64,000 nt of DNA from Dipteris shenzhenensis (lineage: Eukaryota), in assembly GCA_047967505.1 (NCBI GenBank), contig CM106538.1, one strand, 5' to 3'. Positions 1-64,000 of this stretch are shown piece by piece; the first letter of the stretch is position 1, and each line of letters begins with the position of its first letter. Under the pieces are notes generated by a model that did no database searches, had not been told where the DNA came from, and saw only the letters and a list, made by a program, of their open reading frames with translations. A program made the position numbers and the translations under genes.

Positions 1-1276
1 AAATTTCACATTTTATAGTAGTGATGTCTTCAGTAAAACTCTCTTTCACTATGATATTGTCAAAAATTGAAAGTCTTTGAATTTTCAAGTTTAATGATCT
101 TTAAAGTCATGCATATCTATTTTGAAGATTGAAACCATGTATCTTACCCTTACACAACAATTTACAAGATGTTGGCAAGTTTTTGATATAAATTTTGATG
201 CAATTTGTGAAGAAGTAATTTTGCTCCTAGCTGGGGAAACATCAGCATTGATTTCAATATTTCCATCCATATAGGACCATCAATATAAATGTCACTTCTT
301 GATGCCATGTTAACAAATACCTCGTTGGTATTAATCTTCCATCAACATTAAATGCTCTGAGCACAGTAGTAGAGAACAAAGGTTGAAGGTACAGCATAGG
401 TCATGGCTTGAAAACCCAAGAACATGTTCTATGTACAAGGCTCACATTAGGAGGCAGCATGGCAGATCAAGGAGCTAAAGCTAAAGGACTTAATAAAAGC
501 ATAAGTTATAGTAAAAGCATGGGAGTTTACCAATAAGAACCCTTAATCAAGAAATAAGATAACTTCAAGATAAGGGAAGGGCATAAACTGAAAAATCTTC
601 TTCCTAAAGGTGCAAATAAGGAGTACTAGTGTCGTCCCTATGACAAAATAAATAACAACAAAACAATTAGCTCTATGCCTGAACTAATTGCCAAGATCCA
701 AAACAATGCTTAATACAAGATCTTTACATTACACGCACCTTTATTAGTGTGTGCATGTGTGGGGGGGCAAGGGGAGCACGTGAATGCACAGGTAAGAGTG
801 CGTGAACGCACAAGTGCATGCATGTGTGTGTGCATGGGCACATGAGTGTATGTTAAGTTTATCCTAAAATGTAAATAAAATTACTTTACGTTCAGATTGG
901 ATATAAATAGGTGGTATCAAAGAACCCAAAAAGATATAATTGGGAACATCACTTGTTGATGATAGCATGGGTTCTTCTTTTTTAATGAGAATTTTCCATA
1001 CAAAGTTTAGGTTAAATCCACTTGATACATAAAAATAGAAACAAAATTGCAATCGCTTACCTTAAAAGAAGTTTATTTTCACTAAAAAATGTAGAGGTGG
1101 TGTCCCAGTGACCATTATGTAAGTTACAGGCTTTATTAGCACTTCCGAGGGGAAGCTCTAGCAAATACTTCTTAGTGCGATTTTATAACATTATTAAGGA
1201 CTGCTTATGTTGAACTAAAACACAGAGTGCTACACAGCAAATGTGCTCCCTTGTTTAGTGCGAGTGCATTACATGT

Positions 1277-2227
1277 TCAAACTGCTTGCACTATTTGGCT
1301 CTGAATGTTGGCATGCTGTGACCACCATTGCTCAATGCCGTGCGCTTTGGAGACTGAACGATCAGCAACGTGCAAGTGAGCACAAGGGAAGAGATGGAAA
1401 GGTTGGGACCCCGTCTTCTGTAAGATGGAGGCTACCAGGGCTCGCAAAATGTGGGGTGGCACTAATCGTCGAGAAGTAGCTACATGCGGAGCCATAAGCC
1501 CTGCTATCCCGCCCAAAATGGTGTCCCCGAGATGGGAGTTGCCGAAGTAGCCGATATAAGAAGAACATATCGGATCCTTTTTGTTTACGTAAAGATGCGG
1601 CTGCCAGTTCTTCAAAGCCAGGAAGTCGTCTTGTGTCTTCTTTAACCTTTCTTCCTTGTCGTGAAGCAGGCCCGCGATCATGTGAGCTCCACGACCGCCC
1701 TGTGCATAGCTTTCATTACGAAGTCGTCGTAGGCCAAGAAAGAGGGGAATGGCGGATTGAAGACGTGAGCATGGATGTAGAGTCCACGTTGCGCTAAATC
1801 CCGCCCTGCGAGTAAGATTATCGCAGCTCCCAGCGAGTGTCCTGTGACCCACGCTTGGCGCACACCATACTTCTTTATAGCTTGCCCGATTCCCATGAGA
1901 GAAGCCAAGTATCTGGGCTTGGTGTGGAGTTCCATCATCATCAAGAAGGCATCGTCCCTAAGATCGGAAATGTCGTTCAGGTTTGTTCCTCTGAACGCTA
2001 CGACCACCTCCGGAGCTGCTGGAGGCCTCGGCACCGGTGCATCCCTCGTCCATTCGAAGACTGCTCCCACCATATAATCTCGGCCCGGCGATAATGGAAC
2101 GGATACAACCAGTGATCACAAGTTAATGGGATGGAGTCCGCCAGTAGCAGGCGGGCATCGTTAGCCAGGTCATAAACGGCTTGGACAAAGTAAGCCATGG
2201 CTGCAGAAATACAATTGGGACGGGACC
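1277..2227 (-). pseudogene. Class-3 lipase (alpha/beta hydrolase, At4g10955-like), two frameshifts
   Basis: Motifs AYFVQAVYDL, VVVAFRGT, WVTGHSLGAA (GxSxG), HVFNPPF, WQPHLYVNKKDPICSSYIGYF and AHGIEQWW are spread over three different minus-strand frames (ORFs 1998-2357, 1678-2073, 1277-1852). Splice acceptor TTTCTGCAG lies just 5' of 2227; a first exon further upstream was not securely placed. Confidence 0.85.
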
Positions 2228-3228
2228 TGCAGAAACAACGTGAATTGTGATTTCTGACGTCGAATTGGATGAAATACTTTCGTGTACACACAATGCACGT
2301 AATAACAATGATAAGTAGTATAATGTTAAGCCTGTCGTCGCAAGGACGACAAAACATAAGCGACAGAGGTGGCTGCGAGCAGCATCAAAAGACGTAAATA
2401 CAACAGAATTGGCTACAGGCTCCAATAATTGAAGAAAGACACTATATTATCGTAGATGTATCTCGCCCGTAAAGATGAGACACACTAGAGTTTGTGAGTC
2501 TGTATGAGTGAAGCGCTCAAGAAGGCAAGGAAATTATGCGAGCCGAGTTCTGGAAGTGAAATATCACCACGGCGGCAAAGAATCTGCGGAGGTCGACATT
2601 CTGACAACAGTGCTCGATCCAACCGCCACCCAACAAAGGCCGAAGGCCTAAGGTAGCTTGCCGACTGCGCCTGTGCCTTCAACATCTACATTTCACCTCG
2701 TATATATAGCACAAACAAACAATATTATTGTCCGGAGCGCGGCAGGTGCTCACACAACGATGGAGCAGTGCCAGCACTTGTTAAGGGTCCCATCACATGA
2801 GTGGACATCGGATGGGATGAAGAGTAATTTCACGTGTTTCCTCGGGTAGGATTAAACAAACTAAGTACACAATGCGCATTGCAAACCCATTCTAATCCTC
2901 TCAAGTCGTTTCCTTAATTTTTAGGAATCAAGATCCTCTCAACCCTCTCACTTCCGAATCTGCAAATGAAACTTCCCAACTTCCAAGTTGCTATTAAGTC
3001 AGAATGTCAAGCTGGCCTCTTAATGTAAATCCCATATTATTGTCCTCACCCTCCGATTGATTTCAATAATCAAGGAAAGCTCGTGGGGTTGACCCTTTCC
3101 AATATCAAAGAGGCTCAATATTGCCACCTCCGGGAAGAGCCTCCCAAGGACATTTCCCTCCACTCATTTTACGTAGTGCATGTGCTAAAAGCTCTCTTTT
3201 CAATCAATAGTTTCCATACATTCAAGAG

Positions 3229-3386
3229 GTTTGAAAACATAAAGACTATAGGAGGGAAGGCATTTACAATTAAAAAGCAACCCACCTTCCAAGCTCCAAG
3301 CTTAGTGTTTGAAAACATAAAGACTATAGTAGGGAAGGCATTTACAATTAAAAAGCAACCCACCTTTCAAGCTCCAAGCTTAGTGG
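3229..3386. repeat. 78-bp tandem duplication
   Basis: GTTTGAAAACATAAAGACTATA...CAAGCTCCAAGCTTAGTG starts at 3229 and again at 3307. Confidence 0.9.
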
Positions 3387-4345
3387 TATGGATATGGAAT
3401 CTTGACAATAATTGAGCTTTTCTTGTCACTATGCCTTAGCCAACCCACGAGGGTTCCCAAGAATAAACTCTCTCATCATCAACTCTCTATCAAAACGAGT
3501 ACGTTCCTCATATCATTTTGATTTTCATTAGCATGTACAATAAGTCTATTATGAGTCAAGTCTATGTTTTCTCTGCTCTCTCAATTTTGTTAAGTAGCCA
3601 ATCAACATGAATATCCTTTGGAAGTTCTCTTAGATGCTCAAGGTATGACACACGAGATCCATGATGGTATGAAAGAGGGCCCTTTCTCCTTATCTTCTTG
3701 CCTTTGCATCCTCATATCTTGTCACCCATCTTTTCATCACATCACTATTAAGCATGCAATAGAGGTTTAGATTATTAAGCAAATCCCTGTCCATTACTTT
3801 GCTCCGTCCTTTCCCTTGAGGCACAATAGAGGTCATCCTTAGGTCTTCTTCATCTCTCCATTGTCGTGGGAGAGAGCTATCCATATCAACCACAACAACA
3901 CAAAGCAACTATAGACGCGCTTGGTAGATGCGCAAAATAGCGGGCGCGTCTATAGGCATTGCTCTAGTAGGAAAATTACGGGCGCGTCTATAGGCGTGGC
4001 TAAATGCTCGTCTATTTGCACGTAAATCACCGCGTTTATTTGCGCGTTAGACCTGAGAAAATACGGGCCCGTCTAACACCCCGTTTATTAGCGCGTCTAT
4101 TTGCGCGTGTATTTGTACGTTTATTTGCGCGTTTACACTGAGAATCAGACGCGCATTTAGACGCGTAAATAGACGCGCTCCAGAGAATACAGAAAGTGAG
4201 ATTTTGGTGTACATCATTGCTTTCCAAACATTGCCCATGATTACCAAAGCACATAATTTTTTGCAAGCCCACATATACAAGAATTAAGGGAAATGAGGAG
4301 AATGAGACAATATGTAAAATAGTTTTACCAATATCAATTGTGGGG

Positions 4346-7300
4346 CTACGGTTCAATCTCATCCTCAATGAGATCAACCCTTGCCAAACTATCTACTTCA
4401 AAATCCAAACAAGTGTTTAGATCTACAAATACATTCAACCCACTACTACTTGTGTCACTCATGTGCTCATCGAAATCAAGATCTCCAATGGTAGGCTCGT
4501 CCTCACGGGTAATGCCGGCCTCAATATCTATATCTCCTATCTCATGATCATCCTCCTCTCTTGTATCACGGTCATCATCACGTCCATGGCCATGATCATC
4601 CTCCATACGCTCCATATTAGTAAATGTACTATACATCACTTTGGAACGTGGCATAATAGGTATGACATGCCACCACCTATTATTATCCACCATTGGTTGA
4701 TAGACAACCTAATTCAAACACAAATACAATCATGTTACTTTTCTTGCATCAAATATTTAAAAGCGAGTATTTTTATGTGTGTGCACCTGTTCACATTGTT
4801 GCGGTAGTATTAGTGTGTCCTTCCTACTTTGCCAAAACTTTGTGGAGTCAATAGTTACAAAGCCACTTGCATGGCGTTTGATTGTTGCATTAGGGCCTCT
4901 TTCCACCACGTCCTTAAACCACTTTACATCCAAAACATACACAAAGAAGCGTTTAAAGTCAAGCATAATGATATCTTGGATTATGCCACAATAATCATCC
5001 ATGGCTCCATTGGCTCCCTCAAAGCTAGCAATGACGCCGCAATCTTGTGTGTTTCTCTTATCATCAATCCGTTGTGTTCGAAAATGCTTGCCCTCACACC
5101 ATATAGCATTGAACATAGTGCACTACACCAAGAAAAAATCAATTAAATAAGCAATCTAAATTATAAAAACCTCCTAACTTATGCATAACATTCTATATAC
5201 CGACCTTGCTCATGCATCCCCTAGCATACTCCCATTCTTCCATTGTGATATGCATCCCCTCGTCTTTCTCTGCTTTCTCCATTTCATCAAGTAGCCAATC
5301 CACATGAATATCCTTTGGAAGTGCTCTTAGACGCTGAGGGTATGGCACACGAGATCCGTGGTGTGTACAAACGAGGGCCCTTTCTTCTTGTCTTCTTGCC
5401 TTTGCATCCTCGTATCTTGTCACCCATCTTTTCATCACATCACTATTAAGCACGCAAAAGAGGTTGATACTATTACGCAACTCCATGTCTATTACTTTGT
5501 TGCATCCTTTTCCTTGAGGCACAATAGAGGTCATCCTTAGGTCTTCATCATCTCTCCATAGTCGTGGGAGAGAGCTATCCACATCAACAAGAAACTCAGA
5601 AATATATACAAGTGACTCTTGTACCAACCAACCCTCAGCCATGCTACCTTCGGGTCTTGCATTTTGTCTCACGAAGCCCTTCAACGTCTTCATGAAGCGC
5701 TCGAGGAAAAACAACCATCGTGCATGTATAGTACCGCATATAGCAATCTCATCCACCAAATGTACTATGAGATGTAGTTGGCTTGTGAGAATAGAACGTG
5801 GAAATGTCTCCTCCACTAAACAAACCGCCTCCACTGACATAACTCGAGCATTCTCAAGCGTGGTGGGGTCTATTTCCTTTGAGCTCACATACCTCACAAG
5901 CTCGCCCATCTTGTAAATACAATCTTTCACGTCCTTTGATGCACTACGTGAAATGCTAGTAGGTAGTATGAACTGAACCCGCGAGGAGGTGGTTGATTAG
6001 TTCCTTATAGCTATTCACTCACAAATTTGAAAGGAAAAAGATATTATGCATATAAAATACTTACTTGGAGCATCTTGTGCCAATCATGAGATTTCAAGCC
6101 ATATAATTGCTCTACACCTCTTTTCTTGCTCTTTGTAAAGGCTCCCTTCAAACACCTCATGCATCCAGTGGGAGTACGAATTGTAGTAATAGCGCGCTTC
6201 ACCGTCGCCATCTCTAGCTTTGATAACATCCACGGTGCATGAGGTAAAAAAACATGCCCATTTGGTCTCTCTTGAGGCCAAGCTTCACGCATCCTCCCTG
6301 TGGTACGTAGATCCTCCCTTATGCCTGCCGAATCTCGTGTCCCATTCAAATGCTCCCAAATGGTAGATGCCACATTCTTGAAGATATGCATGGGATCGAG
6401 CAGGTGATTGATCTTGAGGTGGGACCAATATGGTAAACGATAAAAGATGGAGTATCTAAACAAAATAAAGTGTTAGCGTGCAATCTTACTTTCAACTAAT
6501 ATAGCCAATCTTTACTTCCAGCCAATAGTTACAAACCCTTACCGGCTCATGCCAAGTGGTGGAGGAGTCGTGGAACCGTCCCAAATTCTCATCCAATCTC
6601 CCGCGGTGAGTGATTGTGGGAGGACTTCATTCCAAGGGGCAACATACCTAGGATGATCAGGTGGGAGAAATTGATGGTGATTCTCATAGATGACCTTATT
6701 CAATGCGTCTGCCCGTGAGGCAACTAGCGAAGGACCACAAACAGGACATGCATGGTAACCCGATGTAGTGAGACCTGAACAATAGATGCAATTAAGAGTG
6801 GAAGGTGGGTTTAGGGTGCCACGTCCTTTGCCTATTCATAATTAAAAAATGCAATGCTTACCTGAACACTCGCCATAGCCTGGGAAGTCATGCATCGTCC
6901 ACATCAAGATTGCTTTGCAGTTGAAGTCTCGTGACGAGGGAGGCCTGCTCATGTCATGCACCTCGATACCTCTCCAAAGTATCTCTAGCTCATCAATCAA
7001 AGGCTCCAAATAAACATCAGGGTTTTTGACTTTATGTTTCCCTGGAATTAGAAGGGACAGCATGACATGTCCTTTCTTAATAGCCATAGAGGGTGGAAGA
7101 TTGTAATTCACCAATACCACTGGCCATACACTGTAAGACGTGCTTTTAAGACCAAATGGGTTCACACCGTCCATACCCAATCCAAGTCTCAAGCTCCTAG
7201 GTTCTTCCTTGAAGCTTGGCCATGTGTCTTCAATATGCTTCCACGCAGGAGAGTCCGCGAGAGTTCTCCACTTGCCATCGGTTGATCGATGGGAGGAATG

Positions 7301-8230
7301 CCATGACATGAGCTCTGCAATAGATTTGCACTTGAACATATGTTGGATGCGAGGGATTATGGGAAAATGTCGCAATACCTTACGAGGCACGTCCAAGGTT
7401 TTGAGATCTGCTCTATATCTTGCCTCTCCACAAGTAGGACACTCTCTTGCATCCTTATGTAGTCCACGAAACAAAACGCAATCGTTGACACATGCATGGA
7501 TGCGCTTGTAATCTAATCCTCCAAGAGAGGTCACATGTTGCCTTGCCATATCTCTTGAGGTCGGTAATTTATTCTCCCTTGGAAGCATTTTACACAATAG
7601 CCTGCACGTGAAGACCATAAATGAGGAAAAGCATTCGAGTAATTGACCCACTAGCATAATTCACCATGTTTGCAAAATCGACTTTAAAGCTTACTTGAGT
7701 AATGCATTCAAACTTGCATTGCTCCATCCATAGATGGTTTGCAAGTTTAGTAACTCAAGGGAGGCACGTAGAACAGAGAATGTGCACCCCTCAAACAGTG
7801 GAGTCGATGCTACGGTAAAAAGATCATCCTGCTCCATGCTATTATCCCTCCCTTGATGGACATATAAATCCCGCACCATATCATCAAACACCTCCTCCTC
7901 CACGGCTTCATGAGGTAATGGTGGAGGGCTACTATCACCATCACTCCATGCATCCGTAACGGTCCCTCCTGAAGATCCCACCTCATATCGCCGACGCTTT
8001 GCCTCCTCACGACGGGCATAGGGTAACATGTGCGGGTGTGGCACTGCATCCTGTATCAAATTAAAACGGGATCATTATAACTCAAACATATGAACACCCA
8101 TAGGTATCTCAATCAACCTTAACTTACAAACCCTTACCCTGTTTACGGTCACATCCCATTCTCCATACTTTGAGATATGATTGAGCGTAATCCTGCGTGC
8201 ACGATACATGTTTCCTCGACATCGATCACA
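4346..8230 (-). pseudogene. Tnp2/TnpD-type transposase (Transposase_21, DUF4218-, DUF4216-like regions), multi-exon, start codon region deleted
   Basis: IHACVNDCVLF..CPTCGEARY, LGLGMDGVNPF, WPVVLVNYNLPP, WTMHDFPGYG, LDPMHIFKNV, GLKSHDWH, HLIVHL..ERFMKTLKGFVRQNARPEGSMAEG, DYCGIIQDI..LDVKWF; GT-AG introns. Compared with copy B, the MSSSSTSS...KIKCL start is missing. Confidence 0.92.
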
Positions 8231-8499
8231 CGGACCCATACACAGTTCCAAGCTTTCACTCAAGACAAAGGGACCATACCTACACAGCTTGCTTCCAAGC
8301 CTAAAGAAGAGGAGGAGTACGAACAAGGAGAAGAAACAAGTTTGGAAAAGAAAGATCCTTCCATACCTTTTTCCAAGTAAGTCCTTTTGAAGTTGTTCTT
8401 GCTTGCTCTTTCCAGTTTTATACTTTCTCGCATCCACGAAACGCAGCATCTAGGTATGAGCGACACATTCTTTTGTCGGGCGGAACGTCCTTTTCGACT

Positions 8500-8860
8500 T
8501 TTTAGTATTCTCGACTGTCGGAGCGCGTGTATAGAGGCGTCTGAGGGCACGTCTAAATGCACGTCTACAAGCGCGTCTATATGCCCGTCTGGGTTGTTAC
8601 AAACACACACAGACGCGTATGTAGACGCTCACACAGACGCTCTGTTAAACGGAGTTTTAAACGAATTGTTAGACGCGCTTTTAGACGCGCTGTTAGATGG
8701 ATGTTTGGACGGACTGTTAGATGCACTGGTAGACGCGCTTTTTAATGCACTGTTAGACGGATTGATGAACGGACTGTTAGACGCGCTTTTACTTGAATTG
8801 TTAAACGCTCTGTTAGATGCGTTTATAGACGCGAAGATTAGACGGGTCTATAGACGCACT
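8500..8860. repeat. Internal cluster of about 12-bp TAGACGCG-type repeats between the two divergent genes of copy A
   Basis: Recurrent TGTTAGACGCGC / TTAGACGG / TAGATGC units, the same core as the subterminal repeats. Confidence 0.8.
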
Positions 8861-8952
8861 CTGACAGAGCCTCTTTTTTTTTTCCCCTTTTTTTTTTCCC
8901 TTTCTTCTCAGCTCCCAAAGTAATAGATTTGTTTATTTTTTTCCAGTTTAAC

Positions 8953-10560
8953 ATGTGGGGAGGAAGTGCTTCTAGCTCACCTGATCCGCGGGAATCGATA
9001 TGGAAGGATTTATATAACATTTTAGGGCACCCTCCTAGTCCTGCGGAGTTATACGGGTACATGACGGGTACCCTTAACACTCCCCAGGAGTCGGCACTAC
9101 AGACTCCGAGCCACCCCACACTGCCTGAGATCACCCCAACGGAGTCCGCACAGCCGTCTTATGCCCCTTCTTATGCCCCTTCCCCTGTACCGTCTTATGC
9201 CCCTTCCCCCATGCCGTCTTATGTCCCTTCTGCCATCCCATCTTATGCCCCTTCCCCCATGCCGTCAGGAGGTCCTTCTACCTCGACGAGCCATCGACGT
9301 ACTCCCCAGCCGTCGAGACTCGGTTCTCTAGCTACGAGTGGTCAGCGTAGTCCCGTGCAGTCCCCAGCTACGAGTGGCCAGTGTACGAGCTCGACACGAC
9401 AGGGTGGCAGGCGTAGTAGCAGGGAGAGCGGTGGCGGATGCATGGCACAGTGCTTTGGGCCATGTGGCGGTGAGGAGGATGATGATTCAGATGATTTAGA
9501 TGTGCCTCTGGGTGATGGTACGATTTATTATGACATCACTCAGACAGGAGGCATCTTGATGGATGCGCTGCATGGCACAGTGCTTTGGGCCATGTGGCGG
9601 TGAGGAGGAGGATGATTCAGATGATTTAGATGTGCCTCTGGGTGATGGTACGATTTATTATGACATCACTCAGACAGGAGGCATCTTGATGGATGTGCGG
9701 GGGAAGGACATCATGGCCTTCATGCGCTCTGTAATTGCTAACAATTACAGAGATTGCTTTATCCACTATAAAGACCACCCAAAGAGGTTGGCTGATGAGA
9801 CCCTCGCTACTGTTCGCTCTAGGTATCCTAACCCCCCCAATCGCCAGTTCACAGATAAATGGGGGAAGTCAAAGATTGTTACGATACTTAGCAATAAAAG
9901 ATCTTCCCTTAAGAGGCAGGCACTAGCGGAGCTTGCCAGACTTGAGGCAGGTCAACCTCCAAGGGGCCCGCCCCACACCGCTCAAAAGCGTGAGTGGAAG
10001 AAGGCAATGAAGTCAGCGAGGGAGGAGCCCAGTCTGCAGCACGTGGAGGCACGGAGGATCCAGATGGAAGAATATGGGAGCGCGCATTTTAGAGCAGGGG
10101 GTGTTGAATCATGGGAGGCCCAATTTGTAAGTATCGATCTCAAATTATATTGCTTATGTAGTTTATTAGGAGGTTGGTTGTTTCTTTGTACTAATCCCTC
10201 CACAAAGTGTATCGCGGTCATGCAGCTTGAGATCGTGGGCAGATACCCTACTCCAGTGGAGACAGCCTACCACCGCCACCATCGCAGAGGAGATACATGG
10301 AGGCACTTCTATGATGACGGGTTGATTACTGAGGAGCAGTATATCCGAGCTACTGGACAGGCCCCCCAGGTATTTGAAAGTAATTAAATAATGCCAAAAT
10401 TATAAGTAAAGATTTGATTTTTCATACATTGATATATGTTGTCCCTTGTTTACAGGCCGCCCCTGCACAAGACGATGAGGAAGACGAGGAAGGAGGTGCA
10501 GAAGGGAGCGCAGAAGGCAGCGCAGAAGGGAGCGTGAAAGGCAGTGAGGATTAGTCGTAG
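8953..10560 (+). pseudogene. Second (TnpA/Transposase_24-like) gene of copy A, frameshifted by a 130-bp tandem duplication
   Basis: ORFs 8929-9603 and 9563-10387; 9439-9568 is repeated at 9569-9698. REWKKAM..ARRIQ..AHF.AGG..GRYPTPVE resembles the plant En/Spm Transposase_24 pattern (by eye). Homologues occur in the other two copies. Confidence 0.7.
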
Positions 10561-11185
10561 AAGTAGTGCTACTATTCTTTTTTGTACTTAAAGCCATTGG
10601 CTTGGCTTCGTGCCTCTTGTATATAGACTCCTCTTATTTTTTGTACTTGAAGCCACATGACATGGCTTAGCTTCCTTATTTTTTGTACTTGGAGCCACAT
10701 GACGTGGCTTAGCTTCGTGCTATATGTATATACAAGCACTTTTTGAGCTTTCAATTTTATTGCGTTTTGGAGTTGTAATATTTTATTTGGAATTGTAATT
10801 AAAATGCGGTTGGCTGTAAGAATTGAATTACAGAATGTGGATATGGGATTCTTGTAACTATATAGCATACACAACATACACAGTATTCTGTAAAATTTAA
10901 AAAAAAAAAAAGGTGCGTCTATCAGTGCGTTTAAAAACGTGTTTATATTCGTGTCTGTCTATTCGATTTGCGTCTATACGTGTGTCTATGAAAGCGTTTA
11001 TAAGCGCATCTATTTACGCGTGTCTGTGTGCGTCTATACGCGCATAAGTCTGATATATAGATGCGCAATTAGACGCGGGTCTCCTGATGCACAAATAGAT
11101 GCGCAAATAGACGCGCCCGTAAGTTTTTTATTTAGTTCATGAAACGCGTCTGTGCGCACGTCTATGGGTGCTTTGTCTTGTTGTG

Positions 11186-13910
11186 AACAAGAAACTCAAA
11201 AATATATACAAGTGGCTCTTGTACCAAACAACCCTCTGCCATGCTACCTTCAAGCCTTGCATTTCGCACTACAAAACACTTCAAGGTCTTCATGAAGCAC
11301 TCGAGGAAGAACAACCATCATGCATGTACAGTGCTGCATATAGCCATCTCATCCACCGAATGCACTATGAGATGTAGTTGGCTTGTGAGAATAGAACGTG
11401 GAAAGTTCTCCTCCACTAAACAAACCATCTCCACTTACATAACTCAAGCATCCTCAAGCGTGGTGGGATCTATTTCCTTTGAGCTCACATACCTAGAAAG
11501 AAAAGAGTGCACCATATTAGCAATATGAAAACCTTGCATTACGCATTGATACGCTTCACATTTTGTAAAGTGTGAAGTACCTCACAAGCTCGCCCATCGT
11601 GCAAATACAATCCTTCACGTCCTTTGATGCACTATGAGAAATGCTAGTAGGTCATATGAACTAAACACATGAGCGATGGTTGATTAGTTGCTTCTACACT
11701 CACAACATTGGAAGGAAAAAGAGATTATGCCAAGTCATACTTACTTGGAGCATCTTATGCCAATCATGAGATTTCAAGCCATATAATTGTTCTACACCTC
11801 TTTCCTTGCTCTTTGTGAAGGTCCCCTTCAAACAGCTCATGCATCTAGTGGGAGTACAAATTGTAGTGATAGATTGCTTTACCACCACCATCTCTAGCTT
11901 TGATAACTTCCATGGTGCATGGGGTTAAAAGACATGCCCATTCAGCCTCTCTTGTGGCCAAGCTTCACGCATCCTCCCAGTGACGCATAGATCCTCCCTT
12001 ATGCTCAAGGAATCCCTTCAAATGTTCCCAAATGGTAGATGCCACATTCTTGATGATATGCATGGGATCAAGCAAGTGATTGATTTTGAGGTAGGACCAA
12101 TATGGTAGCCGATAAAGATGGAGTATCTAAACAAAAGATTGTGTTAGCATGCAATCTTTATTTCCATTCAATATAGCACTCAATAGTTACAAACCCTTAC
12201 CAGCTCATGCCACACGGGGTAGGAGTCATGGAAAGGTCCCAAATTTGCTTCCAATCTCCTGTAGTGAGTGACTGTGGGGCACTTCATTCCAAGGGGGGGC
12301 ATATCTAGGATGATCAGGTGGGAGAAATTGATGATGATCCTCATAGGTGATCTTGTTCAAGTCCTCTGTGTCTGTGAAGCAACTAGCAAAGGGCCACAAA
12401 CAAGACATGCATGGTAACCCGATGTAGTGAGACCTAAACAATAGACATAATTTCCTAAGCAAGGTGGGTTTAGGGTGCCACATCGATTGCCTACTCATAA
12501 TTAAAAGTTCTATGCTTACCTGAACACTCGCCATAGCCTGGGAAGTCATGCAACATCCACAAAACTACCTTGCATGTGAAGACGAGGGAGGCCTGCTCCA
12601 AAGTATCTCCAGCTCATCAATCAAAGGCTCTAGATAAACATCCACACTTTTGAATTTATGTTTCCCTGGAATTATAAGGGATAACATAACATGTCCTTTC
12701 TTAATCGCCACAGATGGTGGAAGATTATAATTCACCAATATCACTAGCTGTATACACTGTAAGAGGTGCTTATGAGACCAAATGGATTCACACCATCCAT
12801 ACCCAAAGCTTGGCCATGTGTCTTCAATATGCTTCCATGCAGGAGTGTCTGCGGGAGATCTCCACTTGCCATCATTTGATCGATGTGATTGGATGCCATG
12901 ACATGATCTTTGCAATGGATTTGCACTTGAACATATGTTGGATGCAAGGGATTATAGGAAAATGTTGTAGAACCTTACCAGGCACATCCAAAGTTTTGAG
13001 ATCTACTCTATATCTTGCCTCACCACAAATAGGACACTCTGGAGCCTCCTTATGTAGTCCACAAAACCGAATGCAATCATTGACACATGCATGGATGCGC
13101 TTGTAATCCAACCCTCCAAGAAAGGTCACATGCTGCCTCACCATATCTCTTGAGGTTGGTAATTTATTCTTCCTTGGAAGCATTTTAGACAATAGCCTGC
13201 ATGTAAAGACCATAAATGAGAAAAAATATTCCAGTAATTGATCCATTAGCATAATTCACCATGTTTGCAAATAGAAAGCTTACTTGAGTAATGCATTCAA
13301 ACTTGCATTGCTCCATCCATAAATGGTCTACAAGTTTAGTAACTCAAGGAAGGCACATAGAGCAGAGAATGTGCACCCCTCAAATATTGGTGTCGATGAT
13401 GTAGTAAAAAGATCCTCCTGCTCCATGCTATCATCCCTACTTGAGGACTGATGGGCAAATAAATCTCGCACCATATCATCGAACACCTCCTCCTCCATGA
13501 CCTCATGAGGTAATGGCGGAGGGCCACTATCAGCATCACTCCATGCATCCATAACCGTCCCTCCTGAAGATCCCACCTCATATCATCGATGCTTCGCCTC
13601 CTCACGACGAGCACAGGGCAACATATGCGGGTGTGGCATTGCATCCTGTATAAAATTAGAGAAGGATCATATATCAAACACTTGAACACACATAGGTATC
13701 TCAATCAAACTCAACACTTTAACACTTACCATGGATATGGTCGCATCCCATTCTTGGTACTTTGAGATGTGACTCAGTGTAAAATTCTACATGCACGATG
13801 CATGTTTCCTCGACATCGATCAAACATACATTTGATTTTTGCTCCAACCATATTTCTCAATTGTGGATATGGAGGGATTCATCCTCACTAGAGGTACTTG
13901 TTGAAGATGA
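11186..13910 (-). pseudogene. Degenerate Tnp2-type transposase of the old copy (continues at 3568-3890)
   Basis: Fragments KRIHACVNDC..CPICGEARY, VNYNLPP..GHVMLSLIIPG, GLKSHDWHKMLQ with stops and deletions. Confidence 0.88.
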
Positions 13911-14909
13911 AGACATCCTACAAATAAATACCTCAAAAAAATTGTTAGTGCTTGCAAATTTAATCCCAAAACTATGTAACACATCCAAAAGAGCATCTAT
14001 TGGTGTGCTTGTACTATGAAACGCATCTATAGGCATGTCTATAACACAGTGTAGATGCACTAACTGGTTTTTAAATCTACATTTCACTCATTTCCTCACT
14101 CCACCGCACTTTCTTTCCTTTCAAGACCCACACCTACCTCCAAGAGGAACTCATATCCAAGCAACTTACACCTCATCTCCAAGCATACACATTCATCTCC
14201 AAGCATACAAGTGAAGAGGGTGAAGAACTCATGAAGAAGGAAGCCACAAGAGAAGAAGGAGAAGAAGCTTTTGAGAAGAAAGAGAAGAAGCTTTTCATGC
14301 CTCTATCCAAGGTAAGTCTCTTGTCAGTTGCTCCTCTCTCAATCTATGATGCTTCTTGTACTTGTGGAAAGTTGTTCTCTTCATATTCGTCCTTTGTCGC
14401 ATGCAAGAAAGAATTTTTCGGATAATTTTGTTCTTTTTGGGATCGAGCGGTTTGTTCTTATCAAATTTTGTCAAGATTTGTCTGTCGAAGCACATCTAAC
14501 AATGCGTCAAACTATATTTTGAATTGTGCAACCATGCCCATAGACAAGCTTTTAGCTACGTCTATAGGCACACTACGACAATTCTATAGTTTTACAGCTC
14601 TTCTCCTTTTCCTTCTCCTTCTCCCTCAGTTCTCCTTCCATTCTTCCTTCTCTTTTTCTTCTCTTTCTTGATCCTTCCCTTCTCCTTTCCCTTGCATGTA
14701 TGTTTAAGTCGAATTTTCAATGCCTTAAGCATTCATAAGGGATTGCATGCATGATGGAAATAAGGGATTGCATAAGGGAAATTGGACTACAACATGAGGG
14801 CGCGATAAAGAAAGAGGGCATGCATGATAAACCTCTTCTCTTCTCTACTCTTCTTATCTTCAAACCTTCTTCTCTTCTCTTCTAATCTTCTTCTCTTCTT
14901 TTCTGTAGT

Positions 14910-16200
14910 TCATTGTGTGGCTAGGAACCTCTTCAAGAGCCTCACCTGACCCTCGAGATGCCTTAGTATAGCAGTTATATAACATTTTGGGGCACCCTCC
15001 CACTACAAAGGAGTTATATACATACATAACAAGCACTCAAAACACCCATGATGAGTCGAGAGTATAGACTCCAAACCACCCCACACCCACACCACCTAAG
15101 ATTACTCCCGTGCAATTGGGAGCCCCTTCTCCAAAGGTGAGTGCCCATCATAGTAGCTCGTCACGACATGGTAGAAGATGTAGTAGTAGGAAGAGCTCTA
15201 GCATAGGATGCATGGCATAGTGCTTTGGGGGCAGCACTGGGGGCGAGGAGGATTCAGATGCAGAGGTGCTAGAGGGTGATGGTATGATCTTCTATGATAT
15301 CACTGAGATGGGTGGCATCTTGATGGATTCACAAGGGAAGGACATCATGGCCTTCATGTGCTTTGTAGTTCATAACAACTAGAGAGATTGCTTCATTCAA
15401 TTCAAAGAGCAGGAAAAAAAGTTTGGCTAATGATACCATCAATGCTATATGCTCCAGATATCCCAATCATCCCCAGTGTTGAGTTCACTGACAAATGGGC
15501 AAAGTCAAAGATTACCATTATCCTTGCCACCCAATAAGAGATCTTTGCTTAAGAGACAGGCACTAGCTGAGATTGCTAGGAGAGAGGGAGGTCAACCACC
15601 AACAGGTCAACCCCACACCACTCATAAGCGTGAGTGGAAGAAAGCGATGAAGGCAGTGAAAGCAGACCCCAGTCTGCAACACATAGAGGCACGACGGATC
15701 CAGATGGAGCGATATGGAAACATGCATTTTGGAGCAGGGGGTATTGCATCATGGGAGGCCAAATTGTAAGTATTGATCTCAAATTATATTGTGTTTATGT
15801 GGTTTATTAGGAGGTTGTTCCTTTGTACTAACCCCTCTACAAATTGTGTCATCTTACAGCTTGATATCGTGGGGAGATACCCTACTCCTTTCGAGACAAC
15901 CTACCATCATGGACATTGCAAGTGACATACCTGGAGGCACTTCTATGATGAGGGGTTGATTACTAAGGAGCAGTATATCCGGGCTACTGGAGCGCCCTTG
16001 CAAGTATTTAAAAGTACTTTAAAAATGTGAATGTTGTAAATAAAGATTTGATTTTTCATACATTGTACATGTTGTCCCTTGTTTACAAGCTCTTGGGGAT
16101 AATTAGGAGGTAGAAGGCGAGGATACTGAGGAGGAAGAAGGTAATGGAAAAGGCAATGAAGATGGGAGCGAGGACGAGGATGCCTCCAATTAGTCATAGA
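14910..16200 (+). pseudogene. Degenerate second (TnpA-like) gene of the old copy
   Basis: NKRSLLKRQALAEIARREGGQPP..KREWKKAMK..EARRIQMERYG (15449-15769), homologous to 9563-10387. Confidence 0.8.
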
Positions 16201-17640
16201 AGTACTACTAGAATTAGTGCTAGCTATTCTTTTTTGTATTGAAGCCATTGGCTTGGCTTCGTGCTATATGTATATACACTCCTCTTATTTTTTGAACATG
16301 AAGCCACAGGTAGGTGGGCTTCGGCTATATGTATATACAAGCACTTTTTGGGCTATGAATTAATATACAATCCTCTTTTTTTTTTGGCATTCAATTTTCT
16401 TGTGCAATGTTTTATCAATGAATGCTTTGTGATGTAAACGTTTTGGAGTTGTAATGTTTTATTAGGAATTGTAATCGTCAGCTATAGACGTGAATGGAAT
16501 TGTGCAAATTAAAATGTGGTTGGTAGTAAGAATTGCATTGTACACTGTAGAAATGGGATTCCTACAACCACACAACATACTATAGAAATGGGATTCCTAC
16601 AACCACACAGCATACACAACATTCTATTCAACCACACGACATTCTTTTTAAAAAAAATAATTCTGCAGAGCATCTATAAGTGTGTCTATTAGCACATCTT
16701 TCTTTTTTTTTGTAAAGTGTCTATTAGCATGTCTATGGGTGTGTCTCTTTGTTATATAGATGCGTCTATAGACACGGGTTTGTAGATGTGCTAATAGATG
16801 CACTTATTAATTTTTTTAAAAATTCAATAAACACGTTTATACACGTGTCTATGGATGCATTGTGTTGTTGTGTTATTGGCGCATCAAAGGCCCCATCCAT
16901 CACAAGTTTGGATTTCTTTTGAACACAAGCAATATACTATGAAAGATGATTGGTCAATCAAAAAACAATGGCAATTTTTTCTATTGCCATGGATAGCCTC
17001 CCCTTTTGTTCAATCATTCTCTCCAAATCCCTTGCAACTATTAAATGGAGTGTTGAATTGATTCTTGTACATGGAGTGTTGAATTTATTACGATGAAGGC
17101 AATATACAATCCCCTTGTAGATCACATCCCCTTGCATGCTCCCACTGTCAATCACTTGTATTCTTCCTATTGACTTTAGTTTGGTGAAGAGCTTCTTCTC
17201 ACCAATTGTGCAACATGTCACGATAATAATAATTCTCCTTAAATAAATATAAATACAAATACAAATCTGAATAAATAAATATATGGGAATAAGAGCAAGG
17301 TCTTTTCAATATGGGTATGTTTTATATATCTATTGAAATCATCTCCGCATATAGCTAGAGTCCACTTGTGTGTGTGTTTTGTACCATGGATAAAAAGGTT
17401 ATCCAAGAATATTAGTAAGAATTTGTCGATTTATTCCTAGAAAGTTTCTACCATGAATTGCTGGAACATAGCATGTGCACTCTTCAACTCGATTAGCATC
17501 ACCTTAATCGAGTATGCTCCTTTTTTGATGATCAAGCTTGCCATTTCTTGATCCTCATTGGGCATTGTGGTTTAGGTGTACCCCCTATATCCGTCCATGA
17601 ATGCATATGTCTCATGCCCCAGTACTTTGTCCAAGATGTT

Positions 17641-17885
17641 CACTACAAGACATGGGCCTTTTTCTGACATCGATAGTGATGCTAAATACAAATATTTTTT
17701 TTTAAACAATTGAAAAGTATCAAAATGTGCATCAGTGTGTATGTTGTAAAGAAAGTCGATATGAGTGTCGGTATGGGCATCAACAAGTGATAGCTATCAG
17801 TGTCGGTATGGGCATCAATATTAACATCGGTATGTATCGACATTACAGTGTCGGTATGGGCATTGGTATATACCGACATTTTAAC
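17641..17885 (+). repeat. CACTA terminus with subterminal repeats
   Basis: CACTACAAGA followed by several AGTGTCGGTATGGGCAT-type repeats and an inverted ATACCGAC. Confidence 0.8.
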
Positions 17886-18239
17886 ATAAGAAAAAAAGAA
17901 ATTGTGGGGTAGGATCACAGTAGGATGGGGCTTGTTTTAGTTCCATCCTGCCCCAGAATGTTTTTTTTTCATTAGAATCATGTTACAAAAGCGGTGTACA
18001 AAATCATGTTACAATGTTACAAAAAAGGTCTACAAAATGGCAAAAGTAGTTCCGAAGGAATCTGCTCTCCAAACGGGTGACATGATGACATGTCTAATTC
18101 AACGGGATTGGACCAACACAAACACAAACAATAAAACAAATACAAAGACAAAATCGAATAAGAAGCGAAAAAAATAATATAGACTTGCATTTTTGTCTTC
18201 TAAGTCTTGAAAAGAGACCACCATCATATCTAAGGATGG

Positions 18240-19485
18240 GAGCGAGGAAGAGTGGAGAGAAAGACCAAAAAAAGGAGAGAAAGAGGAAAGAGAAGAGAAA
18301 AGAAAATAAGAGGGAAGAGAAAAGAGAGGAAAAGAGAGGAGAGAAAGAGAGAAAGAAGAGGAGGAAAATAAGAGAGGAAAAGAGAGGACAGAAAGAGAGA
18401 AACAAAGAGAGAAATAAGAGGAGGAGAGAAAGAGAGAAAGAAGAGGAGGGAAATAAGAGAAGAAAAAAAGAAAGGAAAGAGAGGAGAGAAAGAGAGATAA
18501 AAATGAGAGAAAGAGAGGAAAAGAGAGAAGAGACAAGAAAATAAGAGAGGAGAGAGAAGAGAGGAAAAGAGAGAGCAAGGAAGAGGAAAGAGAGAGAGAG
18601 AGAGAATAAGAGAGGAGAGAAAGAGAGAGAAGAGGAGGGAAATAAGAGAGGAAAGAAAGAGGAAAAAAGAGGGGAGAAAGAGAGAGAAAAAGAGAGGAGA
18701 AGAGAGGAGAGAAAATAAGAGAGGAGAGAAACGAGAGGAGGGAAAGAGGGAAAAGAGAGAGCGATAAAGAGAGGAAAAGAGAAGAGAGAAAGAGAGGAAA
18801 AGAGAAAGAAGAGTAGGAGAGAAAGAGAGAAAGAAGAGGAGGGAAATAAGAGAAGAAAGAAAGAGAGGAAAGAGAGGAGAAAAAGACAGAAAAAAAGAGA
18901 GAAAGAGAGGAAAAGAGAGAAGAGAAAAGAAAATAAGAGAGGAGAGAAAAGAGAGGAAAAGAGAGAGCGAGGAAGAGGAAAGAGAGAGCAAGAAAGAGAA
19001 AAAAAGAGCGAGAAAGAGAAGAAAAGAGAGGAGAGAGAAAATAAGAGAGGAGAGAAAAGAGAGGAAAAGAGGAGAGAAAAGAGATGAGGGAAAGAGGAGA
19101 GAAAGAGAGAAAGAAGAGGAGGGAAATAAGAGAGGAAAGAAAGAGAGGAAAAGAGAGGAGAGAAAGAAGAGTAGGAGAGAAAGAGAGAAAGAAGAGGAGG
19201 GAAATAAGAGAAGAAAGAAAGAGGGAAAAGAGGAGAGAGAAAGAGAGGAAAAGAGAGGAGAGAGGAGAGAAAAGAGAGGAAAAGAGAGGAGGGAAAGAGG
19301 AAAAAGAGAGAGCGACAAAGAGAGGAAAGAAAGAGGGAGGAAGAGGAAAGAAAGAGAGAAAGAGAGGAGAGAATAAGAAGAGAATAAGAGTGGGGAGGGA
19401 GGAGAGAGAAAATAAGAGAGAACGAGAGAGCGCGGAAGAGGAAAGAGAGAGCGAGAAAGAGAGGAAAAGAGAGGAGAGAAAGACA

Positions 19486-19535
<50 letters not shown>

Positions 19536-19600
19536 GAGAGGAGAGAAAGAAAATAAGAGAGAAGAGAAAAAAAGTAGAAGAAGAAAGGAGAAGAGTAGAG
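18240..19600. repeat. About 1.4-kb polypurine (AG-rich) low-complexity tract including a (GA)n run
   Basis: Almost exclusively A/G on the + strand, with recurring GAAAAGAGAGGA / GAAATAAGAGAG units. Confidence 0.95.
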
Positions 19601-20349
19601 AGTTCCTATGCCCATCATTTTGAAGCTAGCGCTTTAAGAGAGAAAGCTAGCTGTAGGCCAATGTATGCATGAAAATAAAAACAAGAGAGAGACAAAGCAC
19701 GTTCTTACCTAGAAAGTACATGTCTTAGGCATGACACCAGATGATCCTGCTTGAAGTTTCGTGTTTCGTGTTTTTTGCCCTATAAAAGAGAGAAAACATA
19801 CCATTTAAGGAAACTAGTTAGTGAAAGGAGGAGTTTGGAGAAGAAACATACCAAAGGAATGGAGAGAGGAGACAAAGAGAAGCCTACAAACAAGGACAAA
19901 GCATAAAAGGAAGAGGTAGAGCTTTCATACTCCTCTCTTTCATGAATTTTTTTGATGTATTGTGTTTTACTTGAGAGAAAGAAAAAGAAAGGACAAGAGA
20001 AACTTCAGAGAAAGGAAGGGAAACTAGAGGAGAGGAAGAAAGAAAGACAAAGAAACCAAAAAAACTTAAAATAGAAGTAGATGATAGAAATTCTTATCTT
20101 GAGGTGGAGAGGGAGAATGTAGGAGAGGATGGAGAAGTGGGAGGGGGAGGGAGGAGGGAGAAGTTATGAGGCAAGGATTGAGGGGGGTGATTGCGAGCTG
20201 AAAGCGAGGAAGGAGAATGCAAGAAACAAAAACACAAATGGCATCGCATGAAAGGAAAGCGTGGGTTTTGTCCCTGATGCCGTCGGTATTAGCATCAGTA
20301 TTTATAGCAGAGGTGTTAGTATATACCGACAAAACAAGGGTTTATGCTT

Positions 20350-23335
20350 CTGGGGGTTTAGAGTTTAGGGTTTTTGGGGGGGCTTGGGAGGCTTGGGAGA
20401 TTTTGGGGGTTTGAAAGGATTTAGGGGGGATTTAAGGGGGGTTTAGACCTCAGGGTTTTTTAGATTTAAGGGGATTTAGGGTTTGGGGGGACTTAGGGAA
20501 TTTGGACTAGTTTAAGGGGTTTAGGGGGGTTTGAGGGAATCTAGGGAGGGTTTAAGGGGGGTTGGGAGGTGTTTAAGGGGGGTTTAAGGGGGGTTGGGAG
20601 GTGTTGGGGGTTTAAGGGGGTTTAAGGGTATTTGAGGGGATTTAGGAGGGATTTAAGGGGGGTTTATATGTTGAGGGTTCACGCTCAACATCATGTGATC
20701 ATATGTGCATAGCACCATCATGTGATCATACGTGTATAGCACTAATCCAATAGAGTGCTATAAAGGAAAGGGTTAGATGCCCAGACCCTAACCCTAAATG
20801 GGTTTGTATATATTCTACATTTTCAACTTAATCTAGTGTACAATTAGTCATTTGTGGTGTGCTCTCTAGCTGTGCCCTCTCTCCTCATCTCCACTCTTCT
20901 CCTCTCCCCTCTTCATATTTTATCATGGTATCAGAGCTCCCTTGGCTTCTGCTGAGGCATTGCGATTCTTGAGAGCGTGAGAGATATTGAGACTGATCGA
21001 GTGAGCATCCTTTCATTTCATTGATGAAAGAGATTTTCGTTCACTTGGAAGAATTTCTGTCCATTCATTTCCTTGAGAGTTCTTTGGAGATTTCTGTTTA
21101 CATCTGAGAGACATCTCTTCCATTGAGAGATTGTGTGCAAGAGAGAGTTCATTCCTTTTAGAGATTTATTTTATGAGACAGATCTGTGAGGAGTTCTTCT
21201 TCTTCTTCTTCTTCATTTGAGAGAGAGATATATAGCTTCATTCTGAGAGAGATAGAGATAGCTTCATTTTGAGAGAAAGAGATTAGTCTATGCGTTCTAT
21301 TCTCTACAAACTAGCCTAGTGTTCTGTATCGACCTCTCGATAGAGCTCAAAGCAAGGCAAGCACTTAGCTGCATACTACAAGCCTCGCAATAGCAGCAAG
21401 GCCCTAAGGTGACCACAAGAAGCAACTTTCTACACAAGGATGGTACCACAAGTCCTTGATGACGGACGACCAACGCTCCAACAGATATAAGCTCCTTCAT
21501 GGATTGCTCACTAGCCAGCAGCCTCTTCAACGGCTACAACTCACTCCCTCACGATTGCTCCAGTCTATCGATTGACGATAGCCCAAAGCTCCACGGGCTT
21601 CAACGATGACACAAAGCCTTCTTGACGAGGCCTCAGCCACTCCAATAGCCACGAGCTAGCACCAGCGACTCAAGACTCCCTGTGCGCCAAGTTCTCATCC
21701 AATGCATTGAACTCAGCAAAGATAGCACCAACGGGCTTCTCCACTGTCAACACAACGAGCACACAAGCTCACGGGTAGTCTCAACGAGCCAAGCTTTGCC
21801 CGACCTTCTCTATGCATACAAGCACCCTACAACAAAGGTAGTGGTGTTGCCGACCTTCTCTATGCATACAAGCACCCTAGAACAAAGGTAGTGGTCCATG
21901 CATCAGCAGAGCGATGCCTTCAACGGACTACAGCAAGAGCTCATGAGCAAAGGCGGATCAACAAGACGAACTGCCCACACTACAATAGTCCTTAAGCTTC
22001 TCTGCCCCGCCATCGACAACCTTCAGCTTGTCTACATGACGCTCCAGCCTCTCCAACGAGCCAATGCTAGTGCCTCTCCAATGAGCCAGCCAATGAATTG
22101 CCTACACACAACAATGCAAAGGGCCTCCATCTAGAGCGTGCCTCTCCTCGCAAGCACATGGGCTATAGCACTAGCTCCAACAAGCCCACGACACCTATCC
22201 AAGCAGCAACGTGTGGCCCAACACACATGCGACAATGCAAGCTCTCCAGCCATGCACAAATGGAATCGACGAAATATTTAAAAGATTCTAGTCGCCCTCC
22301 TTCCAACACATGGTAGAAATTGAGGATAGGGTTAGTTACCTAAATCCTAGGTTAGTTAAGTTAATCATAGCTTGGGTCCAACAAGAGACACATGGCAAAC
22401 CTTGGTCACCTTATCTGCAGGGTCACCACTCACCCTAGGAGTGGTCTACAAGGCAACACTGGCATGTTATCTTGCCATGTCAACATCTGCCACATCATCT
22501 GGCCACATCAACTGCCACCTCAGCTACCATGTCAGCTGCCACATCAGTAGGTCTAGTCAAATTCAATGCCACATCATCGGGTCTACATCATCATTGTTGA
22601 CATCATCAATGCCACATCACCAACTTACCAACTCATCAACCTAGTCAACTACCACCTCATTAGTGCCACATGGCACTTTGACCCTTGCAGGCACAGTTAT
22701 CCCTCTGTAGGTACACACAGTCATTGCATGTCACCACACCTGCCACCTCAACACAGGGCTCCATAGGCATAGTCCCTGCTAGGCATAGTCACTGCATGTG
22801 ACCCCCTGATTGCCACATCATCATTGAGCACATTTGGCCTACTTCATGATGTTGATCTTGAGGGAAGGTGTTGAGAGTTCACGCTCAGCATCATGTGATC
22901 ATATGTGCATAGCACTAACCCAATAGAGTGCTATAAAGGAAAGGGTTAGATGCCCTAACCCTAACCCTAAATGGGTTTGTATATATTCTACATTTTCAAC
23001 TAAATCCAGTGTACAGTTAGTCAGTACAGTTAGTCATTTGTGGTGTGCTCTCTAGCTGTGCCCTCTCTCCTAGTCTCCACTCTTCTCCTCTCCCCTCTTC
23101 ATATTTTGTCATTAGGGGGTATTCGGGGATTAAGGGGATTTAGGATGGGAAATTTTAGAGAATTTGGATAATTTCAAGGGGTTTGGTGGGTTTTAGGGAG
23201 GGTTTAGGGTTTGGGGTTGGGGGATTTGGGAGGGTTTAGGGAATTTGGATGGGTTTAAGGAATTTTAGGTACCAAAGAAGGGGTTTGGGGGTTTCTGGGG
23301 GATTTGGGTGTTTGACTTGACTGGGAGGGATGATT
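20350..23335. repeat. Degenerate G/T-rich TTTAGGG/TTTAAGGGG-like tract, split by an LTR element
   Basis: Repeated GGGTTTAGGG, GATTTAAGGGGG variants at 20350-20668 and 23112-23335. Confidence 0.7.
20669..23111 (+). mobile_element. Non-autonomous LTR retroelement (TRIM/LARD-like), 2443 bp
   Basis: LTRs TG...CA at 20669-20925 and 22869-23111; PBS TGGTATCAGAGC (tRNA-iMet) at 20926-20937; PPT TTGAGGGAAGG before the 3' LTR; no recognisable gag/pol inside; flanks TTATA/TTAGG match only partly. Confidence 0.92.
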
Positions 23336-23358
23336 TTGGATGTGTTTAGGTGGAAAGG

Positions 23359-23884
23359 ATGAGTAGTGATAGCTCATCGAATGGCGGGCTACCTCCCGGG
23401 AGTGTGGAGTGGCTTCGTGAGAGATTGCCTTGTCCTTGTACGCATTGTAGACGAGGGGTTTGTCATCAGCACTGCATTGTGATGCGCTACTTGCAAATGT
23501 ATGGAGAGGCACCAACAGAAGAGGACATTGGTCATAATGCTAGTGTATCATCAATAAACCAATGATATTTGAGTGATTCATGGATATTTATATTGCGTGC
23601 ATATTCCACACACTAACCTTGTGTCAATATATAGGATGAGAAGAGCAGCGAGGGAGCACATGCACCACCACCACACTTCAAGACAAATGATCCTCTAGAG
23701 GAGGACGAGATGGATTCTATTTTTGGAGGCACCACAGGAGATGGGGGAGAGATGTCTGAGCATGGGACCATGATGCGATATTTGGCGTCAACACACTTGT
23801 ATGATGTTGTGAGGATGACAAACTACGAGCGTGCCTCTCGATTGAATCTGCAGGCAAAGTATGGCTGGTCGGACACAAGTATCA
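23359..23884 (+). pseudogene. Truncated N-terminus of a CACTA Tnp2 transposase (two exons)
   Basis: MSSDSSS..WLRERLPCPCTHC..YLQMYGE and ASTHLYD..LNLQAKYGWSDTS parallel MSSSSTSS..WLEQKIKCLCDQC..HISKYGE and ASTPLFEG..LNLQTIYGWSNAS of the full transposase at 58268. Confidence 0.8.
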
Positions 23885-23994
23885 CTTGATCGGATAACTT
23901 CTCCCACTAATAAATTAAGTACTAATTAAAAATTATAATAAATAAGTAGATTATTAAAAAGAGACTAATATTTATGTAATTGTTGCCACTGCAG

Positions 23995-24557
23995 CTTGCT
24001 TGCGAAGGACTCTCACAAAGGAGATGGCTATAGATTTTGTTCCAGGGATGGATGTGATTTTATGTAGCAAAAGAGAAGTAGTTGCATTTGCTACAATCCA
24101 TGATAGTGATCCCAATTCACTTTGCCACTTTCGAAGACTTGGCGAAGATAAGGTAGCAGTTACTGTATCAAAGATTCTTAGCGCACATGTTGAGCTAAAG
24201 TATAAATGTGGAGATATGGAAACACTTGGAGATGTTATGCCCTACAATACATCCAACAAATCATTTATAGCATGGGACAAAGATGAGACTTATGCAACAG
24301 ACATTATCAAGAATACAAAGTGCACCACCTTGGATTTTACTATAGGGGACATTTTACAAATGAGATCATTTGCAAATAAGATTGTAGCAAAAGGTGAAGT
24401 ATTGGGATTTGAACAAGTGGAGCAATGGTCATTTGCGCAGATGAGGATTCTAAAAGTCACTGATGATGGTATGGTTGATAACATAACATCCTTATGTGAT
24501 CCCTACTATGAGGTAGGCAAGAATATGAGATGGAGCATGCAATTTGCACATCCATAA
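23995..24557 (+). CDS. Orphan exon with Tnp1/En-Spm C-terminal (Transposase_23/DUF8039-like) domain, probably tandem
   Basis: Acceptor CTGCAG at about 23994; VVAFATIHDSDP..HFRRLG..VAVTV..TLGDV..FIAW, then a second IVAKGEV..MRW unit; the frame runs into the first satellite monomer. Domain call by eye. Confidence 0.55.
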
Positions 24558-27500
24558 AAAAAACACGCTGCTAGGTGTGTTATCCGATCAAGTACTTATG
24601 CGATGGGAATGCCACTTTGCATGTAAGTCAATTCCACCTAGTTGAAGGTGTGTGCAAAGTATTGTGCCCATCCAATATGCTTTGCATTGTCGATCAAGCA
24701 TAACACACTATTTCTGCCTTACTGTCATGCACAACCATATAAAAACACGGCCATAGGTGTGTTATTCAAATAAGTACTTATCAGATGGGGGCTCCACTTT
24801 GCACGCAAGTTCGTTTTAACTACATTGAGGTGCGTGCAAAGTATTGTCACCATCGGATATGATTTGCATGGTCGATCACGCATTATACACCATTTTTTCC
24901 CTAATGATATGCACATTCGCACAAAAACACGCCATTAGGTGTGTTATCTGACCAAGTACTTATCGGATGGGTGTGCCTCATTGAGAACATTTCAATACCA
25001 CCTAGGTTGAGGCGTAAAAAAAGTTTTGTGCCCATTGGATATCCTTTGCATGGTCAATCGAGCATCAAATACTATTTTTACTCTAGTGTCATGCACATCC
25101 GTCAAAAAACACGCTTCTAGGTATGTTATATGATCAAGCACTTATCGGATGGGCGTGCCACTTTGCATGTAAGTTGATTCTACCTATTTGAAGGTGTGTG
25201 CAAAGTATTGTGCCCATCGGATATGCTTTGCATTGTCGATCAAGCATAAAACACCGTTTTTGTCTTAGTGTCATGCACATTCGTCAAAAAACGCAGTCCT
25301 AGATGTGTTATTCAGACTAGTACTTATCGGATGGGGGCTCCAATTTGCACGCAAGTCTGTTTCAACTAGGTTGAGGTGTGTGCAAAATTTTGTCACCATC
25401 AGATATGATTTGCATGGTCGATCACGCATTATACACCGTTTTTTCCCTAGTGGTATGCACATCCGCAAAAAAACACGCCCTTAGGTATGTTATCTGACCA
25501 AGTACTTATCGGATGGGTATACCTCTTTGACAACATTTTAATACCACCTAGGTTGAGGTATAAGAAAAGTATTATGCCCATCGGATATGCTTTGCATGGT
25601 CGATCGAGCATTAAATACCATTTTTGCCTTAGTGCCATGCACATTCGTAAAAAAACACGCTGCTAGGTGTGTTATCCGATCAAGAACTTATGCGATGGGA
25701 ATGCCACTTTGCTTGTGAGTCAATTACACCTAGTTGAAGATGTGTGCAAATTATTGTGCCCATCCGATATGATTTGCATGGTTGATCGAGCATTAAATAC
25801 CATTTTTGCCTTAGTGCCATGCACATCCGTAAAAAAACACGCTGCTAGGTGTGTTATCTCATCAAGCACTTATGCCATGGGTGTGCCACTTTGCATGTAA
25901 GTCAATTACACCTAGTTGAAGGTGTGTGCAAAGTATTGTGTTCATCGGATATGCTTTGTATTGTTGATCGAGCATAACACACCGTTTTTGCCTTAGTGTC
26001 ATGCACAACCATATAAAAATACGGCCATAGGTGTGATATTCAAATAAGTACTTATCAGATGGGGGATCCACTTTGCACGCAAGTTCGTTTCAACTACGTT
26101 GAGGTGCATGCAACGTATTGTCACCATCGAATATGATTTGCATGGTCGATCACGCATTATACACCATTTTTTTCCTAATGATATGCACATCCGCAAAAAA
26201 ACACGCCATTAGGTGTGTTATTTGACCAAGTACTTATCGGATGGGTGTGCCTCATTGAGAACATTTCAATACCACCTAGGTTGAGGCGTACAAAAAGTTT
26301 TGTGCCCATCGGATATCATTTGCATGGTCGATCGAGCATTAAATACTTTTTTTACTCTAGTGTCATGCACATCCGTCAAAAAACACGGTGCTAGGTATGT
26401 TATCTGATCAAGCACTTATGGGATGGGCGTGCCACTTTGCATGTAAGTCTATTCCACAAGTTTGAAGGTGTGTGCAAAGTATCGTGCCCATCGGATATGC
26501 TTTGCATGGTCGATCGAGCATTAAATACCATTTTTGCCTTAGTGCCATGCACATCCGTAAAAAAACACGCTGCTAGGTGTGTTATCTGATCAAGCACTTA
26601 TGCGATGGGCGTGCCACTTTGCATGTAAGTCAATTACACCTAGTTGAAGGTGTGTGCAAAGTATTGTGTTCATCGGATATGCTTTGCATTGTCGATCAAG
26701 CATAACACACCGTTTTTGCCTTAGTGTCATGCACAACCATATAAAAACACGGCCATAGGTGTGTTATTCAAATAAGTACTTATCAGATGGGGGCTCCACT
26801 TTGTACGCAAGTCCTTTTTAACTACATTGAGGTGCGTGCAAAGTATTGTCACCATCGGATATGATTTGCATGGTCGATCACGCATTATACACCATTTTTT
26901 TCCTAATGATATGCACATCTGCAAAAATACACGCCATTAGGTGTGTTATCTGACCAAGTACTTATCGAATGGGTGTGCCTCATTGAGAACATTTCAATAC
27001 CACCTAGGTTAAGGCGTAAGAAACGTTTTGTGTCCATCGGATATGCTTTGCTTGGTCGATCGAGCATTAAATACTATTTTTGCTCTAGTGTCATGCACAT
27101 CCGTCAAAAAACACGTTGCTAGGTATGTAATCCAATCAAGCACTTATGGGATGCGCGTGCCGCTTTGCATATAAGTCTATTCCACCTAGTTGAAGGTGTG
27201 TGCAAAGTATCGTGCCCATCGGATATGCTTTGCATGGTGGATCGAGCATTAAATACCATTTTTGCCTTAGTGCCATGCACATCCGTAAAAAAACACGCTA
27301 CTAGGTGTGTTATCTGACCAATTACTTATCGGATGGGTGTGCCTCATTGCGAACATTTCAATACCACCTAGGTTGAGGCGTACAAAAAGTTTTGTGCCCA
27401 TCGGATATGCTTTGCATGGTCGATCGAGCATTAAATACTATTTCTGCTCTAGTGTCATGCACATCCGTCAAAAAACACGCTTCTAGGTATGTTATCCGAT

Positions 27501-30500
27501 CAAGAACTTATGGGATGGGCGTGCCACTTTGCATGTAAGTTGATTCCACCTAGTTGAAGGTGTGTGCAAAGTATTGTGCCCATCGGATATGCTTTGCATT
27601 GTCGATCAAGCATAAAACACCGTTTTTATCTTAGTGTCATGCACATTCGTAAAAAAACGCAGTCCTAGATGTGTTATTCAAACTAGTACTTATCGGATAA
27701 GGGCTCCAATTTGCATGCAAGTCCGTTTCAACTAGGTTGAGGTGTGTGCAAAGTATTGTCACCATCGGATATGATTTGCATGGTTGATCACGCATTATAC
27801 ACCGTTTTTTTCCTAGTGGTATGCACATCCGCAAAAAAACACGCCCTTAGGTATGTTATCTGACCAAGTACTTATCGTATGGGTGTGCCTCTTTGACAAC
27901 ATTTTAATACCACCTAGGTTGAGGTATGAGAAAAGTATTATGCCCATCGGATATGCTTTGCATGGTCGATCGAGCAGTAAATACCATTTTTGCCTTAGTG
28001 CCATGCACATCCGTAAAAAAACACGCTCCTAGGTGTGTTATCCGATCAAGCACTTATGCGATGGGAATGCCACTTTGCATGTAAGTCAATTCCACCTAGT
28101 TGAAAGTGTGTGCAAAGTATTGTGCCCATCAGATTTCCTTTGCATGGTCAATCGAGTATTAAATACTATTTCTACTCTAGTGTCATGCACTTCCATCAAA
28201 AAACACGCTGCTAGGTATGTTTTCCAATCAAGCACTTATGGGATGGGTGTGCCACTTTGCATGTAAGTCTATTCCACAAGTTTGAAGGTGTGTGCAAAGT
28301 ATCGTGCCCATCGGATATGCTTTGCATGGTCGATCGAGCATTAAATACCATTTTTGCCTTAGTGCCATGCACATCCGTAAAAAAACACGCTGCTAGGTGT
28401 GTTATCTGATCAAGCACTTATGCGATGGGCGTGCCACTTTGCATGTAAGTAAATTACACCTAGTTGAAGGTGTGTGCAAAGTATTGTGTTCATCGGATAT
28501 GCTTTGCATTGTCGATCAAGCATAACACACCGTTTTTGCCTTAGTGTCATGCACAACCATATAAAAACACGGCCATAGGTGTGTTATTCAAATAAGTACT
28601 TATCAGATGGGGGCTCCACTTTGCACGCAAGTCCGTTTTAACTACATTGAGGTGCGTGCAAAGTATTGTCACCATCGGATATGATTTGCATGGTCGATCA
28701 CGCATTATACATCATTTTTTTCCTAATGACATGCACATTCGCAAAAAAACACGCCATTAGGTGTGTTATCTGACCAAGTACTTATCGGATGGGTGTGCCT
28801 CATTGAGAACATTTCAATACCACCTAGGTTGAGGCGTACGAAAAGTTTTGTGCCCATCGGATATCCTTTGCATGGTCTATCGAGCATTAAATTCTATTTT
28901 TACTCTAGTGTCATGCACATCCGTCAAAAAACACGTTTCTAGGTATGTTATAGGATCAAGCACTTATGGGATGGGCATGCCACTTTGCATGTAAGTCGAT
29001 TCTACCTAGTTGAAGGTGTGTGCAAAGTATTGTGGCCATCGGATATGATTTGCATTGTCGATCAAGCATAAAACACCGTTTTTATCTTAGTGTCATGCAC
29101 ATTCGTAAAAAAACGCAGTCCTAGATGTGTTATTCAAACTAGTACTTATCGGATGGGGGCTCTAGTTTGCACGCAAGTCCGTTTCAACTAGTTTGAGGTG
29201 TGTGCAAAGTATTCTCACCTTCGGATATGATTTGCATGGTTGATCAAGCATAACACACCGTTTTTGCCTTAGTGTCATGCACAATCATATAAAAACACGG
29301 CCATAGGTGTGTTATTCAAATAAGTACTTATCAGATAGGGGCTCCACTTTGCACGCAAGTCCGTTTTAAGTACATTGAGGTGTGTGCAAAGTATTATCAC
29401 CATCGGATATGATTTGCATGGTCGATCACGCATTATACACCATTTTTTCCCTAGTGGTATGCACATCTGCAAAAAAACATGCCCTTGGGTATGTTATCTG
29501 ACCAAGTACTTATCGGATGGATGTGCCTCTTTGACAACATTTTAATAACATCTAGGTTGAGGTATAGGAAAAGTATTATGCCCATCGGATATGCTTTGCA
29601 TGGTCGATCGAGCATTAAATACCATTTTTGCCTTAGTGCCATGCACATCCGTAAAAAAACACGCTGCTAGGTGTGTTATCCGATCAAGCACTTATGCGAT
29701 GGGAATGCCACTTTGCATGTAAGTCAATTCCACCTAGTTGAAGGTGTGTGCAAAGTATCGTGCCCATCAGATATGCTTTGCATGGTCGATCGAGCATTAA
29801 ATTCCATTTTTGCCTTAGTGCCATGCACATTCGTAAAAAAACACACTGCTAGGTGTGTTATCTGATCAAGCACTTATGCGATGGGCGTGCCACTTTGCAT
29901 GTAAGTCAATTACACCTAGTTGAAGGTGTGTGCAAAGTATCGTGCCCATTGGATATGCTTTGCATTGTCGATCAAGCATAACACACCGTTTTTGCCTTAG
30001 TGTCATGCACAACCATATAAAAACACGGCCATAGGTGTGTTATTCAAATAAATATTTATCATATGGGGGCTCCACTTTGCACGCAAGTCCGTTTTAACTA
30101 CGTTGAGGTGCGTGCAAAGTATTGCCACCATCGGATATGATTTGCATGGTCGATCACGCATTATACATCATTTTTTTCCTAATGACATGCACATTCACAA
30201 AAAAACATGCCATTAGGTGTGTTATCTGACCAAGTACTTATCGGATGGGTGCGCCTCATTGAGAACATTTCAATACCACCTAGGTTGAGGCGTACGAAAA
30301 GTTTTGTGCCCATCGGATATCCTTTGCATGGTCTATCGAGCATTAAATACTATTTTTACTCTAGTGTCATGCACATCCGTCAAAAAACACGTTTCTAGGT
30401 ATGTTATAGGATCAAGCACTTATGGGATGGGCATGCCACTTTGCATGTAAGTCGATTCTACCTAGTTGAAGGTGTGTGCAAAGTATTGTGCCCATCGGAT

Positions 30501-30862
30501 ATGCTTTGCATTGTCGATCAAGCATAAAACACCATTATTGCCTTAGTGTCATGCATAATCGTCAAAAAACACGATCGTAGGTGTATTTTTCAAACAAGTA
30601 CTTATCGGATGGGGATGCCACTTTGCACACAAGTCAATACTGCCTAGGTTGAGGAACGTGTAAAGTCTTGTGTCCATTGGATATGCTTTGCATAGTCTGT
30701 CTCACATGATACACCATTTTGTTCCTAGTGTTATGCACAATCGTCATAAAATACATAGGAGGTGTGTTATCCGAACAAGTACTTATGAGATGGGTGCACC
30801 ACTTTGTATGCAAGTCAATAAGACCTAGGTTGAGGAGTGTACAAAGTTTTGTGCCCATTGGA
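24546..30862. repeat. Tandem array of 182-bp monomers (34 full + 1 partial) with higher-order structure
   Basis: The (AT)GCAC anchor recurs at 24546, 24729, 24911, 25093 ... 30735; 30735-24729 = 33 x 182. Several recurring monomer classes. Confidence 0.97.
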
Positions 30863-31569
30863 GAAATGTAGATGCGATAATATTAGAAAATTCTCGGTAT
30901 ATGTATATGTGTGTGTGTGTGTGGCAAACAATTTTGGCACAAAGTAAACACCTAGTGCACAAATTATGCACTTCATACCTTGAGTAAATAAGCTTGTTGA
31001 TGAGGATAAATATACCCTTGAATAAAAGCACAGTTGTTGTATGACCACAATAGGATCGCTTTGACACCTGTGATTTTGCCATATGTAAGTTTACAAATAG
31101 TATAAAAAATCATGTAATAATATATTAATAGTTTGCAAATGTGTATAGCAAGTGAGTAATGGGAAGTGGAAGTGGGAATGAGGAGGGAGGAGTGGAATAG
31201 GATAGGGAAGTAATAAGGGTGTATGATAATAAGTATAAAAAATAGTATAATAATATATTAATAGTTTTTAAATGGCAAGTGAGTAATGGGAAGTGGAAGT
31301 GAGAGTGGGGAGGGAAGAATGGAATGGGAGAGGGGAAGGTAATAGGGGAGTAGGCTAATAAGGGAGTGAAATGAGTGAGGAAGTTAATAGGGGATGAAAA
31401 AGAGGAGGGTGAGATGGGGAAATATGGGATTTTGGAAAATGGGAGGAGTATGGGACGTGGTGGAAATGTGGGATGGGAGTGGTGGCAATGGGGAGGAAGA
31501 AGAAATGGATGGATGGGAGGAGGGCTAATGGATGAGGGATGGGGGTTCAATAGGAGAGGGGGAGTAATG

Positions 31570-31800
31570 GGAGCCAATGGGAGAGGAGATAAATGAAAAG
31601 CCAATAGGAGAGAGGGGAGGAATGGAAAGCCAATAGGAGAGGAGGAGGAAAACCTAATTTTTCTTATATATAGTCTTCCTTCATTCATTCTTTCTCCCCT
31701 CATTTCATTCAAGCAAGAAAGCAAGGACGATCAAGAGAGCAAGGAAGGAAGAGCAAGAAAGCAAGAAAGAGCAAACTTACAAACTGTTTCCAGGTACTTG
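31570..31800 (+). promoter_or_regulatory. Putative Pol II promoter and non-coding first exon
   Basis: Three GCCAAT motifs (about 31574-31634), TATATATA at 31665-31672, pyrimidine-rich start region, splice donor CAG/GTAC at 31794. Confidence 0.5.
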
Positions 31801-31859
31801 CAAACTTTTTTTTCTAGTTTCTTTTTTAAAATTTGAAGAGAGAGAAATTAGAGAGAGAA

Positions 31860-33960
31860 AGGTTCAGGGGAGGGGAGGGAGGGGAGGGAGGAGGAAGGGA
31901 GGGGAGGAAGAGGGTGGGACGGGATGCAGGAGGAAGGGAGGGGAAGAAGGGGCGAAGAGGGAGGTGGGTGTGAGGGAAGGGGGTGGGAGGGGAGGCTGGC
32001 GCGGCGGGTGGGAGGGAAGCTGGTGGGTGCAGAGGGGAGCTGAGAGGAGGAGGGGGGAGCGGCTGAGAGGGGGAAGGGGGGGCGCGGCTGAGAGGAGGGG
32101 GGAGCGGCTGAGAGGGGAGGCGGTGCGGGGCGCGGCTGAGAGGGGGAGCGAGGGGGGCGCGGCTGAGGGGGGGAGGGGGGGGAGGGTGAAGAGGGGGGGC
32201 TGGCGGCCGCGGCCGCCAGCCCGGGAGGGTGGGGGAGCGGCTGAAGGGGGGGAGGAGGGAGGGGGGGCGCGGCTGAGAGGGGGAGGAGGGGGGCGCGGCT
32301 GAGGGGGGGAGAGGGGGGGAGGGTGAAGAGGGGGGGCTGGCGGTGAGGGGGGGAAGGGGGGGTGGGGGAGGGGTTGCGAAAGGGGGGGGGGGGGGGAAGG
32401 GGGGGGGCTGGGTGAGAGGAGGGGGGGGGGGGGCTGGCGGCCGCGGCCACCAGCCAGGGAGGGTGGGTTGCGAAAGGGGGGGGGAGAGCGAAGAGAGGGG
32501 GGCTGGGTGAGAGGAGGGGGGGGGGGGGGCTGGCGGACGCGGCCGCCAGCCAGGGAGGGTGGTGAAGGGGGGGATGGGTGGGTCGCGAAGGGGGGGGGGA
32601 GGGTGAAGACCCCCCCTGGGTGAGAGGGGGGGGGGCTGGCGGCCGCGGCCGCCAGCTAGGGAGGGTCAAGGGGGGGATGGGTGGGTTGCGAAGGGGGGGC
32701 GGGAGTGTGAAGGGGGGGGGGGCTGGGTGAGAGGAGGGGGGGGGGGGGCTGGCGGCCGTGGCCGCCAGCCTAGGGAGAGAGGAAGGAGAGGGGGGGGGGC
32801 TGGGTGAGAGGGGGGGGGCTGGCGGCCGCGGCCGCCAGCTAGGGAGCGTGAAGGGGGGGGATGGGTGGGTTGCGAAGGGGGGGGGGAGGGTGAAGAGGGG
32901 GGGGGCTGGGTGAGAGGAGGGGGGGGGGGCTGGCGGCCGCGGCCGCCAGCCCAGGGAGAGAGGAGAGGGGGGGGGCTGGGTGAGAGGAGGGGGGGGGGGC
33001 TGGCGGCCGCGGCCGCCAGCCCAGGGAGAGAGGAGAGGGGGGGGGCTGGGTGAGAGGAGGGGGGAGGGAGGAGAGGGGGGGGGGGCTGGCGGCCGCGGCC
33101 GCCAGCCAGGGAGGGTGAAGGGGGGGGGGGGATGGGCGGGTTGCGAAGGGGGGGCGGGAGGGTGAAGAGGGGGGGTGGGTGAGAGGAGGGGGGGGGGCTG
33201 GCGGCCGTGGCCGCCAGCCCAGGGAGAGAGGAGAGGGGGTTGCGAAGGGGCTGGGTGAGAGGAGAGGGGGGGGGGCTGGCGGCCGCGGCCGCCAGCTAGG
33301 GAGGGTGAAGGGGAGGATGGGTTGCGAAGGGGGAGGAAGGTGAAGAGGGGGGGTTGGGTCGTGAGAGGAGGGGGGGGGGGCTAGCGGCCGCGGCCGCCAG
33401 CCCAGGGAGGGTGAAGGGGAGGGGATGGGTGAGAGGAGGGGGGGGGCTGGCGGCCGCGACCGCCAGCCCAGGGAGAGAGGGAGGGTGAACGGGGGGGGAT
33501 GGGTGGATTGCGAAGGGGGGGAGGTTGAAGAGGGGGGGGCTGGGTGAGAGGAGGGGGGGGGGCTGGCGGCCGCGGCCGCCAGCCCCATGGAGGGCGGAGG
33601 GGGAGCTGGGTGAGAGGAGGGGGGTGTCGCCAAGGAGGGAGGGAGGGGGGGCCAAAGGAAGAGTGGGGAGAGGGTGTAAGGGTTGGGGGGGTCGCCAAGG
33701 GGGGTGGGGAAAAGGAGGAAGGTTAAAAGGGGGTAGGGGAAAAAGGGGTAGGGGAGGAAGAGGTTAGGCGACGGGAGAGGGGAAGGGTAGCAGGAGGGGA
33801 GGGGAGGGGGGAGGGAGAGGGGGATTTTGGGGAAGGAGGGGGGCGGAGGGAAGGGAGGAGTTTTGGCGGCGGAGGGAGGGGAGGGAAGGAGGTTGGAGGA
33901 GAGGATTGGGTCGAGGGATGGATGGAGGGAAGGAGAGGAGAGAGAGGAGAGAGAAAGAAG
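31860..33960. repeat. G-rich, CpG-rich repeat block with 14 copies of the 22-bp palindrome GCTGGCGGCCGCGGCCGCCAGC
   Basis: Copies between 32199 and 33583: 8 perfect, 6 with one substitution, plus one half-site. Spacers are G-runs with GGGTGAGAGGA and GGTTGCGAAGG motifs; GCGGCTGAGAGG repeats at 32000-32300. Confidence 0.95.
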
Positions 33961-34679
33961 GAGAGAGAGAGATGGGAGAGGAGGATTTGACTTACTATCA
34001 CGAGCAAGAACGAAAAATAAGATTTGACTTACGAGAAGAATGAAAAGGACTTACGAGAATGAAAAGGACTTACATGAAAAGGACTTACGAGAATGAAAAG
34101 GACTTACGAGAATCGAGAAGAATGTTGAAGAAAGTATCAAGAAGAATGTTGAACATAAATTTGAATTCAAAAGGAACGTATAAGAAGAAAGTATAAGAAG
34201 AATGTTGAACACAAATTTGAAATTCAAATTTATAATGAATTCAAATTTCCCTCTCTTTTTTGAAAATTCAAATTTATGTGTAGGAGTGGACTAGTTTTAA
34301 CTCTCTCCTCGTTTCATTGAAGCAACCAAGAGCGGAAGAGAAAGGATAAGCCGAGCCTTACTTTTTTCACTTTTTCCAGGTACTTGCATTCTTTTTTATT
34401 CGTCTTGTAATTCTATTTCTTTACTTACAATTCTTTTCAATTAGTTTCTTGTTAAGGTTTTTGAGTTCTATTTCTTAAAAATTCGTATTGTAATTCTTTT
34501 TCTTTACTATATTCCTTTTTCAATTAGTTTATTCTTAAAGTTTTTGAGGAGGGTGGTCTTTTAGAAGGCATTACAATTCTTTTTAAATTAGTTTCTTATT
34601 TGAGTTTTTGAGTTCTATTTTAATTAGTTTTTTATTTATATTTGAGTTTGTAAATTTGAGAAATGGGAGAATAGGGAGG

Positions 34680-35102
34680 GAGGGAAAGAGAGAAATTAAG
34701 AGAGAGAAGAGGGGCTCCTTAAGAGAGGGAGAGAGAGAGAGAGATTCACACAGAGAAGAGGGGCTCCTTAAATGAGAGAGAAGAGTAGGGAGGGAAAGAA
34801 AGAGAGAGGAGAGAGGCGGAGAGAGATTAAGAGAGAGAAGCTAGTAAAGAGAGAGGAGAGAGGGGGAGAGAGATTAAGAGAGAGAACCGGGTCTCTTGGG
34901 GGCCGTGGCTACTTGAGGGAGGGAGAGAGTAGGGAGAGAGAGGGAGAGAGAAAGAGAGAGAGGGAGAGAGAGAAAGAGAGAGAGGGAGAGAGAGAGAAAG
35001 TATATGGGAATGAAACGTGGCGAGAGGAGAGAGGAAAAGAGAGAGAGAGAGAGAAGAGAAGAGGGAGACTTAGGGAGAGAGAGGGAGAGAGAGAGAGAGA
35101 GG

Positions 35103-35140
<38 letters not shown>

Positions 35141-35750
35141 GAATGAAACTTCTGTGCTAGAGGGAGGGAGAGGGAGAGAGAGAATAAGTGGGATGAGGAT
35201 AGAGAGAAAAATACTTAAGAGTTGTCAAAGAGAGAGAGAGAGAGATTAAGAGAGAGAATGAGGTGTCTTGACTATGGCTACAAGGAGATTTAGGAGGAGA
35301 GAGAGAGAGAGAGAGAGAAAGTAAAGAGAGTTTTATATATTTACATCTTTTATATTATATTTTTAAATGAGAGAGAAGAGTAGGGAGGGAAAGAAAGAGA
35401 GAGGAGAGAGAGGGAGAGAGATTAAGAGAGAGAAGCCGGTTTCTTGGGGACCTTGGCTTCTCTTGGGGACCGTGGCTCCTTGAGGGAGGGAGAGAGTAGG
35501 GAGAGAGAGGGAGAGAGAGAGAAAGAGAGAGAGGGAGAGAGAAAGAGAGAGAGGGAGAGAGAGGGAGAGAGAGAGAGGAATGAAAAATACTTAAGAGTTA
35601 TAGAGAGAGAGAGAGAGATTAAGAGAGAGAATGAGGTGTCTTGACTATGGCTGCAAAGAGATTTAGGAGTAGAGAGAGAGAGAGAGAGAGAGAGAGAAAG
35701 TAAAGAGAGTTTTATATATTTACATATTTTATATTATACTTTTAAAAAAT
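34680..35750. repeat. GA-rich tract with an about 600-bp imperfect duplication and (GA)n microsatellites
   Basis: TTAAATGAGAGAGAAGAGTAGGGAGGGAAAGAAAG at about 34768 and 35364; GAGAATGAGGTGTCTTGACTATGGC occurs twice. Confidence 0.85.
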
Positions 35751-36174
35751 TATAAAAGAGTGAATTTATGGTTTGTTTTGAAGGTGAGATAATGTTTTTA
35801 TATATATTCATCTTTTAAATTGAAAAATGTTAACTTTTCTTAAGATACTTGTTCTTTATTTATATCACATGCAGGTTTAGCCTCTACATCACAACCCCTT
35901 CTTTTGCATATTTAAGCCTCTTAAACCCCAGCACATTAAAATGAACACAGAAAAAGAAATTATTTATTGCTTTTCTTCGCTTCGACGGTTGGTTTAGCAT
36001 AGTTTAGCATAGATTAGATTGCCTTTGAGGAGAGACAATTCTCCAAGTTGCCAATCGAAGCCATGCTCAAATTTTTCTAACTAGTTCCTAATCGTTGTCA
36101 GTCCCTTCGCTCACATGCGGTTTAACACTCATAACATGCTATTAAATAAGACCTTTTACCATTTACCAAGAAGT

Positions 36175-36775
36175 TTATCAGTGGGCAGATTGCATGAGCA
36201 GATATCAGTGGACAGATTGCATGAGCAGATATCAGTGGACAGATTGCATATATCAGTGGACAGATTACATGTCATGGGACATATTGGAGCTTGATGATTA
36301 TTGGTTATTTTTATTGCATTTGTATAAATATTTAAGCTCATTTATTGTCATAAAAATCCTTGTAAAGCCTTTTATGCTATTTTTTACATTTATTGTCATA
36401 TGAAGCGCCTTGTAATAAACCCGACCATCCCGACCATTCACTAATTAACGAGTATCAGTGGGATGCATAAGTGGATATCATGTGGGCTGCATAAGTGGAT
36501 ATCAGTGGAACAGTTTTTAGTGGATAGATTGCACCAGTTGGGTATCAGTGCTCAGATATCAATGGATGGATAGATTACATGAATCTTCACGAAGATTGAA
36601 GCTTTATCACTAGACGACATTTTATATTACTTGTAAAGCTTTATTGGCTAATTCTTTTACATTTGTACAAATATTTAAGCCTTGTAAAGCCTTTTAGGCT
36701 ATTTCCCACATTTATTGCCATATGAAGCCTTGTAAAGCCTTTTGGGCTATTTTCCACATTTATTGTATCAAGGGT
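36175..36775. repeat. Short tandem repeats upstream of the large ORF (27-bp ATATCAGTGGACAGATTGCATGAGCAG; about 49-bp CTTGTAAAGCCTTT... units)
   Basis: Direct repeats at 36175-36270, 36450-36580, 36355-36415 and 36680-36770. Confidence 0.75.
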
Positions 36776-36834
36776 TGTATATTGTAATTTACTTGTATGT
36801 ATCTAAATTCTTCATTATCTTTTCTTGTAGGATT

Positions 36835-39800
36835 ATGGAGCAATCAGCTAATGGCTTTGGTAGGTGGACTCGATATCACATGGGTAGAAGAGCCTGGTTT
36901 CTTCATCAAAAGGAAAAGAGACTCTTTCTACTTATGTCAAAAAGGGAGTTCAATGGTGTTGAAGATCCATGGGATGCTACTTTCTTCAAAAAAGATATGA
37001 CTTCAAGCCTTGTAGTAGGCATAATAATTCAGCGAAAAGACACCTTTGTGGATATTTTAACAAAGAGTTCAGATCCTGAAGTTGGCGGTATGCATTTTAT
37101 TGTGTCAAGGAGAGACGCAAAGACCTTTGTGATGCCTCCTCCTCAACCATCAAAGTTTCCAGAGTTGCAAAGGACATTGGAGACTCTTTCATATACTTGG
37201 GAGCAATTTCCTAGTGTGGTGGCAAAAAGGATGCATGCAAAGATAATCTTTGAATACTTTCAGGATGCAGAATATGCTCTCCATATGCAAGAATCATCAC
37301 ATGAAGGAGATCAAAAAGCTCAGACTTCAATGCAGGGACAAGAAGAACAGGCACACTGTCACAAACCTGTAGAACATGAGCGCAAACTTGTAGAGCCAGA
37401 AATGGTGAATGTAACTAAGGATGATGAAAAACAAGCCTTGAGTGCACGGGAATTAGCAAAAATTGAAGAAGATCAAGGTCGATCCACTGCAGTTATGCTA
37501 GAAGCTCTTGCTAGCAAACCACGACGTGAAATGCAAAAGGCTAGTACTGCAAGAGCCACGGTTCCAAGCAGTAAGAAAAGACATCGTCCCACTGTAGAGA
37601 AAGATAATGTGGATGAAAAACGGTCAAAAAAAGAGAAAGATGAAGAAGACTCAGAATCCGAGGCTGAAGATGATCAAGATGAACTCACATCAATTAAAAA
37701 TCTTAATCTGCGTCTTAATGAAGCAGTTACAGATGATGATGTGGGATATATCTGGGGTCAAAGGACGTGGTTTGTGAATGCCAAAGATGTGGAAGCTGCA
37801 GCTCTGTTTACTAATAGCCGAAGCCTTGATATATCCTATGCAATGCAAATATACGAGGCTTTGAGAGATGGTAAGAAACCTGTGGCAAGTAATGTGGTCT
37901 TGCGCCCAATAATGTTTTGTCCAACCAAAAATAGTTTTCTGGATCAAATAACATTTACAGGGCCTACACATTTCGAGGAGATCTTCAGTCAATTCTTTAA
38001 AAACACTCTAAAAAATATTCCACATGAACAAGGCGAAGAGGCACAAGGAGAGAATATGCTAAAGGAAGTCAAGAAGGAATTTCTCCTTCATTGCAGATTC
38101 CAGCCCATTGATGGTCAACATTGGGCTTATGCTTGTAATCAGATCGCAAGGGAAGCAAAGGAGGGCAAAAGACTCACTCCAGAACAATTTGTAAAGATAA
38201 GCTCATTCCATTATTATCCTGCAACGATCTGTATATTCAAGCATGAGATTAAGTATTTGATTGAGTCCAAAAGACTTAATCATTATGTCCATGGAAAGCG
38301 TAAGATATCCTCAACATCAGAGGTCTTACAGAAGGCAAGGGTGATATGGACAACATTTGGTTCCCCAAATCCTGATTTGAAGCGAAAGGTCACAAAAGCA
38401 GACGCCGACACACTCACAAACTTTTATACTTCTTTGAGTGCAGTTGTGCCTAGGGGAACCCAAGAGCGGGAAGAAAGTATGACAAGCCTCAAGGTGGTGA
38501 GGGACAGATATGCCGACTATACTTCTATCATATTTCGTCCTGTTGAAGTGTTCAATGCATAGATGATTTTTTCCTATTAGTTTCGTAAAGAAGTGAAACT
38601 TTTATATTGGTGTCGAAAGTTTGTATGCCCTTATAAAAATAGAGGCTTGAAACATTCGCCAAGATTTGAAACTTTTATGAGAATAAATTTAAAGTTTCGC
38701 CAGGATTTACAAGATTTTCTTTAAAATTTAAAAGAAAATATATAAATTCCTAATATGTTATACAAATATAGTGAAACTAAAAAAACTAGCTCGATAAACT
38801 TTCGCCAAGATATAATATTAATATACAAGCATAGCTTCGATAAAAACATCCTTGGTTCAATGAGATGCTTGAAACGTGCATTGCTTGTGAGCGTGGACAG
38901 CTGACCTATGAAGCTCCTTTGTTTATCTCCGGCAAGTCAAAGGTAATGGATAAGAAGGAGTTGACGGCAAGGATGTGGAGGCCTGTAAAGTACTTACCTG
39001 ATAAGTATGCATCCATGGCAGCACAAAGAATTTTAAAGAAAGAATGGTTTTTTGGAAAAAAAGACAAAGACCACTGCATGGAAGAATGCATCAATGTACA
39101 GGTGAGGCGTGATGCAGTGCATAGTGCCATCAAGTATTTGCTGTCAGAGAAACAAATTCCACTTACTCATTGCAACATTGACTATAATGTGGTGAAGCAT
39201 ATAGCTTCTTTGTCAACACCCAAGGTAAAGCTATGGGCCAACAGGTGGATTAAAAAGGATGAAGATGGGTCGGAAATAGTAACCTCTTATATGAGAAAAG
39301 AGATCCCACAACAGGTGGTTGCATATGTGGAAAGATTAATCAGCGAGATAAGAATGCCAACAGATATGCACCAAAGCTTTCAATTCAATGTAGAGGTTAC
39401 GGCAGAGTCTGGAAAGCTTGTCAACTTCAGGGGAGTCTCAGAAGATGACTTCTTTAAGAATGAGTCAGCATGGGATAAGCCACAACTATTCTTTATCAAT
39501 GAAGTTTCTAGCGATGATATCCATAACTTCATTGATAGAATAGTATATACCACCATTAGCAAAGTGGCGATTTGTAACATTGTCATATTTGTTGATAAAA
39601 AAGACAAAGAAGCCATGCAGGTTACTCTAGAGCGAGCATATTCATCAGATTTGAAGATCTATAGTGGTGTTTATGCAGCAAAGAGAGGCAAGAGAGAATG
39701 TGGCATAGCGAACTCTTGAATCATTCTTTCTATGTATGCGGAGTCCCAACCCTGATCACTCTTTACAAAAGAACATAAGAGGGAATTCAAATAATTTGAG

Positions 39801-40104
39801 ATTGATGCTAGAAGAGCAAGATATTCCCAGGTCCATACATTATCAAAAAAACAACTACGGAAGTCCTGCAAAAAGTGGGAGTCTCTTGCTTACCATGATG
39901 GAGAATTTGCTGCCGGCAGGTTGGGAGGTCACCTTGTGCAGGATGGGATATTTATTTGAGGATCTCCTAAGAAAAGGCAACTCCACCAATATTATTGAAA
40001 ATAAGCATTTCATGGCCTATTTCCAGCTTCAAGCAGATCTAACCACAGGCTATGAAAAAGAGATAGACCACAAGGACACCGATGACATGGATGATTTAAG
40101 CTAA
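36835..40104 (+). pseudogene. Large protein (about 990 codons reconstructed): unknown N-domain, charged linker with NLS-like motifs, ParB/DGQHR-like domain, degenerate DNA amino-MTase-like C-terminus
   Basis: Acceptor TTGTAG at 36830, ATG at 36835. ORF 36742-38562 joins 38865-39719 in frame after removing the MITE (EVFNEMLETC). One frameshift near 39716 leads into 39736-40104. Motif QPIDGQHWAYA at 38101-38133. Domain names are by-eye inference. Confidence 0.7.
38558..38854. mobile_element. hAT-type MITE, 297 bp, 8-bp TSD GTTCAATG
   Basis: GTTCAATG at 38550-38557 and 38855-38862; imperfect TIRs CATAGATGATTTT / AAAAACATCCTTG; AT-rich interior with TTTCG/CGAAA repeats; removal restores the reading frame. 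Confidence 0.9.
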
Positions 40105-40202
40105 CATTTGTTTATTTATTCACAGTTCAGTTATATATCAGTTTCCTAGTGCAAAATGCAAATCAATTCTATGAGCTAATGTTTGTTTATTTCTTGGTGT
40201 AG

Positions 40203-43200
40203 TGTAGTTATTTCTCAACTTCCTAGTACAGTGCAGCATCGTGTCTACATGCTCGATCTCTCCTTTCTTCTATTCTTAGCTCTCCTCAAAAGACTATAGA
40301 AGATGTTTGTACCTGGTTAAGCCCTTTGAATTTAGATGGGGTGCGAGTCATCTTAATGCCTTATCATGAGGCGTAAGTATCAACTCTAACCTTATTTTTA
40401 CTATTTCTTTGGCAAGTTTGTGTAAAACAATAATCATTTTTATTCTGGTCGTGTAGCTCACATTGGAGCTTGATCTTCTGGGACCTTTAACTCAACCATT
40501 TATGGTTTGTGAATTCAATAGAAGGCTATCATGCCAACTCCCCAAGGTAATTATTCTCTTAATATTTTTGATACTTTCTTATTTTGTATCTTATGATCAT
40601 GACATATTAATATATTTCATATGTCATGCTGGACAGTGCTACATATCGGCTAGTATCTGCTGTCAGAACAACCACGGAGCAACAAGATCAAGTAGAATTC
40701 AAAAGACGTCTGCCAGTGGAGCAAAAAGATGGACACAGCTGTGGGTGGAGAGTCGCCTACAACTGCATGTTGTTTCTTAGAGAGATTTTTGATCTAGAGT
40801 TACCAGTCAAAATGGAATCATATACAGAAGCTGATCTGCTAGCATTTCGGGCTGAGAGTATTCAGCATCTAATTACTACCATTGGGAAACAACATGAAAA
40901 TATGACTACATTGCAGCATGTATAAAACCTTATCTTTATACTTGTATACTTGTTCCAGCCTTTAATTGGGATGTATAAATCTCATAACTTTTTTATATTT
41001 TCTTCCAAAAGGAGAAGAGAATGAGTTTAATGAAAGCATGCTATCTTTATACTTTTATAATTATTTAAACCATTAATTTTATTTGGGATGTATAAATCTC
41101 ATAACTTGTCTAATGAAAGCATGCTATCTTTATACTTCTATGATTATTTAAACCATTATTTTTATTTGGGATGTGTAAATCTCATAACTTTTTAAATTTT
41201 TCATCCAAGAGAAGGAGAGACTCACTCTAATGAAAGCATGTATGAAACCTTTTTAAATTTTTGCTACAAGCAGAGGAGAGACTTACACTAATGAAAGCAT
41301 ATATGAAACCTTATCTGCTTGTTTAAGCCTTTATTTGGGATGTGTACATCGCAGAAGGAGGATGTGGAGGACATAGCAAGTGAAGAAGAATACGATGTAG
41401 ACTACTCCCTCAACAAGATGAGTCATAAAAATATGAATCTATTGGAGCAGATTGGAAGTTCATTCACTGCTATGTTGTTAATTCGACAACAACCTCATTT
41501 TTTTGAATTTGGTGAAGAAGAGATTTCAATCCTCTTGAATCCCAAGAATGAGGTTAATGTCAAAGTCATTACAACCATCCTCAGGTTTGATGCAGCCTTT
41601 TCCTTGGCTTTATACTTTGCTTATTTTGATTAAACCCAAGAAGCTAATACTTTTTTTTTTAATATAGCAATGTTATAGCAAATTTTCCGCAAAATATACA
41701 AAGCGTTTCATATATGCTCGATCCTCGTATTTCGGAAGTGCTTATCAACAAAGAAGAAACCATAGAGAATGTTTGCAAGTGGTTGAAGCACATTCCTATG
41801 AATGACGCACGAGTTATTTTTACAGCATATTATGAGAAGTAAGCATCAAACCCTACTTGTTTTTTCTATTGCATTTGCTAGAATTGTCTCAAACACAATA
41901 ATTATTCTTTATTGATAATGTAGCTCACATTGGAGTCTGGTAGTCGTGGACATCCTTGCGAAGAAGTGCTTCTTTGCAAACTCAATGACATCCGTCCATG
42001 GCAATGTGTTAGAGTAAGTATAGACTACACTTGTTGTCACTTCTTGACATGTAGATTGATATGCAATGCACATATTCACTGTTGTTATATGTTTTGATAT
42101 GCAGATCAGCTCGAAAATTAGTAGATGCTATCGACATAGTAATGCGGCAATGTGACTTGGCACAACAAATAGAGTATATAACATGTCAGGTATCACATCA
42201 AGATAATAGCCACATCTATAATTGTGGATGGAGGGTGGGCTACAATTGCTTTTTGGTACTTGGTCAAATTTTTGAGATGCAAAATGACACCACACTATCA
42301 ACATATACGGATTTGCATCTCTATGCATTTATAACATGTACCATTCGAGCAATCATTGATTGCGAAATGAATGCCATCAAAGAGTCAAAGAGGATAGATG
42401 ACCTCAACTCTACAAACATGGCCTCATTAAAAGAATTGGGAAGCTCTTTTAATGTTAGGGTTATGATTCAACATAGACCTCAGTATCTTGAATTTGGGGG
42501 AGAAGAGATTTCAATTCTCTCTAGAGCTTCAAATGAGGTCAATAACAACGTTATGATGGCCATTCTCAGGTTTGATACAAACTTTTTCTCTACTTGATAA
42601 TTCAATATTTTGATTTAATCTAATAAGCTAATAAGCTAATATTCATTTATTTTGATTAAATCTAATAAGCTAATATTCATTTATTTGTTGGTGCAGTATA
42701 GTTATCTCACGATTTGGTAGAGTCGTACAAAATCGTGCGTATATGTTGGATTCCCTCCTTTCTCCTATACTTAGCGATAGCAGAAAGACAATAGCCGATG
42801 TTTGTAAATTATTACAGCCTTTACATTTACATGGCGTGCGAGTCCTATTTATGGCATATCATGAGATGTAAGTATCATGGCAACCTTTACTTTCATCTTG
42901 TACTGGCAACATTGTGTTAAATAATAATGGTTCTTAATTATTCGTGTAGGGAACATTGGAGTCTGGTGGTTTGGAACCTTGAAGACAACTATTGTTGGTT
43001 TGTTAACTCCATTGCAGGCTTTCATGGCTCAGTGCAAACGTAAGTATTCTATTAATCTGTTGTTACTTCTATATTATGTACCTTATGTGATAGATACACT
43101 AAGTTTTTTTAATATGTCACGATGAGCAGGTCGATTGAGAAGTTGGTATCTGCTATCAGAGAAACAGGACAGTACAAAGACTCGGTAGACTTCCAAAAGC

Positions 43201-43421
43201 GTTTAGTAGTAGAGCAGGAAGATGGGCATAGTTGTGGGTGGAGAGTTGCCTACAACTGCATGTTGATTTTCAAAGAAATTTTCTCACTTATGCCACAGAT
43301 CTCATCGGAAGACTCTTTGGAGCTCAAATATTCAAAGGAGGATATACAATTGTTTAGGGCTGAAATCATTCGAGACCTAATTGCTGCCTTGTTCCATGAC
43401 ATGCATCATTTCTTCTCTTAG
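40203..43421 (+). pseudogene. Multi-exon gene with three tandem Ulp1-like (peptidase C48, clan CE) protease modules
   Basis: Each module has the same exon series: YMLD..VCxWL..RV..YHE / HWSL..F(V/A)NS / Q.DGHSCGWRVAYNC (module 2: QDNSHIYNCGWRVGYNC). Conserved GT-AG intron positions. Module 1 has a TAA and an indel. Confidence 0.85.
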
Positions 43422-46400
43422 CTTCATGGTCATGGCCTCTAGGTGATCTTCATTATATCTTTGTATAGTGGACTTGGATTTTTCCTTTTTAGAGCACGTA
43501 TGATCTCATGCATTGGCTCTTCCATCATCAGTGCTGGTGTCAAAGTCTGTCATGCCATCCTCGATGTCAATGGTTGTCGCATGAGCAGCACTGAATGTTT
43601 CGTAACTGCTAATCTTTTTCATGTCTTTACAGATTTTCTTCCTTAGGCTTACAATGAACTAGGCCATGAGGTATTTATCATTGGGATGTGGTTCACATTT
43701 GGCAATTAAGCATTTCATCTTGCCCAAGTACATGTGTACATCTTCTCTCACTGACCTTGTTTGAGCTTTCTTAGTTGGAGAGTGGAATCATCTTGTAGTC
43801 TCTTCATTTGAAAGTGCCTCTTGAATTTAGTTTGTAGCAGGTCCCATATGGCTCTTTCTTCCACTAGGAGATCTAGGTACCATTCTGAGGCTTCATCGGT
43901 TAAGCATGCGACCTTGGTTTCATGGGGATTTATCTCCTCCAGCTCGGCATGCAGCATCAAAATGCTGGAGGAATCTTGCTGGATCACTTTGTCCATTGTA
44001 TTTGGGAAGTTGGAGTTTGCCCAAGGGTTGCCTACCTTGATTGTTATTATTGTGGCCAAAATTGTTGCGAGGGTTAAAGAAACTGTCGGCATATGCCTCC
44101 TGGTCAATGTCACCATCATCGTGACGACAATCCCCTTTTTGTGTCTTGGAGGAGTCAAAGGGATTGGCTCAATTTCAAGGGGAGAATTTGGAGCAGAGGG
44201 TTGTCGAGGGCATTGGTTGGAGCATAGTTGCATGCAAATTTGTCAAGAGGTGGAGCAGGTGCCTCTTTCACAAGTGTGGGTGTTGATGTAGGTGTGTTAG
44301 GGAGGTTAGAGATGCACTAGTGTGGTAGGGACTGTTGTGTTAATAATGTGCCTAGGATGGTCCCATGTGAGTGCAAAAATGTGCATGTGTAGACGAATCA
44401 TCAATTGGAGGTCATGGTGGAAATTTATGAGTGAATTAGTGCAAAAGGGGACCCACACAAGGACGCAAATCAACAAGTGCTAGGGATGATGAAATGGTGT
44501 AAAATGGACTGGAAAAATGCCTTGTAGTGTGATGTTTCCATGTGCAAAACAGTGGTTCAAACTGGGTTCAATTCAACCGCCAAACAAGTGAGTTATGGAG
44601 GGTCAAATGTGGGTCAAAATGAGGCCCTTTTTTGGGATGGGGGGATCCTTTGGCCAAAAGTGTGGTGTGAATGGGCCTAATATTTGAGGGAATTGGACTA
44701 GGGTAGTCTAACTAGCTAGTTAGCCTAAGCATCCAGTTACTTCAATGAGCCAATTACTATAATTATTGGTTAGAGTCACTATTAGTTAGAGTAGCCGTTA
44801 GTTAGAGTAACTATCTATTATTGTAACCTAACTTAGTCTAACCTAACCTATCTATCAGTTACACTAACCTAATGACAACTAAGCTAGTTAACCTAATCTA
44901 ATAGCAATTAGCCTAACCTAGCAATAGTTGCTCTAGCCTAGTGGCAGTTAACCTAACTAGTGGCAATTAACCTAACTAGTGGCAGTTAACCTAATCTAGT
45001 GGCAATTAACTTAACTAGAGTTAGTGGTTAGGTTAAGGTTAACACCTCTCTTTTTTTAAAGGTGTGTGGTTTTGGAGGGAGTGGTGGTCGTCGGTGGGTG
45101 GGTGGATGGCTAGGTTATTGCTACGAGAAGCACTCGAAGCAATTCGACGATGAGGATGGGAGTAGGATGGTGGTCAATGGAGAGGGATGAGGGTCTTCAG
45201 TAGGGCTCAAAATGAGAAAGAGGATCGAGTCTAGATGTGAAAGAAGAAGAATGAGGGGATGGAGTGGGTTTTTATAGGAATGGAGGAGGGAGGGGTTTAG
45301 GGTTTGGTATAAACCCTAGAACCTTCCCGTACCATGACTTTTAATGGTTTGCTCGGATCGCTCTTCTATAAAAAGGTAAAATGCTTGAAATTGTGAGCTC
45401 TACAGATTGGTCTCCATTAGATAACCTGATTTTTTTTTCAAGTGGTTTCTTTTTTAGAAATAAAAATTTTATAAAGATAATAACCCAAGGTTGATGCTTG
45501 GGTTTGATACTTTTGGAAAATTTTTCACTCTCCTAGCCCTTGAGTAATATGACTGTCATAGTTTGAGGTAGTTTGCCCTTTACACATACTTGTGTATGCT
45601 TACTCATTACTTAAGATGGTAGTCTCCTCAGCAACAGTGCCAAATGTTATCTTTTCCACGGCTTTCGCAGGAAGAGTAAGGTATTCTTAGCATGCGGGGT
45701 TCCGAGGCTTTTTGTCACCTACAGATATATCGGTGTCATTTGTAGTATAAGTGTAGCTGAGGACCTCGGGTCATATTCCGATGAGAGATGTAAGCTTAAA
45801 TGTGGTAAGGAAACATCCCACATGTTTGTATGAAAGGAACGTGCATCATCATGGTTGGGGTAATGAAGGGTTTTGCCTCCATTGGGGGTTTAAAGGTTTA
45901 GAAAGAGTTTAAGGGTTAGAGGGAGGTTCAGGGTTTAGAAGAGGTTCCAAGGTTTAGAAGGGGTTTCAAGATTTAGAGAGGTCCCAAGGTTCAAAAGGAG
46001 TTTAAGGGTTAGAAGGAGGATCCAAGGTTCAGAGTAGAATATAAGGCAAAGCATCCGTTCCTTATAGATCATGAAGGTCAAAGGTTGAGGGACTAAGGGT
46101 TTAGGGGGAGCATAGGAGTGGGAGATGAAGAAGGTGTAAGAGCATGGGAGAGGAGTAGAGAGGAGGAGGGAGGAGGAGAGGGAGGAGAAGGGAGAAGGAG
46201 AGGGAGAAGAGAAGTTGGGAGAAGGAGAGGGAGAGGAGGGGTTGCAAATTTGGAGGAGAGGGGACAAGGAGTTGCAAGGTTAGGACATGCTTTTGGAGGT
46301 GGAGTGCAAGGAAGCATGGATACTTGGGGACAATTACTTGGAATACAAAACTAGAACTCAACACAATGTCCCAAAGGATGTGGGATTCATTCCATTACAT

Positions 46401-46750
46401 GGGGTATTTATATAAGTTGGAGAGCTTCTCTCTCTACATGTAGGAGTTGTAAGACATTCTTTCTCTACATGCATAACTTGCATCTAGAAATTGCATTGAG
46501 GAGTTGCATGTTGCATGTCAAAGTTGTATGTTGCATGTAGGAACTACAGTTCCTACATGTAGGAGTTGCATGTAGAATATGCATATAGGAGTTGCATGTA
46601 GGACTTGTATGTAGAACATGCATGTAGGAGTTGCACATAGAACTTGCATGTAGGACTTGCATACATGTAGAACGTGCATGTAGGAGTTGGATGTAGGACA
46701 CGCTTATAGGAATTGCATGTAGATCTTTGCATGTTGAAGATAGTTTTTGA
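43400..46750 (-). mobile_element. Ty3/Gypsy (Athila/Tat-like) 5' fragment: LTR, PBS, leader, gag remnant
   Basis: Retrotrans_gag-like ACLTDEASEWY..WDLLQTKFKRHF (43748-44233). Minus-strand ...TAACA-TT-TGGCACTGTTGCTGAGGAGA (45623-45649) resembles the TGGCGCCGTTGCCGGGGA PBS. LTR from 45645 rightward, far end uncertain; 13-bp GCATGTAGGAGTT repeats at 46430-46740. Confidence 0.65.
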
Positions 46751-46827
46751 GGATTCCTAAGGGAGATTATTCCTAGCCTTATGCAAGTAACAAGGGAAGC
46801 TTTACCGCTACTCTACACACACATTCT

Positions 46828-47475
46828 ATGCTACCTAAGTCCATGTTGGCACATAGGCAGCAACAGGTGGTGCAGTGTCATGGATGTCTTGTGCACAAAA
46901 GTGTCTACCACAGAGGCCGAGTACATATTGCAACCAAAGAGGGTTGCAAGGGAGATATATGGATTGATCAGCTAGTGAGAGATTTGGTGATTCTTACAAG
47001 TATACTAACATTGCATAGTGATTCCATGAGTGCCATTCAACTAACATGGAATCCGGTCTTTCATTCAAAGACCAAACACATTGAGGTCAGGTACCATTTC
47101 ATCAGGGAGGTACTTGAGGACAAGCACATAGAGCTTACAGTCAAGGTTCATACAGAAGATAACCCTGCAGATATGTTGATGAAGAGTCTATCTAGTCAGC
47201 GGTTTGAGTATTGTCGCATGTTGATGGGCATTAGATAGTATGCTCACTAGTTGTCCTCCCTTAAAGGCCCATTGGCCTTTAAGTGAGAGGTTTTGGGGGT
47301 TAAATGCCACTATGCCTTAACCCCAGTTATGTACATTGCTCAAACAAACACATATATATATATGGATGATATAGAAGATTAGGGTGTTTTGCACCCACCA
47401 AAATTTGTGTGGCTCTCTTGTAGCTCTCCCTCTCTCTCACCCTCTTTCGTTCCACTTCCATTGAGAGCACTTTCA
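46828..47475 (+). mobile_element. Ty1/Copia 3' fragment: RNase H, PPT-like tract, short LTR remnant
   Basis: STTEAEY..LHSDSMSAIQL..NPVFHSKTKHIEVRYHFIRE..KVHTEDNPADML; AAGTGAGAGG at about 47281 followed by LTR-like sequence. Confidence 0.85.
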
Positions 47476-47479
47476 TAAT

Positions 47480-47930
47480 GGTGATTAAGATTCATGATTT
47501 ACGTCAGTGGTAATTACTACCACATTCCGCTAATGGTGGTGGATAAGATTTCACCGAGGTAGCGTCTAAGATTACCAGTCACGTTTGTGGTGGCGGATAA
47601 GATTCCATCTCGCTGGTAGTTAATTACCAGCCATCGCAATGGACCACAATTACTCATCTACTAGTTATCATGATCGGGCTTGCATGATCAGTAGAGTTTA
47701 GTTAATTACCAGTCTCACTGGGCTTCCATTCCTAGTAGAGTGCATGGTAATGAGTGATTAAGGGTTATCAAGCTTCATGATTAACGTTTGTATGGTAATT
47801 GTTGCCACCTTTTGCCGTTGGTTGCAACCAGTGGGGGTGGCTCTAAGGTGGCATCTAAGATTACCAGCCATGTTTGTGGTGGTGGCTAAGATTCCACCGG
47901 GCTGGCAGTTAATTATCAGCCACCGCACTA
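47480..47930. repeat. Unclassified repeat block with CTAAGATTACCAG / GGTGGATAAGATT units
   Basis: An about 75-bp segment at 47566-47640 is repeated at 47855-47930, with shorter sub-repeats. Confidence 0.65.
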
Positions 47931-47934
47931 TGTC

Positions 47935-48500
47935 CCGAAGTTTAACCAACACCGTGCAAATCTAAAGAAGGATGCCACACCAACTAAAATGCAATGATAC
48001 TACATGAACCCTTGCATTGCATAGCTGGTGAAGACTAAATTAGAGTGACTATTGCAGGTGGGATTCATCACACCCATTGAAAAATCGGAGTGTATTTCTC
48101 CAATAATTATCATGCTAAAGAAGAACAAAAAGCTACAGTTCTGTGTGGACTACCGCAAACTCAATGCAGCTATTGTAACCACTCCCATATATGAATTCTA
48201 TGCTTGATGAGGTGGCGGGGCATGAATTAGTATATTCCTTTTGAGATGGATACAACGGCTACAATGAGATTAGAATGGCCCCGGAGGACCATTCAAAGAC
48301 CACGTTTATCACACTGCATGGGGGGTGTATGTCTACAAAGTGATGTGGTTTGCTTTGCGAAGTGCGCCATCCACGTTTTAGCATGCCATGTAGGAGATCT
48401 TTGAAGAATACTCGACGAACTTTGTGAGAAACTTCTTGGATGATCTTAGTGTGTTCACTGAGAAGGGAAAGCACCCTAATGCTATGCTTTCTTGCAGACA
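47935..48500 (+). pseudogene. Ty3/Gypsy reverse transcriptase fragment
   Basis: Manual translation gives LLQVGFITPIE..SPIII.LKKNKKLQFCVDYRKLNA, DGYNGYNEIRMAPEDHSKTTF, SAPSTF and NFLDDLSVF, with stops and frameshifts. Confidence 0.85.
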
Positions 48501-51500
48501 TTGATCTCTAGTTTGGATGAAAATCATTGGACTCTAGCTTTTTATGTTTTGAGGATGTCCTTAGACTCCATTTTTACTATGTAAATGGATTCATTTAACT
48601 TAGCATTTAAAATGATGTTTGAAATTTATGATTTCCTATGTCAACTTCCATCTCTAAAAATTTCTAATCATTGAAGTTTTTCAAAGGACTCTTGTACCTC
48701 CCTTAGGACTCTTAACCTAAAGCTTTGGAATTTATAATAGCTACAAAGTCAAAAGCATTTGTGGGGGTAGTTTTTATCATGATCTTATTCAAAAGTAGAA
48801 AACACCCACAGACTAGTAGCTTTTTTGGTTAAGTCAATTTTTTTACATTAAGGCAATTTATTCCATTGTTTGAGAGGTCATGGATGTATCCACAAATCTT
48901 GACATGTAAATGAAATGTTCATTAGTGAACCTAAAGCTTGAAAAAATTAGATTGTAAAGGCATTCTACAAGGGATCATAAAATTGTTTATAAATCATTAG
49001 ACCAAATTTTATGCAAGAGGTAAAAGCTAGCATCTAGATCCACTCAATTTCCACATTGCTATGTACATGAATGTTATGACATGTTGCACCATGTGTGACC
49101 TGGCTGGCGGTTCACCCCATGTTGGGTTAGACATTATGAGGTGCCAAAAGGTTTAGGGTCATATTTATATAAAAAATAGATTGTCCACAACAATATGGTG
49201 TAGGATCCAAAAGGTTTAGGTTAAATCTAATGTTAGAATACATTTATACATTTCTAGTGTATAAGGGACATAAATTGTTACCTCAACCTTTTGGTTTCTT
49301 TCTCTGTCTTTTCTTGCATGCCTTTCCATTTAACCATAAGGCTTGGAGATACAACTAGAGCAAATGTAGTGTTTGATGGTGAATCAAAGGGGACCTGATT
49401 TATGACTTAAACTATTTGGTCTAAGAGTTGTGGGGAGGAGGGCTTATTAGGGGCAAGATCAACCTCAAAATGTGATTAGTGCAAGGGGGGAAAAGGGTGG
49501 GGATTTTTGGGATCCCAAAGGGCAAGGTTTTGGGGGGGGAAATTGAAGTAAGAAAGCATTCTCCTATTATGCTATGCTCCGTTCCACCACCAAGAATCTA
49601 ATCTACTCTTCTTCTCCATCTTCTCCAAGGCTGCTCAATTTATCTAAGGTTCTATTCTATCCTCTCTAAGGCCTTTTTATCCTCTCCACAATCTTGTCTA
49701 TAAGCTGCTCTCTGCTCTCTTGTTGTTGTTGGCTGACCACAACTACCTTCTTTTGGAATTGAACTCAATTTTAGGTGTTGATGCCGTCTATGGAGATGTC
49801 ATATTAGCTAGTTTATGCTATGCTTCATAAAAGTTTTGGTTTTCAACCTTGTAGATGACACCATCATTGTTTTAGATCATGAGTTTGGACGTGTTCTTGG
49901 ATTCATCTCTTAGAAGATCAGGCATATACCACTCTTGACCTTGATAGCATGCTAGAACACAATGATTGCTAATTGATTGTCTACCCTATGCACTGCACTG
50001 GAACAAATGCAAACCAAAGGAAGGACTTTGAACCAAAGGGACATGTGTTACTCTCATGGACACTCAGACCTCATGCAATGAGCAATCAATCTCGTGCAAG
50101 AGAACCTTACACAAGTACTCCCTCCAAGTCTGGCCCTCTAGGCCTCAAAGGCTAGCTTACCAAAGTTCTATTAAACAACTGACCAAGCTACCAAACTACC
50201 TTATGGTAGGTCTTGTTAGTGTGTGGTCACCTCCCCATCTATCATCCCCAAATAGAGGATATCAAAGGGTAGGCATACTTGTGTATGTTAGATGACATGT
50301 GGGCATTGTTTTGGGATGCTACATGGGTGGATCTGACATGGAATATAGAGCTACCACATGGACAACACATTTGTTATCATGTGGGAAGCATATAGATAAA
50401 CAAAACACAAGAAAAGGGGCTACCACATCGGCAACACATAAGGTTGCCATGTGGGTGCTATAATCAAAAGAATACCTTGCCATGAGTAGAGGTCCTGGTG
50501 GAGAGATTTGGTACGAAGTAGAAAAGTGGCCAAGTATGGACTGGTTGAAGCAATCTAGAGGAGATCAAGAGGTTGACATTTTGGAGTAGATAAATTTAGA
50601 TGTAGCAAATTGGGATGGTCAAGAACTATTTGGGATTGTAGGCACCTACACAATAATTTGTACCAGTGCTTGTAGCAATACTCGATGGAGAGGGAGTAGT
50701 GATTTCAAGGTTGGAACAAGTTGAGAAGTATGCAGAGATGCCAAGGGAAATATGCAACTATTAGGTTAACAGTCCCAGGCCAGCAAAAAAGCCAGAAGGT
50801 GATATGGGCTGGGACATTCGTAATTAGCTACATGGCCAAGTGGGTTAGCAAATGCAAGTTAGGGCCATCCAACCAAGTTGGCCCCCACATACCAATATGT
50901 CAAGTGGGTGGGGCCACTTCGACGACCATTCTAGGCTATTGGGTTTACCAAATTTTGGGCTATAGGCCCTTATAAAAAGAGTCCTTTGGGAGTTCATCCC
51001 TACATAAAATTTGAAGCAGGTTGGAGCTGCAAAGAGCATCTCTCAACTTCATTTATTGGAGCACACACGTGCAGCAAAAGGGAGGTGGCTATTGTAGGGA
51101 TCAAAGAGCTCAAAATTCTTCATTTTTTGGCTATCTTCTAGGGTAGCAAGTTGCTTCTAGGACCAAATCTTATAGCTAAAAATCTTGTTGAATTTTGACC
51201 TCATGAATGGCTAATTTGTACTTTTATATCATTGGAATTATTGTGCCCATTTGATGTTTCATGAGCACTTAGAGATAGGGGTATGATAAGGGAGGTGGAT
51301 TAGTGATTTTGTACTGAACCATGTAATCCTCAATGCAAGGAAATTGCCTCTTAGATAGTGCATGAGAGTGTTGAGATATCGAGCTCCACTCGCGATATGC
51401 CAGGGTGACTGTTGTGTATTTATGTCACCGACTTGTTAGCTGGAGATGCGGTTGGTACACCGCCCACGAATAATAGTTGGATGACAGCTATCCTTATCTA

Positions 51501-51840
51501 CTCTAGTTTGTGGCTCAGTTAGTATGCCACCTTAGTTAGTTGAGTTTGGTTTGAGACCCACATATAGGGTTCTTCTATTTTCTTTGTATTTGAGTTATTT
51601 TGGCTTTCACAACTAAGAAGAGGAAAACTGTTTTCAGCCTCCACCTTTGTGTGTATTCCCCCATTGTGCTTGTGAGAAAGCCTCAAGTGAGACTCCTTCC
51701 CTCTCTCCCACTATCTTGACATGGTATCAGAGCCTTGTTCGTGGTAAGGAGCTCAAGAAAGCAAACCAAGTTCGCAGTGTCCTGGTAAGAGGACCAGTGT
51801 TGCTTTCCTTTTTCGAGTTTGGGAGCAAATCTCTGCAGGT
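48500..51840 (+). mobile_element. Long LTR-like non-coding segment ending in CA plus tRNA-iMet PBS; internal region lost
   Basis: ...TCTTGACA at 51721 followed by TGGTATCAGAGC (51722-51733); TATA-like CTTATAAAAAG at about 50969; left boundary approximate. Confidence 0.55.
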
Positions 51841-51859
51841 AGCACAGCCAGAAGTGCAA

Positions 51860-52281
51860 GAGTGCACTGTCTCACCACTTTGGAACAGCATCTATTTGAA
51901 ATAGTGTGGCATCTGGTAAGTTGTCTTCTATCCCAGTGGCTTCTTTTCCCGACTTGACACGAGATGTGATCGGCAATGTAGTGTTGGGCACCCTTGCGGA
52001 CCACTATTTTGAAGTTGAATTCTTGAAGCAAGAGGAGCCATCTGGTTATTCTTCTTGTTGTACACGGACGGTTCACAAGATAAAGCAATGCTTGATGGTC
52101 GGTGTAGAAGACAAAATCATTTGCCCCAGTAGATAGTGCAAAAATTTCTTTACACTATACATCATTGCTAGGGCTTCTCTTTCTGTGGTGGTATAGTTGA
52201 TCTCTGCATCATTGAGTTGTCGACTCGTGAAGTAGAATGGGTAGTCTTTCTTATGTTCACCAGGTTGACAAAGCACACTCC
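51860..52281 (-). pseudogene. Ty3/Gypsy RNase H fragment
   Basis: YFTSRQLNDAEINYTTTEREALAMMYSVKKFLHYLLG and RITRWLLLLQEFNFKIVVRKGAQHYIADHIS. Confidence 0.88.
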
Positions 52282-54022
52282 CACTACTACACATGGATCC
52301 TATTGCGACGTTTACGTACCGACGTTTAGCGCTCGCTTAGCGTTAATCGTCGGTATGAAAAGCGGGTTTCGTAAATTGTCGCTATATAGCGACTGTTGCT
52401 GAAAGTCGCTATATAGCGACACTGATACAAAATATTATAGCGACGTTTTTACAGATAGGTTTTTTTTTTTTTAAAGGCCTTAAAAGTTAGTTTTTTCCAA
52501 TGATAAATTTTTTTAAATTTTCATACATGTTTGAGCTCATAGAGAATTAAAAAATGAGAGCATGTACATCAAGCCTTTGAAGCTCATATATTCATGTCTA
52601 AGTTTGAGATGAGAAAAATCAAATAAGAGCATTTACATCAACTGTTTCATCTTGAGCCAAGTCTAAGGCACCAAGCAAGTCTATCTCTAACTCTATACCG
52701 AGTTGATCTCCTATATCATCATCGTACGCTAGCATCGTACTTTCACCTAAAAGTATTTGATCATCTTCTTTAATAAAGCTTAAGTGTGGTGATTGATCTT
52801 GATGATTGTTGTCTTCTTCGTCAATATCGTGATCTCCATCCTCCTCCCATGCGATGTCATTATGCGCATCTTCCTCTTGGCTCATATGGTGATCTACATC
52901 TTTTTCGCTAGATTCATCAATTGGATCCGGCATTGGTAGTGGCATCTCCATATCCACATCTCGATCTTCAAAAATTTGCTTACTTCGTGGTGCAACTTGG
53001 ATCACATACCACCATCTTGGATCAGAACGATCCGGATGAAAAACCACCTATATTGAAGATGGGTGACAAATGTTGTCAATTATATATATGAAATTATGCT
53101 CAAGTACATGTATCAATGGACTTTAAAAACGAAAGCTTCGACTAATTAAATCATTAGTATGCACCTGCTCACAGTGCTCGGGAAGAACAAAAGTATCACT
53201 TTCATCGGTTCAATGTTTGGTGGAGTCTATTGCAAAGAGACCGCTACTATCTTTTCTCACTGTCACATGGGGACCGTTGTAAGTAGTTCTAAACCATTTT
53301 ACATCAAGAATGAAAATAGTAAATCGTCTGAAATCAATTTCATAGATGTCGCGTATGGTTCCACAATAATCCAACTGTGAGGAGAGAAGATTGGTATCCG
53401 AAGCACTTTCTCGGCTATCTTGTGTGAAGTTAGCCATGACTCCACAATCATACATGACTCTCTTTGAATCGATGCGTTCCATGTGAAAATGTCGTCCATA
53501 TGACCATAATGCACTGTACTTTTTGTACTGTAAAAGAGCATCATTAAAACAATGAAGATGCACCTATTTCATAGCATATATCGCCACAAATAATTACTTA
53601 ATTACGTCAAGAGATAAGAAACTTACATGCATCATGCATCCAGATGATAACTCTCGCTCGCGCTCGTTTATTGTCTCTCCATCACGTTCGGCTTTACGTA
53701 GAGCCAGTTGTAGCCAATCAAGTGACATGTGAGTAGGGAGAAGAGCCAGATCTCATGGATATGGTTGTGATCGCCTGTACATTACTCTGAATCTCGTCCT
53801 TGCATTTATTCTTTCTGCTTTGGCCACTTCATATCTCTCAATCCACTTCTGCATCTCAGGGCTATTGAGGATACAAAACTTATTGAATTTCTCCATTTTC
53901 TCTTCGCTCATCTTTCTTTCAATCCCTTTTCCTTGGGGAACCTCGCCAACGATGCGATCATCATCCTTGTTGTGCCAAGCTTGCGGCATATCAGGATTTG
54001 TGGATGCAAGAAATAGTTGCAT
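52282..54022 (-). mobile_element. Truncated canonical CACTA element (3' end with DUF4218/DUF4216-like transposase exons)
   Basis: CACTACTACACATGG at 52282; perfect palindromes GTCGCTATATAGCGAC at 52378-52393 and 52405-52420; DYCGTIRDIYEIDFRRF..LDVKWF, VPQGKG..FCILNS, RWWYVIQVAPRSK. Confidence 0.88.
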
Positions 54023-54029
54023 CTTTCAC

Positions 54030-55310
54030 AAGCACCCCTAGCTCCAAGACTGAATCATGTTCCTGTCCGGACCCAAGTCCCACAATTACTTAGGAATACA
54101 AATCCATGACCATATCCAAGAGCACCAAATCTAGCTCCTCTGATGGCTCCAATACAACAACTTCAAGCCGGAGGAGGTGGATTCACAATTCGAGTATGAA
54201 GTTGAGTACCCAGTGTACTATGTGGAAGGAGCAGAAGGTTTAATACTTGTCTATGCAAATCAAGTTTTTCCCAACAAATATCGAGTGCCAATCAAGTGCT
54301 GCTGTTTGGAGAGAATCATCGGATCACAGAGTGTCCTCATCGTGGTAGCCCCAATACTTTTCAACCACACTGTAGAGATTGTGGCATTGGACATGCATGT
54401 ATGGATTGCCCCATGAAAAATAAGGTCCCACAACAAAATGAGGCTAAGCTTGATGTCCCAATCAACATTATTGGGATGGACCATCAAAGTCTAGGACCGG
54501 CAAGTATATTATCATAACCCATGAATGTAATTACATGCCAAGGGTCCTAATGTTACAATTCAATCAAGGGTCTTAATATTCTAATTCAATCAAGAAGACC
54601 TCTGCAAAAGAAAGCACAAGTGCTTATACCTCCGAGCCGAAGCAATGAACAACCAAGTTCATTCACATCAGCTTCTGATCCTCAAATAAAAGAAGCTCCA
54701 TATCCTAACGTAAAAATGGAGGAGGATCAATTTCAAGCACTTCAACAATGGGTGCATAAAGAACAAGCTCAATTCGAGGCTGAGAAGCAAACACAAGATC
54801 CAATCCCTAACTTGGCGAGGGCCCCAGCAAGTATTGACATTGTCCTCGAGCCTTTGTTCCAGCAAACAATAAGATCCACAACATAATGTACCAGCATGCC
54901 AACTTGAAGGTGCCACACTCTCTAGCATTCTAAGTTGCCCAGTGTCAATTCCCATTGGGATCCTCTTACAAAATTGTTCCCATCTCTGGGAGAGTTTCAA
55001 AGGATGGATTGAATTAGTAAATCCCCCTCTACCTATGGAATACATAGAAGATATCCCTGTGCAGATGCGTGAGAGAGATGACATACACAACATCACCATG
55101 TCTTTGATCCATAAAGCATATGATGCAGTCCATGCCATAGTGGATGGTGGTGTAGTTGTGAATGTCATATCCAAGGAGCTCTATGATGAATGGGGTCTCC
55201 CACCAATGCAAAATGCTAACTTCAACACACGCCTTGCAGATGATTCACGTGCAAAGCCCTTGGGAATAGTGAATGGACTGTCAACAAAAGTCACAGGAGT
55301 CCACTTTTCT
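54030..55310 (+). pseudogene. Ty3/Gypsy gag zinc-knuckle and aspartic protease remnant
   Basis: ENHRITECP / CRDCGIGHACMDCP knuckles; AIVDGGVVVNVISKELYDEWGL..RLADDSRAKPLG retropepsin-like motif. Confidence 0.78.
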
Positions 55311-55329
55311 CTAGTCTTGGATTCCAATT

Positions 55330-55543
55330 TTTATAGACTCTTAGAAATCAAATTGAAGTTAAAATCTTAGACATTCACAAGTCTTGGATTCCAATTTCCA
55401 TATATGATTTCTAAGTTGTGTTAGATTTTTGAAGTTGGCATGTCCATATATTTTATGCCATAATTTTGAAAGCTCATTTGCAGCCTCCTGACATAGATTG
55501 ATAGCATTGAACGATGATCTAGTACTGATGCGAGCATTATATA
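55330..55543 (-). pseudogene. Ty1/Copia GAG-pre-integrase remnant (target of copy B; probably continues after 63115)
   Basis: SKLWHKIYGHANFKNLTQL matches the LWHxRLGHxN pattern. Confidence 0.6.
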
Positions 55544-56109
55544 CACAACAAGACAAAGCACCCATAGACGCGCACACAGACGCATTTCGTGAACTAAATA
55601 AAAAACTTACGGGTGCATCTATTTTTGCGTCTGGAGACCCACGTCTAATTGCGCGTCTATATATCAGACACACGTGCGTATAGACGCACAGTTAGACGCA
55701 TACATAGACACACTTATAAACGCGTTTATAGACGCACATATAGCCGCAAGTTGAATAGACATACACATATATAAATGCGTTTTTAAACGCACTGATAGAT
55801 GCGCTTTATTTATTTATTTATTTATTTACAGAATACTGTGTATGTTGTGTATGCTATATAGTTACAAGAATCCCATATCCACATTGTGTAATTCAATTCT
55901 TACAGCCAACCGTATTTTAATTACAATTCCAAATAAAACATTACAACTCCAAAATGCAATAAAATTGAAAGCTCAAAAAGTGCTTGTATATACATATAGC
56001 ACGAAGCTAAGCCATGTCATGTGGCTTCAAGTACAAAAAATAAGAGGAGTGTATATACAAGAGGCACAAAGCCAAGCCAGTGGCTTTAAGTACAAAAAAG
56101 AGTAGCTAG

Positions 56110-57585
56110 CAATACTTATATGACTAATCTATGTTCTCCAGGTCCTTGCTCCCTTCCACGCTCCCTTCTGCGCTCCCTTCTGCACCTCCTTCCTCCTCTT
56201 CCTCATTGTCTTGTGCACGGGCCTGTAAACAAGGGACAACATATATCAATGTATGAAAAATCAAATCTTTACTTATAGTTTTGGCATTATTTAATTACTT
56301 TCAAATACCTGGGGGGCCGCTCCAGTAGCTCGGGTATACTGCTCCTCAGTAATCAACCCGTCATCATAGAAGTGCCTCCATGTATCTCCTCTGCGATGGT
56401 GGTGGTGGTAGGCTGTCTCCACTGGAGTAGGGTATCTGCCCACAATCTCAAGCTGCATGACCGCGACACACTTTGCGGAGGGATTAGTACAAAGAAACAA
56501 CCAACCTCCTAATAAACTACATAAGCAATATAATTTGAGATCGATACTTACAAATTGGGCCTCCCATGATTCAACACCCCCTACTCCAAAATGCGCGCTT
56601 CCATATTCCTCCATCTGGATCCTCCGTGCCTCCACATGCTGCAGACTGGGGTCCTCCCTCGCTGACTTCATTGCCTTCTTCCACTCACGCTTGTGAGCGG
56701 TGTGGGGCGGGCCTCTTGGTGGTTGACCTGCCTCAAGCCTGGCAAGCTCCGCTAGTGCCTGCCTCTTGAGCGAAGATCTTTTATTGCTAAGTATCGTAAC
56801 AATCTTTGACTTCCCCCATTTATCTGTGAACTGGCGATTGGGGGGGTTAGGATACCTAGAGCGAACAGTAGCGAGGGTCTCATCAGCCAACCTCTTTGGG
56901 TGGTCTTTGTAGTGGATAAAGCAATCTCTGTAATTGTTAGCAATTACAGAGTGCATGAAGGCCATGATGTCCTTCCCCTGTGCATCCATCAAGATGCCTC
57001 CTGTCTAAGTGATGTCATAATAAATCGTACCATCACCCAGAGGCATGTCTAAATCATCTGAATCATCATCCTCCCCATCGCCACATGGCCCAAAGCACTG
57101 TGCCATGCATCCCCCACCGCTCTCCCTGCTACTACACCTACTACCCTGTCGTGTCGAGCTCGTACGCTGGCCACTCGTAGCTAGGGACTGCACGGGACTA
57201 CGCTGACCACTCGTAGCTAGAGAACCGAGTCTCGACGGCACAGAAGTATGTCGATGGCTCATCGAGATAGAAGGACCTCCTGACGGCATGGGGGAAGGGG
57301 CATAAGACGGGATGGCAGAAGGGACATAAGACGGCATGGGGGAAGGGGCATAAGATGGTACGGGGGAAGGGGCATAAGACAGCTGTGCTGACTCCACTAG
57401 GGTGATCTCAGGCGGTGTGGGGTGGCTTGGAGTCTATAGTGCTGACTCCTGGGGAGTGTTTAGAGTACCCGTCATATACCCGTATAACTCCACAGGACTA
57501 GGAGGGTGCCCTAAAAGGTTATATAAGTCCTTCAAAATAGATTCCCGAGGATCAGGTGAGCTAGAAGCGCTTCCTGGCCACATGT
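56110..57585 (-). pseudogene. Second (TnpA-like) gene of copy B
   Basis: ORFs 57005-57397 and 56291-56992, separated by a TAG (CAG in copy A); close homologue of 8953-10560 without the 130-bp duplication. Confidence 0.78.
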
Positions 57586-58267
57586 TGAACTGGAAAAAAG
57601 GAAAAAAATCTATTACTGATGAGCTGAGAAGAAAGGGGAAGAAAAGAGAGGCTTACTATCAGAGCACATCTATAGACACATCTGATTTGCACGTCTATAG
57701 ACGCGTCTAATAGAGCATCTAACAACTCGTCTAACAGAGCGTCTAACAGAGCGTCTAAATGGATACGAGAAAGTACAAATCTGGAGAGAGCAAACTTCCA
57801 AACAAGATCAACTGCAAAAAGACTTACTTGGATAGAGGTATGGAAGGTTCTTCTTTCTTTTTCAAAGTTGCTTCTCCTCCTTGTTCATCCTCCTCTCCTT
57901 TAAGCTTAGAAGTAAGTGTGGGTGCCTTTCTCTTGAGTGTAAGCTTGGAAGTAAGTATGGGAGCCTCCCTCTTAAGCGTCGAAACTATGGATCTGTTAAT
58001 AAAGAAGGAAGCAAGCCACGCGAAGTATAAGTAATGTGAAGAAAAGCAAAGCGAACGGCATGCCGAAAAGCAGGTTTAAAAGCCGCATCTATAGTCGCAT
58101 CTAATAGCGTGTCTATAGGCGTGTCTAAATACACAGAGTAGATGCGTGTTTAGATGCACCATTAAACGCGATTTTAGACGCGACTATAAACACGGCTATA
58201 GGCGCGCCACAGAGTTTAAATTAAACATTTGAAGAAGAGCAAATTTGGTGGGTTGTTTATTTGTAGG

Positions 58268-61200
58268 ATGTCTTCATCTTCAACAAGTAGCTCCAGTGAG
58301 GATGAATCCCTCCGTATCCACCATCGCGAAATGTGGTTGGAGCAAAAAATCAAATGTCTGTGTGATCAATGTCGAGGAAACATGTATCGTGCACACAGGA
58401 TTACACTCAATCATATCTCAAAGTATGGAGAATGGGATGTGATCGTAAACAGGGTAAGGGTTTGTAAGTTAAGGTTGATTGAGATACCTATGGGTGTTCA
58501 TATGTTTGAGTTATGATCCCGTTTTAATTTGATACAGGATGCAGTGCCACACCCGCATATGTTACCCTATGCCCATCGTGAGGAGGCGAAGCGTCAGCGA
58601 TATGAGGTGGGATCTTCAGGAGGGACCGTTACGGATGCATGGAGTGATGGTGATAGTAGCCCTCTGCCATTACCTCTTGAAGCCATGGAGGAGGAGGTGT
58701 TTGATGATATGGTGCGGGATTTATATGTCCATCAAGGGAGGGATAATAGCATGGAGCAGGATGATCTTTTTACTACAGCATCGACTCCACTGTTTGAGGG
58801 GTGCACATTCTCTATTCTACGTGCCTCCCTTGAGTTACTAAACTTGCAAACCATCTATGGATGGAGCAATGCAAGTTTGAATGCATTACTCAAGTAAGCT
58901 TTAAAGTCGATTTTGCAAACATGGTGAATTGTGCTACTCGAATGCTTTTCCTCATTTATGGTCTTCACGTGCAGGCTATTGTGTAAAATGCTTCCAAGGG
59001 AGAATAAACTACCGACCTCAAGAGATATGGCAAGGCAACATGTGACCTCTCTTGGAGGATTAGATTACAAGCGCATCCATGCATGTGTCAATGATTGCGT
59101 TTTGTTTCGTGGACTACATAAGGATGCAAGAGAGTGTCCTACTTGTGGAGAGGCAAGATATAGAGCAGATCTCAAAACCTTGGACGTGCCTCGTAAGGTA
59201 TTACAACATTTTTCCATAATCCCTCGCATCTAACATATGTTCAAGTGCAAATCTATTGCAGAGCTCATGTCATGGCATTCCTCCCATCGATCAACTGATG
59301 GCAAGTGGAGAACTCCCGCGGAGTCTCCTGCGTGGAAGCATATTGAAGACACATGGCCAAGCTTCAAGGAAGAACCTAGGAGCTTGAGACTTGGATTGGG
59401 TATGGGAGGTGTGAACCCATTTGGTCTCAAAAGCATGTATTACAGTGTATGGCCAGTGGTATTGGTGAATTACAATCTTCCACCCTCTATGGCTATTAAG
59501 AAAGGCCATGTCATGCTGTCCCTTCTAATTCCAGGGAAACATAAAGTCAAAAACCCTGATGTTTATTTGGAGCCTTTGATTGATGAGCTAGAGATACTTT
59601 GGAGAGGTATCGAGGTGCATGATGTGAGCAGGCCTCCCTCATCATGAGACTTCAATTGCAAAGCAGTCTTGATGTGGACGATGCATGACTTCCCAGGCTA
59701 TGGCGAGTGTTCAGGTAAGCATTGCATTTTTAATTAAGAATAAGCAAAGGATGTGGCACTCTAAACCCACCTTCCACTCTTAATTGCATCTATTGTTCAG
59801 GTCTCACTACATCGGGTTACCATGCATGTCCTGTTTGTGGTCCTTCGCTAGTTGCCTAACGGGCAGACGCATTGAATAAGGTCATCTATGAGAATCACCA
59901 TCGATTTCTCCCACCTGATCATCCTAGATATGTTGCCCCTTCGAATGAAGTCCTCCCACAATCACTCACCGCGGGAGATTGGATGAGAATTTGGGACGGT
60001 TTTACAACTCCTCCACCACTTGGCATGAGCCGGTAAGGGTTTGTAACTATTGGCTGGAAGTAAAGATTGGCTATATTGGCTGAAAGTAAAGACTGCACGC
60101 TAACACTTTATTTTGTTACCATTTGGGAGCATTTGAATGGGACACGAGATTCGACAGGCATAAGGGAGGATCTACGTACCATAGGGAGGATGCATGAAGC
60201 TTGGCCTCAAGAGAGACCAATGGGCGTGTTTTTTTACCTCGTGTACCGTGGATGTTATCAAAGCTAGAGATTGCGACGGTGAAGCACGCTATTACTACAA
60301 TTCGTACTCCCACTCGATGCATGAGGTGTTTGAAGGGAGCCTTTATAAAGAGCAAGAAAAGAGGTGTAGAGCAATTATATGGCTTGAAATCTCATGATTG
60401 GCACAAGATGCTCCAAGTAAGTATTTTATGTGCATGATATCTTTTTCCTTTCAAATTGTGAGTGAATAGCTATAAGCAACTAATCAACCACCTCCTCGCG
60501 GGTTCAGTTCATACTACCTACTAGCATTTCACGTAGTGCATCGAAGGACATGAAAGATTGTATTTACAAGATGGGCGAGCTTGTGAGGTATGTGAGCTCA
60601 AAGGAAATAGATCCCACCATGCTTGAGAATGCTCGAGTTATGTCAGTGGAGGCGGTTTGTTTAGTGGAGGAGACATTTCCACATTCTATTCTCACAAGCC
60701 AACTACATCTCATAGTGCATTTGGTGGATGAGATTGCTATATGCGGTATTATACATGCACGATGGTTGTTCTTCCTCGAGCGCTTCATGAAGACCTTGAA
60801 GGGCTTCGTGAGACAAAATGCAAGACCCGAAGGTATCATGGCCGAGGGTTGGTTGGTACAAGAGTCACTTGTATATATTTCTGAGTTTCTTGTTGATGTG
60901 GATAGCTCTCTCCCACGACTATGGAGAGATGATGAAGACCTAAGGATGACCTCTATTGTGCCTCAAGGGAAAGGACGCAACAAAGTAATAGACACAGAGT
61001 TGCATAATAGTATCAACCTCTTTTGCGTGCTTAATAGTGATATGATGAAAAGATGGGTGACAAGATACGAAGATGCAAAGGCAAGAAGACAAGAAGAAAG
61101 GGCCCTCTTTCGTACACACCACGGATCTCGTGTGCCATACCCTCAGCATCTAAGAGCACTTCCAAAGGATATTCATGTGGATTGGCTACTTGATGAAATG

Positions 61201-62660
61201 GAGAATGTAGAGAAAGACAAGGGGATGCATATCACAATGGAAGAATGGGAGTATGCTAGGGGATGCATGAGCAAGGTCGGTATATAGAATGTTATGCATA
61301 AGTTAGGAGCTTTCAATAAATTGCTTATTTAATTGATTTTTTCTTGGTATAGTGCACTATGTTCAATGCTATATGGTGTGAGGGCAAGCATTTTCGAACA
61401 CAACGGATTGATGATAAGAGAAACACACAAGATTGCGGCGTCATTGCTAGCTTTGAGGGAGCCAATGGAGCCATGGATGATTATTGTGGCATAATCAAAG
61501 ATATTATTATGCTTGACTTTCGACGCTTCTTTGTGTATGTTTTGGATGTAAAGTGGTTTAAGGACGTGGTGGAAAGAGGACCTAATGCAACAATCAAACA
61601 CCATGCAAGTGGCTTTGTAACTATTGACTCCACAAAGTTTTGGCCAAGTAGGAAGGACACACTAGTACTACCGCAACAATGTGAATAGGTACTATGCACA
61701 CATATAAAAATACTCGCTTTTAAATATTTGATGCAAGAAAAGTAACATGATTGTATTTGTGTTTGAATTAGGTTTTCTATCAACCAATGGTGGATAATAA
61801 TAGATGGTGGCATGTCATACCTATTATGCCACGTTCCAAAGTGATGTATAGTATTTAATTGATTTTTTCTTGGTATAGTGCACTATGTTCGATGCTATAT
61901 GGTGTGAGGGCAAGCATTTTCGAACACAACGGATTGATGATAAGAGAAACACACAAGATTGCGGCGTCATTGCTAGCTTTGAGGGAGCCAATGGAGCCAT
62001 GGATGATTATTGTGGCATAATCCAAGATATTATTATGCTTGACTTTCGACGCTTCTTTGTGTATGTTTTGGATGTAAAGTGGTTTAAGGACGTGGTGGAA
62101 AGAGGCCCTAATGCAACAATCAAACACCATGCAAGTGGCTTTGTAACTATTGACTCCACAAAGTTTTGGCAAAGTAGGAAGGACACACTAGTACTACCGC
62201 AACAATGTGAACAGGTACTGTGCACACATATAAAAATACTCGCTTTTAAATATTTGATGCAAGAAAAGTAACATGATTGTATTTGTGTTTGAATTAGGTT
62301 GTCTATCAACCAATGGTGGATAATAATAGATGGTGGCATGTCATACCTATTATGCCATCATGTTCCAAAGTGATGTATAGTACATTTACTAATATGGAGC
62401 GTATGGAGGATGATCATGGCCATGGACGTGATGATGACGGTGATACAAGAGAGGAGGATGATCATGAGATAGGAGATACAGATATTGAGGCCATTACCCG
62501 TGAGGATGAGCCTACCATTCGAGATGCTGATTTCGATGAGCACATGAGTGGCACAAGTAGTAGTGGGTTGAATGTATTTGTAGATCTTAACACTTGTTTG
62601 GATTTTGAAGTAGATAGTTTGGCAAGGGTTGATCTCATTGAGGATGAGATTGAACCGTAG
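58268..62660 (+). pseudogene. Tnp2-type transposase of copy B with nonsense mutations, a deletion and a 526-bp duplication
   Basis: Same motifs as copy A; stops at about 59231 and 59645; YSIFYRLPYW..DPMHIFKNV segment deleted at about 60118; DUF4216-like exon duplicated (61359 vs 61885). Confidence 0.92.
61328..62385. repeat. 526-bp tandem duplication inside copy B
   Basis: TTTAATTGATTTTTTCTTGGTATAGTGCACTATGTTC at about 61328 and 61854; near-identical ORFs offset by 526. Confidence 0.95.
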
Positions 62661-64000
62661 CCCCATAATTGATATTGGCAAAACTATTTTACATATTGTG
62701 TCATTCTCCTCATCTCACTTAATTCTTGTATATGTGGGCTTGTAAAAAATTATGTGCTTTGGTAATCATGGGCAATGTTTGGAAAGCAATGATGTACACC
62801 AAAATCTCACTTTCTGTATTCTCTGGTTTGCATCTATTTACGCGTCTAAATGCGCGTTTGATTCTTAGTGTAAACATGCAAATAAACGCGCTAATACACG
62901 CGCAAATAGACGCGCTAATAAACGGGATGTTAGACGGGCCCGTATTTTCTCAGGTTAGATGCGCATGTAGACGCGGTAATTTACGCGCAAATAGACGAGC
63001 TTTTAGACGCGCATTTAGACGCGCCCGTAATTCCTCTACTAAAGAAATGCCTATAGATGCGCCTGCTTTTTGCATGTCTATCAAGCGCGTCTATAGTTGC
63101 TTTGTGTTGTTGTGATAGAAGCTACCGCCTTTTATTGATTTTCCAACAAGTTGAGAACCTTTGTATTGGTCTTTGATCATGCATTCACTAGAAAATGATG
63201 TTACTAATAGTCAATCGGTCTTAAACCACTCAAGTGAGCTTCTTAAGTGAATGCCAACAGATTATGCCTATCTTGAGGGAAGGTATTGAGGACTATAATC
63301 CTAGCATGTCATGAAAATGAATGTATATAATATATACAATAAAGATGAAAACTTTTAACAAGCTAGTCATTTTAGTTTGACATTATCAACAAAACATAAT
63401 ATAATTTTGTATGTTTTCTTCAAAAAGATGTGAATCTTGGCAATGCTTTAAACTTTTTAGCAAAATAGTATTTAGATGGATAAAAAATTAACTAAATCAA
63501 ACTTAATCCCATGGATCTTTGGCTTTAAATTTGATATTTGGCCATTGTGGCTTATATTTCATGTGTTATTTTTTAAACAACCATCTTATGAACACTTTGA
63601 GGTATTGAAATGATGCCCCTTATATTCTCTCCCTCCCTAATTAAGTCACTTTTGGGCATAAAATAGATGGTGATGAGTGATCAACTTAATCAATATATGT
63701 AGCAAATCATTTCATAAAGAAGTAAGCATATATGGCATGGATATTTGACAATAGATCAATGTGACACTTCTTGACTTTATATAGACATTTTTTAAAAATT
63801 AGAATGTGTGCAAGTTCCTTAGGAAGCTTTGATGGAGAATATAGCATGATTATAGTTAGCCATGTAGGTTACAAAATGTACAGATTGCAATGTTCCTTAT
63901 AGTACAAATGCTTTATATCCATATATTCCTTGCATATTTGTCATGGTCATCAAGGACCATGCTGTTTAGGTAAGAGTTCACATCAACCTTTCTAGATACT

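What the first reader, a model, noticed from the sequence alone, without database searches (positions are those of the whole stretch)
24546..30862. Each 182-bp monomer folds back into a long hairpin, with class-specific compensatory changes
Seen, in the monomer at 29825: GGTGTGTTAT/ATAACACACC, AAGCA/TGCTT, ATGGGC/GCCCAT, ACTTTGCATGTA/TGTGTGCAAAGT and TCAATTA/TAGTTGA are nested symmetrically around a CACC loop. In class B monomers both arms differ together, giving the perfect pair ACTTTGCACGCA/TGCGTGCAAAGT. Class C uses an alternative GCCTCA/TGAGGC stem. In the monomer inspected, mismatches are mostly G-T on the + strand (about 6, versus 1 C-A), as expected if + strand RNA structure is selected. 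Inference: a polycistronic pre-miRNA/siRNA-like or structured-RNA array, or a cruciform protein-binding array, rather than a simple satellite. A MITE-derived tandem expansion is the mundane alternative.
Basis: partly seen in the sequence, partly recalled or inferred. Interest (0 to 1): 0.75.

Follow-up and report, generated by a model that had tools for sequence, protein, structure and literature searches.

The report
Palindrome-bearing 182-bp plant satellite repeat
This is a tandem array of a 182-base satellite repeat from a transposon-rich plant region; each unit carries a worn inverted repeat, and there is no good sign that it is kept as a folded RNA.

Summary
The array is real: TRF finds period 182 and 34.7 copies at 24545-30862. 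Thirty-three consecutive monomers are each exactly 182 bp.

The inverted repeat inside the monomer is also real. Slid controls give 29-46%.

"Each monomer folds into a long hairpin" is overstated:
- The outer stem appears in the minimum-energy fold of 4 of 33 monomers.
- MFEI reaches 0.85 in 3 of 33.
- RNAalifold consensus structures are weak (-6.8 and -2.6 kcal/mol).

Compensatory change is not shown. Six pairs change on both sides, against 9.1 in shuffles. On a monomer tree, Watson-Crick pairs are lost 83-88 times and gained 44-48 times. Arms and linker evolve at similar rates. The G·T excess is clear in cells (245 vs 63) but not in inferred events (29 vs 21, p=0.32).

DNA contigs of three public runs hold many variants of the family, with other array junctions.

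Verdict: an ordinary satellite built from a palindromic progenitor, under strict length constraint. RNA evidence could not be obtained.

The parts
24545..30862 (.). Tandem array of the 182-bp satellite: 33 full in-phase monomers (24726-30731), a junction monomer (24544-24725) and a last partial monomer (30732 to about 30852).
   Evidence: TRF gives period 182, 34.7 copies, score 5969. An ungapped register is kept. Mean pairwise difference is 39 of 182.
29822..30003 (+).
   Evidence: RNA MFE -62.1 kcal/mol, z -4.53. It has 47 WC and 7 G·T of 54 pairs, and MFEI 0.94.
29852..29914 (+). Left arm of the inverted repeat in that monomer (monomer positions 31-93).
   Evidence: Pair list; arm alignment.
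29915..29987 (+). Right arm of the inverted repeat in that monomer (monomer positions 94-166). The CACC loop is at 29913-29916.
29988..30033 (+). The 46-bp linker between successive palindromes (monomer positions 167-182 plus 1-30). It holds the invariant TGCA and an A-run. Its ACACGC motif competes for the left end of the palindrome through the local hairpin 19-38.
   Evidence: Invariant columns. The local hairpin is in the MFE of 18 of 33 monomers. Substitution rate is 1.65 events per site, against 1.46 in the arms.
24074..24545 (+). Left flank, a repeated element that abuts the array. Stop-free frame 23958-24557, 199 aa, with no family and no homologue found.
   Evidence: Contigs of three runs cover 24074-24545 (X3 from 24321) and then continue with unrelated sequence (tables 7 and 8). 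No Pfam hit. No homologue among longer proteins. No usable hit in the protein atlas.
30732..30852 (+). Last, partial and degenerate monomer, with a 1-bp deletion near position 25-30. The array ends after ...CCCATTGGA.
   Evidence: Sequence read. The same right junction appears as a loose end in contigs of X1 and X2 (table 7).
30550..30731 (+). Most diverged full monomer at the array edge, used as outgroup.
   Evidence: It differs from every other monomer by at least 42 of 182. Tree.

Best explanation
The region is one array of an abundant, multi-locus satellite DNA family of a plant. The window's CACTA transposase is nearest to fern proteins.

**What the unit is.** The 182-bp unit consists of a degenerate inverted repeat of about 136 bp and a 46-bp linker. 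I infer that the palindrome was inherited from the sequence that was first amplified: a foldback, MITE-like or other palindromic piece of DNA.

**How the array grew.** I infer that it grew by unequal exchange into a higher-order pattern of subclasses, roughly A3-B2-C2-A4-B1-C1-A1(-A2).

**How it evolves.** Within the array's history the palindrome behaves as a DNA relic, not as a maintained RNA structure. Pairs are lost about twice as often as they are gained. Arms and linker change at similar rates. Double compensatory changes are not enriched.

**What is constrained.** Monomer length is constrained, at exactly 182 bp, as are a few sequence blocks. That points to a constraint at the DNA or chromatin level, such as nucleosome-scale phasing or protein binding.

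**Any RNA role.** Transcripts, if made, would be partly double-stranded and could feed siRNA silencing as a by-product. This is inference only.
For: **Array and subclasses**
- The array and its strict phase are shown.
- Subclasses recur at offsets of 8, 10, 13 and 21-22 monomers.

**The family is abundant and lies at other loci**
- 174, 137 and 16 contigs of runs X1-X3 lie on 4 monomers plus flank. None of X4's do.
- Summed word depth on the array is roughly 10-30 times that of the flank. The tool warns that this is not a copy number.
- Loose ends leave the repeat at several different monomer positions.

**The palindrome is ancestral and decaying**
- The inferred ingroup ancestor already has 35 WC and 9 G·T of 54 pairs.
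- There are 83-88 WC losses against 44-48 gains, and no same-branch WC-to-WC double change.
- Substitution rates are 1.46 events per site in the arms and 1.65 in the linker.
- Six pairs change on both sides, against a shuffle mean of 9.1.

**Sequence is conserved where pairing is not**
- A G·G mismatch at pair 58/130 is kept in 27 of 33 monomers.
- It lies inside the best-conserved block, where both arms carry ATCGGAT in the same orientation.

**Length is constrained**
- Parsimony infers 298 substitutions but no net length change.
- CACTA copies in the same window show 0.146 gap openings per mismatch. That predicts about 43 indels.
- Only one indel row appears among the laid contigs (table 4).

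**The hairpins are not modular**
- In four-monomer folds, 41-115 pairs are inter-monomer and 117-185 are intra-monomer.

**Context**
- The surroundings are transposon-rich: CACTA copies and retrotransposon fragments.
Against: **A real strand asymmetry remains**
- The + strand folds better in 27 of 34 monomers.
- 80.1% of cells pair on +, against 69.8% on -.
- Columns where the mismatch is frequent (more than 5 monomers) split 17 G·T to 6 A·C, p=0.035.

**Weaknesses of the tree analysis**
- The tree is a neighbour-joining tree of recombining repeats, rooted on an edge monomer. The direction of gains and losses is therefore uncertain.
- If an A3-like perfect palindrome were ancestral the decay would be stronger. 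If A3 is derived, its 12 extra WC pairs would be gains. That count is also biased, because the structure was taken from an A3 monomer.
- Watson-Crick-paired sites change somewhat less often than mismatched arm sites. This is my estimate.

**Other points**
- CpG observed/expected is 0.83 in the array and 0.34-0.39 in the flanks. This is unexplained.
- The progenitor of the palindrome was not identified.
Confidence: 0.62

Rival explanations
1. Hairpin-RNA or siRNA source. The + strand of the array is transcribed. Each unit or pair of units folds into imperfect double-stranded RNA that Dicer-like enzymes cut into small RNAs. Selection on the + strand RNA tolerates G·U pairs but removes A·C mismatches.
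For: - The + strand is more stable in 27 of 34 monomers.
- 80.1% of cells pair on + and 69.8% on -.
- G·T:A·C in cells is 245:63 or 273:125, and frequent columns split 17:6.
- Rare columns are symmetric (19:20), as expected if A·C mismatches are purged with time. Fisher p=0.066.
- Three A3 monomers reach MFEI 0.88-0.94.
Against: - Event counts are not biased: 29 vs 21, p=0.32.
- C>T and G>A are equal in the arms, 34 vs 36.
- Double changes show no excess, and the consensus fold is weak.
- The full hairpin forms in 4 of 33 monomers, and MFEI is below 0.85 in 30 of 33.
- A conserved G·G mismatch lies in the core.
- There is no length variation even in the loop and linker, where an RNA hairpin would tolerate it.
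- Rfam has no match.
Confidence: 0.17
2. Protein-binding or non-B-DNA satellite, for example a centromeric or other chromatin-organising repeat. Dyad symmetry, conserved sequence blocks and an exact 182-bp phase would serve nucleosome or protein positioning. Short stems might extrude as cruciforms.
For: - Monomer length is exactly conserved despite 298 substitutions.
- Sequence blocks are conserved, such as TGCA at positions 2-5 and TTTGCAT at 138-144. ATCGGAT is kept in direct orientation on both arms.
- The dyad symmetry is real.
- With DNA parameters, z is -3.25 on + and -2.18 on -, against mononucleotide shuffles.
- The family is abundant.
- Dyad symmetries in centromeric satellites are described in PMC5889037. 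I saw only its abstract in a search listing.
Against: - Arms are only about 58-66% Watson-Crick.
- The perfect sub-stems are at most 12 bp long and 23 nt apart, which is poor for cruciform extrusion.
- There are no chromatin, CENH3 or cytological data.
- This array is only 6.3 kb and lies among transposons.
Confidence: 0.15
3. MITE-derived or transposon-internal array. The monomer is a miniature inverted-repeat element plus flank that was tandemly duplicated, or it is an internal or subterminal array carried by a CACTA or other DNA transposon.
For: - The palindrome has terminal 10-bp inverted ends in A3 monomers, GGTGTGTTAT/ATAACACACC.
- The surroundings are dense with CACTA copies.
- The left flank is itself a repeated element.
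- Satellites born from CACTA elements are in print (PMC7320549). I saw only its abstract in a search listing.
Against: - The window holds no solo copy and no similarity between the monomer and the CACTA copies.
- No target-site duplication is visible.
- Other arrays of the family end at varied monomer positions, about 101, 112, 132 and 137, rather than at the palindrome ends 31 and 166 (table 7).
- The array's flanks are not CACTA termini.
Confidence: 0.2

Closest known systems
Nucleosome-length plant satellite DNA with higher-order repeat structure
   Same: Head-to-tail array, monomer of about 180 bp, subfamilies in a higher-order pattern, many variants at several loci, degenerate edge monomers.
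   Different: About three quarters of the unit is one long, degenerate inverted repeat. Length is unusually exact: no net indel in 33 monomers.
Centromeric satellites with dyad symmetry or non-B DNA (Kasinathan and Henikoff 2018, PMC5889037; abstract seen in the listing)
   Same: A tandem satellite with dyad symmetry predicted to fold.
   Different: That paper's abstract describes dyad symmetries under 10 bp. Here the symmetry spans about 136 bp and is imperfect. A centromeric location was not tested.
Potato CL14 subtelomeric satellite, 182-bp monomer (PMC3276127; abstract and passages read)
   Same: Identical monomer length. The window also has degenerate telomere-like G-rich repeats 4 kb away.
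   Different: CL14 is described as well homogenised, without distinct variants. This array has subclasses about 21% apart. The window's CACTA transposase is nearest to fern proteins, not Solanum. CL14's sequence could not be read, because the supplement PDF gave no text, so similarity is untested.
Rhynchospora Tyba holocentromeric satellite, 182-bp variant (bioRxiv 10.64898/2026.01.17.700053; passages read)
   Same: A 182-bp monomer in short arrays of kilobases to tens of kilobases, interspersed with and sometimes inside transposons, CACTA included.
   Different: The published Tyba PCR primers (PMC5049389) find no match in the array: the best local scores are 8-10 for primers of 24 and 25 nt. 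Lineage evidence points to a fern-like plant.
Inverted-repeat (hpRNA) loci and MITE-derived miRNA genes of plants (recalled, from no call)
   Same: An inverted repeat that would give a stem-loop transcript.
   Different: Stems here are much less perfect, at 66% WC. The unit is tandemly repeated at many loci, and no expression data exist.

Membership tests
Satellite DNA | Long head-to-tail tandem array of a unit tens to hundreds of bp long | tested here: met
   Period 182, 34.7 copies; in-phase monomers.
Satellite DNA | Family present in many copies and at more than one locus | tested here: met
   174, 137 and 16 contigs of three runs lie on 4 monomers plus flank. They carry many variants and several different array junctions. 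Depth from contigs is not a copy number.
Satellite DNA | Non-coding | tested here: met
   No stop-free frame of 150 aa or more lies within the array. The one listed at 23958-24557 only reaches its first bases. No Rfam family matches.
Plant MIRNA precursor or polycistronic miRNA cluster | Each unit folds into one stable stem-loop. MFEI of about 0.85 or more is a recalled rule of thumb. | tested here: not met
   MFEI is 0.85 or more in 3 of 33 monomers. A single terminal loop occurs in 17 of 33. The outer stem is in the MFE of 4 of 33.
Plant MIRNA precursor or polycistronic miRNA cluster | Discrete 21-nt miRNA/miRNA* duplex reads | not testable with these tools
   No RNA holder was listed and no small-RNA data were at hand.
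Conserved structured RNA | Significant covariation supporting the helices | tested here: not met
   Six pairs change on both sides, against 9.1 in shuffles. The covariation score of 0.139 against 0.125 is within what related sequences give. RNAalifold covariation terms are -0.75 and -0.23. No same-branch compensatory change.
Inverted-repeat siRNA (hpRNA) locus | Long, near-perfect double-stranded stem | tested here: not met
   Mean is 35.6 WC and 7.4 G·T of 54 pairs. The longest uninterrupted helices are about 12 bp.
MITE or MITE-derived array | Terminal inverted repeats, target-site duplication and dispersed solo copies | tested here: inconclusive
   TIR-like ends are perfect only in A3 monomers. 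No duplication is seen. The window has no solo copy. Array ends elsewhere are not at the palindrome ends. No whole genome was available.
CACTA internal or subterminal repeat array | Array lies between CACTA termini or shares the element's subterminal motifs | tested here: not met
   No similarity between the monomer and any of the three CACTA copies. The 12-bp subterminal repeats listed by TRF are unrelated.
Dyad-symmetric centromeric satellite | Association with CENH3 chromatin | not testable with these tools
   No chromatin data. The dyad symmetry itself is met.
Potato CL14 / Rhynchospora Tyba (182-bp satellites) | Sequence similarity to the named family | tested here: inconclusive
   The Tyba primers do not match. 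The CL14 sequence was not obtainable. The host lineage inferred from the transposase is fern-like, which argues against both.

The most novel reading that the evidence does not exclude
The satellite is a functional chromatin element of a fern-like genome. Its exact 182-bp phase, conserved sequence blocks and + strand-biased foldback would together serve centromere or heterochromatin specification. In this reading, + strand transcripts fold into G·U-tolerant hairpins that seed siRNA silencing. The excess of old G·T over A·C mismatches would be the trace of that selection.
Probability: 0.12. Interest if true: 0.55.

Novelty: new member of a known kind. Interest (0 to 1): 0.25.

Why it matters
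The main value is as a caution. A tandem repeat whose unit is a palindrome will always show nested complementary blocks. It will also show apparent class-specific 'compensation', because each subclass inherits both arms together.

Methylation-type transitions (C>T and G>A) are the commonest events here: 106 of 271. I infer that such transitions can hit mirrored sites in both arms and mimic compensation. Judged by events on a tree rather than by cells, the RNA signal largely disappears.

Two things remain of interest:
- The monomer length is unusually exact.
- A modest + strand G·T excess survives.

If the source is a fern, as the transposase suggests, satellite families there are little described. 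One search for a fern satellite of this length found nothing specific. The family could be a useful cytogenetic marker and a candidate for centromere or heterochromatin studies.

Tried and rejected
- **Whole-genome search.** No genome is held for this window.
- **RNA evidence.** The look-up of sequencing runs listed no RNA holder, only DNA contig runs with small word shares of 0.16-0.19. Expression therefore stays untested. X4 laid no contig.
- **Metagenome contig scan.** A conserved 19-nt degenerate motif gave 59 loci, each with a single match. BLAST of four monomers against them found only matches of 20-31 nt, so these are chance hits and no relatives.
- **Earlier findings of this scan.** Nothing by place, by sequence or by words.
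- **Literature by sequence.** A 20-nt stretch of the monomer is in no held paper.
- **Literature by words.** Five word searches were run, besides the sequence search. They gave two other 182-bp satellites, potato CL14 and the Tyba variant, but no description of this repeat. Many subscription papers and all bioRxiv supplements were not searchable.
- **CL14 supplement.** Figure S1 yielded no text.
- **Left-flank frame of 199 aa.** No Pfam hit, no usable hit in the protein atlas, and no homologue among longer proteins.
- **Internal direct sub-repeats of the monomer.** None above shuffles: best 59 matches, against a shuffle mean of 60.5.
- **First structure-pair runs.** Searches used a central stem shifted by one base through my indexing error. 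replace them.
- **Apparent gain of pairs along the lineage to the A3 monomers**. I reject this as evidence of selection, because the structure was derived from an A3 monomer.
Full report
**What is there**

Tandem Repeats Finder reports one array at 24545-30862, with period 182, 34.7 copies and 76% matches. Cutting the region every 182 bases from 24544 keeps all conserved motifs in register for 34 units. MAFFT needs a gap only for the first, junction unit. The last partial unit (30732 to about 30852) has a 1-bp deletion. No copy of the monomer lies elsewhere in the window.

Monomers differ on average at 39 of 182 positions. They fall into three classes with subclasses:
- class A: 14 monomers in subclasses A1-A4 on the tree of monomers 2-34; the junction monomer 24544 also carries the A-type central pair
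- class B: 9 monomers in B1 and B2
- class C: 9 monomers in C1 and C2
- one diverged edge monomer

Subclasses recur at offsets of 8, 10, 13 and 21-22 units. The higher-order pattern is roughly A3-B2-C2-A4-B1-C1-A1(-A2), with local duplications.

**Context**

The window is a transposon-rich plant region.
- Two CACTA copies carrying Transposase_21 and DUF4218 lie in inverted orientation at 3565-11185 and 55544-63114, at 94-96% identity over most of their length. A third, older copy lies at 11186-16361.
- Degenerate retrotransposon fragments (gag, RNase H, gag-pre-integrase) lie at 43.7-55.7 kb.
- The transposase frame at 6842-7660 is 58-62% identical to proteins of the fern Adiantum nelumboides. 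It is about 40-54% identical to the other named plant proteins listed, angiosperms and a liverwort. I take the source to be a fern-like plant. This is an inference from one transposon protein.
- No whole genome is held for the window.

**Is the hairpin real?**

- On the + strand, 80.1% of 1836 cells form a standard pair. On the - strand, 69.8% do.
- With partners slid by 1-3 columns the figures are 30-46% and 29-37%.
- So the dyad symmetry is real and belongs to the whole array.

It is, however, worn.
- In the 33 full monomers, 66% of cells are Watson-Crick, 13.7% G·T, 3.5% A·C and 16.7% other mismatches.
- Per monomer, RNAfold energies beat dinucleotide shuffles only modestly: mean z -2.1 on +, -1.6 on -.
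- Only its three A3 sisters come near it. MFEI reaches 0.85 in 3 of 33 monomers.

In single-monomer folds:
- the outer stem forms in 4 of 33 monomers
- the apex stem forms in 2 of 33
- the central stem forms in 17 of 33
- a local hairpin, between an ACACGC motif in the linker and the left end of the palindrome, forms in 18 of 33 and competes with the outer stem

In four-monomer folds, 41-115 pairs join different monomers and 117-185 lie within one monomer. One hairpin per unit is therefore not a robust prediction. RNAalifold finds only 19 and 10 consensus pairs, at -6.8 and -2.6 kcal/mol. Rfam has no match in the array.

**Compensatory changes**

- The class B 'perfect' pair occurs exactly in 3 of 9 class-B monomers. 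It differs from the class A pair at three adjacent pairs, each G·T in A and G-C in B. These are three one-sided T/C differences, not double changes.
- Class C has lost the central 12-bp stem. It uses a stem in another register, GCCTCA/TGAGGC, exact in 5 of 9 monomers. Subclass C1 has A-T where C2 has G-C or G·T in that stem.
- These are real patterns, but they do not exceed controls. Pairs with a change on both sides number 6, against 9.1 ± 1.8 in shuffles.
- The covariation score (0.139 against 0.125) lies in the range that the tool says related sequences reach without any structure.

I built a neighbour-joining tree rooted on the edge monomer, with Fitch parsimony. It gives 298 substitutions.
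- Watson-Crick pairs are lost 83-88 times and gained 44-48 times.
- No branch carries a WC-to-WC double change.
- Arms change at 1.46 events per site and the linker at 1.65.
- C>T and G>A, the commonest events, are equal in the arms (34 and 36).
- CpG sites change about twice as fast as CHH sites.

In a methylated palindrome, the mirrored cytosines of the two arms share their sequence context. Parallel deamination can therefore turn G-C into A-T without selection. This is an inference. Template switching between arms is a further DNA-level route to stem-perfecting changes; that mechanism is recalled, not tested here.

**Strand asymmetry**

- That structure was chosen on the + strand with G·U allowed. 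On an arm alignment scored for Watson-Crick matches only, the counts are 273 to 125.
- Columns where the mismatch is frequent (more than 5 monomers) split 17 G·T to 6 A·C, p=0.035.
- Rare columns split 19 to 20 (Fisher p=0.066).
- In inferred events, WC>G·T is 29 and WC>A·C is 21, p=0.32.
- So a modest excess of old G·T mismatches exists. It is the best point in favour of + strand RNA, or + strand single-stranded DNA. It rests on few independent events and was tested after seeing the data.

**Signs of another kind of constraint**

- No net length change occurs in 33 monomers despite 298 substitutions. The CACTA copies of the same window show 0.146 gap openings per mismatch, and 0.135 in the pairs at 94% identity or more. 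About 43 indels would therefore be expected.
- One class-level difference near the apex (TAGTTGAAGG versus TAGGTTGAGG) looks like a +1/-1 pair that restores the length.
- Among the contigs of three runs laid on four monomers, only one indel row appears (table 4).
- The best-conserved block carries ATCGGAT in the same orientation on both arms. This keeps a G·G mismatch at pair 58/130 in 27 of 33 monomers.
- Here sequence is conserved at the expense of pairing. An RNA hairpin would tolerate length change in the loop and linker. A DNA or chromatin constraint would not.

**The family elsewhere**

One search of public runs listed only DNA holders, with small word shares. I laid four of them on the left flank plus four monomers.
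- 174, 137, 16 and 0 contigs lie on the stretch, at 88-100% likeness.
- Nearly all lie on the repeat. Their summed word depth is roughly 10-30 times that of the flank. The tool warns that this is not a copy number.
- Loose ends show the repeat joined to several unrelated sequences at different monomer positions, about 101, 112, 132 and 137. Other arrays therefore exist, and they do not end at the palindrome's ends.
- The window's right junction is seen in X1 and X2.
- The left flank (24074-24545) is itself a repeat. In all three runs it continues with other sequence rather than with the array.
- A scan of metagenome contigs with a conserved motif gave only chance single hits.

**What it is**

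The best reading is an ordinary satellite family whose unit was amplified from a palindromic piece of DNA plus 46 bp. The palindrome is decaying, while length and some sequence blocks are held. Three alternatives remain possible but unsupported by what could be computed:
- selection for a + strand RNA fold
- a chromatin or centromere role
- a MITE or transposon origin

**Known relatives**

Two published satellites share the 182-bp length.
- Potato CL14 (PMC3276127; abstract and passages read).
- An early-branching Rhynchospora variant of Tyba (bioRxiv 10.64898/2026.01.17.700053; passages read).
- The Tyba primers printed in PMC5049389 do not match the array.
- CL14's sequence could not be read.
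- The fern-like transposase argues against both.
- I found no description of this repeat in six paper searches. That covers open-access text only.

**Verdict**

The interpretation as a selected RNA array is not supported. The finding is a new member of a known kind, of low to moderate interest. Its exact monomer length and the residual G·T excess are the points worth a look once RNA and whole-genome data are at hand.

Noticed in passing
window 3565-11185 and 55544-63114; also 11186-16361: Two CACTA transposon copies (Transposase_21, DUF4218) in inverted orientation, 94-96% identical over most of their length, bracket the central 44 kb. A third copy, 77-90% identical, directly abuts the first.
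   Followed up: partly
window 36736-38559 (+): A stop-free frame of 608 aa that is not low-complexity. It has no Pfam family and no hit at E 0.001 or better among 5.8 billion proteins. It may be a lineage-specific transposon protein.
   Followed up: partly
window 32200-33582, within the block 31400-34000: A strongly G-rich block (75% G+C, GC skew 0.68 in 32001-34000) holds 14 copies of a 20-bp perfect palindrome, CTGGCGGCCGCGGCCGCCAG, at most 1 mismatch each, at irregular spacings of 66-234 bp. TRF also reports periods of 181 and 183 bp here.
   Followed up: partly
window 20400-20670: Degenerate G-rich repeats resembling the plant telomere unit (GGGTTTA/GGGGTTTAAG variants), 4 kb left of the array.
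   Followed up: no
window 18230-19630 and 34770-35710: Long, impure purine-rich (GA)n tracts on the + strand on both sides of the array (GC skew and AT skew about 0.7 in 18001-20000). They are similar to each other at 74-77%.
   Followed up: no
window 24726-30731 versus 20000-24500 and 36000-46000: CpG observed/expected is 0.83 in the array and 0.34-0.39 in the flanks. The array is either young, less methylated or otherwise protected from CpG decay.
   Followed up: no
window 4082-4135, 8635-8817, 55679-55748, 57703-57758, 62871-63024: Arrays of 12-bp units (such as TGTTAGACGCGC and CGTTTATTTGCG) lie inside the CACTA copies. They look like subterminal repeat clusters of those elements and are unrelated to the 182-bp monomer.
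   Followed up: no
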